Assembly: GCF_018977255.1 (NCBI RefSeq)
Contig: NW_024704742.1
Span: 118,050,001-118,114,000 of the forward strand
Origin: Callorhinchus milii
Lineage: Eukaryota
Direction: 5' to 3'
Length of the DNA stretch: 64,000 nucleotides
Shown here: positions 1 to 64,000 of the stretch, one piece after another
Numbering within the stretch: position 1 is the stretch's first letter
How the letters are laid out: each line of letters starts with the position of its first letter
Translations under genes and position numbers: made by a program
Notes under the pieces: generated by a model
What the model was told of the DNA's origin: nothing
The model's database searches: none
Seen by the model: only the letters and a program-made list of their open reading frames with translations

Positions 1-512
1 TTTTCCTTAGCATCGCACCAGATAAGCCCGTTCAGTCATTGGGATGGGGGAAAGCAGAAAAATCATTTTATTTGGAAGTACTCTTAGAATATTGATATAC
101 TGCACAACTCTGCACTGCTTTCACAACCTAAATTCCTAAGCAAGCTGTGTGGGTGCTATGTATCAACACTTCTCCAACACTGAAAGCCTAAGTAACCATT
201 CAGGGACTGTCTTTTGCTGACAGGCAACCAACTAGAAATGGGCCTTCAGACCTGCCAGAGTGGTGTTTAAACCAATGATTTTCTCAATTAAACCATTATA
301 AAAGCTGTATGTTGCCCTGTTGGAGATGGTGAAAAGCACTAAGTAATAACAAGTTTACACGCCGAGTAATTACGATAGCTCTGGGGGTCAAATTGATGTA
401 ATTGGAGATAATCGCGGAAATGCGAAACAGCCATCATCTTCGAAATCGACAGCTTTCTGGCGATTGTAACTGTGCACGCTGAAACCAGCAGCTTTAATGT
501 GCAACTTTCGTA

Positions 513-909
513 GAGTCCTGTAGTGCATTGGTTACAGTACTCACCTTGCAACTGAGAGAACCTGGGTTCAATTCCAGTGCAGGGTGAAAAGTTATGCAAG
601 TTTCCTTACTCCACACATCTCAGCATACCTAGCGGTAAGTAGGAACCCAGTTCCTAGTCAATTGGCGGATCGCTTTTCCGGGGGTCATAACCCCTTCAAA
701 TGGTCAATCAATCCACGACTATTTGTGGGACGCTGCTGTGCACAATCAGCTGCTGCGTTTCACCCACAAAATATACAGTCAATTCAGTTTACAGTATATT
801 CTGTGAAGAGCTTTGAGACATCCAGAAGACGTGAAAAGCGCTATATCAAATGCAAGGATTATTATTATTATTATAATCGCTATATCAAATGCAAAGATTA
901 TTGTTATTA
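513..909 (+). mobile_element. tRNA-derived SINE, long variant, with duplicated 3' tail
   Basis: Head GAGTCCTGTAG with B box GGTTCAATTCC; core CTGTGCACAATCAGCTGC; the tail CGCTATATCAAATGCAAGGATTATT occurs twice. Confidence 0.9.
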
Positions 910-2110
910 ACACAGAAAAATCAGGAAAAGTTTATAGCATTTTAAAATGCTGGAAGAATTCTATCACAGGCATCTTCCATGTGCAAAGCTAACGGTTTGT
1001 TTACAAGCAGGTTATGAGGGCACAGGACATTGACTTTTACAAATATACATTTATGGAGTACAGCATCAGTGGACTGATAAACTGAGTTGATTCTGCAGGG
1101 GACGTTAGCCTATATAATAGGTGCAATGTAAATGTGCCACATTTCATGCAGCAATTCTGAGCCTTATGATAACATCTTCTGTCTTCCTAAAGTAAATATT
1201 CTACAGTTCACTGTCTATATAACTGATATATACGCATCTCCAGTAACTTCAACAGTTATATAGACAGCTGCCTGCAGTGAAGTGTACAATATGTTCTCTA
1301 GAAATGCAATGATATTACAATTGCAGGATTGCTAGATGAATCGTGGGAGAATCAGTAGTGAAATATGGTACATTCATATTGCACCCAGTAAATACAGCAG
1401 AACTCTTGTCATAAATGTTGCTGGTAAATTGGGTATGACAAAGTGTTAAACAAATGAAGGGTAAATTTTTTTTTTAAAAACCTGAATAAGATGTATAGTA
1501 AAGAAGGAAGTTTTTTTTTGCACACATTTAGATGTGAAGATATAACATTTTAAATATTCACATTATCTTGTGCATCAAACTCAATTTTCACTCACAAAAT
1601 AATCAATTCACTTTATAGTATATATTCTGTGAAGCAATTTGAGACATCTTGAAGACGTGATAAGGCTCTATATCAAATGGAAGGATTATTATTTTATTTT
1701 TAAAGCCATTTTCCAATATATACATTAACTCTAGTGCATATGGTTAATCAGCCATCAGCATTTCTGAGTAAAGCTGATTCGTTAAAGCAGTAGCTTTGTT
1801 TACTAAGGAAAATGTGCTAATAACAAGGGTGGTTTAATTATCATGCCATGAATGTTCTGAGGTGTCTCTATAGTTCACCAGCCTCAATAATCCTCCAGGT
1901 TTTAAATCCAATAAAATCAAATGAGTGAGAAAAGCCATCAGCCTGTAAAAGTCAAAAGACATGCCATCTCATCTACAGAGAAACCGACCATTTCCATGTC
2001 TAGGCTGACAGAGCTGTCTGTGCCAGGGATAGCACTGTACCGTTTGATTTATGGTATAATAGTGTGACAAATGATGACAAAAATAAACTTTTACTGCAGT
2101 GAACTGCTCC

Positions 2111-2116
2111 TTTATT
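2111..2116 (-). terminator. Candidate AP3B1 polyadenylation signal (AATAAA)
   Basis: AATAAA on the minus strand followed by a U/GU-rich stretch (AAGTTTATTTTTGTCATCATTTGTC). A second AATAAA lies at 2329-2334. Confidence 0.45.
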
Positions 2117-4079
2117 TATGAAATTTTGCCAAGTACTGAAATCTTTTATCTGCAAGTTGTACATGGAGTGGAAACGAGCGATTATGGTGCAGTAATAGTA
2201 ATACAGTGATGGAGGCACAGTCCACTGTAAATGGATTGTGGTAAAATAACTACCGCACCATGATAAATGTGAACACTGCTTTGCTGACAGATGATCTAAC
2301 AGGTGTTCATAACAACTATATAAGAGGATTTATTTATGACTGGCTACAGCCGCAGTACTGTAAATCAACTGAAGCAGCTGTACACCAACAAACACAAGTC
2401 CCCGATGTAACAACTACACTAGAAAACAGGGAAAAATACTGTTTGGAATCCTAATCATCAAATAATTACAGTGCACACCCCAAACCCAATTTAGCTCTCA
2501 GCACTGAAGAAGCATTCTGAAATAGGAGCTGGTTTAACCATTTGGAAATCTAATAAGCTCACTTTTACATTTTACCTCTGAAGCAAATGTAGGAGGAAGA
2601 GACGAACAACATTACCAGTACCTCCAAATGCTGTTGGTGGCTATTCTCGGTAGATTTACAATAGTAATTGAAGAACTGGCACATAATCAGGATTAAGATG
2701 CATACAAGCTGTTCGACAAGCACCAGCTTCCTGCTTTTACTTTGAAGTAGAGAAGCTACCAACAGGATTTGTAATATTTTCCCCTCCTGATTTCTAATGG
2801 AAAAAAATGGTAATTTTAGTACAAACAATACTCCCCCACCCCCACCCCACATGCACACACACATATAAGGGAAAGATGATCTGTAAAGAAATCCCATTTT
2901 GAAACAATGCAAATAGTGGATTTTTGAATCGATGAAAGCTCCGATAATCAGCAGTGATAGCTTAAACAAACAGCACTTCTTGGCATGTCTGCAGCGAAAT
3001 GCTTTATCGTCAGTGCAAATACTAAAAGGGGGAATTTACAGCTCTTACTGAGATCATGATTTATATACGTTACAAAATCAGAGGGAGGAAAGAGTAGAAG
3101 GACAGTTCTGTCTCTTGTATTCTTTCATGTCCCATCCCACTGCCCAACGAGCCCTTTACAGGTCTACACAATGTCAACTCCCACACCAACCTTTGGAAAG
3201 TGTATGAGAACAGACTTGAAGATAATTTCTCCCATGTAAAGGGAGGGGTGTAAGTCCTTCCTATCTCAAATCCTCAAGTGAGATTGAGAGATCAACACTT
3301 GCCAGATTGCGGAGTCGACGCAGCTTTAATGCACACAGAAGTATTGGGTTGAGAGTCCTATGATCCAACTGGCTAAAAGGAGATTGTGTAAATGTAAAAG
3401 CATGTAGTGTTCAATGATTTTTTTGGCAATACAGATATTTCTCTTTGGATGAACTTTACCTGCTTTTTTTAAAATTGGATACAACCAGTAATTCACAGAT
3501 TCCATTCATTTGGGCAGCTGGTAAGGTCTGGAGAATATTCCACCACTAATGATTTTACCAGCTGACAACATTCCAGTTTTTCTTCCAAAACACAACTAAG
3601 GTAACAGTTATACACACGGATATTATTTTTGTGCATTTATAATCAACATTTTATGTCAAAGACTTCGGACATGAAACACCACAGGGCTGAAAAGGATAAA
3701 AAGAAGGTCCTCCACACATCTTGGAAGTAAATTTAAGGAGAACAAAAGGTATAATGTTCCAGCAATATATTAATGCACATTTTTCAACAGCTATTCAACT
3801 CAGCGAATACCTTAGTACACATCAAAATAGGACAACAGATTTGGCAAAATCTCTAAAGTCAAGAGTTCAGATTTAGGCAAGGGACTTTGTTGGTAATGAT
3901 ATGCAAAAGAATACGGATTGCAGCATTGTATATAACAGCATTTCAAAGCAAGAGACAAGATTGTCGGTACAGAGTTTTCACTTCACAGCTGGATGGAAAG
4001 GATTTGACTATAATAACTATAGTATTGATGAAGGCAATAGCAGTGAGAGCTCAGCTGGCCTGGTTCCAGGGGTATCCGG

Positions 4080-4233
4080 TCACTCCTGAGACAGCACAGA
4101 TTTTAGTTCCCGCAGCAGCACTGAGCCAATCACAGTTTTTTCCGTGTTTACGCTAAGCTGAACTGTCGACCCTTCCTTCACTTCTATTGTGATCAGCACC
4201 AATGCCCCACTGCTCACAGTTTTAGCTGCAAAC
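4080..4233 (-). CDS. AP3B1: AP3B1 terminal coding exon with TGA stop
   Basis: ttttcag|G TTT GCA...CAG GAG TGA. Encodes RFAAKTVSSGALVLITIEVKEGSTVQLSVNTEKTVIGSVLLRELKSVLSQE*. This C-terminus resembles beta3A (AP3B1) rather than beta3B. Confidence 0.97.
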
Positions 4234-4980
4234 CTGAAAAACAAATCATGTGATTAAAAAAGCTAATTAAAATGATTTCACCAGATACATTCATCTCTAT
4301 ATTGATACAACATGCACAATATAGAAAGCTAGCATCACTTTTACTGTCAAGATGGGAACAATGGTGCAACCAGTTTATTTCATTAGCGAGGATGTTAATA
4401 GTTGTGTTCAATTAATAGTTGTGTTCAAAGACCTTCCTCTGTGACCATGCCTATGGTCACCTTCCCTTGCTCACCAGCTCTGCATCGAGCTCCACCATTG
4501 CAAAGCTCTCCGAGACTCTACCCTGTGTGAGGGGCACAATATAAATGCAAATTGTTGTTGTTCAAAATGGATTAAACAAATTACATCCATATATTGCTAT
4601 TGTACATTGAACCTACCTGTAGAATATATTTTCCATATTGAAGCTACATACATATTCTCATCCACAGAGCTGTGTCATGGTCCAGGCTGAGACAGTGCCT
4701 TGTAGCCAAGGCACTGCCTGCAATGAAGTGAGGACGAGATCGAGAGAAATTCTCTTCCTCTCATCCTCTTTGTTAATGTTAAGGTACAGTATTAATCAAA
4801 CAAGTTCTATGCATTCCCGACCCCATTATAACTTTTTTAAAAAAAACTCAGGCTTCAGACGTAGGTGAATGTTAATGCGAGGATTTATTGCCAGCTTCTA
4901 GTTGTCCTAAGAAGCTGGTGATGGCCTTTCTCTTCACACTGCTGCAGTCCCTGTAGTGATAATGCTCCCCAAATTAACAT

Positions 4981-5190
4981 TATAATAATAATCCTTGCAT
5001 TTGATATAGGGCTTTTCACTTCTTTTAGACGTCTCAAAGTGCTTCACAGAACATACTGATAAGTGAATTTTTGACTGTATATTTGCGGGCGAAATGCAGC
5101 AGCCAATTGCGCACAGCAGGGTCACACAAACAGTCCTGGATTGAAGTGACCAATTTATTACTGTTTTTTTTTCTTGAGGGATTATTATTA
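4981..5190 (-). mobile_element. 5'-truncated tRNA-SINE
   Basis: Reverse complement of the SINE core and its (TTA)n tail. Confidence 0.85.
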
Positions 5191-6895
5191 GGCCTAAATT
5201 GGTTTGAAAGGTGAAGATCCAGACTCTGGTCAAGTCAGAGAAGCAAATGGTTCTGGCGGTGTAAGACATCGCTACTACAGACAACAGCTGGAGAAATGCA
5301 GTGGATTTCAAGTTTGAAATGGATCAGTTAGCTGTGAAAGCTCTACAGTTGAATATTATAGAGACATTCAACCGATGGGCTCGAAATCCATGCATATTTC
5401 TCAACATTGCCCCTTCTTTCCCATTCCAGTTTCTATTATCAACCTGGTTTTCAACATAGCTAGATGATTTGTGTTATTGAATATTCTGAAATTCGAGGTA
5501 AATGAAATCCATTGGATTGCCCTGCTCCACCAATTTAATGACTCAAAGAATGTAGTAAACTTGCTTCTAACACCATACTGACTACTCTTTATGGCCTGTG
5601 CATTCTTAACTTTACATGTACACTGACTACATCCCATAAAAAGCACTGAAGCATCTTTCCCCACTACAGATGTCAGGATAACTGGTCTATAATTTCTAGG
5701 TTCACATCTTACCTTTTTTATACATTGAGTGAGTATTCACCATCTCCAGTCCTCAGGTGTAGCTTCGAAATTGATGGAAATGCTAAAAATATTAACCCTT
5801 GAATCACCATGGTCAAGTTCACTTGACAAATGCTAAGTACTTATAGACTTCGTTGTGAAATTTATTTTTTAAATAAACTTTCTACTTCCTTTAAGACTTC
5901 CATTTGCCAATCCACATATGGAGGTCTGCTATATTTTTTCTAAAACTCTTTTTAATTCCAGTTGATAGTGTGCGCTCTTGTGTATTGAATTTTTATGTTG
6001 TTTAATAAAGCCATTAAAATAATTTTGGTTTATTTAACTATAAAACAGAAATAAATGTAATATTTCTGACTTCTGAAGTGTAGCTAGTAGTCTACAGGAT
6101 AATTTATGAACAAGGATCATGTTATTAGATCTGAAAAGAGCACACTATTTGAAACTAGGCACAATGATTGACAAATTAGTCAATGAAAAATAAGATGTGG
6201 AACACAAAGCAGAAGCAAAAAAGGGCAAGAACATCTAAAATGATTTACTTGGATTTAAATCTGTTTCGTATTTTAGGGGCAAGAGTTTACATTAAGATAG
6301 CCTAATATTGGAGTTGTTTTATTATCATAATATTAATGTTTTGCAGCATCAGAGTACATTAGCTGAAAATGTAGAGAGTTGGTTAATCCACAGAGAAGAG
6401 TCTCATTAGTCCTGTCAGCAGCCTATTGCGGTGAACTAGACACTGCCTATTTTCCTTGATATTTCCAGGCCTAATTTGATCCAGTTGATTCTTAGACATT
6501 CAATTCCGAGAATCTCTTCCTAATACCCGTATGCTTCTCCTGATGCTTCTACCTACATTATAGCGCGTGAAGTAAAACAACACGGTCCAGATTTCATCTG
6601 GGAATAATTCATTTTCGTGATCAACTATGATGTTCTTTCCTTCTCATTGTTCTTGATACAAATAATCCTTGCATTTGATACAGCGCCTTTCACATCACAA
6701 CTCTCTGAGAGCCAAAAAACATTACTCAGCAACGCTGACAAAGTGTTGGCCTTTTGCTCTTCTAATCTAGCTTAATCAGAAGAAGGCACAAATGATTAGG
6801 AAATCTTGGATTTTTAAAAATATATAAAATTCAGTTGATTTAAATCATCCAAACCAAAATTAATATGAGCAGTTAGCCACCAGGAGTAATGCACA

Positions 6896-7135
6896 AAAAT
6901 AAAAAACACAAGTTACTGGGAACACGCAGCAGATCAGGCATTATCTATGGAGAGAGAAAAGTGAGTTAACATTTCAGGTCCTTTCGTCAGAACTGTGTCA
7001 GAGGTTTGATGAAAGGTCATCGACCTGAAACATTAACTCACCTTCCTCTCGCCATAGATGATACCTGACCTGTTGCGTGTTCCCAGCGACTCTGGTTTTT
7101 ATTTCAGATTTCCAGCATCTGCAGTATTTTGCCTT
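6896..7135. mobile_element. Palindromic Penelope-type non-autonomous element with degenerate hammerhead ribozyme motifs
   Basis: Inverted arms of about 95 bp; TSD GGAGTAATGCACA at 6883-6895 and 7136-7148; (C/T)TGAYGA...GAAA cores on both strands. Confidence 0.75.
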
Positions 7136-7434
7136 GGAGTAATGCACATCTGTGTTCTACAATTTTGATAAATTATTTGCACAACTGAAATTTGAAATAT
7201 GCAACTCATAAACAGCAATAACCAGTGGTTTTATTCTGATACTTTTGCATTGTGTAGTCCTGATTTCAGCTGTGCCATCAGAGGTGTCAAGTGAAGGCCA
7301 ACTTCTTCAATACAGAGAGGGAACGAACTGGAGGGTCAATCACCGCCAGACATTCAAAGTTATCTTTCATCAGCTTCCATAAACAGAGGTCTAACACAGC
7401 CCACTGGCTTTGGAAAATCAACAGTGCGAGGAAA

Positions 7435-7842
7435 TTATTCTGTGAAGCGCTTTGAGACGTCTAGAAGACATGAAAAGCGCTAAATCAAATGCAAGGATTA
7501 TTTATTATATTATATTAACAAAACAGTAAAGGAGATAATCAAATTACAACAATTAAAAGCAACACAATATTTTCCCCTGAAATGTTTAAACTAATGTTGG
7601 GTGGCACTATTATTCAATGATGAAAATAAAAATAACCAAAATACTCATGTGGTATGAATGCAATAAACCAATAATAATTTAGTCACTCAATTTTTGACTA
7701 TTTGTGGGAAGCTGCTGTGCGTAATTGACTGCCACGTTTGCCCACAAATGTAGAGTCAGTTCACTTTACAGTACATTCTATGAAGCGCACTGAGACGTCT
7801 CAATGACGTGAAAAGCGCTATATCAAAGGATTATTATTATTA
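7435..7842 (+). mobile_element. Two SINE 3' fragments (~7435-7510 and ~7670-7842)
   Basis: Both carry the GTGAAGCGC...GAGACGTC...GAAAAGCGC...GGATTATT tail. Confidence 0.8.
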
Positions 7843-9473
7843 GTAGATCTTTCAGTGATAGCACAAGGAAATGTGATAATGATCAGCAAATAAGAGTTTC
7901 AACCAGACTCCAGTGGCTTATCGACAAAGAAAATGCAGCAAACGCCATTTCTAATACTGTTCATAAAGGCTACATAATGCAAGCTGAGGATTACATTAGG
8001 ATTTTGTTCAAATCTTCTGTGAAGCTGTCAAACATAAATCTGAACTTTGGTTTTGCTTCATTCCTCAACTGAAGACTGGTTGCAAGGCATACCTGCTAGA
8101 AGAATACAGCAAACTTTTTTTATTTTGAGCCTAATCTTGCACAACTGAATTCCAAGACACTGGAAATCTGTTAATTACATGGAATTAAAAGCCAAACTGT
8201 CCTCTTCAGCATTGTAATTGACTAAAAAGCCATTTGAGCCACAATAGACTCCTGTCAATCCTGCTAATTCTTTCTGCATGCAAAGCAAGACCCCGGGGGA
8301 GCCGAGTGAAAGCACAGCACAGTGGCCGCAGCCACTCGCCTCCCCCAACCAGAGAATCTCACTTTTTTGTTACTGCAAAACAAAAAACTTGTCGCACATG
8401 GTCTTTTGAAAACACTAACCAGTGTAGAGCGGTCCCTGACCTGCAGTGACCCCACTCTGCGGGCCGATCTCATTTTCCCTTTTCTGAATGACACGTGTCT
8501 GAATCGGAGCCATCTGCCTCAATTTGCGCAACATCTTTAGTCACAATAGGTCCCGGTTAGCCCTGACAACAGCTCACAATGCTTCAGCATAAAACACCAC
8601 CGGGCTGACAGCACGCTGTCGGTTATTCAACAGCGAACCAACTGGTCAGTGTCTCATGTCTGACAATTAGCGCGGGCCTTACACAGTGCCTGTGGGAGTC
8701 CTCGGGGAACTGCTTAATTATCATCACCATAAGAGAGGGAGTTTATCAGGAGATAATCAAAAACTTTCTCTTCAGACATAATTAGAATATTAGTTACTTA
8801 AGCAGGAAACAGATTCTCCTTAAATGAGGTGCGATTTTCTTCAGAACAGTTTACCATAGCAACGTGCTGTGTATTGTTCTGAAATTTAAACCTAAATCTG
8901 GAAGAACAAGAGAAATTAGTACTTTTTTTTGCAACCAAGGAACCTTTGTTTCATTTATTATAACATTTGGCAAGATTTCAAAGCAGACTAATGCTGTAAT
9001 CTGCTGCAGGATTACATTTCAAATTTAAAGCCACTGAGGATACATTCATAGTTAAACAACAACTCCTTGGGCTCTTCCATTTCAAATGACTCATTATATC
9101 CCAGCTTGAATATTATCAACAGTATTTCAATCTACTCAATGTACCAGGCAAGAGGTCTCCATTACTCTGGTTAATGCATCCACTAGAATTTTATTTTATC
9201 TCCTGAACAACTAAAATCCTGCAGAAATCAGTGTGCCAGCTGGGAGGAAGACTGTCAATAATGCTCATCTTTTTTTATTCAATTAAGAGTTATTCACGTT
9301 ACAGCTTGGAGCCATGCTTCCCCCCGCCCCCCTCAAGAACAACACAATGTGACATCAACTAAGAATAAACAGATCCAAGTTTAATGATTAGTGGGCTATG
9401 GCCCTGAGGCTTGTCTCGTACCAGTTTAGCTTAAAAGGTGAAGTCGAGTGCGATCAGGACAGTTTACAATTGT

Positions 9474-9584
9474 TTCGCCCACAAAACATAGTCAATTCAC
9501 TTTACAGAATATTGCGTGATGCGTTTTGAGACATCTAGAAGACGTGATAAGGCGCTATATCAAAACGCAAGGATTATTATTATT
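9474..9584 (+). mobile_element. SINE 3' fragment
   Basis: Matches the SINE tail consensus seen in the full-length copies. Confidence 0.8.
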
Positions 9585-12224
9585 TCTGGTACATCTTCAA
9601 TCCATTTCTGCCATTTCTTGACTGTTTTTGAAATTTGAGCCATTGAACCAGTTCCCTCAATAAACAAGATGTGCTCACTGTAACACACTGGTTGCCTGTT
9701 TTACTGGACATCAAATCCACCTTAATTTGAATCTTGCAGCTCATCCACACATTACATTTGTATACAACAAGATTTTTGAAAAAGCTTTTTTAAAAAATCT
9801 AATGTTAATTGCAAAGAATAATTATGTTTTGCAGAGGGGAAAAACACTGAGTAAGTCTCTCTATTTGTCCGTCTCTATTTTTAGATAAGCAAGACAACAA
9901 CTACTGTACTTGTCTTTATAAAGTGTTGTCCACGCAGGATAACATCTCAGACAAGTTCCATTGTATAAGTTACATTATTATTTTAACAGGTCATAGTTTC
10001 AAAGAAAATGCACAAATGCCTGTCTGAATAAATGGTAACCCATATGTTCGCCTACAAATACACCATCACTTCACAGCAAAAACGCTTGAAGAAGTTTAAC
10101 ATTACTTGATGATGTGATAAGGCACTTTACAAAATGCAAGAATTAACATTATTGAATTGTTTGTATATAAATTTGCTTTGTTGATTTAGGAACAAAGGGT
10201 CAAATTTTATTTTTTTTAAATACCACATATGCACAAGCTACCAATTTATGTTTTTTTTATAACTTTTCAATAAAAATCAAGAAACTTCGAACTGTCTAGT
10301 TTTCAGTCATTACTCATATTATCTTATTGCCCAATATATAAATTCTTATTTTGTCCAAGGCACTTCATTTTAAACTGTTGTTGCTCACTCATATTTCTCA
10401 TGCCTTTACTTTTACAGTAATTACAGAGTTTGAAAGTAATCTATCAAAGTCTCCACTTCAAGATCCTTATTGATGTACAAGGCCATGACTTAAGCTTCAA
10501 ATGCTCAATGTCAAAACGTGGATAATAGAATAGGATAAACTGCAAACATTGAGAATTTATGATCAAGATGCATCTTTTCTGCTTTCCCTTCATTTAAGGT
10601 CTCCCATTGTTTTCATTTCCTTCCCCTCACCCCCATCCCTCCCTTCAGTTAGGATTTGAGACAGTCTGGGCTCCCTATATATAAGACCAGCTTTTAGGGC
10701 ATGCTGTGCAGTGCCTCATCCAGCAAGCCAGCTGAGAACAGGCACAACTCATTCAATGAGAACAGGCAAGTGAATGTCAGTCAAAGCTGGGATTTGAACT
10801 GGTGACCTGATGGATTGGCAGTCTAACATTTTATTACCTTCCCCTCACTAAGAAATACACAGACCACTAGAAGCCACATAAAAACAGAATCGCTATATTT
10901 CTAGTGTTATGCTTAATATCTTCTTTTGTACATAAAGTGGTTAAATATTGTCCTCCTTTATGCTGGTGTGTAAGATGTAAAGCTCCATCAAGTGAATCAG
11001 ACTTGCAGTCATAAACATAGCATTTATAAAAACTGACAAAACTGCTTTAGCCCATCAAAAGGTGGACAGTTCACTTCGTAACACTCAAGATATCATATTC
11101 ATGTTTGACAAATCTGTGTGTAATGCTAAACCTGAACTCATGTTTTACATTAAATACGACTACTTGCCAGCTGTAGTATTTTCTTGCACAAATTTTACTA
11201 ACAGTTGGCCTTTAAAGCAGCGAGTTTCAACTAATATCATTTAGGAAACCATGCCTTTTTACATTCCAACTATCCATGAATTTCTAAGTCTTTTAGATTT
11301 TGAAATATACATTAAAGGACACTAAGAATTTTGTTCCAGCGCTTTTGGTTTATAGCATCTCCTGTCTCTGAATCTATTCCCTCACTTCACTATTTGTTGG
11401 CTACTAACAGCTGTGGCAATGATCCACTCGGGGCAACACTTTTTTTTACATGAATCCTTCAATTACCGACTGCTGAAGCAGACACAATCCTATTAGCAAG
11501 AAAGACGATCGCAGGATGCATTGCCCTGCCCTAGTTGTACAAAAATAATTAGCCCAAAGTTGACAAATGTTGAATGAAACCACACAAAGGCTGCATGCAA
11601 GACGAGCAGCTTTATGAAAGAGGGAGCCCAGAGTAATGAACGGGCTGTGCTGTCTGCAACAGAATTAAATGGAGCTGGAAGAAACTTACAGAAGAGTCCT
11701 GCTGAGAAATGTCATGATTTAAAACATTTGTACAAACATTAAATATAGGCTATGAAGTCTTATAATTTGGAATGAGCAAAATTAGTTTGAACAAATTATG
11801 TTTCGCAACAAAGATAGCACTATATTACAAAAACTTCATACATCAACAAAGTTTCCAAATCTGCAATTCTTCAATTCCATGTTTGTTATCAAAAACATCC
11901 AGTTTTATTTATTGACGTGTTTTTATTTGCAAAGATTCTCAGGAATTTACAAAATACCAACACTTCAATATTTCCAAATAAATTGATTTTTAGAAGAATT
12001 TAAAAAAACAATTGTTCTGTTGTATTTCTTACTAAATTAATTGCTGTTCATTTACATCAATAGAAACATTCATATATCATTCATTTACAAAATAAAATTT
12101 AAACCTGGGAAAATGTAGAGCAATTTTACTACATTTAAAAGAACAAAACTGGTATCATTTCAAAACCACTGTTGCAACAGAATTAAATTCTGAAATCTAA
12201 AACCTTCAACAGAAACAGAAGTAG

Positions 12225-12243
12225 TGTTGCCCCCTAGTGGTTC
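12225..12243 (-). promoter_or_regulatory. Candidate CTCF site
   Basis: The minus strand reads AACCACTAGGGGGCAACAC, a close match to the core CCACYAGRKGGCR. Confidence 0.55.
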
Positions 12244-14307
12244 AGATGTTAACAGCCTGGCCATGTTTTACTAATGTAATGGAATTTCTCTGTTGTTCAG
12301 AGTTCAAGACTAACACCTATTAGCAGGCAGGTAGTCATGGTATTATCAATCACAATTTTCAAAGTTCACCACAATATCAGTACACGTTGGCCAATTAATC
12401 TAAGATCACCTACAACTTTCCAACCATTTTACCTTTTTATTGCACTTCCACATTTTATATAAAAAACAATGATGTGGTAATTACCCCAATTTCTGAATTA
12501 GAGGCTGCACCTTCTTCAAAGCCAGTTTATTAATATCAACGTAAACTATTACTACTTTAAAACCTGCGTGAAGTTAACAATCTGCTGCCGGTATCCCAGG
12601 TCACGGAAGTAATTAAATGTAAGACCTGGTATATTAGAATTATTTTTATACAATTCTGTAAAAAAACAGGTTTGATTGATTGACTATACATGACTGATAA
12701 TTAAACCAGAGTTCAGTTACACTCAAAATAAAAGACCTTTGGCATTACAGACCTTACATCATTTTTATTTTGAGTGCATCTCACTCTAACCAAACCCTTA
12801 GGATTTATCCCCAACTCACAGGCTCTATCTCTTACGTGACGGAGGCTTCTTGTGCAGAATATTAAGGATTAAACTGTCCGGATACAGGAAATCAAGCAGG
12901 AATTCTAAAATGAGCTCTCTGACCAGAATTCCTTAATTGTTGGAGTGTGCGAACTCATTAGGCATGCTGCAATAGACTTACACTTTATCAAGCCATAATA
13001 AAATTGGATGGGAGTTTAAGGAGAGGCACTTATCAGACTTAACCTGAGAGATTTGTTTTGTCGTAGTCTAACCTTTCCATTGTTCAGATTTGCAGCAGTT
13101 TCCACGTGAATTGACAGGCAGTTTTTGGCTTTCACAGTAACGCCAGAACAGCTGCTGGACTTATACTCCACACAGCAGCAATGCAGCACGGCCCATGAAG
13201 CCTTAAAGATAGCGCTGTGGCAGATTTAATCTGGCAAGGTATTCGTGCAAAGGCAAACTTAAAAAAAACATTCGGCCTTGGCTGAATATTTAGATAATTT
13301 GGGATAAAAAAGCAGATTTTTTTGACATTTACAGTATTTAACCAAGGAGATTTTAGAATTATTTACGGGCTCGGTATAACATTTCTCAAAACATTTCAAT
13401 GCAGAGGAAAATCCAATGAATAAACTCTGTCACAACAAAATAAAATCAAGTGCTTTTAATAAAGCATTAGATGTGGTTTAAAAGATGTCTTGCAATGCAT
13501 CATAACTAAAATAATGGTTTTACCATGATCAAAAATGAAACAAGGTGTCTAAACCAATATTTTTGCTACCTCTGAATTGTGAGAAATATCAGTGATGTAT
13601 ACTAACTATGCCAAACCTGATAATTTAACAGTAGATCAAAGAGAGATTAATAGATACCCAGGAGTGATTACAAGGCATTAGTTTAATCAAGGGGGTACAG
13701 ATAATGTCAATATTATTCAAATGCAATGCTCAAGTAGGTTTCAACATTCATTTGCACTCCCATGCATTTGGGTCCTTTTAAAAATAACATACAGTAGGCA
13801 CACTGGGATGATTTTATTCTTTGAGCCAATTAACAGGATCATGATAGAAGACAAATCATAGAGACACTGGAAAAGACCATTACACTTCATTTGGTTGGTC
13901 CCAAAGTTAAGAATAAATTTTAAAAATTAACAATCTTTACCTCTCATATCCCCAAATTGAATTCTTTGCCAAACAGCTATCTAATTCCCTCTTGAATTTG
14001 CTGACAATCTGCCTCTATATACAGTCTGTTCAACCATGACAAACATTATAAGGGTGCATTTTACCAATGCTTTTTAGAACTGAATTTGGCATTCAATAAC
14101 TCAATACGATCATCCTTGAGTCTTTATTTTTCCTGCCTGTCCACTGACTATGTCTAGTCTTAGGTGCTAGTTTCAGCTATAGTCATCTCAGTGCTGTATC
14201 CCTTTAGCCATATACTTAAAATCAAACTTTTCTTTAATCCCAGTGTACAACGTGCTATGGTTTCAGCTGCCTATCCACTAATACATCCCAAATCTCTCTT
14301 CTGTGTT

Positions 14308-15912
14308 AGAACATAAGAATTAGGAGCAGGCCATTCGGCCCCTGTAGCCTGCCCCAGCATTCAATAAGATCATGGCTGATCTATTCTAACTCCACCTACC
14401 CGCCTTATCCCCATATCCCTTAATCCCTTTATCCACAAGAAATCTATCAATCTCAGTCTTGGATATGTGGAGTCCTGTAGCTCAGTGGTTAGAGCACTCG
14501 CTTTGCAAGTGAGAGACCTGAGTTCAATTCCAGGCAGAGGTCGAAACCTTGGGCAAGTTTCCTTACTCCACACAGAGCCTAATAATAATCCCTCCAAAAC
14601 CAAAAACAATAATAAATTGGTCATTTTCAATCTACGACTGTTTGTGGGACATTGCTGTGCGCAATTGGCTGCCGCGTTCGCCCACAAATATACAGTCAAT
14701 TCACTTTACAGTCTATTCTGTGAAGCGCTTTGGGACGTCCTCCCGACGTGAAAAGCGCTATATCAAATGCAAGGATTATTATTATTATTATTATATGTTC
14801 AAGGACTGAGCATCTACAGCACTTTGGGGTAGAGAATTCCATATATAAGTTTTTTCTCAACTCAGTGCGAAAGGGCTTACCCCTAATTTTAAGACTGTGA
14901 CCCCTAGTTATAGTTTCTCCAAACAGGGGAAAAAGTCTCCCACTATCTATTCTGTCATGCCCCTTAATAAACTTATAGGTCACCTCTCATTCTTCTTTTT
15001 ATTCTATATTCTGGAGAATATAGGCCTAAATTGCTCAACCTATCCTCATAACGCATCCCCCTCAACCCTGGTACCAACCTAGTGAATCTACGTTGTACCC
15101 CCTCCAAGGCGAGTACATCCTTTCTTAAATAGGGAGATCAAAACTGCACACAATACTCTAGGTGCGGTCTCATCAGGGCCCTATACAGTTGAGGCAAGCC
15201 TTCCCTACTCTTATATTCTAACCCTTTTGTAACAAGTGCCAACATACCGTTTGCCTTCCTAATTGCTTGCTGTACCTGCAAACTAACTTTTTGTGACTGG
15301 TGTACAAGGACACCCAAATCCCTCTGAACGCTAACACTATCTAGTCTCTCCCCTTCTAAAAAATAATCTGCTCTACTGTTATTGCCACCGAGGTGGATGA
15401 CCTCACACTTCCCTACATTATACTTCATCTGCCACCTATTTGGCCACTCACCTAACCTATCTATATCTCGTTGCATTTTTTTAATGTTTACTCAGTGTTT
15501 ACTCTCCCTCTTAGTTTAGTGTCATCCGCAAATTTGGATATATTAAGTTTGATGTCCCCATCTAGATTGTTGATGTAGAATGTAAATAGTTGAGGCCCAA
15601 GCACGGATCCTTGTGGCACTCCACTAGTCTCATCCCGCCAATCTGAGAAGGACCCATTAACCCTACTCTTTGTTTTCATCCCATTAGCCATTCTTGAATC
15701 CATGCTGATATATTCCGCTTAATTCCATGGGCCCTAATCTTGTGAATCAACCTTTTATGCGGCACCTAATCGAATGCCTTTTCGAAATCTAAATACACTA
15801 CATCCACTGTTTCCCTCCTATCTAATCTACTTGATATGTCCTCAAAAAAATCTAAAAGATTTGTTAAGCATGACTTCCCTTTTGTAAAGCCATGTTGACT
15901 CTGTCTAATCAT
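14308..15912 (-). mobile_element. 5'-truncated, degenerate CR1 LINE (RT C-terminus and 3' end), interrupted by a SINE
   Basis: RT motifs QHGFTKGKSCLTNLL, VYLDFEKAFD, GVPQGSVLGP, KFADDTKL and RPHLEYCVQF, broken by stops and frameshifts. Confidence 0.93.
14469..14792 (+). mobile_element. Full-length young tRNA-SINE, short variant, inserted in the CR1
   Basis: A box TAGCTCAGTGG, B box GTTCAATTCC, (TTA)n tail; TSD ATATGT at 14463-14468 and 14793-14798. Confidence 0.95.
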
Positions 15913-16315
15913 ATTGTGATATTCATATTCAGTGTTATATCCTGAAGACAGACAGACATCACATACTTGGTGTATGATGACATCCATATTGAAAGTTTAG
16001 GAAGTGATAGCTGGGATAAAAGTCAATATAACAGTGTTCATATAACATCATAAACTGAGATGCATTACGGCTTTTATATTAATTTCAGTATATTATGCTA
16101 TTATTATATTGTACAGTACAAACTGACATTTATTTAGCCATTTTTAATAAAATGTACAATTCATGTTTTATAATTTATTAATACCAACATTACTGGGTTA
16201 TTTCATTGCATGCCTCAGCACCTAAAAATATGGTAAATATGATTTTGTTAATGTTCCCAAAGTATTAATACCTATATTGTAATCAATTGCCAAGGACATA
16301 TATGGTCAGGCAGCA

Positions 16316-16879
16316 GCATAAAACACTGGTTAGGCCTCAGCTAGAATACTGCGCCCAGTTCTGGGCACCACACTATAGGAAGGATGTTAAGGCATTGGAA
16401 AGGATGCAGAGGAGATTTACAAGAATGGTACCAGGCATGTGGGACCTTTATTATGAGGAAAGGCTAGAGATGCTGGGATTATTCTCATTGGAGCAGAGAA
16501 GGTTACAAGGAGACCTAATAGAGGTCTTCAAAATCATGAGGGGATTTGATAGGTTAGAAAGGGAAAAACTGTTTCCACTGGTGGGTGTGTCACAGATTCA
16601 AAATAGTATCTAAAAGAAGCAGAGGGGAGGTGAGAAGAAATGTTTTCACGCAGCGAGGTGTTCGAATCTGGAACGCATTGCCTGAAAGGGTGGTCGAGGC
16701 CGATTCGATAACTACTTTTAAAAATGCGGTGGACGGATATTTGAGGAGGACGGGTTTGCAGGGTTATGGGGAAAGGGCTGGGGAGTGGGATTGACATTAA
16801 TTGCTCTATTCAAAAAGCCGGTACAGACTCGATGGGCCGAATGGCCTCTTTTTGTGCTGTACGATTCTATGATTCTATG
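16316..16879 (+). mobile_element. CR1 LINE 3' fragment
   Basis: Encodes VRPQLEYCAQFWAPHYRKD...LFSLEQRRLQGDLIEVFKI and ends in the tail (GATTCTAT)2. Confidence 0.92.
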
Positions 16880-17120
16880 TCCTAAGGCGCTGGACAGTTG
16901 AGGTTTTTTGGATCCGAGCTGGGAGTTGGGGTCAGGAGGGGTGGAGGGCAGGGTGGGTGGGAAGGAGGCCAAAGGCACAGTCCAATCAAAGAACAACAAC
17001 AACAACAACAACATTCCATTTATTGAGCGCCTTTCACGTCGGGAGGACGTCCCAAGGCGCAAAGAAGAAGGTCTTTAGATGAGACTTAAAGGAGGTAAGA
17101 GAGGGGGTGAAGAGGAGGGA
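16880..17120 (-). mobile_element. L2 LINE 3'-end fragments with (CAA)n tail
   Basis: Contains GAGCGCCTTTCACGTCGGGAGGACGTCCCAAGGCGC next to a (CAA)n run. Confidence 0.8.
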
Positions 17121-17231
17121 TTCCAAGGTGAATAGATTAAACCATGAGTAGATTATTCTGGAAAGTCATGATTTTCAGAAATTATATAGCTATCTATGTG
17201 ACCAATGCACCAAAGTAAGAAGCCCAGTTAC

Positions 17232-17370
17232 CTGTGAACATTATCCTGGCTCGAAGGTACAACCCCAAGGTTTGACACGTTCACTAGCTTCTGCACAATT
17301 GCTTGTCGAGAGGAATTCTGTGGTGCGCACGTGATGCTTGTAGAATTTTCATTCATTCCTGACAGTTTTC
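17232..17370 (-). CDS. AP3B1: AP3B1 coding exon (about human exon 26)
   Basis: tttgcag|GA AAA...CAC AG|gtaact. 139 nt, phase 1 to 2. Encodes GKLSGMNENSTSITCAPQNSSRQAIVQKLVNVSNLGVVPSSQDNVH. Confidence 0.96.
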
Positions 17371-18284
17371 CTGCAAACAGACAAGTTCCTGGTTTAGATA
17401 TATAAGATCTATATAGTGCCTCTCATGTTGGGAGACGTCCCAAAGCGCTTCACAAGCTATATTATAAAGCGGAGTGACTGTGTTTAGTGGACAAAGGCAA
17501 AAGCTATGCCAGTGTAAAACCATCAATTTACTTTTAGATCAGAAAAGGTTTCAAGGCCTGGTAGATGCAGCCAAGAAACTAACACGCATTAAAGTTTTGC
17601 ATTAAAGGATGCATTTATAAACTCTGCATAAAATAACAACACAGAGAATTTGAATCATTCCCACACAATTTGAAACAAGCAGAATTGTTTTCTTCATACA
17701 CAGAGAATCATGTTACTAATTTGGTAATTATTCTCCTTTAATTCTACCCAATAACATTTTAAAAATGGAACATTATCTCAGAAATGTAAAAACAAGCACT
17801 CGTTTGAAAAGTACTTTTAGAATTTACAAACAAGCTCAATCTGTTGCCATATTTCCTTTGATACATTTTCTTCTCAGGTAGAAAAGGCAATTATAATAAT
17901 AAATCATCCTTACGTTTGATATAGCTCCTTTCACATCTGGAGGATGTCTCAAAGTGGTCCACAGAATATACTGCAATGTGTAATGACTACAGTATTTTGA
18001 ATTCATAACATTTTAGTACACAATTACCATAATATCATAAACATTTCTACTTCTCGAAAATCATCAAAATGGGAATTGGGACTAAATTATCCAGATAGCG
18101 AGGCCTAAGTGCTACTCACTTTGTCAAAAAGTTATGGAACTAAAAGTTTTAGTCCAACTGAAGCTTAAAACCTCTCAAGATAAAGCAAGGAGCTATGCTT
18201 CTCTCTCCATATAAACCTGGTAAACAACGGGCTGAGAGACAACCAGCAGCCGTGGACGTAAGGAACTGTTATGCTGGGAGCTAT

Positions 18285-18600
18285 CTTGAAACTGTGGTTG
18301 TTTTCCTAGCAAGACTATTTAAGAGGGGATTTCATAGAGATGTTTAAGATTATGAATGGATTCAATTAAATGTTTGTTGGTAAGTCGTTTCCATTTGTTG
18401 GCAATTCAAAATAAGAGGGCACAAATATAGTAGATCGAACAGGAAAATTAGGAGGAATATCTTCAGGCAGAGGGTGGAGAGTATATGGATCTCACTGGAA
18501 TCTGTAATTGAAGCTAAAAAGCATCAATGTATTCAAGAGGAAATGTATGCATGAGGGAGAAGGGGATAAGGGAATAAAGGAGAGGATTCTAAACACTGGA
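18285..18600 (+). mobile_element. Old CR1 3' fragment
   Basis: Degenerate RGDxIExFKI-type sequence (AGAGGGGATTTCATAGAGATGTTTAAGATTATG). Confidence 0.65.
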
Positions 18601-18925
18601 AGGGGCAGTTGTTAGCAAATTGCTATGCAGAGCAACTGAAGCCCACGAACCTCATGATCTTAAGTTAAGGTTTGTCAATGACTATAAAGCCATGAAAAAT
18701 TTAAGCCACTAAATTTAGGCTTTCACAACCATGGAGTATTAACATTTAATTCAATATGAACATCCCATAGCATGACATTCTATTGAACAAGCAGTAGTCA
18801 CTACAATTATCAATAACTAAAATGCTTTTTAGCTTCAATTACAGATTCCAGTGAGATCCATATACTCGCCATCCTCTGCCTGAAGATATTCCTTCTAATT
18901 TCCCTATTCGATCTACTATATTGAA

Positions 18926-19236
18926 GAGTCCTGTAGCTCAGTGGTTAGAGCACTCGCCTCACAAGAGTGAGACCTGGGTTCGATTCCCGGCAGGGAAAAC
19001 CTTGGGCAAGTTTCCTTACTCCACACGCCTGATAATAATCCCTTAAGAAAAAACAATAATAATTTGGTCACTCAATCCAAGACTGTTTGTGGGACGCTGC
19101 TGTGGGCAATTGGCTGTCGCATTTCACCCACAAATATACAGTCAATTCAATTTACAACATAGTCTGTGAAGCGCTTTGAGACGCCTTGAAGACATGAAAA
19201 ACGCTATATCAAATGCAAGGATTATTATTATTATTA
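18926..19236 (+). mobile_element. Full-length tRNA-SINE, short variant
   Basis: A and B boxes, core and (TTA)n tail all present. Confidence 0.93.
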
Positions 19237-20685
19237 CATGGACACACGAGAACCTGCATTTACTTTTGTGAAAGACAGAACGACCTGAGAACCAGACAAC
19301 AGTTCAGTCCCAGCTCGCTCAGCACAACTGATTTGTATGCGGTACCAGCCACAGGTTCTTTCACCCAAAGGAGTTGCCTTCAAAATCCTCTTAAAATACA
19401 TCACTTTGACCAGGCCTTTGGTCAACACTGTACAACCACCCTCCTTTCCTCTGCTTGACGATTCCCATCTTTTTGTGAATGGTCTGAGATGCTCAAGTCA
19501 TGATATAAAGTGCAAGCTGTTGCGTTTATATTCAACAAACTAATGTCAAAAGAGGGCCAGTAGATTTTCAATTTCCACATATCTCCACCCAAACAAACAG
19601 TTAAAATATATTTGAACTACAATTTGTACTGTATTTTATAAAATGTTCAGGTAATAGACAAGGCTGCTGGATTCACATTTTATAAAGCGAACACAAAGTA
19701 ACAAAAATGGAAGACATTTACTGCAGTGACCTGAACAGTAAAAACAGCACCAGGTTTGTAAGGCACTTTTGGCCAAGACAAGTCCCAGTTACAGGCAAAT
19801 TGGTGTAAGATATTTGCAAAAGCATGCACTCACGCTACCTTCATCAACCTCTATTCAAGAGCAAATGCTGAATAAATTAATGTAACTGTTTATGTTAAAA
19901 GTCCACTCCCCCAGCTTGTAATTAAAGGAAATGCTGCACAAAGCCTGTACTTTTGTCAACCTGCTGTAAATGGAAAGATGGATAGCATTCAAGACAAGTG
20001 AATGCATTGCTTCATATTTAACCTTAACGCTCTTGTCATTAATGGTTTGCCTAACTTGTTCTTTAAAAGACAAGGTACTGCTCTATTGAAGTAAAATTAA
20101 AAATCAACTATACCATGCTTTTCAGAACAGAAGATTCATTATCTTCAGCTAATGTATTGGCATAAAGCGTAGTAACATCCTATCAAGTGAGGCGCACATT
20201 CAATCTGCCTTTTACTCATGCTGTTTTATTGTTATAGGCAATTTGTACCACTCAGCATGACAGTGTAAACTGAATCAAGATTAATTTACATGCAAAAGAA
20301 CACTTAGAGGAGCAGCACGGTAAGCAAATGTATTGTCTTGATTGCTGAGGTGGAAAAGAACCTGGAAAGAAAAAATGTGCTGTAATTAAGGAGCATCAAA
20401 TGTGACTGCTTAAAGGTAGCTTAGGCCAGAATAAGGTAAGTTATGTTGTCGCCTTATTTCAATTACCACAACCTTTCCACACATCATATCTAAGCTTCAG
20501 TGGCAGAACTACTCCTATAATGCAATGAGCAAAAAGATTTTCATTGCCGAATTTAGAACATCACTTACTAGTCACCCAGCCTTACTGATACAATACGGTT
20601 TTACAGAATTTTCAAAGAAATGTTTTACATTTATATAATATTCGAATTTATTAGATATAGTGTATTGTGTCGAAGTATACAAAAT

Positions 20686-20757
20686 CACCCACAAATATAC
20701 AATCAATTCACTTTACAGTATATTCTGTAAAGCATTTTGAGATGTCTCAAAGACATG

Positions 20758-20789
<32 letters not shown>

Positions 20790-21559
20790 CCTTGCATTTG
20801 ATATAGCGCTTTTCACGTCGGGAGGACGTCCCAAAGCGCTTCACAGAACACACTGTAAAGTGAATTGACTGTATATTTGTGGGCGAACGCGGCAGCCAAT
20901 TGCGCACAGCAATGTCCCACAAACAGTCGTAGATTGAAAATGACCAATTTAATTATTGTTTTTAGTTTTGGAGGGATTATTATTAGGCTCTGTGTGGAGT
21001 AAGGAAACTTGCCCAAGGTTTCGCCCTCTGTCTTGAGCAATGATAAGCAATGATAAGGCACTATATCAAATGCAAGGATTATTTTATTATTATAAAATGT
21101 CTCAAGGTGCTTCTGAGAGTTTTCTCTCTAGTGACTCTGTATTTGTAGGCAAATGAAGCAGCCAATTTGTGTACAGAAATGTACCACAAACAGCCATGAA
21201 GTGAATGACCTGGGATCGATTCCCGGGCAGGGCGAAACGTTAGGCAAGTTTCCTTACTCCACATGCCTCTGTTTACTCAGCAGTAAGTAGGAACCCGGTT
21301 GTTAGTCGATTGGCGGATCACTTTTCCGGGGGTAATAATCTTTTCCAAATAAATACAAAATAAAATAATAATAATTTGGTCACCCAATCCACGACTGCTT
21401 GTGGGACACTGCTGTGCACAAGTGGCTGCCCCGTTTTGCCCACAAAACATAGTCAATTCACTTTACAGTATATTCTATGAAGCCCTTTGAGATGTCTGGA
21501 TGACGTGATAAAGCGCAATTAGAAATTATCATCTAATCAAATATAAGGATTATTATTAG
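20686..21559. mobile_element. Cluster of nested SINE pieces, including a young copy at 20758-21027 (-) and a long variant at 21208-21559 (+)
   Basis: Several SINE cores and tails in both orientations. Confidence 0.88.
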
Positions 21560-21914
21560 ATGACAGGTGCATCCCTAGTTTCTTTCATTTGAAGTATTTC
21601 TTACTAAATCAACTTTGTTCAATTTAGGAGGGTGAATGAAGCTTACAGGATCTACGTACAGAAGTCTTGGAATCAAGCTGCCAGTAGTTCAAATTGATAC
21701 AGTCCAGCGAACGATGGCCCTTTTTCTTTGGAGATAAGTCGACTGCAAAACACGTTTGGCTATGAAAATGGACAATATACTTGACAGTAATTACTGTAAA
21801 GCATTTTGAGATGCTTCAATGCGATAAGATAACATGCTCTTTACCCCATCCCTCTCTCTTCTGCAAGTACTTTAATCCAACCTTGATCCAACCTTATTTT
21901 AGGGGTCGGGAGAA

Positions 21915-22230
21915 GAAAGCAATTGCATTGTGCTACATTGTCTCAGGTGTCGTACTTTGGAGGAGACATAAAAACTCAGGTCCCGTCTGCATGTTCAGGT
22001 GGACGTTAAAGATTTGATGTGACTAGTTGAAAACAGAATGGAGTTTCCCCTGGGAGCCTGGCCACCAATCTCCCAGAAAAAAATGGTTATACACTTCATA
22101 GCTGTTTGTTGGGCATTGCTGTGTGCAAATTGGCTGCCCCATTTGTCCTCAAATAGACAGTCACTACACTTTACAGTGAAATCCTGCAAAGCGCTTGGAG
22201 ATGTTATTACAATTGGATATACAGCACTAT
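21915..22230 (+). mobile_element. Ancient Deu-domain SINE
   Basis: Contains TGCTACATTGTCTCAGGTGTCGT...TCAGGTGGACGTTAAAGAT...TTGCTGTGTGCAAATTGGCTGCC, typical of the Deu domain. Confidence 0.8.
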
Positions 22231-24829
22231 TATGAGGTAATGTTTCAAATACCAGGCTTCTGCAATGAAGTTGCACCAACGTTTTTTTAATACGGGATTT
22301 ATACTCTGGGTCTGCTGGTGATGGCACAGCTTGGCTACTTTCTTGGCAGCTGAACATCTCTTACATAGGTGGCTTTGTTCCATAAATGTGTAGACCCAAT
22401 AATGTCATATATCCTGCACGTAATTGGAATCGTTCATATTGTTTTTCTCCTGCAATTTGTGCTTCCCAAATAACTTCAGCAGAATCAGGATCAAAGTTGT
22501 GTGATATTCAGCCCCATCTCTTCACCTCTGCTTGTTATTTAGCAAACAGTCAATTTGGGAAAAAAAACAATACCAACGGTTCAATATGTAATGACATCAA
22601 AATATGAACAATGTTATGTATTGTTCTCCAATCCCTTGCAGAAGTAACATCTGGGGCTACACAGTGAGTACTCTCTCGAATCGGATTAATATTTAAGCAT
22701 TACTTAAAGTGATGCCAAAGGTGAACCTACAGCGTATTACTGTTCGAAGTTTAGTGAGTAATATGTAATACTGCAATTAAACAATTAATCCAATAGTACT
22801 GTCAAAATAAAACATATATAGCGGGAGCTGAGGTGTATAATGTAACAATAGTAATACTGAAATGCCAACTAAAAGTCAGTGCAAGACGCCAATTGCCAAC
22901 AAATTGCAAACAAAGGAAGGTTTACCAAAGGTGAACTCTGGAGACTCGATCACCACCCTGCAGAAACCACCCTGCAAAGACACTGATTAATATGTCAGTG
23001 ATCGAAAATTTATAGTACTGACGGAGACTCAGAGTATAAACATTTACATGGGCTGGTTGGACCGAGTGATCTGTTTCTGTTCTGTACATTCTTATTTTAA
23101 TGTTTGTACTGTCATCCAATCATAGACTTTATACTGGAAATGTAAGATTCCTATCTTGCCATAAACATCACAAAGGTAGATATGGCCAAACACATTTAAC
23201 AATCTTGAAAATTGAACCTCATTGCCCGACAAAACTAAACACAAATAACGTTATGCTGCTGCAATGTGGAAACTGACTTATCTATTGTTATGATGATGGG
23301 GTGTCACTATAATCCAAAATTGAGATATTGCTATGTCCATGACTATTGTGTGGAACATAATATATGATACATGCACAGATGTAGTTGTAGTAGTTATAGC
23401 ATATTGAGCAGCATGTTTTGTCCAGTCCTGATATCCTTGACACGTGAAGTTAAACAATGTTCTTACCAATGCTGCAATTCACTCTTGCTGACAATCAGGC
23501 CTTAGCTGTGACAGTCTTTTTGAGTCAGTTCTCTGCAGGACCAGAGATAAATTAAACATCACAACACCCTCGCCTTCAATACCCAATTCATTTCTTCCTG
23601 CAGAGACACTTTGCAATTTATTGTGATTTCCAGACTAGATTTAAAAATTCCAACTCATTTAAAAATACTTAGTGACCATTTTTGGCCTTAGAAAGCTTCA
23701 ATCTTTTCTCATTTACTTGAAAGAAATGGAAAAAAAATCACTGAAGCTGTAAATGTAACGGAGTCAAATACTAATAAATTAATAATTAATTTGTCAATAA
23801 TGTTACGTTTGGACCAGGATATTTACTGCATGCAGTGAAACACAGTAAGAATGGTAAATAGGGATATCCAGTTTCAAACCAGGACCCATTTATTCAGAAT
23901 GCACTGCCCTTACATTACATACCATATTAATCTTTTCCATCTCAGTACTGTTTCAGCACATAGCTTTCCTACTAAACAGCATCAACCACCTATAATTACA
24001 CTGCTCACAAGTGGGAGCATGGCACGGACTTGATCTAATGAGTGAGCAAAATAATTGTTGAAACTGGTCAAAGAAAAACAAAGAAAGACAAGATTAATTT
24101 ATCAGCGATTTCTTTTGATATCAAATCTGAAATCTCGACATATCCCTTCAGAGTAAGATTGACTTCCACTCAGTGGGGCTCTGCATTAGAAATATTGCAT
24201 AAAAACATAACTTTTCAAAAAACCTTATTCAGAGTAACCTTTCTGGTCGATTAAACATAGCACATAGCTGCCACATTTACTCACAGAAAGAATCAACAAC
24301 CATAGAGGGAAAATAGCGAAAGAAAAAGGAATTTTGGCAAGAACTCCAGTGAGGCTTACTTTAATTCTCAGTGAGCACTTCTTCTGTGAACTGATGGTTC
24401 TGTTTGACTAATCAGGAAAATGGTTCAGTTCCAACAAAAGCAAACAAAAAGTAACCAAACCCAAGGTGCACAGGAAGAGAACACCAACAGAAAAGGCAAT
24501 TTTAGCAGCAACATTTGCTTAGGTTTGGAAGGTAAAAGAACAATAAAGCAATGGATAGTTGTTAATAAAGCAGCCACTTCAGCTGGACATGCACTCACCT
24601 GTCATTGCAGAAGTAGTGGAAAGCACAAAGACAGGCTTTTGTCAGCAGAAGGGCAAGAACAGCAAGAAAGGCAATATTAGAGAAATGATCCATCAGATAC
24701 TCCATATGCTTTTACCAGCATCCAGCTTTTAAACTTTGCATCTCTAGACCAATGCAGTTTTTCTAAACTTAAATCACATCATTTAACAGCCATGTGAAAG
24801 TAAACTCAAAACACAAACAAATCTTAAGT

Positions 24830-25288
24830 CAGCGACATTCCAGAGTAGCATTTAAAAGGGAATCTGATAAATACTTTCGTCAAGGTATACATGCAACTAT
24901 ATGCTGGTGTGGTGCATGACATTTTTTCAATGCAAGCACAATTATGATTGTTTTGAAAAGGAAAATAGAGAGACCACTGCCTTCACTGATAGATGAGCCA
25001 GTAACAAAGAGGATATGATTTAAGATCATCACCAGAAGAAAAAAGGGGAGAAATGTTTCATAGCAAATGTTTCTAGAATGTAGAATGCATTACCATAAAT
25101 GGCTTTTGAATCAATAACAGCATTTAAAAGTGAACTGGACAAGCAAATTGAAGAAAAATAATATTACAGGCTATTGCAAAAGAGCAGGGGAAGCAAATTA
25201 GAGTTGATAGCTCCGGTGGAGAAGCTAACACGAGTACAGATTATAGGCTAAGTGACCTTCAGTGCTGTAAAGTTTCATGATTCTATGA
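24830..25288 (+). mobile_element. Old CR1 3' end
   Basis: Degenerate CR1 3' region ending in CATGATTCTATG. Confidence 0.6.
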
Positions 25289-27507
25289 AACATATTTCAA
25301 TGTTATTTAAAGCTGTTCAATGTCTAGCATTCCAAAACTTAGTTTAATCTTGGTATTATTTGTAAGAAATAGGTTAGACTTTTTGTTGCAATGCATCGCC
25401 CTTGAATTCTGGAGATTCACAGAAAATAAACCAAGATAATGCAGTTTTAGCTTTTCCATTAGTCAAGCATGCAGAGGAAATGGAAGGAGAAAAAATTATC
25501 TCGAACATTTCCATTTTCTCCCCCCCACCCCTTCATTAAAACCTACTTCATGCTATCTAGCATTCTGGATTGTCCAGCCTGCTGACATATTGGGGAATGC
25601 AACCAACCCTTGGACAAAACTGGCTGATTGAAAAACTGGTCCTCATGTCAGCTGTGACAGATTGAATGCACGTCACTGGATCTAAAACCCCACACCCTTG
25701 TGTTAAAGATCTTGCCTTACCTAACATGCAGAGTTTTGGCAAATAGAATTTCATTTATTTTTTATATTTATTTATTATTAATTAATTTTTATGTTGGTCC
25801 TTCCTTCATTCCCCCAAAATCAATTAGTGTTAGGTCTGGAACTAAAGTTCATCCAAGAGGCTATAAAAGTAGGTAATTCTAACCATGGATCTCACTACTA
25901 CCACTACACACTTCACAGTACTTGTCCGGCTAAGGCTGAATATGCATTAGGACTTTAGCTCACAGCAATGAGGATATATCTGTACCTCAAAGTTTCATCG
26001 ATACTCAGACAGTCTGACAAACCATTAATGTTGCCTTAAATTACTGTAGTCTTGACAACGACCCTGTATAAATGAAAAGCAAAATTCGAACAAATACTGG
26101 ATTCAGTCAGTTCAGACCATTCAGTCACAACAGAAACAAATTGTGAGGCTCGGCGTCCTGTGAGCATTTTTAAGAGTAAAATAAGGACACAGCAGTGAAG
26201 CCTTAATTAAATTTTTAATCTAGATTTCTAAAATTAAACATCACTGAACACTGCTAAATAAAATAGGCTAAATAGCATATGGTATTAAGTATTGATCAGT
26301 TTTAACTCAAATAATGTTGCAGATGCACCAAAAGTCAGTGTCTTGAGCCAATAGAAAATTGTGGAAATATTCACCCAAAATTGTGGGGTAATTTGACAAA
26401 TTTTGTGTAAAATTGCAGGGAGTTGATTGGTGCAATTGATGCACATTTTACTGCCAACCGACATTTTTTCACTTTATTGATCAAAACTAAACATGAAGAA
26501 ATAACACATTAGATTGTTGCAAAAAAATTAATGCTTTCTTTAACAAAACCACAGAAACACACACACATACATACATTCACACTCATAGACACAGAGTGAG
26601 GAGAGAACACAAGACAGAGAGCCATACAGACAGAGACACACACACAGGAGAGACACACTAACACAGAGCCGTTTGTGGGGAACAAATGGTTTTAAGGAAG
26701 AACGTAGGATTTTACATTGTGCTTAAATTCTACTGCAAGTGGATAATCTGACTGATACCTCCTATTTTACCATGAAGTCTTTATGCACAAAGATGCACTG
26801 AAAGGCAGAAGTATTGTGAGAGCACTCGAATGAGACAGTGTCAACCAACTGATTTTTTTTGTTTAACAAAGTAAAATCCACAAAAAGAAGCTGATAAATA
26901 GGAATAAGGAAGAGAACTGGTGGAGTAGTGAGTTTCCTTTTGCTGGTGGAACCTCTTCTAAGACTGAGGTTAAAGTAGATTGTTGGGGGAATGAAAGGGC
27001 TAGCATATAAATTAATCAATAATAGATAAATATCAAAATTGTATTTGCCTAAACTCTGCATGTAGGTAAGGTAAGACCTTTATCACTAGGGATTTTAGAT
27101 CCAGAGACGTGCATTCAATCTATGGGGAGAAGAGAATGTTTTATTCTAATGTTTTATTCTTGACCTGAATGACAACATGCATCAAAAGTGGAAAAGCATT
27201 CTATTCCCCTAAACTGACATTATTGATTGCGAGAAGCCACAAAACAAGTGACTCGTTCCTAGGAAAAAAAGACTGAGCAGATTAGTGCAACAAAACCTAA
27301 TGTTAACCAACTATTGCCAATTGGGATGGAACTGTAGCTAGTCCGACAATTGGATAACAACAGATAATTACTGAAAATGCTTTTCAAAGCATTCCTGTGC
27401 ATAGTACTGTAACCTGGTTATGAAGTCAGTAGTTTTATTCTCACTCAATGAAGAAAAAGATCAGACTCAGTTTGAGCAGAGGTCAGATTAAAAGTCAGCT
27501 GCCTCAC

Positions 27508-27605
27508 CTTGTTCTTTCCTGAAATCTTTCTCGGATGTGGTGACCGGTAGCAGCAGCTCTCCCACCGGAGGTTGGATGGCGACACTGAACTGATCATTTT
27601 GTGTG
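27508..27605 (-). CDS. AP3B1: AP3B1 coding exon (about human exon 25)
   Basis: tttcag|C ACA...CAA G|gtgagg. 98 nt, phase 2 to 1. Encodes [33 protein letters not shown]. Confidence 0.96.
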
Positions 27606-30298
27606 CTGAAAAATATTAAAAATAAAAGGCTCATGAATCAAGTACAATCAAGTTTAATATGTGCAATATATATTAATACCACATCAAGCTGTTATTGCTC
27701 CATTTTGCTCTCATTTGCATACTGACTGAAAAACCTACTTGGTTAGACTGAAATGTGTCAATGATGAACTGCTTTCAACATTTCATATTTAAGTATCTAT
27801 AATTTTGCCTCGTCCCAAACTATAGTTTCATCCTATCAATCAGTCATTTTCAAATGCTGTCTATAATTTTAAACTAGTCCAATATTACATTTTCATCTAA
27901 TTAGCCATTTTCAAACAGAGTGCTGGATGTGATCTTCGCACACCCCAGTTCCGTGCAAGGATCTGAGCTATACTAAATTCACCAACATTTAAATGGGATG
28001 CAATTCAAAACTGTGAACAGGGTAGGAAAACACAGATTGGGCAATTCCAGTAATCAGTGTAGATACAAAATTTGCATTTAACGGGTTAATAATAACAACA
28101 ATCCTTGCATTTGATATTGAATCTTTAACAATAAAAGTGTTCCACAGGATATATTGTAAAGTGTAGTGACTGTATTTTATAAACATTTCAGATGCTGGTA
28201 TTATACAGTGACATCCATTCTCAGGAATTGGGAAATTATTTCTTTCTAGATCTGAGGTGGTCCACACATTGTAAGAGAGATTCCACCAGAGACGAGCAAA
28301 ACGCTTGTCATGCAAAACCACATACAATGATTGACACCTCTGGCCGATTGATCTCGCTATTACCTCCATCTCCCTGTCCTCGCTTGTATTGCTCTGAATC
28401 TATTGATCGGAACGCCTCCGATCAGTTTCCATTTTCTGATTTCGGGCAGGCCAATTAAGGAGGTGAGTAATTGTGATTACACTGGTAAAAGATCAATTGA
28501 ATTTGTTGAGAGATTCAATACTCCTTTGGAGGAAGCAGGACTCAAACATGATGAGCAGATGTATTCAGAGATAAGCAGCTACTTTAAAATAGAATTTACG
28601 GTTATTTCAATAGGAGATCCCCTCCAAATCGTTAACTTTAAACTAAAAATGAGAATGCTGCAAGTTATTTCAGTTTTTTCTATTGGTCATAGATTAACCA
28701 ATGGTTATAAGTGTGCGATAGGATCTGAAAAGACAGGTTTCTGTAGAAAATTTGCATTTTGTAGACTTTTCCAAAAATGGACATTAAAAATAATTCCCAT
28801 GCTGAGCCTTTTCTTTAAACTAACTGCCTTCCAGTGTAGTCTTTGATGTTTTGGTAAACACTCTTCAGAATTTAGTTCACTCAGATAAAACTTAGATTGG
28901 ATTCTATCTTAGAGTACAACTACACCTGAGTTGAGCAGTTCAAAAATTAATACCTTTAATATGGGAGAGAGAATGTAAAATGAATACTACAAATATGGGA
29001 TAAATTAGTACAATTAATACCCTCAATGTGGAAAATAAAAAACTCACAAGATAGTCTGGTTGGTGTATAATTTACTTGAGCTATTGAGATACTTCAGTAA
29101 GATTGTTAAAGTGCAATTGAAAATGTATGAAAGCTTCCCAATTCACTGTAAACTTATTGCTCACAGGGTTTAGATTTAAGTACAGTATATTAGTGTTTTA
29201 AAGCATTTTTGAACACCCACTATTCTAGAATAATAGTTGTTCTAATTTCAAAAGAAAACAAAGCACATTATACTAGAACAGAAGCAAGTAACCTTTATTT
29301 CTCAATCTTTTCTGGTTTCATTCATATCTCAAAATTGTTCTCTCAAGCCCAAGTTCAATCATTTTATTGTGCACTAATTCCAGAATTCTTCCCCTTCCCA
29401 AAGGACAATCTAAGAGGGGAACGATGGTGAAAACGTCTCAGTTTAATCAAACAAATACTTGATCAACCAATTACCACCATCTCAATGGAGTAACTTCATG
29501 TAACTTAGACTTCATGTGGTCCAGTATTAGACGGTGGTAGCTTTCAAAAGGTTCCATCCACTATGTAACACAACATGGACGAGTATATATAACCTAATAC
29601 AATAATCCGGTATATCAGTACCAATGTCCTGATATAACACAATCAACTATACAATGGATGGAGGGATATTGTAATCAATTGTTTGAACGCTCGTTCCAAA
29701 CCAAGCTTTTCAAAAGTTATGGTACCTGTCAGAAGCTGTGGTGGTTGAGGTGCCAGATCTCAATCTAGCTCAGTCAGAAATCCCCTCAGACAGAGGACCC
29801 AGGCAAAAATTAGACACAGAAGGTTTGAGAATGGCAGGTTATTCACCCACTGGAATCTTGTGAGAGATTCTTGCTTTAAGTGGAAATAAATTTCTCTCAC
29901 CAAGAGATCAGTTGCCACATAAGGCTGTTGCCACATCACTTTAGAAACTAAAGCAGAAGTTTGAGTACTACCTGATCCAGATTACGGTCATAATAACAAT
30001 AATCCACGCATTTGATATAGTGCCTTATCACATCTTCGAGAAGTCTCAAAGCACTTCACAGGATATACTGTAAAGTGAATTGACTGTATTTTTTCTCATG
30101 ATGTGCTTCTCCAGATAGCTCCATATGTTGGAAAAATAACTCATTGCCACAGTAGAGAGACAACTCATTCCAACAAGACTCCTCCACTGTGGAAATCTGC
30201 CACTTTGTTCATGTCCATGAGGTAACCACACAGCCCAATTTGATGCAATTCAACATGCTTTCCAACATGGCAAAGGCCTGGTAGTAGAGTTCATTATT

Positions 30299-30858
30299 AC
30301 AACAACAACCAAATTACATTTATAGAGCCCCTTTCACGTTGGGAAGACGTCCCAAAGCGCTGAACAGTCAGATGTTGGAGCCCGAGCATGGGAGAGAGAT
30401 GGTGTAGGGGGGAGCGAAGGCAGAGAGGTGGGAGGGAGACCAAAGGCATGGTCGAAGAGAAAGGTCTTGAGACCGGCCTCGAAGGAGGCAAGGGAGGAAG
30501 CGAGGCGAAGGGACCGTGGGATGGAGTTCCAGAGCATGGGGGGAGAGAGGCTGAAAGCCCGGTCACCAATGGTCGGGCGGGAGACATGGAGCAGGCCGAA
30601 GCCTGATGAACGGAGGGAGCGGGCAGGTTGGTAGGGAGTCAGCAGGTCAGAGGGAGGAGGGGGCAAGGCCATGGATAGCCTTAAAGGTGAGGACGAGGAT
30701 CTTAAACTCGATCCTCTGGGGGATGGGGAGCCAGTGGAGTCAGGTGAGGGTGGGAGTGATGGGGTCACGGAGCCTGGTGTGTGAGAGTACACGAGCTGCA
30801 GAGTTTTGGATGATCTGCAGCTTGTGAAGGGAAGAGTTCAGAAGGCCGATGAGGAGGG
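30299..30858 (-). mobile_element. L2 LINE 3' part
   Basis: The minus strand encodes DLLTPYQPARSLRSSG...RAFSLSPPMLWNSIPRSLR and ends in the L2 3' hairpin and (TTG)n tail. Confidence 0.9.
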
Positions 30859-31119
30859 ACCAACCTGCCTGCTCCATCCACACAGCTGGCACTAGCCTGC
30901 TTCATGTCCCCCACCCTGCCTTCCCCACCAGCGGCGGTCAGGCCTTCTGCCATCCCCACACTCTGGAACTCCATTAATTTAATAATATAGCAGGCAAATA
31001 TTGAATCAGAGATCATAGTTATGTTGCACACACATTCCTTATAATGCTTCTTGATGCCTTCATTTATGTTCCATTGTTTCTGCTTGGCTCCTGTCATCGC
31101 CTCCTCACTTCAGATGCTG

Positions 31120-31882
31120 ACAGCTATGAATGGATGCTCTTTCCACCTCACCGAGCAAGTACAGAACCTTGGTGTCTTGTTCGACCCTCAACTGTCCTTT
31201 AAACTTCACATCTGTGCCATTTTGTCAGCCTTCCCCAACCTCCACAACATTACCCACCTCCGCTACTACCTCTCCCTTCAGGCCACTGAATCCCTCATCC
31301 TTGCTTTCATTACATCCAGGTTTGACTAAGCCAACTCCCTACTTGCCGACTTCCCAACTCTTCCCTCTACAAGCTGCAGATTATTCAGAACTCTGCAACT
31401 CGTGTTCTCTCCTGCACCAAGCTCCACGAGCTGATCATCCCCATCATCGCCTGGGTTCACTGGCCCCCCCATCCCCCAGAGAATTGAGTTCAAGATTCTC
31501 GTCCTCACTTTTAAAGCCCTTGAAGATCTTGCTCCTCCCTAACTCTGCAACCACTGAAACCTTACCAAACTGCCTGCTCCATCCACTCAGCAGACACTGG
31601 TCTGCTTCATGTCCCCCCACTCTGCCTGCCCCACCAGCGGCGGTCAGGCCTTCTGCCGTCCCCACACTCTGGAACTCTATCAAAGAGTCCCTTCGCCTCT
31701 GTCAAGGACCATCTCAACATCTTCCTCTTTGAGCTTGCCTTCGATAATCCTCCTACCCCCACCCGACCACCACTCTTCGATTCCAACTCCCAGCTCGTGT
31801 GCAAACCCTTGACTGTCCTGTGCCCTAGAATGATTTCCTGACGTAAAAAACACTATATAAATACAAGTTGTTACTGTTGTTA
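31120..31882 (+). mobile_element. Older L2 LINE 3' part
   Basis: Encodes QVQNLGVLFDPQLSF...LILAFITSRFD and ends in the tail TATAAATACAAGTTGTT. Confidence 0.88.
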
Positions 31883-32674
31883 TATTTTTCCACTGTTTTC
31901 ACTGCTTTATTATAAACCTGAAAAAAAATACAACTATAATACAATACAATTGGCTAACAATTAACCTTCACTTTGCTTTTAGAAATCCTAAATTTCTAAA
32001 ATAGCATGCGCCTGTGTTAAGGTACCAGTACAGCAACCTGGATAATCTGGTTGTAGACATACTTGTTTAGGCCCCAGCCATTGCTTGTTAAATACATGGC
32101 CAGAAAACATACAGTTACTACACTTTCCAGTAAATCCTATGTAGTCCCTGACATGAAAAACATTACATCAAATGCAAAGATTATTATTAAAATGCAGAGT
32201 ACTAGTGTACACCACTAAAAGCCCTGCGTGAGATAGAGAAACAGTAGAGCTTCCTCTAGTGATAGCCATGTAGTACTGCAGAAGAACCCCTTCAAGGTAA
32301 TAATGTCCTTGTTATGCTTAAAACTCCAGTATGAATATGGCACTTTAATCATCGCAGCTTTAATTGACAAAGCATTGGACTGATACTTCTGGTCACCAGC
32401 ACAAAATACTGTTTGCAGCTAGTGTTATAAACTGCCACATATTAAATGCATTGCGTGTTTGCGAACATGCACAATAGTCTGTGCGTAAGCAAAGTTAACA
32501 TGAATACAAAATTCACATGATACAAAGTAAAACAAATCCAATCCCATCTCAATTGCTTGTATTAATTCTCTTTATGTTCATGAATGCAAACAGAATATTT
32601 GCACCCACTATTTGATGAAATTTTTTGATGAAACCATCATAAAGCAGACCAGCCAGTAAACAAGCAGCTCTTAC

Positions 32675-32759
32675 CACAAGTGGAAGTTGGCAGCCTGCGT
32701 GGAATCACAGAAGTCAATTCCCATTGAAACCGTCTTAGATTCTCCAACATTAAGGCAAT
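32675..32759 (-). CDS. AP3B1: AP3B1 coding exon (about human exon 24)
   Basis: ttttag|AT TGC...TTG TG|gtaaga. 85 nt, phase 1 to 2. Encodes DCLNVGESKTVSMGIDFCDSTQAANFHL. Confidence 0.96.
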
Positions 32760-33242
32760 CTAAAACAGAAAGCAGTGTGGATTGAAGTTTGCAAATACAC
32801 AAGTGGGAGATATGGTAGTTTCTTTGCTTTCCTAATCTTGACAATATTGAATCAAAGACAACAGTTAACCCTTCAACATCCATAATTTGAAATCTATCCT
32901 TGGAGGCGACAATTATCAGGTGGGCTGTGATAATTATCACTGCTAATAACAAACCCATCGCTGAAAAATGTGGTTGAGTTTAGAACAAGACCGTTACAGA
33001 TATGATTCCGACTCAACTCGAAAGGTTGGCCCCCAACTGCCTGCAGGGACCTTCGGGTTTGTCACCATAGAATTGCTGGGTAATAGAATATTGGTCCAGC
33101 TCTTAATGTTTTTGTTGAGACAGTAGCCTGTGATGAAATTGGGGGAGCAGGTCAGACCCATGACTTGTCTTTAGAAAGGACAAAGATGGACATCAGAGGG
33201 CAGGGTTATTTTTATTCACCTATCAGTACTCATTGAAAGGCA

Positions 33243-33561
33243 TTATAATAATAATAATAATGCATTTGATATAGTGCTTTTCACGTCGGGAGGACGTCCC
33301 AAAGCGCTTCACAGAACACACTGTAAAGTGAATTGACTGTATATTTGTGGGCGAACGCGGCAGCCAATTGCGCACAGCAATGTCCCACAAACAGTCGTAG
33401 ATTGAAAATGACCAATTTATTATTGTTTTTGGTTTTGGAGGGATTATTATTAGGCTCTGTGTGGAGTAAGGAAACTTGCCCAAGGTTTCGCCCTGCCTGG
33501 AATTGAACTCAGGTCTCTCGCTTGCAAAGCGAGTGCTCTAACCATTGAGCTACAGGACTCC
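33243..33561 (-). mobile_element. Full-length young tRNA-SINE
   Basis: Near-identical reverse complement of 14469-14792, with short flanking CATTA repeats. Confidence 0.95.
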
Positions 33562-33710
33562 ATTAACTGATAGCTCGTCCCACACAGGGAATGCATGGCA
33601 AATAAAGATTAGGGGCTTCTTATTCTCAAAGAGAAGAAAGGCTAGAAGCTCAATATCAGATTCATGAGAGGGAGCACCACAGCCCATTATATTTACACTC
33701 TTGTATACGA

Positions 33711-34281
33711 CAGTAAAACTCACATAAGGACCATAACATTTAATATGACTTACGCAAAGTCCGAGTTGCAGGCAAACAGTATAAATCGTATAAAACCTGA
33801 TTTAATCAATAATCCACACTGCACAAGCGTAATTCAATGCGGCCAGTAAGTATGCATGCAATGCTTCGTCACTGCAGCCAGTAACTGTGCATGCGGTGAC
33901 CGGGCAAGATAGCATTTCCCGCGATTCAATGCATCTTCGCCTTTGCTGTATGCGCATTTACCACAAGCATTGGAATCGCAAGAAATGATGTTCTTCTGCA
34001 ATGTCGACGGATCAAGACTATGTTTTCCGCAATTCAATGTAGCCGGCCAGTAAGTGTGCATGTGTCGAGGGGTCAGGACATCATTTCCCGCGATTCAATG
34101 TAGCCAGTAAGTGCGGGAGTAATGGAGTGTAGGGGAGTGGCAATATGAGTTAGGAGGTGATTAATACAAGAAATACAAAGAAATCTCAGTCATTTTGATA
34201 CGAACTGAATTGGACTTGGGTGAATGTACTACTCAAGTGATTATACGATTTACAAAGATATGACATATGTGAGTTTAACTG
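33711..34281. mobile_element. Putative pogo/Tigger-like MITE
   Basis: 16-bp TIRs CAGTAAAACTCACATA and CAGTTAAACTCACATA (1 mismatch); TA on the right flank; internal CpG-rich repeats. Confidence 0.6.
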
Positions 34282-34665
34282 TATTATATATCTATATACA
34301 CACAATTATTTATCCATATAAATTAGCTATTGAAGAGCAAGCTTGAGACAAAAAAAAGTGTACAATAGATATACAAAACGCAAATTATATGTGCTGGACA
34401 GGAGCAAAGAAAAAAATTAATGGGGATGGACCAGGGTGTGGAGGGGGGAGAGAGGGGAAAGTCTATTGACGATAAACAAGGAGCTACTTAGTGGAGCAAG
34501 GAGATTCTTTCGAGGGAGAAAAAATAAGGTCGAGTCAACAAATGCAGAAATCAGCAAGCGTGAGAAACTGCCAGGAATGAAGTTTAGAAAACAATTCATA
34601 TTTGGAACAGAAAAATGAAGAAAAAAAAAAAAATTACGTTTGAATTACTTGCTATTTTTCAGTAC

Positions 34666-34895
34666 CTAGCTTGTGGAAGTCGTGGATCTGCATTCCTGGT
34701 GCGTTTTCGTTCTCCTATTTCGATGTTGGTTATTTCTTTGTCAGAGGTGTTAGTTAGCGTGATCTGAACAGACACCATTTTTGAGCTGTAAATGCATGGC
34801 TGACGTGGAAAATGATACTGTGCCCCAAGGCCTTTACCAGACATACGATGGAGCAGTTCGAACGATTTTGAAGGAACAAATACTGGAGTAGTGAC
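34666..34895 (-). CDS. AP3B1: AP3B1 ear-domain exon (about human exon 23), with an apparent frameshift at ~34703
   Basis: ctacag|GTC ACT...CTA G|gtactg. Encodes VTTPVFVPSKSFELLHRMSGKGLGAQYHFPRQPCIYSSKMVSVQITLTNTSDKEITNIEIGERK, then APGMQIHDFHKL in a shifted frame. Length is 230 nt but the flanking exon phases need 3n+1. Confidence 0.93.
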
Positions 34896-35555
34896 CTGTA
34901 GGTAGAGGTGGAAACAAACATTTACATAAGTTCAGGCAGAAGCACATAGTTTAAAGAAAGAAATCTTGTTCTATATCACTTCAATTCATGTTTGTTTGGT
35001 ATTATCAGGTAAGTTATATTATGTGTTACTTTGGTTTCTCCAAACCAGTTACAGTAAATAATTATGCATTTATAATTACTAGAACTAGACCATTTTTGTT
35101 AGTTCATAATACTCTTATCTCTACTTTTATGTTTGTCTCTTGAATAGAATCAAGCGTAGTCAGTCAATTCTGCCTATTTTTTATGCAACAAATGGAAGAA
35201 TATTCACAAGATTAGTTCAGATGAAGAAGGCCCATTTGACCTAATTCTTCCAAAAAAACGACATCAAAACATCAAGAGTTAAATGAGTCCAGCATTTTAG
35301 CCTTCGTAGTCATTTTCTCTACACCCATTTGCTGTGAATCCCAAACTAAGGTGAACAAGTTTACCAATCCATGAAAATTGCACCGTAGCACTGCTCTAAA
35401 TAATCTGATTGTACAAAATATTTTCCAAAGAAACTAGTTTAAAATTAAGCATAAACCGACACATTTACCAATTGCCCTAAATGTTACCCTTTGTGCTTTC
35501 AAACAAAATTTTTCAAAGCAAATCTCAGTTTCAGATTTTTGCCAATGGAGATGGA

Positions 35556-35918
35556 AATAATAATAATCTGTACATTTGATACAGTGCCTTATCACGTCTT
35601 CGAGACATCTCACAGAAGATACTGTAAAGTGAATTGACTATATTTTTGTGACAAACACAGCAGCCAATTCAGCACAGCAGTGTCCCACAAACAGTCATGG
35701 ATTGAGTGACCAAATTATTATTATTATTAATTTTGAAGGGATTATTAGCCCCTGGAAAGCGATCCGCCAATTGATTAAGGACCAGGCTCCTCCTTAGTGC
35801 TAGGTAAACAGAGACGAGTGGAGTAAGAACATTTGCCCAATGTTTCGCCCTGCCGGGAATCGACCTAGGTCTTCTCGCTTGTGAGCCAAGTGCTCGAAAC
35901 ACTAAGGTACAGGACGCC
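35556..35918 (-). mobile_element. tRNA-SINE, long variant
   Basis: Head, extra internal segment, core and tail on the minus strand. Confidence 0.88.
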
Positions 35919-37174
35919 GCATATCTTACCAACAACTTGCATTTATATAGCGGCCTTTTCAAGGGGTAGCGTCCCAGAGCGCTTGAACCCATAATGTACT
36001 TTTGTTAAAAACAAACTTTTGATAAATGAAAACTATCACTTTCATGACAAATAGCCTTGCAGTTATATATGAGAACTATTAAAATGTTAAATACATTGAT
36101 ATTTTTATAGTCATAAATTCTCTCTAGAAATGTTTATTCTGATCCCTTCATACATTATTCCCTTAGCAGTCCTGCTTTGCAATCTCTGTTCCTATGCAGG
36201 AGCTGGCCAAAGAGTCACCAGGTTGCTCTATAGTGTATGAGGATAGCAGAACATCTCTGTGCAAAACATTTACAAGGAGCAAAATTGCAGGGTCCAAAAA
36301 GCCCGATGCATTGAAAGGACACCACAGTGGTTGACATATTTCATCTGTTTATTGCGATAAGTAAATAGCCCGTGGAATGACAGTGCACATAACTGTCAAA
36401 TGAGTAACACTTAGGTTTAGTGAAACATTTATATGGGCCTTTACCTCTCTTAAAATCAGACAGCATCTCTCAATGTCATCCAAGAGAAAAGTCTTACATT
36501 TTTAACACTTCACTAAAAAATAACTGAAGAGTGTAAAATGACAAATACCTCGTGTAGTTAGCTGGTAATGGACCATACTCTCAACTCATTTAGATTTATA
36601 CAATATAAACTTGTCACTAATAATTAATTTATGAGACAGCTGCTCTCAGAATCTTCCAAGTCTATTATTGTAGAAGCTCTTAAGCTTTACCTTCTAAAAG
36701 CAGAGGAGGTTTCAAAACCATTTTTAAGAAAAAAAAGACAGATCTCTAATAATCTGAAAGCAAAAGCTTAAAAACAACAGGTAGCAAAATGAACTAAATT
36801 GGGTTAAATGGATGTAATATTGTACAACTAAGCACTTTTGAAAATTAAAGCCTTTACCATGTCTCCACATACACTTTTAGGTAATGGTAACTTACAGGAG
36901 CTGTGTTTGCAAAGCACTTAGTGTCACTTATACTTAGTGCAAGCAATAGTTCAAACAATGTCTATTTTGTACGAAATAAAAATCTATTTGCAAGTTGCTG
37001 AGTTTTATGAGGTGATGCCATTGCCTCACTAATAATCACCAGTTCACTGGCCCACTCATTTTTCATACAACTAGTAGGCAAATGTAAAAGCAGATTTTCA
37101 TTTCATATTTAAAGTAGTGCTGCTGTGGGTGACCCTACTACATTACACCATAGAATAGTTAGGTAGATATTTAT

Positions 37175-37290
37175 TGTTTCGCCCACAAAATATACAGTCA
37201 AATAACTTTACAGTATATTCTGTGAAGCACTTTGAGACATTTTGAAGATATGATAAGGCATTATATTAAATGCAAGGATTATTGTTATTA
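37175..37290 (+). mobile_element. SINE 3' fragment
   Basis: Matches the SINE tail consensus. Confidence 0.8.
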
Positions 37291-37367
37291 TCTAACTTAC
37301 TCAAGAAGGAGGTGATCAGTCGAGCCAGCTTGAAGGGAATCAGAGAGTTTAAGCAGGATGGGGCAAG

Positions 37368-37400
37368 GTGTTTGTGTGATGTGTGTGTGTGTGTGTGTGC
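37368..37400. repeat. Imperfect (GT)n microsatellite
   Basis: Read directly from the sequence. Confidence 0.85.
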
Positions 37401-40334
37401 GTAGGCGGGAACAAACTGACCTAAGATGTTTTGGGAAACACAGGAAAACAGGAACAGGATAAGGTCACTCAGTCCATCAAGACTGTTCTGCCAGTTTATT
37501 AGATCTTGGCAGATTTTTAAATCCCAATGCCTCTCCCTTTCATCATCTCCTTTACTAACTACTACCCATGTGTCTGTGCAGAACCCTCTACCAAGGAGAA
37601 GAGCCTTCCACTATCTAACTTGTCAATTCCTTTTATTATTTTAGTTGAAAAGATAATTGTTTCAACTAAAATAATGAAAGGAATTGACAAGTCTGAAAAC
37701 TTTTTTTTTTAAAAAGTATTTCGTTTTTGAAGCTCACATATAAACGGGTGCCAATATTGATTAATTCTTAGCCAAACCAATATTTTACCAGAGTAGAACA
37801 GTTAAGAAGCTCCACTGGTAAGGGACTTTTCTGGAAACATTACACCACTTTTAAACAGAAGAGTGCTCAAAACTTACAGATTCAATAAAACTGGGGAGAT
37901 AATAATAATAATCCTTGCATTTGATTTCACGCCTTATCATGGTCATTGAGAGGTCTCATGTGCAGAAAACTATCACTGCAGGGGAATCAGGGATAGGCAA
38001 AAAGTTATTGCCTTACCAGCAGTACAAACATTTCAAGAAGGAGTTCAAAAAAATTCAGGAATACAAAAAAGCCTAACTGTAAATTATACAATACACAGCG
38101 TTTTTGAATAATGCAATTTCCTCAATCCTAATGGCTTCAGTTTTTTACACTTACACTACAAATCTCCTGAACATAAACATAAAAAAGCAAAATCAAGTTT
38201 TATTACAATTGAGTCAGAGTCAACCTTGCTGGCCCACAGCCCAGTTTCACTGTTCTCATTCTGCATCAAGGACTAAAAAGTGCACAATGTACCAGCAAAT
38301 AAAACCTTACTCAGCAAAATGTTTTTTTTAAAAAAAACACTGCATCATAAACTTCAGAGTATTTTAGTTAAACAATCAGAGACCTAGATACAAGTCACAT
38401 GCTCTCTCTCTCTCTCTCTCTGGTGCACCTGAATTTCCATCTATTAGTTTGAAGCATTTAAAAGTAATGCACATATTACTGAGCAATACATTTATTGAAA
38501 CCTCTGTTATGTCATCTCACTATGTAAATGTTTTGATGTAATTGAGGAAATTAACAGAACTTTTTTTTTCGAAAAGGCTTTTGCATATTAACATATCTGG
38601 GAAAGTTAATGGACACTGGAGTGTTTGCATGGTACTAACAGTGAGTGGATATAACTTTTTTGATAGAACATTTATTGCAACCTCATGCAAATACACAAGT
38701 TGAATCAACACACAATGAAATTCAATAAACATTCAAACTATTCTAATACCCATCAGTCAAGTACAGCTTGCTGGACTAATGCAAACTAGAATAAATATGG
38801 ATTAAATTGTGCAGTTCATAATAAATGGAAACAAACAAATTAATACTAATACACTGTATTAGTGCAATTATGATCAAACATGTTCAAACAACTATCTCCA
38901 GTTAGCAACCAGCCTGGAACAGCCTGCACACCAAAGTCTTACCCTTATATATAAAGGCCACTTTAGCTCAGTTCCCTGAATGGTTGTTTGACTGTATTTA
39001 CATCTGAGCACTACTAAACTGCTTGGCATTCCTACCTCCCCAATGATTTTCAACTACAGGTTCTATCTCAACCCTCAACTATACATTTCTGTGCCACCTC
39101 TGCCCCGGAAAACACACTGAACTAAAAATTGCAATATAGAACTCGTTATGAATAACAAATAATATTTTTCCAAAAGATGCGTGCAACAGCTTCAAGAATG
39201 AAAATGTCATGTTACATCTTTAATTCTCACTGTTTTTTCACCTCTGCTTTCTCCACCAAAAGAACAAACATCTCTCCACAAAGTTCCCGGCCTGCAACAA
39301 AGTGAGCAGCTATCAGCCTGCAACAAAGTGAGCAGCAAACTAGCTAGAGTGCCAAATAACACTCTGTAACCAGCTTGTTTCTCCTACCCGAGGTCAGAGC
39401 TTAGCTTCTAAGATCTAAATAGTTGTTCTGCTGAAAAGTAATAAATTATCTTCAAATATGGCAGAGTATGCACACACTTGAATGCCCCGGTCCCCCTGTA
39501 CACAAGGCATATCCCAACCCAAAGCCTTCCTTTCTCTCCCTTGCAAATGGACTCACAACTCATCAAACGAGAGATTCTGATCAAGGTGCTTTGGATCTCA
39601 TAATTCCAGAATACCCACCCAAACTTCCTCCCATTACAACATTGAACCATTTCTTAAATGACCTTTAATAAATGAGTTCAGCACCCAGGCCTCAATCAGC
39701 CTTTCTGGTAAGCAATCCTAGTTGTTAATTATCTCTGGGAAAAGAAATACGTCCTGGTGTCTGTCCTGAAATTGCCCGTTGCAACTCTGAACCTGTGCCT
39801 TCTTCTGCTGCTTTGGCATATTTGAAAGTATTGCTCTGGGTTGACTTTCTCAATTCTATTTGAAATCTTTTATTTCTATACAACCTCCTCTCAGACTTTA
39901 AAAAATAATTTTAGCGTTTCCAATTATTTTTCTTCCGCATCGTCATACATTTCTTTGCTTATGATCTGGCCTCCTGGGTTGAGAAGTATTTTACAGGCAG
40001 CGATTGCTCTCCGATATGACGCCCAAATGGCTCCTGTTCATGTGTGAATTTTGGCTGCGACTATTGGCAGCCACTGGACTACAGAAGATGCTATGGCCAA
40101 GTCTGTCCTCTCCCTAACCAGCTACCACACATATACTAAACCAGTGTTGAAGAGGAACCAGGAGCAGGAACCCTGACAAATCACCTCTTTAACCTTGGAA
40201 AGTCAAGACCAATTTAGTCTCCTCATCCAATCACAGCTAATACCAGCAATCTGAGTATAGACCAGGATTCAAACCAACTAGCTCCCATTGCATTAGCTGC
40301 AGCTCTATCCGCTACATCGTCAGGCTACCCCCAG

Positions 40335-41325
40335 GCATTCTTTTGAAGACTGAAGAGCCCTAGTCTGTCTGATCATTGTTCATAGCTCATAGTGGAATCC
40401 TGTAGCTCAGTGGTTAGAGTACTCGCCTTGCAAGCGAGAGACCTGGGTTTGATTCTCAGCAGGGCGAAACTTTGGGCAAGTTTCCTTACTCCACACGCCT
40501 GACAATAATCCCTCACAAGGAAAAAAACAATAATAAATTGGTCACTTCAATCCACGACTGTTTGTAGGACACTGCTGTGCGCAATTGGCTGTCGTGTTTC
40601 GCCTACAAAATACAGTCAATTCACTTTACAGTATATTCTGTGAAGCCCTTTGAGAAGTCTAGAAGACGTGATATGGCTCTATATCAAATGCAAGGATTGT
40701 TATTATTATATCTTTAACCCTGAGTTATCATCCTTGTGGCTCTCGTCTTCACTGCCTCTAGAGACTGGCTAACCACTTTGTGCTGCAGTGTCCAGAACTG
40801 TATGCAGTACTCCAGGTGCAGCTTAATCAGAGCACTGCACATGATTTCTGGGGATCTGCTTGTTGCTGCCTCACACTGTTTTGACAAGATAAACCATGTG
40901 TTAAGTTAACATCCCAAGATCTCTTTCAGCTTCCCGTTTGCAAGTTCTATCCCATTCATTTCATTCTTTACAGTTCCATTTATTTAGCAGCATTACCCTT
41001 AATTTGCCGATCATCAACTCTCCTTTTGAAGCCCTATGCTGCCTCCTTAGTCCCCCCTTCCCCCCAGCCAATTTGGTAGCATCTGTAAATTTAACTATCA
41101 TGCACTGTGTTTGTGAATCAAAGTTATTGATGTATACAAGTTACTGGTGGGGTTCCAGTGCAGAGCTCCAAGGTACCACATTTAATACATCCCTACTTTT
41201 TGACTCAGTTCTCCTAACGACCACCTTCTACTTCCCTTTCTCCATGTAATTTACAATTCAGGTCTTGCTATAGATATCAGTGACAACAATTTGTGAAAGA
41301 ATCTTTTGGAAGCCTAGATACACCA
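40335..41325 (-). mobile_element. Old CR1 RT fragment hosting a SINE
   Basis: Reverse-strand remnants of LEYCIQFW (CAGAACTGTATGCAGTACTCCAG) and KFTDATK (TTGGTAGCATCTGTAAATTT). Confidence 0.7.
40394..40709 (+). mobile_element. Full-length tRNA-SINE, short variant
   Basis: A and B boxes, a TGC anticodon-like loop, core and tail. Confidence 0.93.
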
Positions 41326-43025
41326 CAACAGCAGCAAAATTACACTTGTATAGCGTCTTTCACATCAGGAGGATGTCCCAAGGCGTTGGACAATCAATGT
41401 TTTGCACCCTAGCTGGGGGTCAGGATCGGCGAGGGTGGAAAGCAGGGGTGAAGGAGGGTGACCGAAGGCACGGTCTTGAGAGGCAAGGGAGGGGGTGAGG
41501 CGAAGGTTCTGCAGGATGGAGTTCCAGAGGGTGGGAGCAGAGTGTCAGAATGGTGGAGCGGGCGAGGTGGGGACGTGAAGCAGGCTGCAGCCTGCTGAGC
41601 AGACGAAGCGGGCAGGTTGGTAGGCTGTTAGGAAGTCACAGAGGTAGGGGGGAGCAAGGCGATGGAGAACTTTAAAGGTGAGGACCAGGATCTTGAACTC
41701 AGTATCCTCTGTGTGAGGTGGGGACCAGGATTTCAGCGGCTTGTGGAGTGAGGTATTTGCGGAGACGGGCGATGCGTCGGAGGTGGAGGAAAGCGGTGCT
41801 AGTAAGAGACCGGATCCCGTACACAACCTAAGTGTCAGGTTCGACCCACAATTATCCTTCCTCCCCCACATCCGGTCCCTCACCAGCACCGCTTTTTTCT
41901 ACCTCCGAAGCATTACCCATCTCTGCCAATACCTCACTCCAAAAGCCACTGAAACAGTGGTCCATGCCTTTGTCACCTCTCAGCTGGACTATTCAAATGC
42001 CCTCCTCGCCGGTCTCACCTCCACCACCATCCATAAAATTCAGGTCATACAAAACTCAGCCACCCACATTCTTACCCGTTCCCCGATTACACCAATCCTT
42101 GCCAGACTGCACTGGTTGCCTGTCCCAGAGAGGATTGACTTCAAGATCCTCACCCTTGTCTTCAAACCCCTCTACTTCTCTGCAATCCCCTACCTCTCTG
42201 ACCTCCTCTCTCCTCACAACAGTGCCCGTTGCCTTCGTTCCACCGGGTCTGGCCTGCTCCTTGTCCCCAGAGGCCTCCGCTCCACCCTCTGCGGCCATGC
42301 TTTCAGCCACTATGCCTCGAGGCTCTGGAACTCTCTTCCTCTCTCCCTTCGCCTGCCCCTCACCCTGACCATTTCCCCCCTGCTCGGGTCCTGACCCAAC
42401 TGTCCAGCGCCTTGGGACGTCCTCCCGACGTGAAAGGCGCTCTATAAATGGAATCTTGTTGTTGTTGCCCCCTTTCTTCCTATTTTCAGATATCGGCTGA
42501 AGACCTTTCTTTTCAACCGCGCCTTTGGTCACCTTCCTCCCCTCCCCCTGGCTCGGTCCCGGGATCCGTTACTGTGAAGCGCTCTGAGACACCGTCTGGC
42601 GTGGAGGGTGCTATATAAATCCAAGTTGTTGGAAGCCAGAGGAGTCAGGCGAGGTGGGGTGATAGGGTCACGGAGCCTGAGACGGGAGAGGACACGGGCT
42701 GCAGAGTTCTCGATGATTTGCAGCCTATGGAGGGAGGAGTCGGGGAGGCTGACAAGTAGGGAGTTTGCGTAGTCAAGCCTGAATGTTATGAATGCGTGTA
42801 TGAGGATTTCGGCAGGTCATTGTATAAATAGGAGTTAGAAAGTATAGCTGGGGGTCGCCAAGGTTCCGGACTGGCTTAGCAAGGTGGAGTGCGTATCCTT
42901 AGAGGGTGATGCTGTCAGTCTAAGCCTTCTGAAAATGCTTCCTCACTATGTCATCAGTGCCTTGGGACATCCTCCCGACGTGAAAAGCGCTGTACAAATG
43001 TAATTTTGTGGTTGTTGTTGTTGTT
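41323..43025. mobile_element. L2 cluster: ~41323-41816 (-), ~41815-42468 (+), ~42632-42920 (-) and further 3' tails
   Basis: ORF 41741-42394 has L2 ORF2 C-terminal motifs (HAFVTSQLDYSNALLAG, LHWLPVPERIDFKIL, LWNSLP); several L2 3' hairpins with (TTG)n tails. Confidence 0.92.
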
Positions 43026-45062
43026 ATAAGTCTTACCATGGTCAATTTTGGATAACAACTGCTCAAAAAGCTCAATGAAGTTGGCCAGACAATGGAATGA
43101 GTTTCACTGCTGTTAAAGAAGACTTTGGTAGGGATAATTTATCAACGTGTGAATATATATATAGTTTGAGGGTAAATAGTGCAACAGACCATCACTTAGA
43201 ATTTGGCAAAATCCAAAACTACATTACTAATGGTCTGGCAGATAGTGAGGAAGCAGTTTCAAAGCCTGTTCCCATCACAACCAATTGAAAGGGGAGGAAA
43301 ACACCGGCACTAAATTTACTCTCAGTGCTTAGTGCAGGAGTAACTATGGTTACCTGGGTGTCCCAATTAAAAGATTAAGCAATAGATAAACAAAATCATG
43401 AAATGATTGCAGTGAGCAATGTAACTGAACAACTCCCCCAATGGTGGCTAATTGCCTTTAGAAGTGTAGCTAGGCGGCTCCTACATTTTCTCCTAGAGAA
43501 TTGTGAAAACACAAGGTCATGAGAGGACAGAAACCGTAAAACAGGATGCACATATAAGGGATAAATGTGAGGAAACTGCATATTAAGTGCTAAGACCAGA
43601 GTGAATGGCTCGGATGGTTTAAAATACTGAAATCTACAAGGGCTCAAACAATCACTGAGGCTTTCATTCACATTTCACCGAATTAATCTTAAATCTTCAA
43701 ACTATAAAGTGTTCTATATATTTGAGATTATTGAGTAACTCTTTCATACACAAGAACAATTTGAAAATATCAGACAATAAAAATGAAACACTGGAGGAAT
43801 AAAAATGTTGCTGTAATTTAAAGCAGTGGTCAACTTATATTTTCTTAAGGTATTGCTATTTACTTTGACCTCGCAGGTATAAGGTGGGATATTCATCACT
43901 GCAGTTTGACTAACTCGTTTTGTCTGTCAATAAGTGATGCCTTAATCTTTGCTTTATCTTGTCCAGAATCACATCTCAACAGTGCTGTCATTTTTCAAGG
44001 TCTGAATATGCTCCAACTACATATCACAGGTTGACAAAAACAGACATATGGTGAGACCTACTTTCGCAAACTCTTCTCTGCTATACATGTAACTATAATT
44101 CAGAACAAATTACCTAACCTTGACTTAGGCGATCCTAGATTTTTCACCCCTTTTTATGAACAAGTGATAAAGCATTTGGAGATGTTGATTGAGGGGGTCT
44201 ATTATGCTTCGACTTAAAGCTGAGGTGATTGATGCAAGAAATAGTCACCTTCTGAACACAATACAAATCCCATACCCTTTTTGTCAAATGACCTGAAAAT
44301 CCTGCTGACATTCTGAAAGAACCCTCAAGGAGACTAAGTATGCTACAAAAAGTACAAGAAGAGAATGAGAAACAGAAGTGTTTGGTATGTAAAGTTTGCA
44401 ACTACAAAGGACAGATTTTGTTCTGTAATGGATAACCTTTAAACAGCATTCACTTTGAGCTGTGCAAAGACAAAATGAGCAGCATTAATCCATTGAAATG
44501 TCCTTTTTAATCACAACCTTCATCCACTGCAGCTGGACTGATTTTGAGAAGAAGAGGGAAAGGAATCCTTCCACAGAGCTTTTTCCCTCCCACAATATTG
44601 ATTAAGATTAATCATCTAAAAATGTGTTTCCTTTCCAAAAAGAGAAAGAAAAGCTAATGAAATGCTTACACCAACATTTTTTAATTGGCACTTTAAATAT
44701 TTCACCCTATAGTTTTTTTTAAGGCACCGACTCATGAAGGTGCTATCTTCTGGTACCTCAACCAACTGACCATTATTTAGGTTAGTTTGGTTTTACTGTA
44801 CTTTATGGAATAACCCAACCAAGTCCACGTCTGTCATTGCCTAACACACATGCACTTTTCTAGTTGTGAGTCACCCATTGCTGATCAGGAATGAAAACCT
44901 TGGCTGTACCTCCCACCTAAGAACGCTAAGGCTAAATCCTGGCTGACACAGATAATTCAGCACATATCCAACCTGGAACCTTTCTGCTCTGTATGTTTCA
45001 GTTCTAGAAAGAACAATGAATGTATTAGCTGAGCCCAAAAGAAAGTTTTTTTTCTTATATAG

Positions 45063-45420
45063 AATAATAATCCTTGTATTTGATGTAGTGCCTTATCACA
45101 TTGCCGAGACATCTCAAAGCGCTTCATAGGATATACTGTTAAGTGCAGTAACTGTATTTTGTGGACGAATGTGGCAGCCAGTTTGCACACAGCAAAGTCC
45201 CACAAGCAGTCATGGAGTGTGTGATCAATTTTATTTGGGGACTTTTTGGCCAGGAAACTGGGAGAAACTCCCTTCTCTTTTTGAACAGTGCAATGGGATC
45301 TTTAACGTCCACCTGAACAGGCAGAAGGGACCAAGGTTTAATGTCTCATTCAAAGGAAGGCACCTCTGACAATGCAGCACCCCCCACCACTATACTGGGG
45401 TGTCAGCTTAGACTATGTAT
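45063..45420 (-). mobile_element. Ancient Deu-domain SINE
   Basis: The minus strand reads GCTGACACCCCAGT...TGCTGCATTGTCAGAGGTGCC...TCAGGTGGACGTTAAAGATCCCATTGCACT, followed by the SINE tail. Confidence 0.85.
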
Positions 45421-46684
45421 ATTAAAAAATGCCAATTCTCCCTAGTCATCAAAAAATTATAGCTGAGGTGACTGATCATAGTTTTGGCCACAGATTCCAT
45501 TGGACTCCCCAGTAAATGTGATTCCAGTGAAATTCTGCTGAAAAACAGGGATGTTGGCTTAGACAACAGTTCACAGCTGGGAACACAATTAGCCAATGAT
45601 ATAGCGATGAAGTTGGATGGCATCTGTTTCAAGCAGACAGCTTGGGTACAGATTCTCAATACTGTATGTAGTATAATGCAAATCACACAACAAATTTGTG
45701 TGAAATCACCATGATATTTCTCATATATGAGCAATATGGAATGTTTTCCATTGACACAAAAAAATGTAACTAACTTCTCATCAGTCACCAGCAAAGTGCT
45801 AGTGGAAAACCCCCACTGTGAATGCAGCTGTGAATGTAGCAACTGACACCCAATAAATGTTGCTCAGCTTTCCAATATAGACAATGCCAGGAAATAAGCT
45901 TATTTTACACAATATAGGCAAGGCTTTATGCATTTTCTCAAGTGTCACTATGACAACGACTGGAGCCTGCTCCTATAATTCCTCATTATACCACCACAGA
46001 ACTGAAATCTTAAGATCCTGAGTATTGTCATCAAAGAAAACCTACACATAAATACCCAATATTAGTTTATTGTTGATTAATAAGTAAAACTAGACACAGT
46101 GGAGAGCCAGTCATCTGAAATAGTGAGACCAGGCCATTGTGAATAAATTAACATATTATAAGCACTCCCAAGACACGGTGCTATATAAATGTAAGATGTT
46201 GTACTTAAATACAAATTTTGTCAGCACACAAAATACAATTTGGTTACAATGCTAATATTCTTTTATGAAGCACTTAAACTGTCACATGAGCAGGGTTAAC
46301 AGGAGCTGAATGGGAGGATTCCCTACCCCTAGTGACTAGGTCCTTGAAAGAGTCGTTGCTTCACAGCTTCGGCGCCTTCCAAAAGCCTCAAGTGCACCTT
46401 ATCAGGGTGTGTGCAGGTGCACACTGTTTTAATGGAAAAGTCCCAAAAAACGTGTGGACAATCTATGGGCAGTGGAAGGAATGTACCGTAAACAATGGAA
46501 TGTTTTTTGTATCAGGAGAAAAGGAAAACTTGTAACAGAAGATGTTGTTTGTTTTGGATTTCTGTTGAACCAAATATTATATTTAAAAATAAGTATATAT
46601 TTTTAAAAAACGTTGCTCATTCCTCTCCTACTACTCCCTTCACAATCCTCTCCAATTGGGTTTCTGTGCTGCTTACAGCAAAAA

Positions 46685-47779
46685 AAACTGCTACGGTCAA
46701 AGTGACAAATGACATTAAGTCCATCTGTGACCAAGGCTTCCCCTGCCTCCTCGACCTCTCTGTTGCCTTTGGTACCATGGACCATTCCATCCTCCTCCAC
46801 CGCCTCTCCTCTCACCTCAACTTTCAAGGTTCTGTCCTTGAATGGTTCAGGTCTTATCTCTCACACTGTCACCAATTTGTCTCCACCAACTGTTTCTCTT
46901 CCAGCCCCTGTACTCTTTTGTGTGTTGTTCCTCAGGGCTCTGTCCTTGGTCCCCTCCTCTTCAACCTCTACGTGCTCCCTCTTGTTGACATCATCCGCCG
47001 ACATGGAGTCAACTTACACATGTACGTGGACGACACCCAACTCTATCTCTGCCTCCACCCTCGATTCCAGGACAACTGACATCCTGACAGACTGTCTGTC
47101 TGACATCAAGTCTTGGACGAGAGTCAACTTTCTACAGCTGGATATCAGCAAGACTGAGGCTCTCCTGATCGGCTCCTGTCAGCGCCTCCGCACCTCAGGC
47201 ACTGGCAGCATCAGCATCCACGGTTGCACACTCCACCTCACCAAGCCAGTCAGGAATCTGGGCGCCTTGATCGACCCTCAACTGTCCTTTCCTCCCTCAT
47301 ATCGATGTCATGACCCACTCAGCCTTCCCCCACCTCTGCAACATACCCCCACTCCACCGCTGCCTCATCCCTCAGGCTGCCGAAACCCTTATACCTGCAT
47401 TCGTCACCTCAAGGCTCGAATACGGAAACTCCCTCCTTGTCGACCTCCCCAACTCTTCCCTCCACAAGCTGCAGATCATCCAGAACTCTGCAGCTGGTGT
47501 CCTCTCCCGCACTAGGCTCCATGACCCCATCACCCCCCACCCTTGCCAGCTCCACTGGCTCCCAATCTCTCAGAGCATAGAATTCAAAATCCTCGTCCTC
47601 ACCTTCACGGCCCTCCACAGCCTTGGCATCCTTTTTGACCATGCCTTCAGCCGCCCTCCTACTCCCTCATCCCAACCCTGCACCCCTAATGCTTGGGTCC
47701 TGATCCCTGACCGTTCAGTGCCTTAGAGCATCCTCCCGACGTGAAAGGCGCTTTACAAATGTAATTTTGTTGTTGTTGT
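46685..47779 (+). mobile_element. 5'-truncated, internally deleted L2 LINE (RT domain to 3' end)
   Basis: Motifs LLDLSVAFGTMDH, VPQGSVLGPLLFNLY, YVDDTQLY and LHWLPISQSIEFKIL; (TTG)n tail. Confidence 0.93.
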
Positions 47780-48544
47780 CTGCCCTTTCAAGTCCTGCCG
47801 ATAAGCCAGACTGGCTGTGCTGTCATCAGCAGTGCCCCAGAGCATTATGGACCCTCAGGAACCGGTCTACGGAAACCGCAATAGAGGGCTGGCTTGATTC
47901 CGACATTCCATTGCCAAACATGTCTTCCTGGAGCCAGTTCAACTCCAAGGAGACCCGCCACCACACCAAGGAGGATAAAACACTTTGCAAACAACTAATC
48001 ATAGCATATTGCATACAGTGTTTATGCAATCACTTTGAAAACAATATTAAACTGATAGCTAATCAAAATAAGACTCATAACATACTCCATAGATACAACT
48101 AATTACAGTACTTTAAATGAGGAAAAAAATATTTTAAAAAAATTGGTACACACTGCATAGCAAAATAACCCATTTTACTAAATGTCCCAAAAGGCGAAAA
48201 GAGGGATGATGAGCTGCTCAATGTTCTGTTGCAGAATAGCAGGGCATGGGTCACCGGCCAAGGTTGTCCATGTGCCAAGGACTCAATCTCAGCAATGTAG
48301 GATGGAAAGGCAGAGGCCAGATAGTCTCCCCACAGAGAAAAAAAATAGAGAGGCATCCATGCCACATATTCAGACAACTCCTCATAGCAGAACCAGACAC
48401 AGACAGACGCGAGTCACAAACCAAGCAAGGGAAATGAATGGAAATATATAATGAAAAAATAAACATGCTTAGGCGTCATATCACTGCATTTATAGTTCAG
48501 CCTAGTTCAGTTAGTCATCCTCTCCTCTACGAGTCGGGAGCTCA

Positions 48545-48882
48545 CAGTTAGATTGACAGTGTAATGTAGTTGTGAGGAGTGCTGCATCGTCAGTGATGCT
48601 GTCCTTCGGATGTGAAATTAAACAGCTGTAGGTTGAGGTGGACATTAAAGAACTCACAGCACATTTGTAAAGAGAAGGAAACTTTTCCCAGTGTCCTGGC
48701 AAATAATTCCCCAGGTAAAAAAAAAGTCATGCGATTCACTGATGTTTGTGTATTTGTAGGCGAGCCCAGGAGCCAATTTATGAACAACAGTCACAACAAC
48801 TTGCAGAAAAAAATGTGAAGCACTTTGAGACATTTCAATGTGATAAAACACTACATCACACTCAAGGATTATTATGATTATT
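48545..48882 (+). mobile_element. Ancient Deu-domain SINE
   Basis: Contains GAGTGCTGCATCGTCAGTGATGCTGTCCTTCGGATG...GAGGTGGACATTAAAGA...GTGTCCTGGCAAA and the SINE tail. Confidence 0.75.
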
Positions 48883-51800
48883 TCACCTGTGGGCCCAGTT
48901 CAGATCCTGCCCAGATGGCAGCCTCTCCGATGCCATTAAAACCAGATTCCCATTACTTGAATTACTTATTGAATTAAATGATTTGAGCTTGATTAAACAA
49001 CATTGATTGCTGATAGTATCCATATATACGTCGCCTGCAAACTATACACTCAATTCACTTTCCAGTATATTCTGTGAAGCTCTTTGAGACATCTCAAATG
49101 CAAAGATTATTATTATCATAATACACACACAGTAATTATTTATCTTCTTAATCCTCAGTAGACTGATCTACCGATGTAACTGCTAAATCTCAGTGGTTCA
49201 CTTCACAGTGACAATTTAACTGACAACATTCAGGTAGAGCATTTTGTTTGGAGAAAGAAGCAAATTTGAACAATCTATTTCAATGGAAGGACCACTAGAT
49301 TTTTCAGTACAATAACTTCAAGCTTAGTACTTTAACTAAGTACCATGTCCATAAAGTTTGGCCCATTTCAGTTCCTCATGGGCAAAAGTTCAGAGTACAA
49401 ATTTGATAATACCTTAGTAATTATGCAGTTTTACTCAGTCTATAAAACAGCTGGTGTGGAAAATGGAAATTTCACACAGTGGTCGGGGGAGGGAAGCTTT
49501 TCATTCGGAGTTGATTAGAGGTAATTAAAAGCAAGTGAGGGATAAATAGATATGAAAAGATTACTTTGATCTGAGATTTTAAATGAACATTATATCAGAA
49601 TAAAAGGTTACATACTGGTTCAAATATACGCATAAAATGGTTGTGCACTTCGGTGCTTTATCAAAGTAACTGAAACATATTTTAAAAGTCTTTGCTGCTA
49701 TTAACATAACAGAGAGAAAAAAATGTATAGAGAGATAGTGCGCGTGAGTGAGAAAGAGATACACACAAGCACGCTCTGTATATACGTGTGTATGTGTGGA
49801 ATACACAGCACCATTTCCTCAGGGCATTTATTACCTGTTAAAAACCAATCTTTTGGTGAGTGGCAGTTCAGGGTTTTCGAGAGCAGGCTGCAATATTTCT
49901 TCGGGTCTGCTGAGTCATAATTAAAGCTGAACCAAGCGGAATTGGAGAGGGAAGGTCAGCAAGGTGCCGTATGAGAGATGAGGCTGGGCTGATGGGCACC
50001 AAATGAACAAATTATGATGGGCCCCACTCAATGTGATGAGGTCAAATGCTTGTTTCTACCCACTGACAGTTCAATTTCCCCAAAATGTCTCTTGATTCAC
50101 TATGACCTAATTATGAATGAAAAGTTATCAACTGCCCACTCCAAAAAGGGCTTAAATACTATTTTCTTTGAGCTTCTAATGTCAAAATGTTATTAGAAAC
50201 TGCATGTTGGCCAGGAGGTTTTCAAACACATTAAGTAGGTTAATATAAAACACTAGTAATAACCATGTCATAATTTTCTAAAAATAGTGAGCTGTATTCT
50301 TGAATTTTAGACATTCATTAAAAGAACAACATCACAAATTCTAGCAAATCATTTTAATTCTCAAAAATAAATGTTTTTTAAAAACTAAACACTCATTTTC
50401 ATATAAGCAAGGTACTCTTTAGGAAAAACAGTTTGCATCATTTACTTGTGCAGCAGATTCTGCAGTGGAGTGAATTAGAGATTAAACCTCAATTTTTCTT
50501 ACTAATAATTCTGCAATGAGACACATTATTTTAAGTGAAGTTTCATCACCCCCCCCCCACCGCCCCACAAATCCTTGTTGGATTAATCTATATAATTTAA
50601 AGGAAGTTGATCCAAACCAGCTTCGCTGTATTTAACAGACATCAGATGCCATCAGCAAGAGACATAAGAATCCCAAAATAAAACTGACGAGATAGGGGCA
50701 CATTCCAACAAATATAAACTATTATCTATCTAAACATCTAACTGCATTGTCCAGTTGTTGTAGGCAATGCTTACCAGATCGGTGCTTGCTCTCTCTGCCC
50801 ATTTTGTGTGGGCTCATTATTTAACTTTACTGCTTAACAAATAACAAGTTCAATTATTTTCTGCATAAGGTAGAGCACATTATAATAAATCACACACTAA
50901 GTTGAATCAATCATCCAGAACCATGTGACAAAACCATCTGAGAGATCTACAACCTCTGTATCCCTCTTTGCACAGATGCGGACCTAAGCATTTCTAACTT
51001 TTCTATTTAAAGTTGCAATGAGAATTTAAATTTACAATCAGAAAAGCTTCATTAGAGAGACCAGCAAAATGGCATCATTTGACAACCAAAACAGAAGATA
51101 AAACAATATTCAGGATCATCTCCAAAAACCTGGAGAATATTGTAGTCTTCTACAGGGATCATAAGGAAGCAGGAATGGCTTTTACTTCAACAGCTTGAGT
51201 GTTATCAAGACTGTTCCCTTTATACTGTTCCCATAATATTTACACTTCCAAACAACTTCCCTCAATAATTTTACAAATGTTTCTCATTCATTGAAAAATC
51301 TCCCAGTTTGTAAGAACCTTGTTTTTACCATGACGTAGGGTACATACAGGTCATTCAGAATTGTAGCATTTTGGTAGCAACAGTCACAACTTCTTTTCTC
51401 GAAAACCACTCCAGATTGATTGATTTTTAAGACAAAGCAGTATTTTTTTCAATTAGATAGATCTCATTGATCATGGGACTGTATGTATTCAATGGCCTCA
51501 GCATTTTCATTACCATCAGGCAGCCAAAAGAGGAAGAGTCTGCTCAGTATAAGGCTCATTTCAATTTCAACAGCCGTAATTAAAGGTTAATTCGCTGTCT
51601 TAGCATTAACCAGAAAATAACCATTGATAGGCAAGCAGCTGCCTTTTATATATTAAGATTAAAACAATAATACTAGATCAGGAATTATAACATTCAACCT
51701 CCAGAAAGGTTCTGAAACCTATTAAGGGGATTCCCCAGCCACTAAATACAAGGGAAACTTAAAAGTTTCTAAAACAATGCAATTAATGCCAAACTTAAAT

Positions 51801-52621
51801 CATTATATAAAGGGAGTCTAATCCACGGTATTGTATGGCTGTTTGTGGGATACTGCTGTGGGAAAATTGACTGTTCAATTTGCTTACAAAACACATTCAC
51901 TATACTTCACAGTAAATCCTGTGAAGCGCTCTGAAACATGCTCCAAACGTGAAAGCTGCAAAATCTAATGAAACAATGATTACTGGTTATTATTACCTGC
52001 TTAAATGCATTAAGTTAGAACCTACATCCTTAAATTATACAATGTTTTTTCATAGCTTGTTAAAACTGTGAGACAAGAGGTCAGATTGAAACAATACCTG
52101 TAGACATTATCCACTGTAAAGAGGAAAGGGATCTGATCCAAAATCATAGCATCAAAAATTGGCCATTTGGTCCATTGAGATGGTCACCAAGGTTTTAGGA
52201 CATGGTAGCTCTAACTTTCTATTCCCTTGTAAGACACTCTCCTGATCAGGACCAATAAGAGGTTTCACCCCAACCTATAAAGTCCATCTTTCTGTCAATA
52301 TGTAAACTGGGAAAGGGAAACTCAATGACCATTACAGATGTATAAAACCAATTCAGTAAATCGTAGAGATCGCAAAAGATTTAGATTCAAATAACTAAGC
52401 TCAGCATCAATTTAAAATAAGTTGGTATTCAGCAAAAGTGAATCAAAGACAAAAATACAACTTTAAAAACAGATCATGAGCAGAAAAACAAAAGACACCC
52501 TAAAAACAATCATTTTTTCCCTCATCATTCGTAGTCACATATCCTTCACTATGAAGCTTGGCCATATGAAGAAAATGACCCAATTCACACCATTCAGAAA
52601 TTACTTGGAGAGCACTTCTCG

Positions 52622-53150
52622 TAATATATAAAATTTGCTGACGATACAAAGCTCTCTGGCCAGGTGAATAATATGAGGAGGATGAACAGCATTAGAGAAA
52701 ATCTGGAACAATAAACCAGATGGTACAAGGAGCGACAGATGGATCTTAATGTACATTATGGCAATGCACATTGGAAGAAGAAACTGTAAACAAGTGTGTA
52801 CGATGAAGGAGTGTCTATTAGCAAAGATGGAGAAGGAAAAGGATTTGGGTGTGATTATTGATCATTCACTGAAGGGGTCCAGTCAATGTGAACCTGCTGT
52901 CAACAAAGCTAATTGAATACTAGCTTACGTCTCAAGGACATTTGACTATAACCCAAAAGAAGTTATTTTAACCTTGTACGCATCACTAGTGAGGCCATAT
53001 TTGGAAGACTGTGTATCATTTTAGGTAGCCTGCCTTTCAAAGGATATTGAAGTGATGGAAAAGATTCAGGAAGAGCAACATGGGACTTTGATGCAAAATT
53101 ATATTTAGAACTTTTACATTTTCAGGAGAGGCTTATAAACCTGAACTTAA
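52622..53150 (+). mobile_element. Degenerate CR1 RT fragment
   Basis: Encodes KFADDTKL (AAATTTGCTGACGATACAAAGCTC), EKDLGV and SLVRPYLE. Confidence 0.82.
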
Positions 53151-54414
53151 ATCTGCATCCCCCAAATCAAGTATATATCTAGACACAGTGCACATTACAA
53201 TATACATTTAGACACTGTCAAGTCCAAGACCAAAATACAAAGATACAGCTGCAAGTCCAAAAGTCTCAAAGGTGAAAAACAAATCCCTTTTGGTGGTGGT
53301 GAGTACATTTAAAAGAGAAAATCAAAGAGAGAGCAAATAAGAATTAGTATCCGAGTACACTAGAGGAATTAATGGTGTCTGAAATGGTAATTTAAGAACA
53401 GCAAGGTATTCAATATCCAAGCCAAACTTCTAAGAAGATCCTTTTTCTCATAATTAAATGCTGCTGTAGTGATTTTCTTTCTTCTCACAGTATGCTTATC
53501 AATTCTTGCTATTATTATCAGTACATGCAATTTGCTTCACAAAAGAGTGAGAATACTAGCTGAAGACAAAGTGGCTGATTTTAATTTATTTGTGGCATTC
53601 AACACAAAACATGAAAATAAGTTATTGTGGGACTCAGTTAAAATACTCTAGAATTAAGTCACCAAATATCACCCATTTCTAACGCAACAAACCCTCTGAA
53701 TTACCCTTCCTTAACAAACTAAGCTTTTCCCCACCCACACAATCAAGGGCTGACTGATTCTCAAAGTATAGAAATATAAAGAGATTTATTATATCTGCAA
53801 ATACAGTGCAGTCTCAGTATAAAGCAGGTGGCTGGGATCCACAGCCAGTTCCCACACTTAAAAAAAAAAGGCTGACATCAGGGTCATCAGGTTTCTGCCA
53901 ACATCAATTCCCATTTACTGTGGATGTGCAAAGTAGGATTTGATGTCATTGATGACCGGATGATTTGGAAGTAGGACATTTTGGTATCGCAGGAAGCTAA
54001 AATGCTAAATGTTCTTAAGGTCATTCAGAATTCCACTGACTTAATACCTTCTACATTGCACGTGTGCAGTAAGTGATGTCAGTGACAATCCAATGACCTG
54101 CAAGTCGGCCATTTTAACTCGAAAACTGGCTGGTGTGAGCGGGCTATCTGTGCACATACATAGTGAACGGCTTCCACATTGGAACCAAATTCCTGCTACA
54201 AAAAAGCTTGTTAATACAGGGTTTTATTGTGCCATGGAAACAGACTGCAACAGTGTGCCCTCCCTTGGGACAGAAGCACTTAATTCCAATCAAAATCATA
54301 TAAATGCAAATTTATTGTTTCAATTTATTTCCATTAAAACAATTCTGAATCTAAATATAAAATTTCTTGGCAATTAGCAACCCAAAAAGGGTCAGTTGTA
54401 AATAAGGAAAGAAT

Positions 54415-54930
54415 GCTCAGATGAGGAAGACCCTTTAGCCCATTTGACTCCATCTTTTCAAATACCCATCCTAGTGTCTTCCTATTTCTGCAGCAAGCAG
54501 TTTCTTAAGTAAGTCTAGTATCCTGGACTCAATCACTCTTCTTGGTAATCCATTCAAGCAGTTAATTACTCTCTATGTAAAGAAATACTTCCCGGTGTCA
54601 GTCCATACCATTTGCTTTAGGACACCGAATCTGTGCCCCCTTGATCAGCTTCAGCTGTCTTTTGGTATCTGAAAGTATTGTCCCAGTTTTATTTCTCCAT
54701 CTTGTTAAGCATCTTGGATATCTATGCAAAATCTTTTCTGAGTCGTTTTTTTTTAAAAAAGGCTGGAGCACTGGTTTATTTAGTCATTCCTCATATTGCC
54801 CTTATAACATTGAGTAGCAGCCTCATTGCTCTCTTGTGCAGCATTTCTAGGTCTGAGTGGCTCTATTCTGACACTGAGAGTGTATTTAGTACTCCAGATA
54901 TACTCTGACAAAGACTACGTGGACTAAAAT
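54415..54930 (-). mobile_element. Old CR1 3' fragment
   Basis: Degenerate reverse-strand CR1 3' region resembling 14308-15200. Confidence 0.55.
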
Positions 54931-55043
54931 GCACAATCTGCAAACCCAAGCCAATTATGTACACGAAGCATTGGAGTCCTTTTGGTCCATTGGTCCTTCT
55001 ACAGAACCCCTGAGGAATCTCACTCAATATCTTCACCGATTCT

Positions 55044-55317
55044 AAACAACAAAACAACATTGCATTTGTAGAGCGCCTTTCACGTCGGGAGGACGTCCCA
55101 AGGCGCTGGACAGTTGGGTCGGGACCCGAGCAGGGGGGAAATGGTCAGGGTGAGGGGAGGGAAGGGAGGGCGCGAGGAGGGAGTAGAGAGTCGAGAGGGG
55201 AGCTGAAGGCACGGTTGAAGAGAAAGGTCTTGAGACCGGCCTTGAAGGAGGAAAGGGAGGAAGCAAGGCGAAGGCACTGGGCAATGGAGTTCCAGAGCCT
55301 AGGGGCTGAGAGGCTGA
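55044..55317 (-). mobile_element. Young L2 3' end
   Basis: The terminal ~90 bp is almost identical to 42360-42450. Confidence 0.9.
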
Positions 55318-55457
55318 ACCAATGCTCCTTAGGATTAATGCTCCCTCTGCCACCTTCTCTTCAGTCAAGTCTAAGTCCACTTCTTCATTTGGATATCTGA
55401 GGTTTTAGTTATAAATATATATTATGTAGATATATACACATACATATACACACATAA

Positions 55458-55566
55458 ATAATAATCCTTGCATTTGATATAGCGCCTTACCGCGTCTTTG
55501 AGACGTCTCAAAGCATTTCACAGAATACACCGTAAAGTGAATTGACGGTATATTTTGTGGGCGAAA
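55458..55566 (-). mobile_element. SINE 3' fragment
   Basis: Reverse complement of the SINE tail consensus. Confidence 0.8.
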
Positions 55567-57521
55567 TATATAAATATATATGTATATGAAGCTGTTTTGT
55601 TGAATGCAAATTGTTTTTTTTTGTGGTTTGTAAAAGAGTATGTGTGGTACTACATGAAAGGTTTTGAAAGTCCAAGTAGAAGATGCACTACGTCACATGG
55701 CGCCTCACTGTGAATTTGGTAAAATTCTGAGGTTACCCATATAATATGTATCACAGTACATTCTATGTTGGTTGTCATTTATTAGGTTATTTTAATAATG
55801 CTCTCTTCTTTTGCTTCTGTTTATTGACTCCATTAGTTTTCCAATTACTGGGGGCAAGCTAATGGGTCTGTAGTAGTAGGGGTGGGTTTGTCATCCTTCT
55901 TGAATGCGGAAACCACATTAGCCAGTTTCCAGCTTGGGTAATTATTCCACCAAAGCTGAAATGAAACTATCAACTGCAACAAATTACTATAAACTATTTT
56001 TTGAATAATAGCACATGAATCCACAGTACCGAGTCTTGAACATTAAAACCAGCCAAATGTGTCAACCAGCTGCTACTTCTTCAAAAACACGGTAATATTT
56101 TTCCGTAGTTAAAATAAACAACTTTCCGACAGTAAGCGGCGCAGCAATTTCAATTCATGATTATATTTTTGAAATGGTCCATTGCGAAGCTGCAAAAGCT
56201 ACTGTATCGCAGTTAGAAGACAGTCCAAAATTAGAGTTGTAATACAAAAGATTAAACAGATGTAATTTTTATCTGAAGGATTTAACTACCTTAAATCTTT
56301 AACTACCTTAAATCGAAAATAATCATTTTGGATGAACCCAATTCCAAGATCAGCAAAAATACTATTTGCCTTTGTTAGTACTCTTTAATATATTTCAACT
56401 CTTGAAATCGACAAGGCCCTGTCGCTCATCTGATCTCATCCCTCCCTAATGTTCATCATCAAATTGCTTTTTAAATGACAGTTGACATTACTGTAAATCT
56501 GTGATATTTTGGTATGCAAGGTTCTTTATAACAAAAACTTTTAATTTGACTCTAAACAGAGTAAAAAAATCCAAGTTATATCAAAGGACTTGAAAGATCA
56601 CTTGCAAATCCAGTAACTCATTCCACTAATTTGCAAATTTATATGCACAGTATATTTGCTGAAGACAGGTTTTGGAATGTAACCATGACTATCGAATAAA
56701 CAAGGCAGATGTAGAAACAAGTTAAATATATATCCCAAGAACAATGCTTGGAATTACCAAACCCATTGAACCCACATTAACAGATTACCGACATCTTGCT
56801 AAACTACTATATTACTTTGCACTTTTGGTGAACTGTTGAAGCAAACAAAGTATATTGCAATGCCATTACCACAATTCCAATGATTCTAACCATCTCATCT
56901 TTTAAACCATGTTTGTCAAATTCTACCTTTACTTTTTACCTAAATATTCAGAAATAAACTCAAGCAAACAATTCGGATAAATGCTGTAATAAATGAAAAA
57001 AATAAAAAAAACTCAGTTATTCTGCACCAAAAGCAATCAGTTGTCCAATATATTCCAACAGCCCAAATTCAACTGAAATGGTTCAGAGAAGCAAAACAAT
57101 TTACTGCTTTCTCAGGACACAGTCAAGGCAATCTATACAACTGTACAACAGATTTAATCAAGTTATTTCTGTGGAATGATGTGCACATTAAAGTACTTAG
57201 CATTCCAGTATATTTGGCCTTCTAGGTTGGAGTGGCTATTAGATTTTATAGTTTTAACTGCACAATATATACAGTGCATCTACAACAAATTGTTGGAAGA
57301 CTCTTGAGAGTATTTCTCCACCAAACTTCTTTTTCAAACAAAGTTTATTGTGTGTATATTAAGGAATGACACATTATGGCTTTGTGCATTTCTTAGACTG
57401 CAATTTGTAAACTTGCTTATGGAACAAAAAATGCAATGTTGAAAACATATTGAAGAGTAGCACACAGTTTAAAAGCTTTTTCACCACTTAAAAAGGATTA
57501 ACATTCCATTGAAAAACCTAC

Positions 57522-57631
57522 ATCAATGATAGGAGATGTACTGGAAAGCGATAATCCTTCCAACTCAGCTGCTAAACTTGGAGATATCACCACTGGTTTA
57601 GGAAGGGCTACTGGTGCTGATACGTCGCTAA
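57522..57631 (-). CDS. AP3B1: AP3B1 coding exon (about human exon 22)
   Basis: ttttgcag|TT AGC...ATT GAT|gtaggt. 110 nt, phase 1 to 0. Encodes FSDVSAPVALPKPVVISPSLAAELEGLSLSSTSPIID. Confidence 0.92.
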
Positions 57632-58000
57632 CTGCAAAAAAATAAGAAATATTAATTAGAAAAGCAGAAGATCAAACATTCCTTGCCTGTGATTAAGAAA
57701 AGTGCTAAAGACAGATGATACTGTTACAAAGCTTCCCACAGTAGTCTTCTCTCTTGCTATAATTTTGTTGCATTGCTGTGGGCCAGAATCAAATTATACA
57801 TTTCAACTAAACTATTCACATATAGGAACTGAAAATTGCATTGTTACTAGACAAAATAACTACCGATACATCAATTGCAACTGATTATTGTTGAATAGTC
57901 CATTTCCACAGAAACTAATTACATTTTGTAAGGCCTTCTACTGCTTATTAAGTCCCCAGTTCCAACACATTACCTTTTGTGTTTTAGCACCAATACTTAC

Positions 58001-58076
58001 AGTCAAGCAAATCCAACAGTGAAACTTCCTGTTTAGTGGAAGCCTTGACCTGTAACACAGTTTTCTTCTCTTCCTT
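58001..58076 (-). CDS. AP3B1: AP3B1 coding exon with the clathrin-box motif (about human exon 21)
   Basis: ttaacag|AAG GAA...GAC T|gtaagt. 76 nt, phase 0 to 1. Encodes KEEKKTVLQVKASTKQEVSLLDLLD, matching the beta3A SLLDLD motif. Confidence 0.92.
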
Positions 58077-58740
58077 CTGTTAAACAAATAAAAGTCTATA
58101 TAAGCAGTCACTATCACTCTACAAGTGGTTTTAATTTAGAAAGGTATTACAAACAACAACACAAAATGCTCTAATTTTCACATCAGATTGAGCAGCGGTA
58201 AGAGATACTAAAAGCCAAAATACAACATCATGAAAAAACAGATTCAAAATTAAAGTGTATTATTAAAGAGTTAATGTTTTTTTTCTTTAATTTCAAGTTT
58301 AGTTATTGATGAAACTCAAACAACAATTCTATTCCTGGCCTATCTGTCCTCCAAAAAAAGGTTGGTTTTCATACCAACTTATTAGGCAAGGCAACAAGGG
58401 AATCAATGAAAACTGAACAGGTAGCAAGTTAAATTCGGTGCTTCGAATCAATGTTATTTTAAAAAAAGACTTGCTATAGTTGCAATATTACACCGCATTG
58501 GAGACGGCAGAAATTCTCCAAAGTAATTCTGCTGGCCAACTTCCAAGACAGAAGGCAGCTGGAAGAACAGTTGCTAGAGGGCATAGTTTCCCACTATATG
58601 CAAACATCACCAAGTTCAACTAAAACAACAGAAAAAAACCCACTGATGATCTGAGAACTGATCATCACAATTTCTTTTGACAACAGCAGTAACCAGATCA
58701 CGAAACTGATACCTATTTGGAAAACTTCAAATCTCAAAGT

Positions 58741-59046
58741 AATAATAATAATACTTTCCATTTGATATAGAGCCTTATCAGGTCGTTGGTACGCATCAAA
58801 GCGCTTCACAGGACATACTGTAAACTGAATTGACTGTATATTTTGTGGACGAAACGCAGCAGCCAATTGCGCACAGCAGTGTCCCACAAACAGTCATGGA
58901 TTAAGTGACCAATTTATTATTATTATTTGAAGGAATTATTATCCCTGGAGAAGCAATCCGCCAATTGACTAACACCCGGGTTCCTAATTACTGCTAGGTA
59001 AACAGAGGCACGAAGAGTAAGGAAACTTTGGCCCCTATGGGACTCC
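58741..59046 (-). mobile_element. tRNA-SINE, long variant, head largely deleted
   Basis: Tail, core and extra internal segment present. Confidence 0.85.
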
Positions 59047-60579
59047 ACGATCTAAAACTTCACAGGACAGTCAATGTTATTACCAATTTCATTCATCATC
59101 TTGCTGACTGTGATTCACTAAATTAAATCAAGCTTCTGTTCCAGTGCTCTGTTTCACTTGTCGTGGTGCATTAGGTAGTCAATGATAACTTGAAATATCT
59201 TGAAAATGCAGCACTCCTTTCTGTTTTTGTCCCTGGTTAGACCACTTCAGCTCGGAATTCAAATTCCTCCCATTCTCAACACAAAGAAACTAGTGGAAGC
59301 TACGTTCAACTGCTAAAATGCTACCCATTAACAAATTAGCTTTTAACCACCAAATTGTGGTCATAATAAAACCACATAGATTTGTGTTTTTAAATGCATG
59401 CATTTAAATCAAACCATTTTCATGAGTTTATGCAATAAAAAAAAATAGAAAGAACCCATGACATTCTAGTCGCTCTCCAAGCTTCTTCTGTGACAGACAG
59501 AATAAGTAACCGTCACAGAAAGGACCTAATAACAAAAACAAATAATGAAGTTAAAACCATATCCGATCAAATATTCCCGAATCAAGAGATTGATCCCAGT
59601 AATAGAGATGGAATCTAGATAAATGCATTTGTGGCACAAAGTAGGAGATTGAGGATTTCTCCAGGCCAATGCATAATTCATGGCCTCTGACTGCAAACTG
59701 TGTCAAATGAAAATTTCACACCACAGCATGAGCAATGGGGCTGCTGAGAAGGCAGATGAAATCGCATTCTACTGTGCAAATTTTATTTCTTACTCTACCC
59801 ATATTTATACAAAATCATCATTGACAAACCAAATGCATTGACAGATCTCCCACTGATATCATTTTGTTCATACTTAAAAACAGATCGAGTAGAAAGATAT
59901 AGACAATTTGTTTCTTTATATTTAAAATATGGATCAGAGGTTTTTTTAAACAGCTCAGTGCCTGCATTAGATTTGTCCGAGAACTGAGCTCTCTCTGCTG
60001 TTTGTTTTTCTCTTTAAGATCATGCAATACTGCACACTATCATGGCTTTACTGAAATGGTTTGTCAAATTATGCATTTCAATGCTACTGTCCATCAATTT
60101 TCTTTTTGCTCATTTGACACAGAGGACACACTAAATTCAGAACAGTGCAGAGACATGCTTTGAATTTTTGAAAACCTAGCAGAATTTTGTTATTTTGATA
60201 ACTGATAGCATATTAGCATCCACAACTCTTCTGCAATTTTTTGCCAGCAGGTAAACACTTGTATTATTGAATTTCCCCATTAATATGTTAATATAAATGA
60301 GTTTTAAAATTTCCTGTCTATTCTTTTCATCTATTTGCATCCCATATTAACCCTTTCATTGCCTAGATCTGCGCAGTTATAGGTATTCTACCGAGGTTTA
60401 TGACTGAATGTTGTCTTTCAATAAGGTTTTTAAATAAATTTGAATTCATTTCGCTCACAAAAACAAACATTTGTGTGCTATTAAAAGAACACAAATGAAG
60501 ACAGAATATTTTCTAGCCTTCAGCCACATCTCAGTCACTTGAGCGAAAATTGCCTATAAAAGTCAATCCAATTTACAGT

Positions 60580-61030
60580 AACAATAATACTTATATTTGA
60601 TATAGCGCCCTATCATGCCGACGAGACGTCTCAAAATGCTTCACGGGATACACTGTAAAGTGCAGTGACTGTATATTTTGCGAGTGAAATGTGGCAGCCA
60701 ATTACGCACAGCAGTGTCCCACAAATAGTCGTGGACTGAGTGCCCAAATTATTATTATTTTATGTATTTATTTGGAAGGGATTATTACCCCCAGAAAAGT
60801 GATCCACCAATCGACTAACAACCAGGTTCCTACTTACTCCTAGGTAAACAGAGGCGTGTGGAGTAAGGAAACTTGCCTAAGCCAGGGTATTAAACCCAGG
60901 TCCTCTCGCTTGCGAGGCAAGCACGTTAAACACTACACTACAGGACTTCAGTAACTCCTGTGAAGCGCTTTTAAGACGTCTCGATGACGTGATAAGGCGC
61001 TATTATCAAATTCAAAAAGTATTATTATTC
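60580..61030. mobile_element. Long-variant SINE at 60580-60948 (-) followed by a SINE tail at ~60955-61030 (+)
   Basis: Head CTACAGGAC (reverse), internal segment and two tails. Confidence 0.87.
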
Positions 61031-61899
61031 GCAACATATGCCACAATGTTGCAAAACAATGTCATTAACTTTTAGTTGATTTAAAACATTACAATTATTC
61101 TACTTTATGTTTGTCAGAAATTTAGACAGGAATAGTATTAACACATGTTTCATTTGCCTGAATTTATGACATTTAATATTGGTAGTACAAAGCAAAAAAC
61201 ATGCCTAATATCCTACCGCTCACACTTGTTTTAGTCAGCTGGGTGTGACACCTCCAGAAACTTATCACTGTGCTTGAGAATCCAAACCTGATATGCATAT
61301 CACTTACACATGGACATTTCCATATGTTTGGGATGGAATATCTCCAGAGGGACACTCTTGCTTACCTAATTCCGGAAAGTATTAGATCCAGGTTGGAGAG
61401 ATCCAAGGTACGGGAACCTAGAATGTGTGTTGGGGTACTGCTGAAATTTAACCAGTTATTGAGAGCCATTCTGCCCTGCACCCTGGAACTTCATCCTGGA
61501 AACCTTCTGCTTAAATCGTCTGCCTCACACCCTGCCTATCTCTAAACCTTTGTTGTTGAGCCCACTTTTGGTCACCGCCCCCACCCCCCACCCCCACAAC
61601 ACCTTCCTCAGCATTCTCCACCCACTGAGGCATCCTCATGATGTGAAAGAAAGCTACATAAATGCAAAATTGGCATTGTTTTTTGTGGGTTCCACTCCAC
61701 CACTCATTCTATTGAAGTTTCATTTTGGCATATCCTATAATTGGAAAGTTTACGTAACGTACCAATGACTAAATTGTTGAGATTACAACTAGCAAGACAA
61801 ACTCTTAAAGTATACCTTATAAACTCCTTCAAACCCGTGAATTTATGTCCACCCACAATTTTGTGTTTTATATTAAAATTTCCATGAAACACCTTACTG

Positions 61900-62026
61900 T
61901 AATAACAATAATGTTTGCATTTGATATAGTCTGATCACGTCTTCAAGACATCTCAAAGGGCTTCACAGGATATACAGGATAAAGTGAATTGACTGTTTTG
62001 TGGGCGAAACATGGCAGCCAATTGCC
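61900..62026 (-). mobile_element. SINE 3' fragment
   Basis: Reverse complement of the SINE tail and part of the core. Confidence 0.75.
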
Positions 62027-62830
62027 CCCTATTCTGTGACTCCTTGCCTTAGTCACTTACTGCCACATGAAAACTTGTCAAAAGCTTTCTGAAAATCCAA
62101 GATCTATAATACCAAAGCCATACCCTTGTCCACTTTATCAGTAATATCTTCAAAAGAAGGTTGGTTAAACATGACCTTCCTTTCTGAATCCAAGCTGACT
62201 GTCCTTCAACAAGTTAGGATTGTTCAAGCGTTTGCCCCATTCGATTTACCAGAATTGTGTCAAAGATTTTCCCAACATGCATGGTCACAGAATATGTACA
62301 ATATTTCAGAATAAAGCAAAAGACAGTTTGGAAATAAAAAAAAGGTAGTTGTTGGAAGTCAAGATATTAATCTCGGGGTTCATGAAATTCAGCTTTAGAA
62401 TCTGCTAGAGTAGACATTGGCTTGGCTGATTGGGAAAAACATCAAGCATAAACCCAGTTGCATAGGAAGTCTCTTAGTACCAGAAATCCAAATAAATTAT
62501 TTTAGTTCTTCAGATACAGACGCCAGCTCCATAACCCCAAATCGCAATGAGCAAGCTTTAAAAATTAGAGAATTTGTAGAAGAACTTTTTTTTAAAAAAA
62601 TGAAGCACAAGGGCCATGATTCAATCCGAAACCCTCAAAATACCTTCCTTGCCACAGCAATTTTATTTTGTCCACAATGGAGGTGAAAAATGATGTTAAA
62701 ATATGCCAAATAATCATTTTCACAATATATAAAGAAAAAAAAATCACTATTGATATCTAGCAGCATTTGTTTTCACCTGCTCATCTTGCCTACTTTAGTA
62801 ATAAAAGGAATGCATTACGTAGATTCCTAC

Positions 62831-62984
62831 CTGTCGTTTTACTACGTTTTCTGGCTCAGAGTCACTCTCAGATGCAGATTCTGAACTTTCTTCTGAACTT
62901 TCCTCTGATTCAGAAGAAGTTGCAGCTTTTGTCTTTTTGGATTTAGTTTCAGGTTGTATCCCATTTTGTGAGTCATTGTTTTCA
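62831..62984 (-). CDS. AP3B1: AP3B1 coding exon, acidic Ser/Glu hinge (about human exon 20)
   Basis: Acceptor ctccag|T GAA AAC, donor CGA CAG|gtagga. 154 nt, phase 2 to 0. Encodes ENNDSQNG...SSESEESSEESSESASESDSEPENVVKRQ. Confidence 0.85.
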
Positions 62985-64000
62985 CTGGAGAAAGGGGGAG
63001 ATGGGATATTAATTTTTATTTTTTCCATATTTATCACTTGCCACCAGAGGTCACTGCTTGGATAACTGATCTCCAGCTTCTTCCATAACTCGAAATGCAG
63101 AGCCCTCCTTCCGTACAGCCACAATGAGGAAGCTAAACAAGATTGATGATGAGATGTGACAAATGTAACCCTCAAGGAACAGTTATTCAATTATAAATAA
63201 AAAAATTGATATGTAGTATTCAAAAAAAACAGCTTTCATTCATATTTCATCTTTCATGTTGGAAAACATCTCAAAAGAGAGCCAAAGCAAGGTAGAAGCT
63301 TTTGTTTTTGGGTGAGGGGGGGGGGAGAAGAGGAAGAAAAGAGAAGCAGTAAAAGGAAGGTGACTGAGGTGCAGTCAAAAAGGTAGGTTAGAAGAGTTCT
63401 GAAAGCAGAGAGAGAGAGAGAGATGCAAGGCAGAGGGATTTAGACAGCGGCTGAAAGCTCACTTCCAAATGGTGGTGTGGAGGGGGCAGCGGGCATGAAG
63501 CAGGACCGAGTTAGCAGAGTGAGTAGCAGCATAGGAGATTACAAAGGTAGGGTGTGGCAAAGACATATGCAGGCATTTTAAAGTTAGAACAAGGTTCCTG
63601 AAATCAATATGCTAGGAAATAGGTACCTGTTGATTATGTAGGCGAAATATGTGTGGAGTCTGGTGCAAGAAATGTATGGATTTTGGAGTTCTAGTGAGCA
63701 GGGGCAGAATGGTTATCAATAGAACTGGGGAGCAGTGTCTATTTATCAGTATCAAACGATCCACTTTAAAAGCTTTCCTGGACTCACCTATAAAACAAGC
63801 GTTTCTGGACAATGGCAGAAATATATGTCTGTGTGTGTGTTTAAATTCTGGAGTAATTTGTGTAGCCAATTGCTACCTTTTCTTGGTTCTTTTGATAGCT
63901 AACGGATGTTTACCCTGCTACAGAGAATTTCGAATGCTAATCTAATGAACCAAATTTACTGGTAACTGGCTTTTCAACTTTTGCAGCAATGAAAGCCAGT

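Follow-up and report, generated by a model that had tools for sequence, protein, structure and literature searches.

A tailed, head-to-head repeat with minimal hammerhead motifs in the last AP3B1 intron of Callorhinchus milii, probably the footprint of a Penelope-like insertion

Minimal type I hammerhead ribozymes have been described in the pseudo-LTRs of Penelope-like elements (PLEs), where they occur as dispersed single motifs, in thousands, in fish, coelacanth and frog, and also as pairs on opposite strands 100-700 bp apart (Cervera and De la Pena 2014, PMC4209133); more recently, hammerhead repeats derived from PLE ends have been reported in one cartilaginous fish genome (bioRxiv 10.64898/2026.07.22.740005, 2026). 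PLE insertions have themselves been reported to carry an inverted copy, 5'-truncated, at their 5' end, together with a tail of 30-40 bp at one end only (Craig et al. 2021, PMC8557442); in rotifers the tail is 31 bp long, the target-site duplication (TSD) measures 8-10 bp, and the palindromic, head-to-head junctions have been ascribed to self-priming (Arkhipova et al. 2013, PMC3846280). Work with the purified protein of a lizard PLE, Poseidon of Anolis (PAc), reports that both target strands are cut and extended, that two reverse transcriptase (RT) start sites bound the tail, that insertion proceeds without need of ribozyme cleavage, and that the hammerhead requires protein for its cleavage (Frangieh et al. 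2024, PMC11167929). The published signature of PLE insertion consists of arms placed head to head, a tail restricted to one of them, a TSD and a terminal hammerhead.

The stretch of DNA analysed here, a window of 64,000 nucleotides from Callorhinchus milii whose positions are counted from its first letter, holds a sequence of a kind that is already described, its class having been known since 2014. The hairpin that it forms is most plausibly the head-to-head trace that PLE-type insertions usually leave, and not a new mobile unit. We put at roughly 80% the probability that the insert records one old retrotransposition event of a PLE family, in which the copied unit was the last ~135 nt and the head-to-head arrangement was produced by integration; the parent family is most likely Penelope-like.

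The placement of the insert in the last AP3B1 intron, proposed by the initial annotation, holds: the intron (4234-17231) belongs to a gene on the minus strand and is bounded by the last coding exon (4080-4233, minus strand; Pfam AP3B1_C_2, E 2.3e-13, with an acceptor site) and by the penultimate exon (17232-17370, minus strand; AP3B1_C_2, E 0.0021, below the curated cut-off), the splice sites of the two exons being in phase. A PDB search with the last exon gave 0 matches.

The insert had been described as 240 bp enclosed by perfect 13-bp repeats, and the two repeats (6883-6895 and 7136-7148, plus strand), presumed to be the TSD, are indeed identical at 13/13 nt. They stand at the borders of the repeat depth described below, which begins just inside the left one. 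Exact 13-mer pairs 100-500 bp apart number only 3 across the window, and the chance of such a pair falling at the insert borders is ~3e-5; given the divergence of the arms (14-18%), a pair of this length had a ~8-14% chance of staying intact. No empty site with a single 13-mer was seen among the contigs of four sequencing runs (X1, X5, X8 and X12), and a BLAST search (word size 7) revealed no second copy of the insert within the window. One of the three 13-mer pairs lies in a 55-bp direct repeat (33877-34100), whose copies are 82% identical with a spacing of 169 bp.

Inside these borders, an inverted copy of the repeat unit (6896-6997, minus strand) and a direct copy (6999-7104, plus strand) face each other head to head across a palindrome centre at 6998; the arms first placed at 6898-6995 and ~7001-7104 are thus recovered, with the palindrome reaching slightly further in. 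The self-match (6897-7104) has 77% identity (E 3e-42), while in a global alignment of arm with arm 82 of 100 paired columns are identical, the remainder being 13 transitions and 5 transversions; five of the arm differences lie in CpG context, and the left arm has a 6-nt gap. The predicted fold of 6883-7148 has an energy of -122.8 kcal/mol (z -13.6), matched in stability by 0 of 200 shuffles. The right arm alone continues into a 31-nt stretch (7105-7135, plus strand) which the initial annotation did not mention, which has no mirror on the left, and whose length falls within the 30-40 bp reported for the one-end tail of PLEs. Family contigs aligned to the left arm do run into a mirrored tail (place 6902; joint 6902-7101) which is absent at the locus.

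The repeat family to which the arms belong was followed in contigs matching 6700-7400 at 80% likeness, obtained from four of 24 runs: X1 and X5 (organism A), X8 (organism B) and X12 (organism C), with 5,140, 4,704, 5,617 and 4,097 matching contigs, respectively. Summed depth, which is no copy number, ranges from 1,500 to 1.4 million within 6892-7135, against 0-90 in the flanks, close to what a single copy would give (border bin 7132-7155 left out), and repeat depth over the right arm is high in all four runs; a high-copy dispersed repeat is therefore confined to the insert, with fixed ends and most often single. The repeated unit is one arm with the 31-nt tail (about 7001-7135, ~135 nt), starting at the ribozyme, rather than the hairpin. 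At the 5' edge, 115, 119 and 99 contigs (X1, X5 and X8) pass 7007 upstream into long unlike DNA, and the consensus of their loose ends agrees only over a few bases, those of the 5' stem I strand plus the core C; since the contigs enter unlike DNA after so short a shared stretch, the single unit is the common form. The 3' edge of the family is placed by clustered loose ends at 7130-7135, the end of the tail, in all four runs. The tail is covered 5-20 times as deeply as the two hammerhead bins together, an excess to be expected either of copying from a fixed 3' end or of a tail common to other families.

Single copies seem to start within a few bases of the stem I 5' strand (6999-7007) and without scatter (X1, X5 and X8); this fixed 5' edge may correspond to the start of a transcript, to a splice site or to a point at which the RT stops. 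By eye, two stretches of the unit, each a pyrimidine run followed by AG, resemble splice acceptors (7041-7057 and 7095-7107, plus strand); the second coincides with the start of the tail, and the mirror of the first (6945-6961, minus strand) is sense for AP3B1 pre-mRNA. An ATG in the hammerhead core opens 19 codons (7009-7065, plus strand), and a second ATG (7058-7165, plus strand) opens a frame through the tail; the region of the PLE ORF start has been reported to coincide with the hammerhead (PMC11167929). The peptide read through the tail had no relative in a protein search (6 candidates, 0 matches), a result of little evidential weight.

The insertion is older than the split of the three organisms, since the junction of tail and right-hand flank is also found on contigs of B and C, whose flanks have diverged from the window by ~10% (28 other letters over 7102-7390), and the 14-18% divergence of the arms agrees with this age. 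In X5 the same junction is present; the lack of cover over its left flank carries no evidential weight. No description of this repeat family was found in the literature searched, a collection of papers with few subscription journals. As for more distant sources, an arm-pattern scan of metagenome contigs gave 0 matches, and a core-pattern scan gave 1 match in metagenome contigs, 0 in viral contigs and 1 in prokaryote genomes; the core-pattern matches (L001:5001-5027 and L002:5001-5025) agree in pattern only and were rejected as chance, that of L001 lying inside a 343-aa prokaryotic ORF.

Both hammerhead-like strings are present exactly as they were first quoted, one on each strand, and both are best described as relics. 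That of the minus strand (6963-6995) has kept the core boxes 3-9 and 12-15.1 intact, together with a stem I of 4 bp, has U at 15.2, and has lost part of stem II to a 6-nt deletion; that of the plus strand (7001-7039) has U at position 3, a bulged A after 9, A at 16.2, one mismatch in stem I and a 5-bp stem II closed by A-U. The extra base between positions 9 and 10.1, the A-U closing pair (against a consensus G10.1-C11.1 in >80%) and a UU triplet are common to both arms, and each arm keeps one half of a decayed CG at 15.2-16.2; the CG of helix III, and with it the dimer-forming palindrome, is inferred from this opposite CpG decay in the two arms only. The pairing actually observed amounts to 4 bp of stem I on the left arm and 5 bp of stem II on the right.

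Searches for the motif gave a mixed picture. When a minimal-hammerhead descriptor is relaxed (1 core mismatch, at least 5 for stem II and at least 4 of 5 for stem I), it finds a single site in 64 kb, at 7006 in the plus arm, and 0 sites in every one of 8 shuffles; when stem II is loosened to 3 bp, the plus motif is again the sole match in the window, against 2 matches in the 8 shuffles. The strict descriptor finds 0 sites in 64 kb, and the minus-arm motif is missed under all three settings. Comparison with Rfam, by which the initial annotation had proposed to check its reading, yielded no hammerhead family among 10 matches (5000-9000) or 13 matches (6950-7055) at E<=10; weak matches to miRNA-like hairpins and snoRNAs were rejected, their scores being far under the gathering scores. 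Folded alone, the motifs do not exceed shuffles in stability (z -0.19 to -1.97, four sequences).

The family speaks more clearly than the local copy. Where the locus has T, at 7006, loose ends in X1, X5 and X8 carry the core C; the loose-end consensus behind 6980 (72 contigs, X5) supplies the six bases that stem II of the left arm has lost; and in one contig each of B and C the 3-9 box is intact, with differences in the bulge letter and the loop. Except for its A-U closing pair, the family thereby fits the metazoan PLE hammerhead consensus (PMC4209133). The same type I layout, short stem I and core boxes recur in that work, as do the bulged base after 9, the absence of a real helix III, the two-base palindrome before the cleavage triplet, the dispersal of single copies in thousands and the opposite-strand pairs; G-C closes stem II there in place of the A-U found here, and yet 3 among the 44 alignment rows listed have A-U, 2 of these 3 being marked PLE-linked, so that G10.1-C11.1 is usual rather than strict. 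The 44 rows listed include no cartilaginous fish, and both motifs of the present locus are damaged. The claim of a Penelope-like, minimal type I hammerhead, made from the local letters, predicted a core C and a complete stem II, both of which the family has, and judged on sequence it appears largely right at family level.

An insertion of PLE type would account for these features as follows. The copied unit would comprise the minimal hammerhead, ~65 further nt and the 31-nt tail, that is, the last ~135 nt of the element; the PLE protein, with its RT and GIY-YIG activities, would nick the two target strands 13 bp apart; extension of one strand from the outer RT start site would give the arm with the tail, and the inner start site would give the mirror arm without it, copied either from that one RNA or through the new DNA folding back on itself. 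Since both arms would be extended from the same template, or one from the other, they would start out identical and share their 5' end point, decaying only afterwards; the hairpin would be a by-product of integration, the head-to-head arms forming in its course, and the hammerhead would act, as a dimer or assisted by a protein, for the parent element.

Published PLE insertions with an inverted pLTR agree with the locus in the head-to-head copy adjoining the 5' end, the palindromic junction, the tail on one copy and the short TSD, here presumed, around the whole (PMC3846280; PMC8557442); they differ from it in that no ORF lies here between the ends, only ~135 nt and its mirror, and the TSD is 13 bp as compared with 8-10 bp in the rotifer cases (PMC3846280). 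In PAc, likened here by layout alone, the 3' end follows the hammerhead after slightly more than 100 nt, as in our family, and the tail is likewise bounded by two ends, which fall at +91 and +122 from stem II in our family; an RT start of PAc lies 111-118 nt into the ORF (PMC11167929). No GIY-YIG match was found in 45 reading frames of the window (43 of at least 100 aa and 2 of 76 aa).

The initial annotation took the hairpin itself to be the mobile element, and a two-armed unit could be imagined as a rod-like non-coding RNA with one hammerhead per polarity, copied whole by a PLE or by way of circular RNA. We consider this quite unlikely, although the palindrome is symmetric to one base and rare letters are common to both arms: at 6941/7061 the arms share a letter where 95-97% of the family depth has another, and the letter they share at 6926/7076, contradicted in all four runs by the loose-end consensus at 7095, is probably a second case. 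A common rare letter points to a single source followed by separate decay, as the PLE-type insertion would also have it, and could instead reflect a rare subfamily or gene conversion between the arms; at four positions among the arm differences listed (6942 and 6957; 7042 and 7051), each arm has the family letter twice. Against a two-armed unit stand the single copies with unrelated upstream DNA (99-119 contigs per run, three runs), the tail confined to one arm, and a hairpin that obstructs the ribozyme fold by 26-30 kcal/mol. Few contigs cross the centre, depth at 6996 being 0.41, 0.32, 0.63 and 0.06% of that at 7042 in the four runs; this may be partly an artefact of assembly, since contigs tend to break in repeats and hairpins, and no listed contig spans the stretch. 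The other junctions vary. Among the 15 joints listed of 154, 8 lead from left arm to right arm on the same strand, no two of them at the same pair of places, with second arms ranging from nearly full ones to tail-only stubs, mostly from B and C; the 7 strand-changing joints mostly reflect single units with a tail. A match across 6983-7129, in one contig each of B and C among the 32 pieces listed, implies that a similar centre exists at another locus. This, and the likelihood that contig assembly drops hairpin centres, leaves some room for a subset of the family that moves as a ready-made two-armed RNA of ~240 nt, rod-like, viroid-like, genome-encoded and PLE-mobilised, the single arms being its truncation products; we hold such a subset to be very improbable.

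Quite unlikely, too, is an origin in two steps, either as separate insertions back to back or as a local inverted duplication following insertion. The family is certainly abundant, PLE copies have been reported in or beside earlier copies (PMC6765202), and a later duplication would likewise leave letters common to both arms; a single TSD pair surrounds both arms, however, and the centre has no such repeat; the arms share one 5' end position, and head-to-head joints recur across the family.

A LINE of CR1/L2 type as the mover of a SINE-like or retrozyme-like repeat, with twin priming as the cause of the inversion, is very unlikely as well, even if a transcript could start at the fixed 5' edge by stem I, the 3' end is T-rich, the TSD measures 13 bp and LINE-type RT relics occur in the window (2 RVT_1 matches in 45 frames). 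Twin priming inverts part of the RNA without duplicating it, whereas ~100 nt are duplicated here. The one-sided 31-nt tail agrees with PLE reports, and the animal retrozymes, short non-coding repeats with the same type I hammerhead and probably derived from PLE ends, are reported as head-to-tail arrays of pLTR derivatives, an arrangement that allows dimer cleavage (PMC7229834; bioRxiv 10.64898/2026.07.22.740005); the copy at this locus is head-to-head, with no tandem unit beside it, no other copy in the window and no dimer in cis. Finally, a palindromic MITE, derived from a DNA transposon and resembling a hammerhead by chance, is highly improbable: long inverted arms, a TSD and the want of an Rfam ribozyme match would suit it, but the arms are not both terminal, the 31-nt tail lying outside the right one, the single-armed, single-ended majority of family copies largely refutes it, and the descriptor result (1 match against 0 in 8 shuffles) and the core kept in the family speak for a true motif.

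Little is to be expected of the ribozyme at this locus. The dimer cleavage first invoked for this pair is inapplicable to it, because the two motifs lie on opposite strands: each transcript carries a single sense motif, and the two local motifs cannot dimerise in cis. Cleavage by dimers is reportedly treated in a paper by Lunse et al. The motif which is sense in AP3B1 pre-mRNA, that of the minus strand, is without most of stem II, and forcing the ribozyme fold is predicted to cost 30 (plus) and 26 (minus) kcal/mol against the long hairpin. With one sense motif per transcript and such an advantage for the hairpin, the local copy is probably inert, as had been supposed from the damage to both motifs, and the modelled energies suggest that the hammerhead at this locus most likely does nothing; U at position 3 would by itself be no proof of death, as one PLE-linked row of the published alignment has it (PMC4209133). 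The 200-nt hairpin in AP3B1 pre-mRNA could be a substrate as double-stranded RNA, a function that is putative.

The locus adds to the described class one repeat family with an A-U closing pair and has little significance otherwise. The thousands of tiny one- and two-armed copies, with their fixed 5' edge and one-sided tail, form a natural data set on the inverted ends of PLEs, which bears on the choice between priming on both strands and fold-back.

The window contains several other repeats. A 75-bp AT-rich palindrome (37618-37692) is 91% self-complementary and has no match to the hammerhead descriptor. A broken LINE-like RT relic lies in the same intron as the insert (14699-15996, minus strand; RVT_1, E 5.7e-8 at 15491-15718), and decayed LINE-like fragments, some of them in inverted pairs, occupy 30299-31880, 41325-42467 and 46492-47779, with a 242-bp palindrome among them (41722-41963) and an RVT_1 match at 46492-47076 (E 2.5e-13); from their motifs, both RVT_1 matches are presumably of LINE type. 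A dispersed SINE-like family of ~320 bp, which we take to resemble a shark SINE, is represented by three copies 96-97% identical (14468-14794, 33242-33562 and 20770-21036) and by many shorter ones.

Follow-up and report, generated by a model that had tools for sequence, protein, structure and literature searches.

The window analysed in this study is a stretch of 64,000 nt from the genome of the elephant shark (Callorhinchus milii), a species which is a standard outgroup for the gene history of jawed vertebrates. It carries, on the minus strand, eight of the 27 exons that make up AP3B1 in the assembly as a whole (G000). As predicted, the gene was recognisable as AP3B1 from its matches to C. 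milii AP-3 beta-1 records and from its Pfam domains, and on this sequence evidence it is an ordinary orthologue, encoding the beta-3A subunit of the AP-3 adaptor. Among the best 120 of 310 matches, the first 64 residues of exon 23 were 95-100% identical to C. milii AP-3 beta-1 records, their identity to shark proteins reached 91%, and the named matches were AP-3 beta or beta-1. Exons 20 (62831-62984, 154 nt), 21 (58001-58076, 76 nt), 25 (27508-27605, 98 nt) and 26 (17232-17370, 139 nt) were intact, as was the coding part of exon 27, which includes the natural stop (4080-4233). Exon 22 (57522-57631, 110 nt) is joined by splicing to position 34895 of exon 23 (34666-34895), which is 230 nt long in the window and 232 nt long in the sequencing runs described below, and which is followed by exon 24 (32675-32759, 85 nt). 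Exon 23 encodes the first part of the ear domain and belongs to the Pfam family AP3B1_C (E 1.3e-31).

The annotated protein P0005 (1088 residues) was reproduced in full by the assembly, with 1085 residues read directly and three as split codons. The sole departure was at a break in exon 23, where four window bases were passed over. The 26 remaining exons matched P0005 with no break and no decay, and the seven other exons in the window, described as clean in the original prediction, indeed chained in phase and were identical to this protein. Adaptin_N, AP3B1_C and AP3B1_C_2 were found in P0005 above the Pfam cut-offs, and a match to the SEEEED hinge fell under its cut-off (22.6 vs 28.7 bits). 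Exon 23 is single-copy, with one match in the assembly, and a second or processed copy was ruled out on this basis. A second, more divergent gene was located on the minus strand at G000:C22:9457819-9511537 (loci L006, L007, L010, L011, L019, L020, L025, L026, L029, L031 and L036). This gene is probably the AP3B2 paralog. Its counterpart of exon 23 is open, has the full length and encodes two residues between Lys and Pro-Gly.

On recomputation, the phases and length of exon 23 and the lone C at 34703 were exactly as first reported. The exon, read from 34895 to 34666, has AG/GT ends, and its 230 nt correspond to 3n+2. Translation enters it in phase 0 and leaves it in phase 2, and exon 24 requires phase 1. 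The translation gives GERK up to the lone C and then, in another frame, APGMQIHDFHKL, the conserved frame resuming one base after this C. The break corresponds to two missing bases (AA on the plus strand, TT in the coding sense) between 34702 and 34703, with which the codon would be Leu. The four bases at 34700-34703, which are those passed over by all ten C. milii proteins (K and then P), make up a 6-nt Leu-Ala stretch together with the two missing bases. A 2-nt AC repeat flanks this stretch, and it is inside the stretch that the window lacks its two bases. As the break sits in a real, conserved coding exon (AP3B1_C), it is not a chance pattern.

In the version written in the window, the protein terminates at residue 934 (1088 in the annotated model) after a foreign tail of 15 residues. 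The phase chain confirmed that the premature stop lies inside exon 24 and that exon skipping fails to restore the frame; the stop is 315 nt upstream of the last exon junction. Dropping either exon 23 or exons 23 and 24 together leaves the frame closed. Three AG sites occur between 32800 and 32700, but not one of them could serve as an alternative acceptor for phase 2. The proposed phase-1 cryptic donor at 34837-34838 on the minus strand does exist and is in frame, and if used it would give a 58-nt exon and an in-frame product of 1032 residues.

Four sequencing runs from the species (X1, X3, X5 and X8; four of the 24 listed, from three studies and at most four samples) were aligned to positions 34130-35550. 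X1 and X3 belong to one study and cover the introns evenly, and are therefore of genomic type. X5 and X8 come from two other studies and carry only the guessed label 'RNA?', no listed run being recorded as RNA; both were treated as spliced on the grounds that their contigs continue into exons 22 and 24. The original prediction had held that two extra bases in reads or cDNA would point to an artefact, and this was the outcome. AA was inserted behind 34702 on the plus strand in all four runs, in one contig each, with the insert depth equal to the total depth (11/11 in X1, 6.43/6.43 in X3, 170.3/170.3 in X5 and 28.6/28.6 in X8). The suggestion that two nucleotides of a Leu codon were missing was thus correct: with the two extra bases the lone C becomes part of a Leu codon, the peptide reads K-L-A-P-G, and exon 23 measures 232 nt (3n+1), a phase which fits exon 24.

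The contigs of X5 and X8 span exactly 34666-34895 in 232 letters. Their loose ends at 34666 are identical, letter for letter, to the plus strand at 32730-32759 (exon 24), and those at 34895 to the plus strand from 57522 (exon 22). This identity indicates that X5 and X8 are spliced 22-23-24 at canonical sites and in frame, with the normal donor at 34666 in use. Both spliced contigs run through the cryptic donor at 34838, so that its use was not seen, and none of the listed loose ends falls at this site; the listing left out a further 132 loose ends and 412 pieces, and contigs drop minor forms. The intact allele is thus present in three studies, with four samples at most, and the frame break is a property of the letters of the assembly, not of the four runs examined. 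Neither the 2-nt-short window allele nor a 6-nt deletion was seen in the contigs of any of the four runs; as contigs drop rare variants, these runs, none of which is known to derive from the assembled animal, demonstrate the intact allele and not the absence of other alleles. In X6, X7, X9, X10 and X11 the word share was 0.29, as in X8, with expected values of 0.30 without the window allele and 0.35 with it; this gap amounts to only about three sampled words and was not counted as evidence.

A loss of AP3B1 across the species, or a fixed frameshift overcome through the donor at 34838, ribosomal frameshifting or RNA editing, would be in keeping with the in-frame cryptic donor and with the presence of a probable AP3B2 paralog on G000:C22. 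With the two bases present both in the genomic-type runs X1 and X3 and in the spliced contigs, however, there is nothing to rescue; moreover, the normal donor at 34666 is used and the other 26 exons show no decay. The whole group of explanations is accordingly given almost no credence, and species-wide loss is refuted, barring mislabelling of the species of all four runs. Such mislabelling is argued against for X1 by its match to the window, without substitution, over 1421 bases including introns.

The four same-species runs all contradicted the assembly and restored the conserved frame. Loss of function was not borne out: the break was seen in none of the four runs, there was no further decay in 26 exons, and an intact spliced transcript was present. 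Of the two origins first put forward for the break, an assembly error or a recent loss-of-function allele, the error was upheld by the two extra bases in four of four runs, and the loss-of-function allele is left as an improbable private variant of the assembled animal. It is very probable that the frameshift is an assembly artefact of one kind or another. The AP3B1 gene of the elephant shark is most likely intact, with the frameshift confined to the assembly consensus.

Against the window, X1 showed no substitution over the 1421 bases and eight gap letters in about three indels, and X3 showed one substitution and the same indels as X1. Besides the AA insertion, both runs had one extra A behind 34202, where an A run is shortened in the window, and about five letters fewer within 34608-34636, near the 13-A run at 34621-34633 (the latter taken from record lengths). 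The single-base difference in X3 lies at 34909, 14 nt upstream of the acceptor of exon 23 and within its pyrimidine tract, and X5 has one at 34543 (one contig, depth 3.7). The contigs of X1, X3 and X5 also contained joints skipping about 70 nt near 34166-34239, which are probably other copies of a repeat.

The pattern in X1, of few indels and no substitution, fits an indel-prone consensus, with the reservation that it comprises about three events, one of them deduced from record lengths; the two minor indels could be ordinary polymorphisms. It bears both on the blend of two alleles described below and on a plain slip of the consensus, in which the assembled animal was homozygous for the intact allele and two bases were lost in base-calling or polishing. 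Such a slip explains the run data (two bases in four of four runs) as well as the blend does, and in addition to the two further indels, one in a shortened A run, it can draw on indel frameshifts being described as common in long-read assemblies. The usual homopolymer slip, however, removes one base, and the loss of a whole TT pair is atypical. It also leaves unexplained why ten of ten annotated proteins deviate at the same codon under titles unflagged as corrected; the short proteins would then have to be a separate error or the product of a pipeline bridging a frameshift. A plain slip is therefore regarded as possible, though unlikely.

The spacing at this site was measured between two fixed anchors, both of which were found in 119 of 120 proteins. 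The full spacing was present in 104 of the 119, among them each of the 18 named records of sharks and rays that were measured, and also, by eye, in P0018, which misses one anchor. Five proteins, from four eels and a bonefish (P0042, P0060, P0061, P0071 and P0084), were one residue short, and in these the shorter ear loop is also rewritten. Leu and Ala were absent from all ten annotated C. milii AP3B1 proteins, nine of which were two residues short and the tenth eight short. An acceptor shifted inwards by 18 nt would fit the length of the tenth. An in-frame AG at 32741, 18 nt inside exon 24, is a putative acceptor that fits the six-residue-shorter model P0007. In the predicted structure of the shark protein P0011, the Leu-Ala equivalents (913-914) belong to the five residues that connect strand 903-912 to strand 918-920. 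Both would thus sit in a short loop joining two beta-strands of the ear domain (pLDDT about 67); the model is weak overall (mean pLDDT 50), and only residues 888-964, mostly at about 58-70, were used. No solved structure matched the read-through peptide of exon 23 at E up to 1.

Among the short C. milii records, the two RefSeq titles seen carried no 'LOW QUALITY' label, and one of the proteins is identical to a UniProt record. NCBI is described as marking frameshift-corrected models as low quality (PMC12906968; bioRxiv 10.1101/2021.07.16.452324). The unlabelled titles thus make it probable that the DNA behind both proteins is in frame, i.e. 6 nt short. P0006 (RefSeq isoform X2, XP_007890265.1) repeats 46 residues of exon 19 (residues 743-788; L018:1513-1659), and no second copy of this repeat was present in the loci searched in the assembly. 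This suggests that the C. milii protein models were built on letters other than those of G000. In a cluster look-up of six of the ten C. milii proteins, each cluster had one member and no transcript-derived variant, and a search among short proteins for either allele gave four proteins, 66-72% identical, none of which was from C. milii as judged by identity. A minor allele or an error is the probable source of the public C. milii AP3B1 protein sequences.

Three states thus coincide at this site: the runs have the full length, the window lacks 2 nt, and the ten C. milii proteins lack two residues. Two independent deviations at a single spot call for a common cause, and a blend of two alleles in a heterozygous animal is the simplest one. 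In the assembled animal, a full-length allele would have been paired with one from which an in-frame deletion of 6 nt had removed Leu-Ala, and a single unphased consensus would have kept four of the six bases, producing a hybrid, 2 nt short, that exists on neither chromosome. The reading frame would be kept in each of the true alleles, and the 6-nt deletion would be harmless. Merged-haplotype errors, mosaic haplotypes in polished patches and indel frameshifts have been described for long-read assemblies (PMC5632298; bioRxiv 10.1101/2021.07.16.452324). The full-length allele was seen as DNA, and the 6-nt-short allele is deduced from the protein records alone; a pipeline that skipped four bases would yield the same short C. 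milii protein, which counts against the blend. On balance, the blend of two alleles is the somewhat favoured explanation.

A real but rare null allele would account for the letters of the window as they stand. The assembled animal would carry the 2-nt deletion, most likely in the heterozygous state, the assembler would have kept that haplotype, and the transcript, with its premature stop, would probably be removed by nonsense-mediated decay. Contigs drop rare alleles, decay would hide the allele in RNA, and another animal could carry it; were the annotated proteins due to a skip of four bases, the break would be common to a second sequence as well. As C-terminal frameshifts of AP3B1 are reported as recessive alleles of Hermansky-Pudlak syndrome type 2 in humans, carriers would be viable (PMC5870397). 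The allele was nevertheless found in none of the four runs, two of which are of genomic type and hence blind to decay. A four-base skip would also be an odd repair where one base suffices, and the RefSeq titles were unflagged. In a conserved gene, besides, null alleles are much rarer than sequence errors. We therefore consider it improbable that the assembled animal carried such an allele. It is just as doubtful that the 2-nt truncation of the ear is a null of the Hermansky-Pudlak-2 type segregating at low frequency in this chimaera, possibly at a deletion-prone spot which also yields the Leu-Ala deletion.

About 18% of the window matched elsewhere in the window. These matches (33236-33568, 35554-35918, 15138-16613 and 46492-47726) comprise numerous copies of a short interspersed repeat, together with reverse-transcriptase-like fragments in the introns, and we take them to be LINE and SINE elements. 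A cluster of short, diverged direct repeats at 33828-34121 lies between inverted arms of 23 nt (33704-33726 and 34266-34288, 87%), and the segment 33704-34288 is possibly a small non-autonomous transposon.

The gene in the window is the same as the vertebrate AP3B1 of records XP_007890264.1, XP_007890265.1 and UniProt A0A4W3KEW6, with 27 exons and the domains Adaptin_N, AP3B1_C and AP3B1_C_2. These three records are without Leu-Ala in the ear loop, whereas the runs have both residues and the window corresponds to neither version. The commonly expressed AP3B1 of the elephant shark should, from the sequence of the runs, be 1090 residues long and not 1088, and the assembly and the annotated proteins both differ from this allele. 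An automated screen could wrongly score AP3B1 as lost from this assembly, so that the result has curation value only; if the null allele were true, it would amount to one animal identified as a carrier, a result of modest interest. The literature listings searched contained nothing on AP3B1 in Callorhinchus or on this locus.

The pearl mouse is a comparison system for AP3B1. Also comparable to the present case are the false frameshifts described for other assemblies (Korlach et al. 2017, PMC5632298; Merfin, bioRxiv 10.1101/2021.07.16.452324), in which, likewise, an isolated small indel in an otherwise perfect gene is gone in independent data. Unlike the merged-haplotype errors as published there, the blend proposed here is deduced from the three states that meet at a single site and not from the assembly's own reads. 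If real, the window allele would truncate the ear domain in the same manner as the AP3B1 frameshifts reported in human Hermansky-Pudlak syndrome type 2 (PMC5870397; e.g. c.2944delC). The human alleles in that report, however, were confirmed in patients, with the tested parents heterozygous, whereas the window allele was seen in none of four independent runs.
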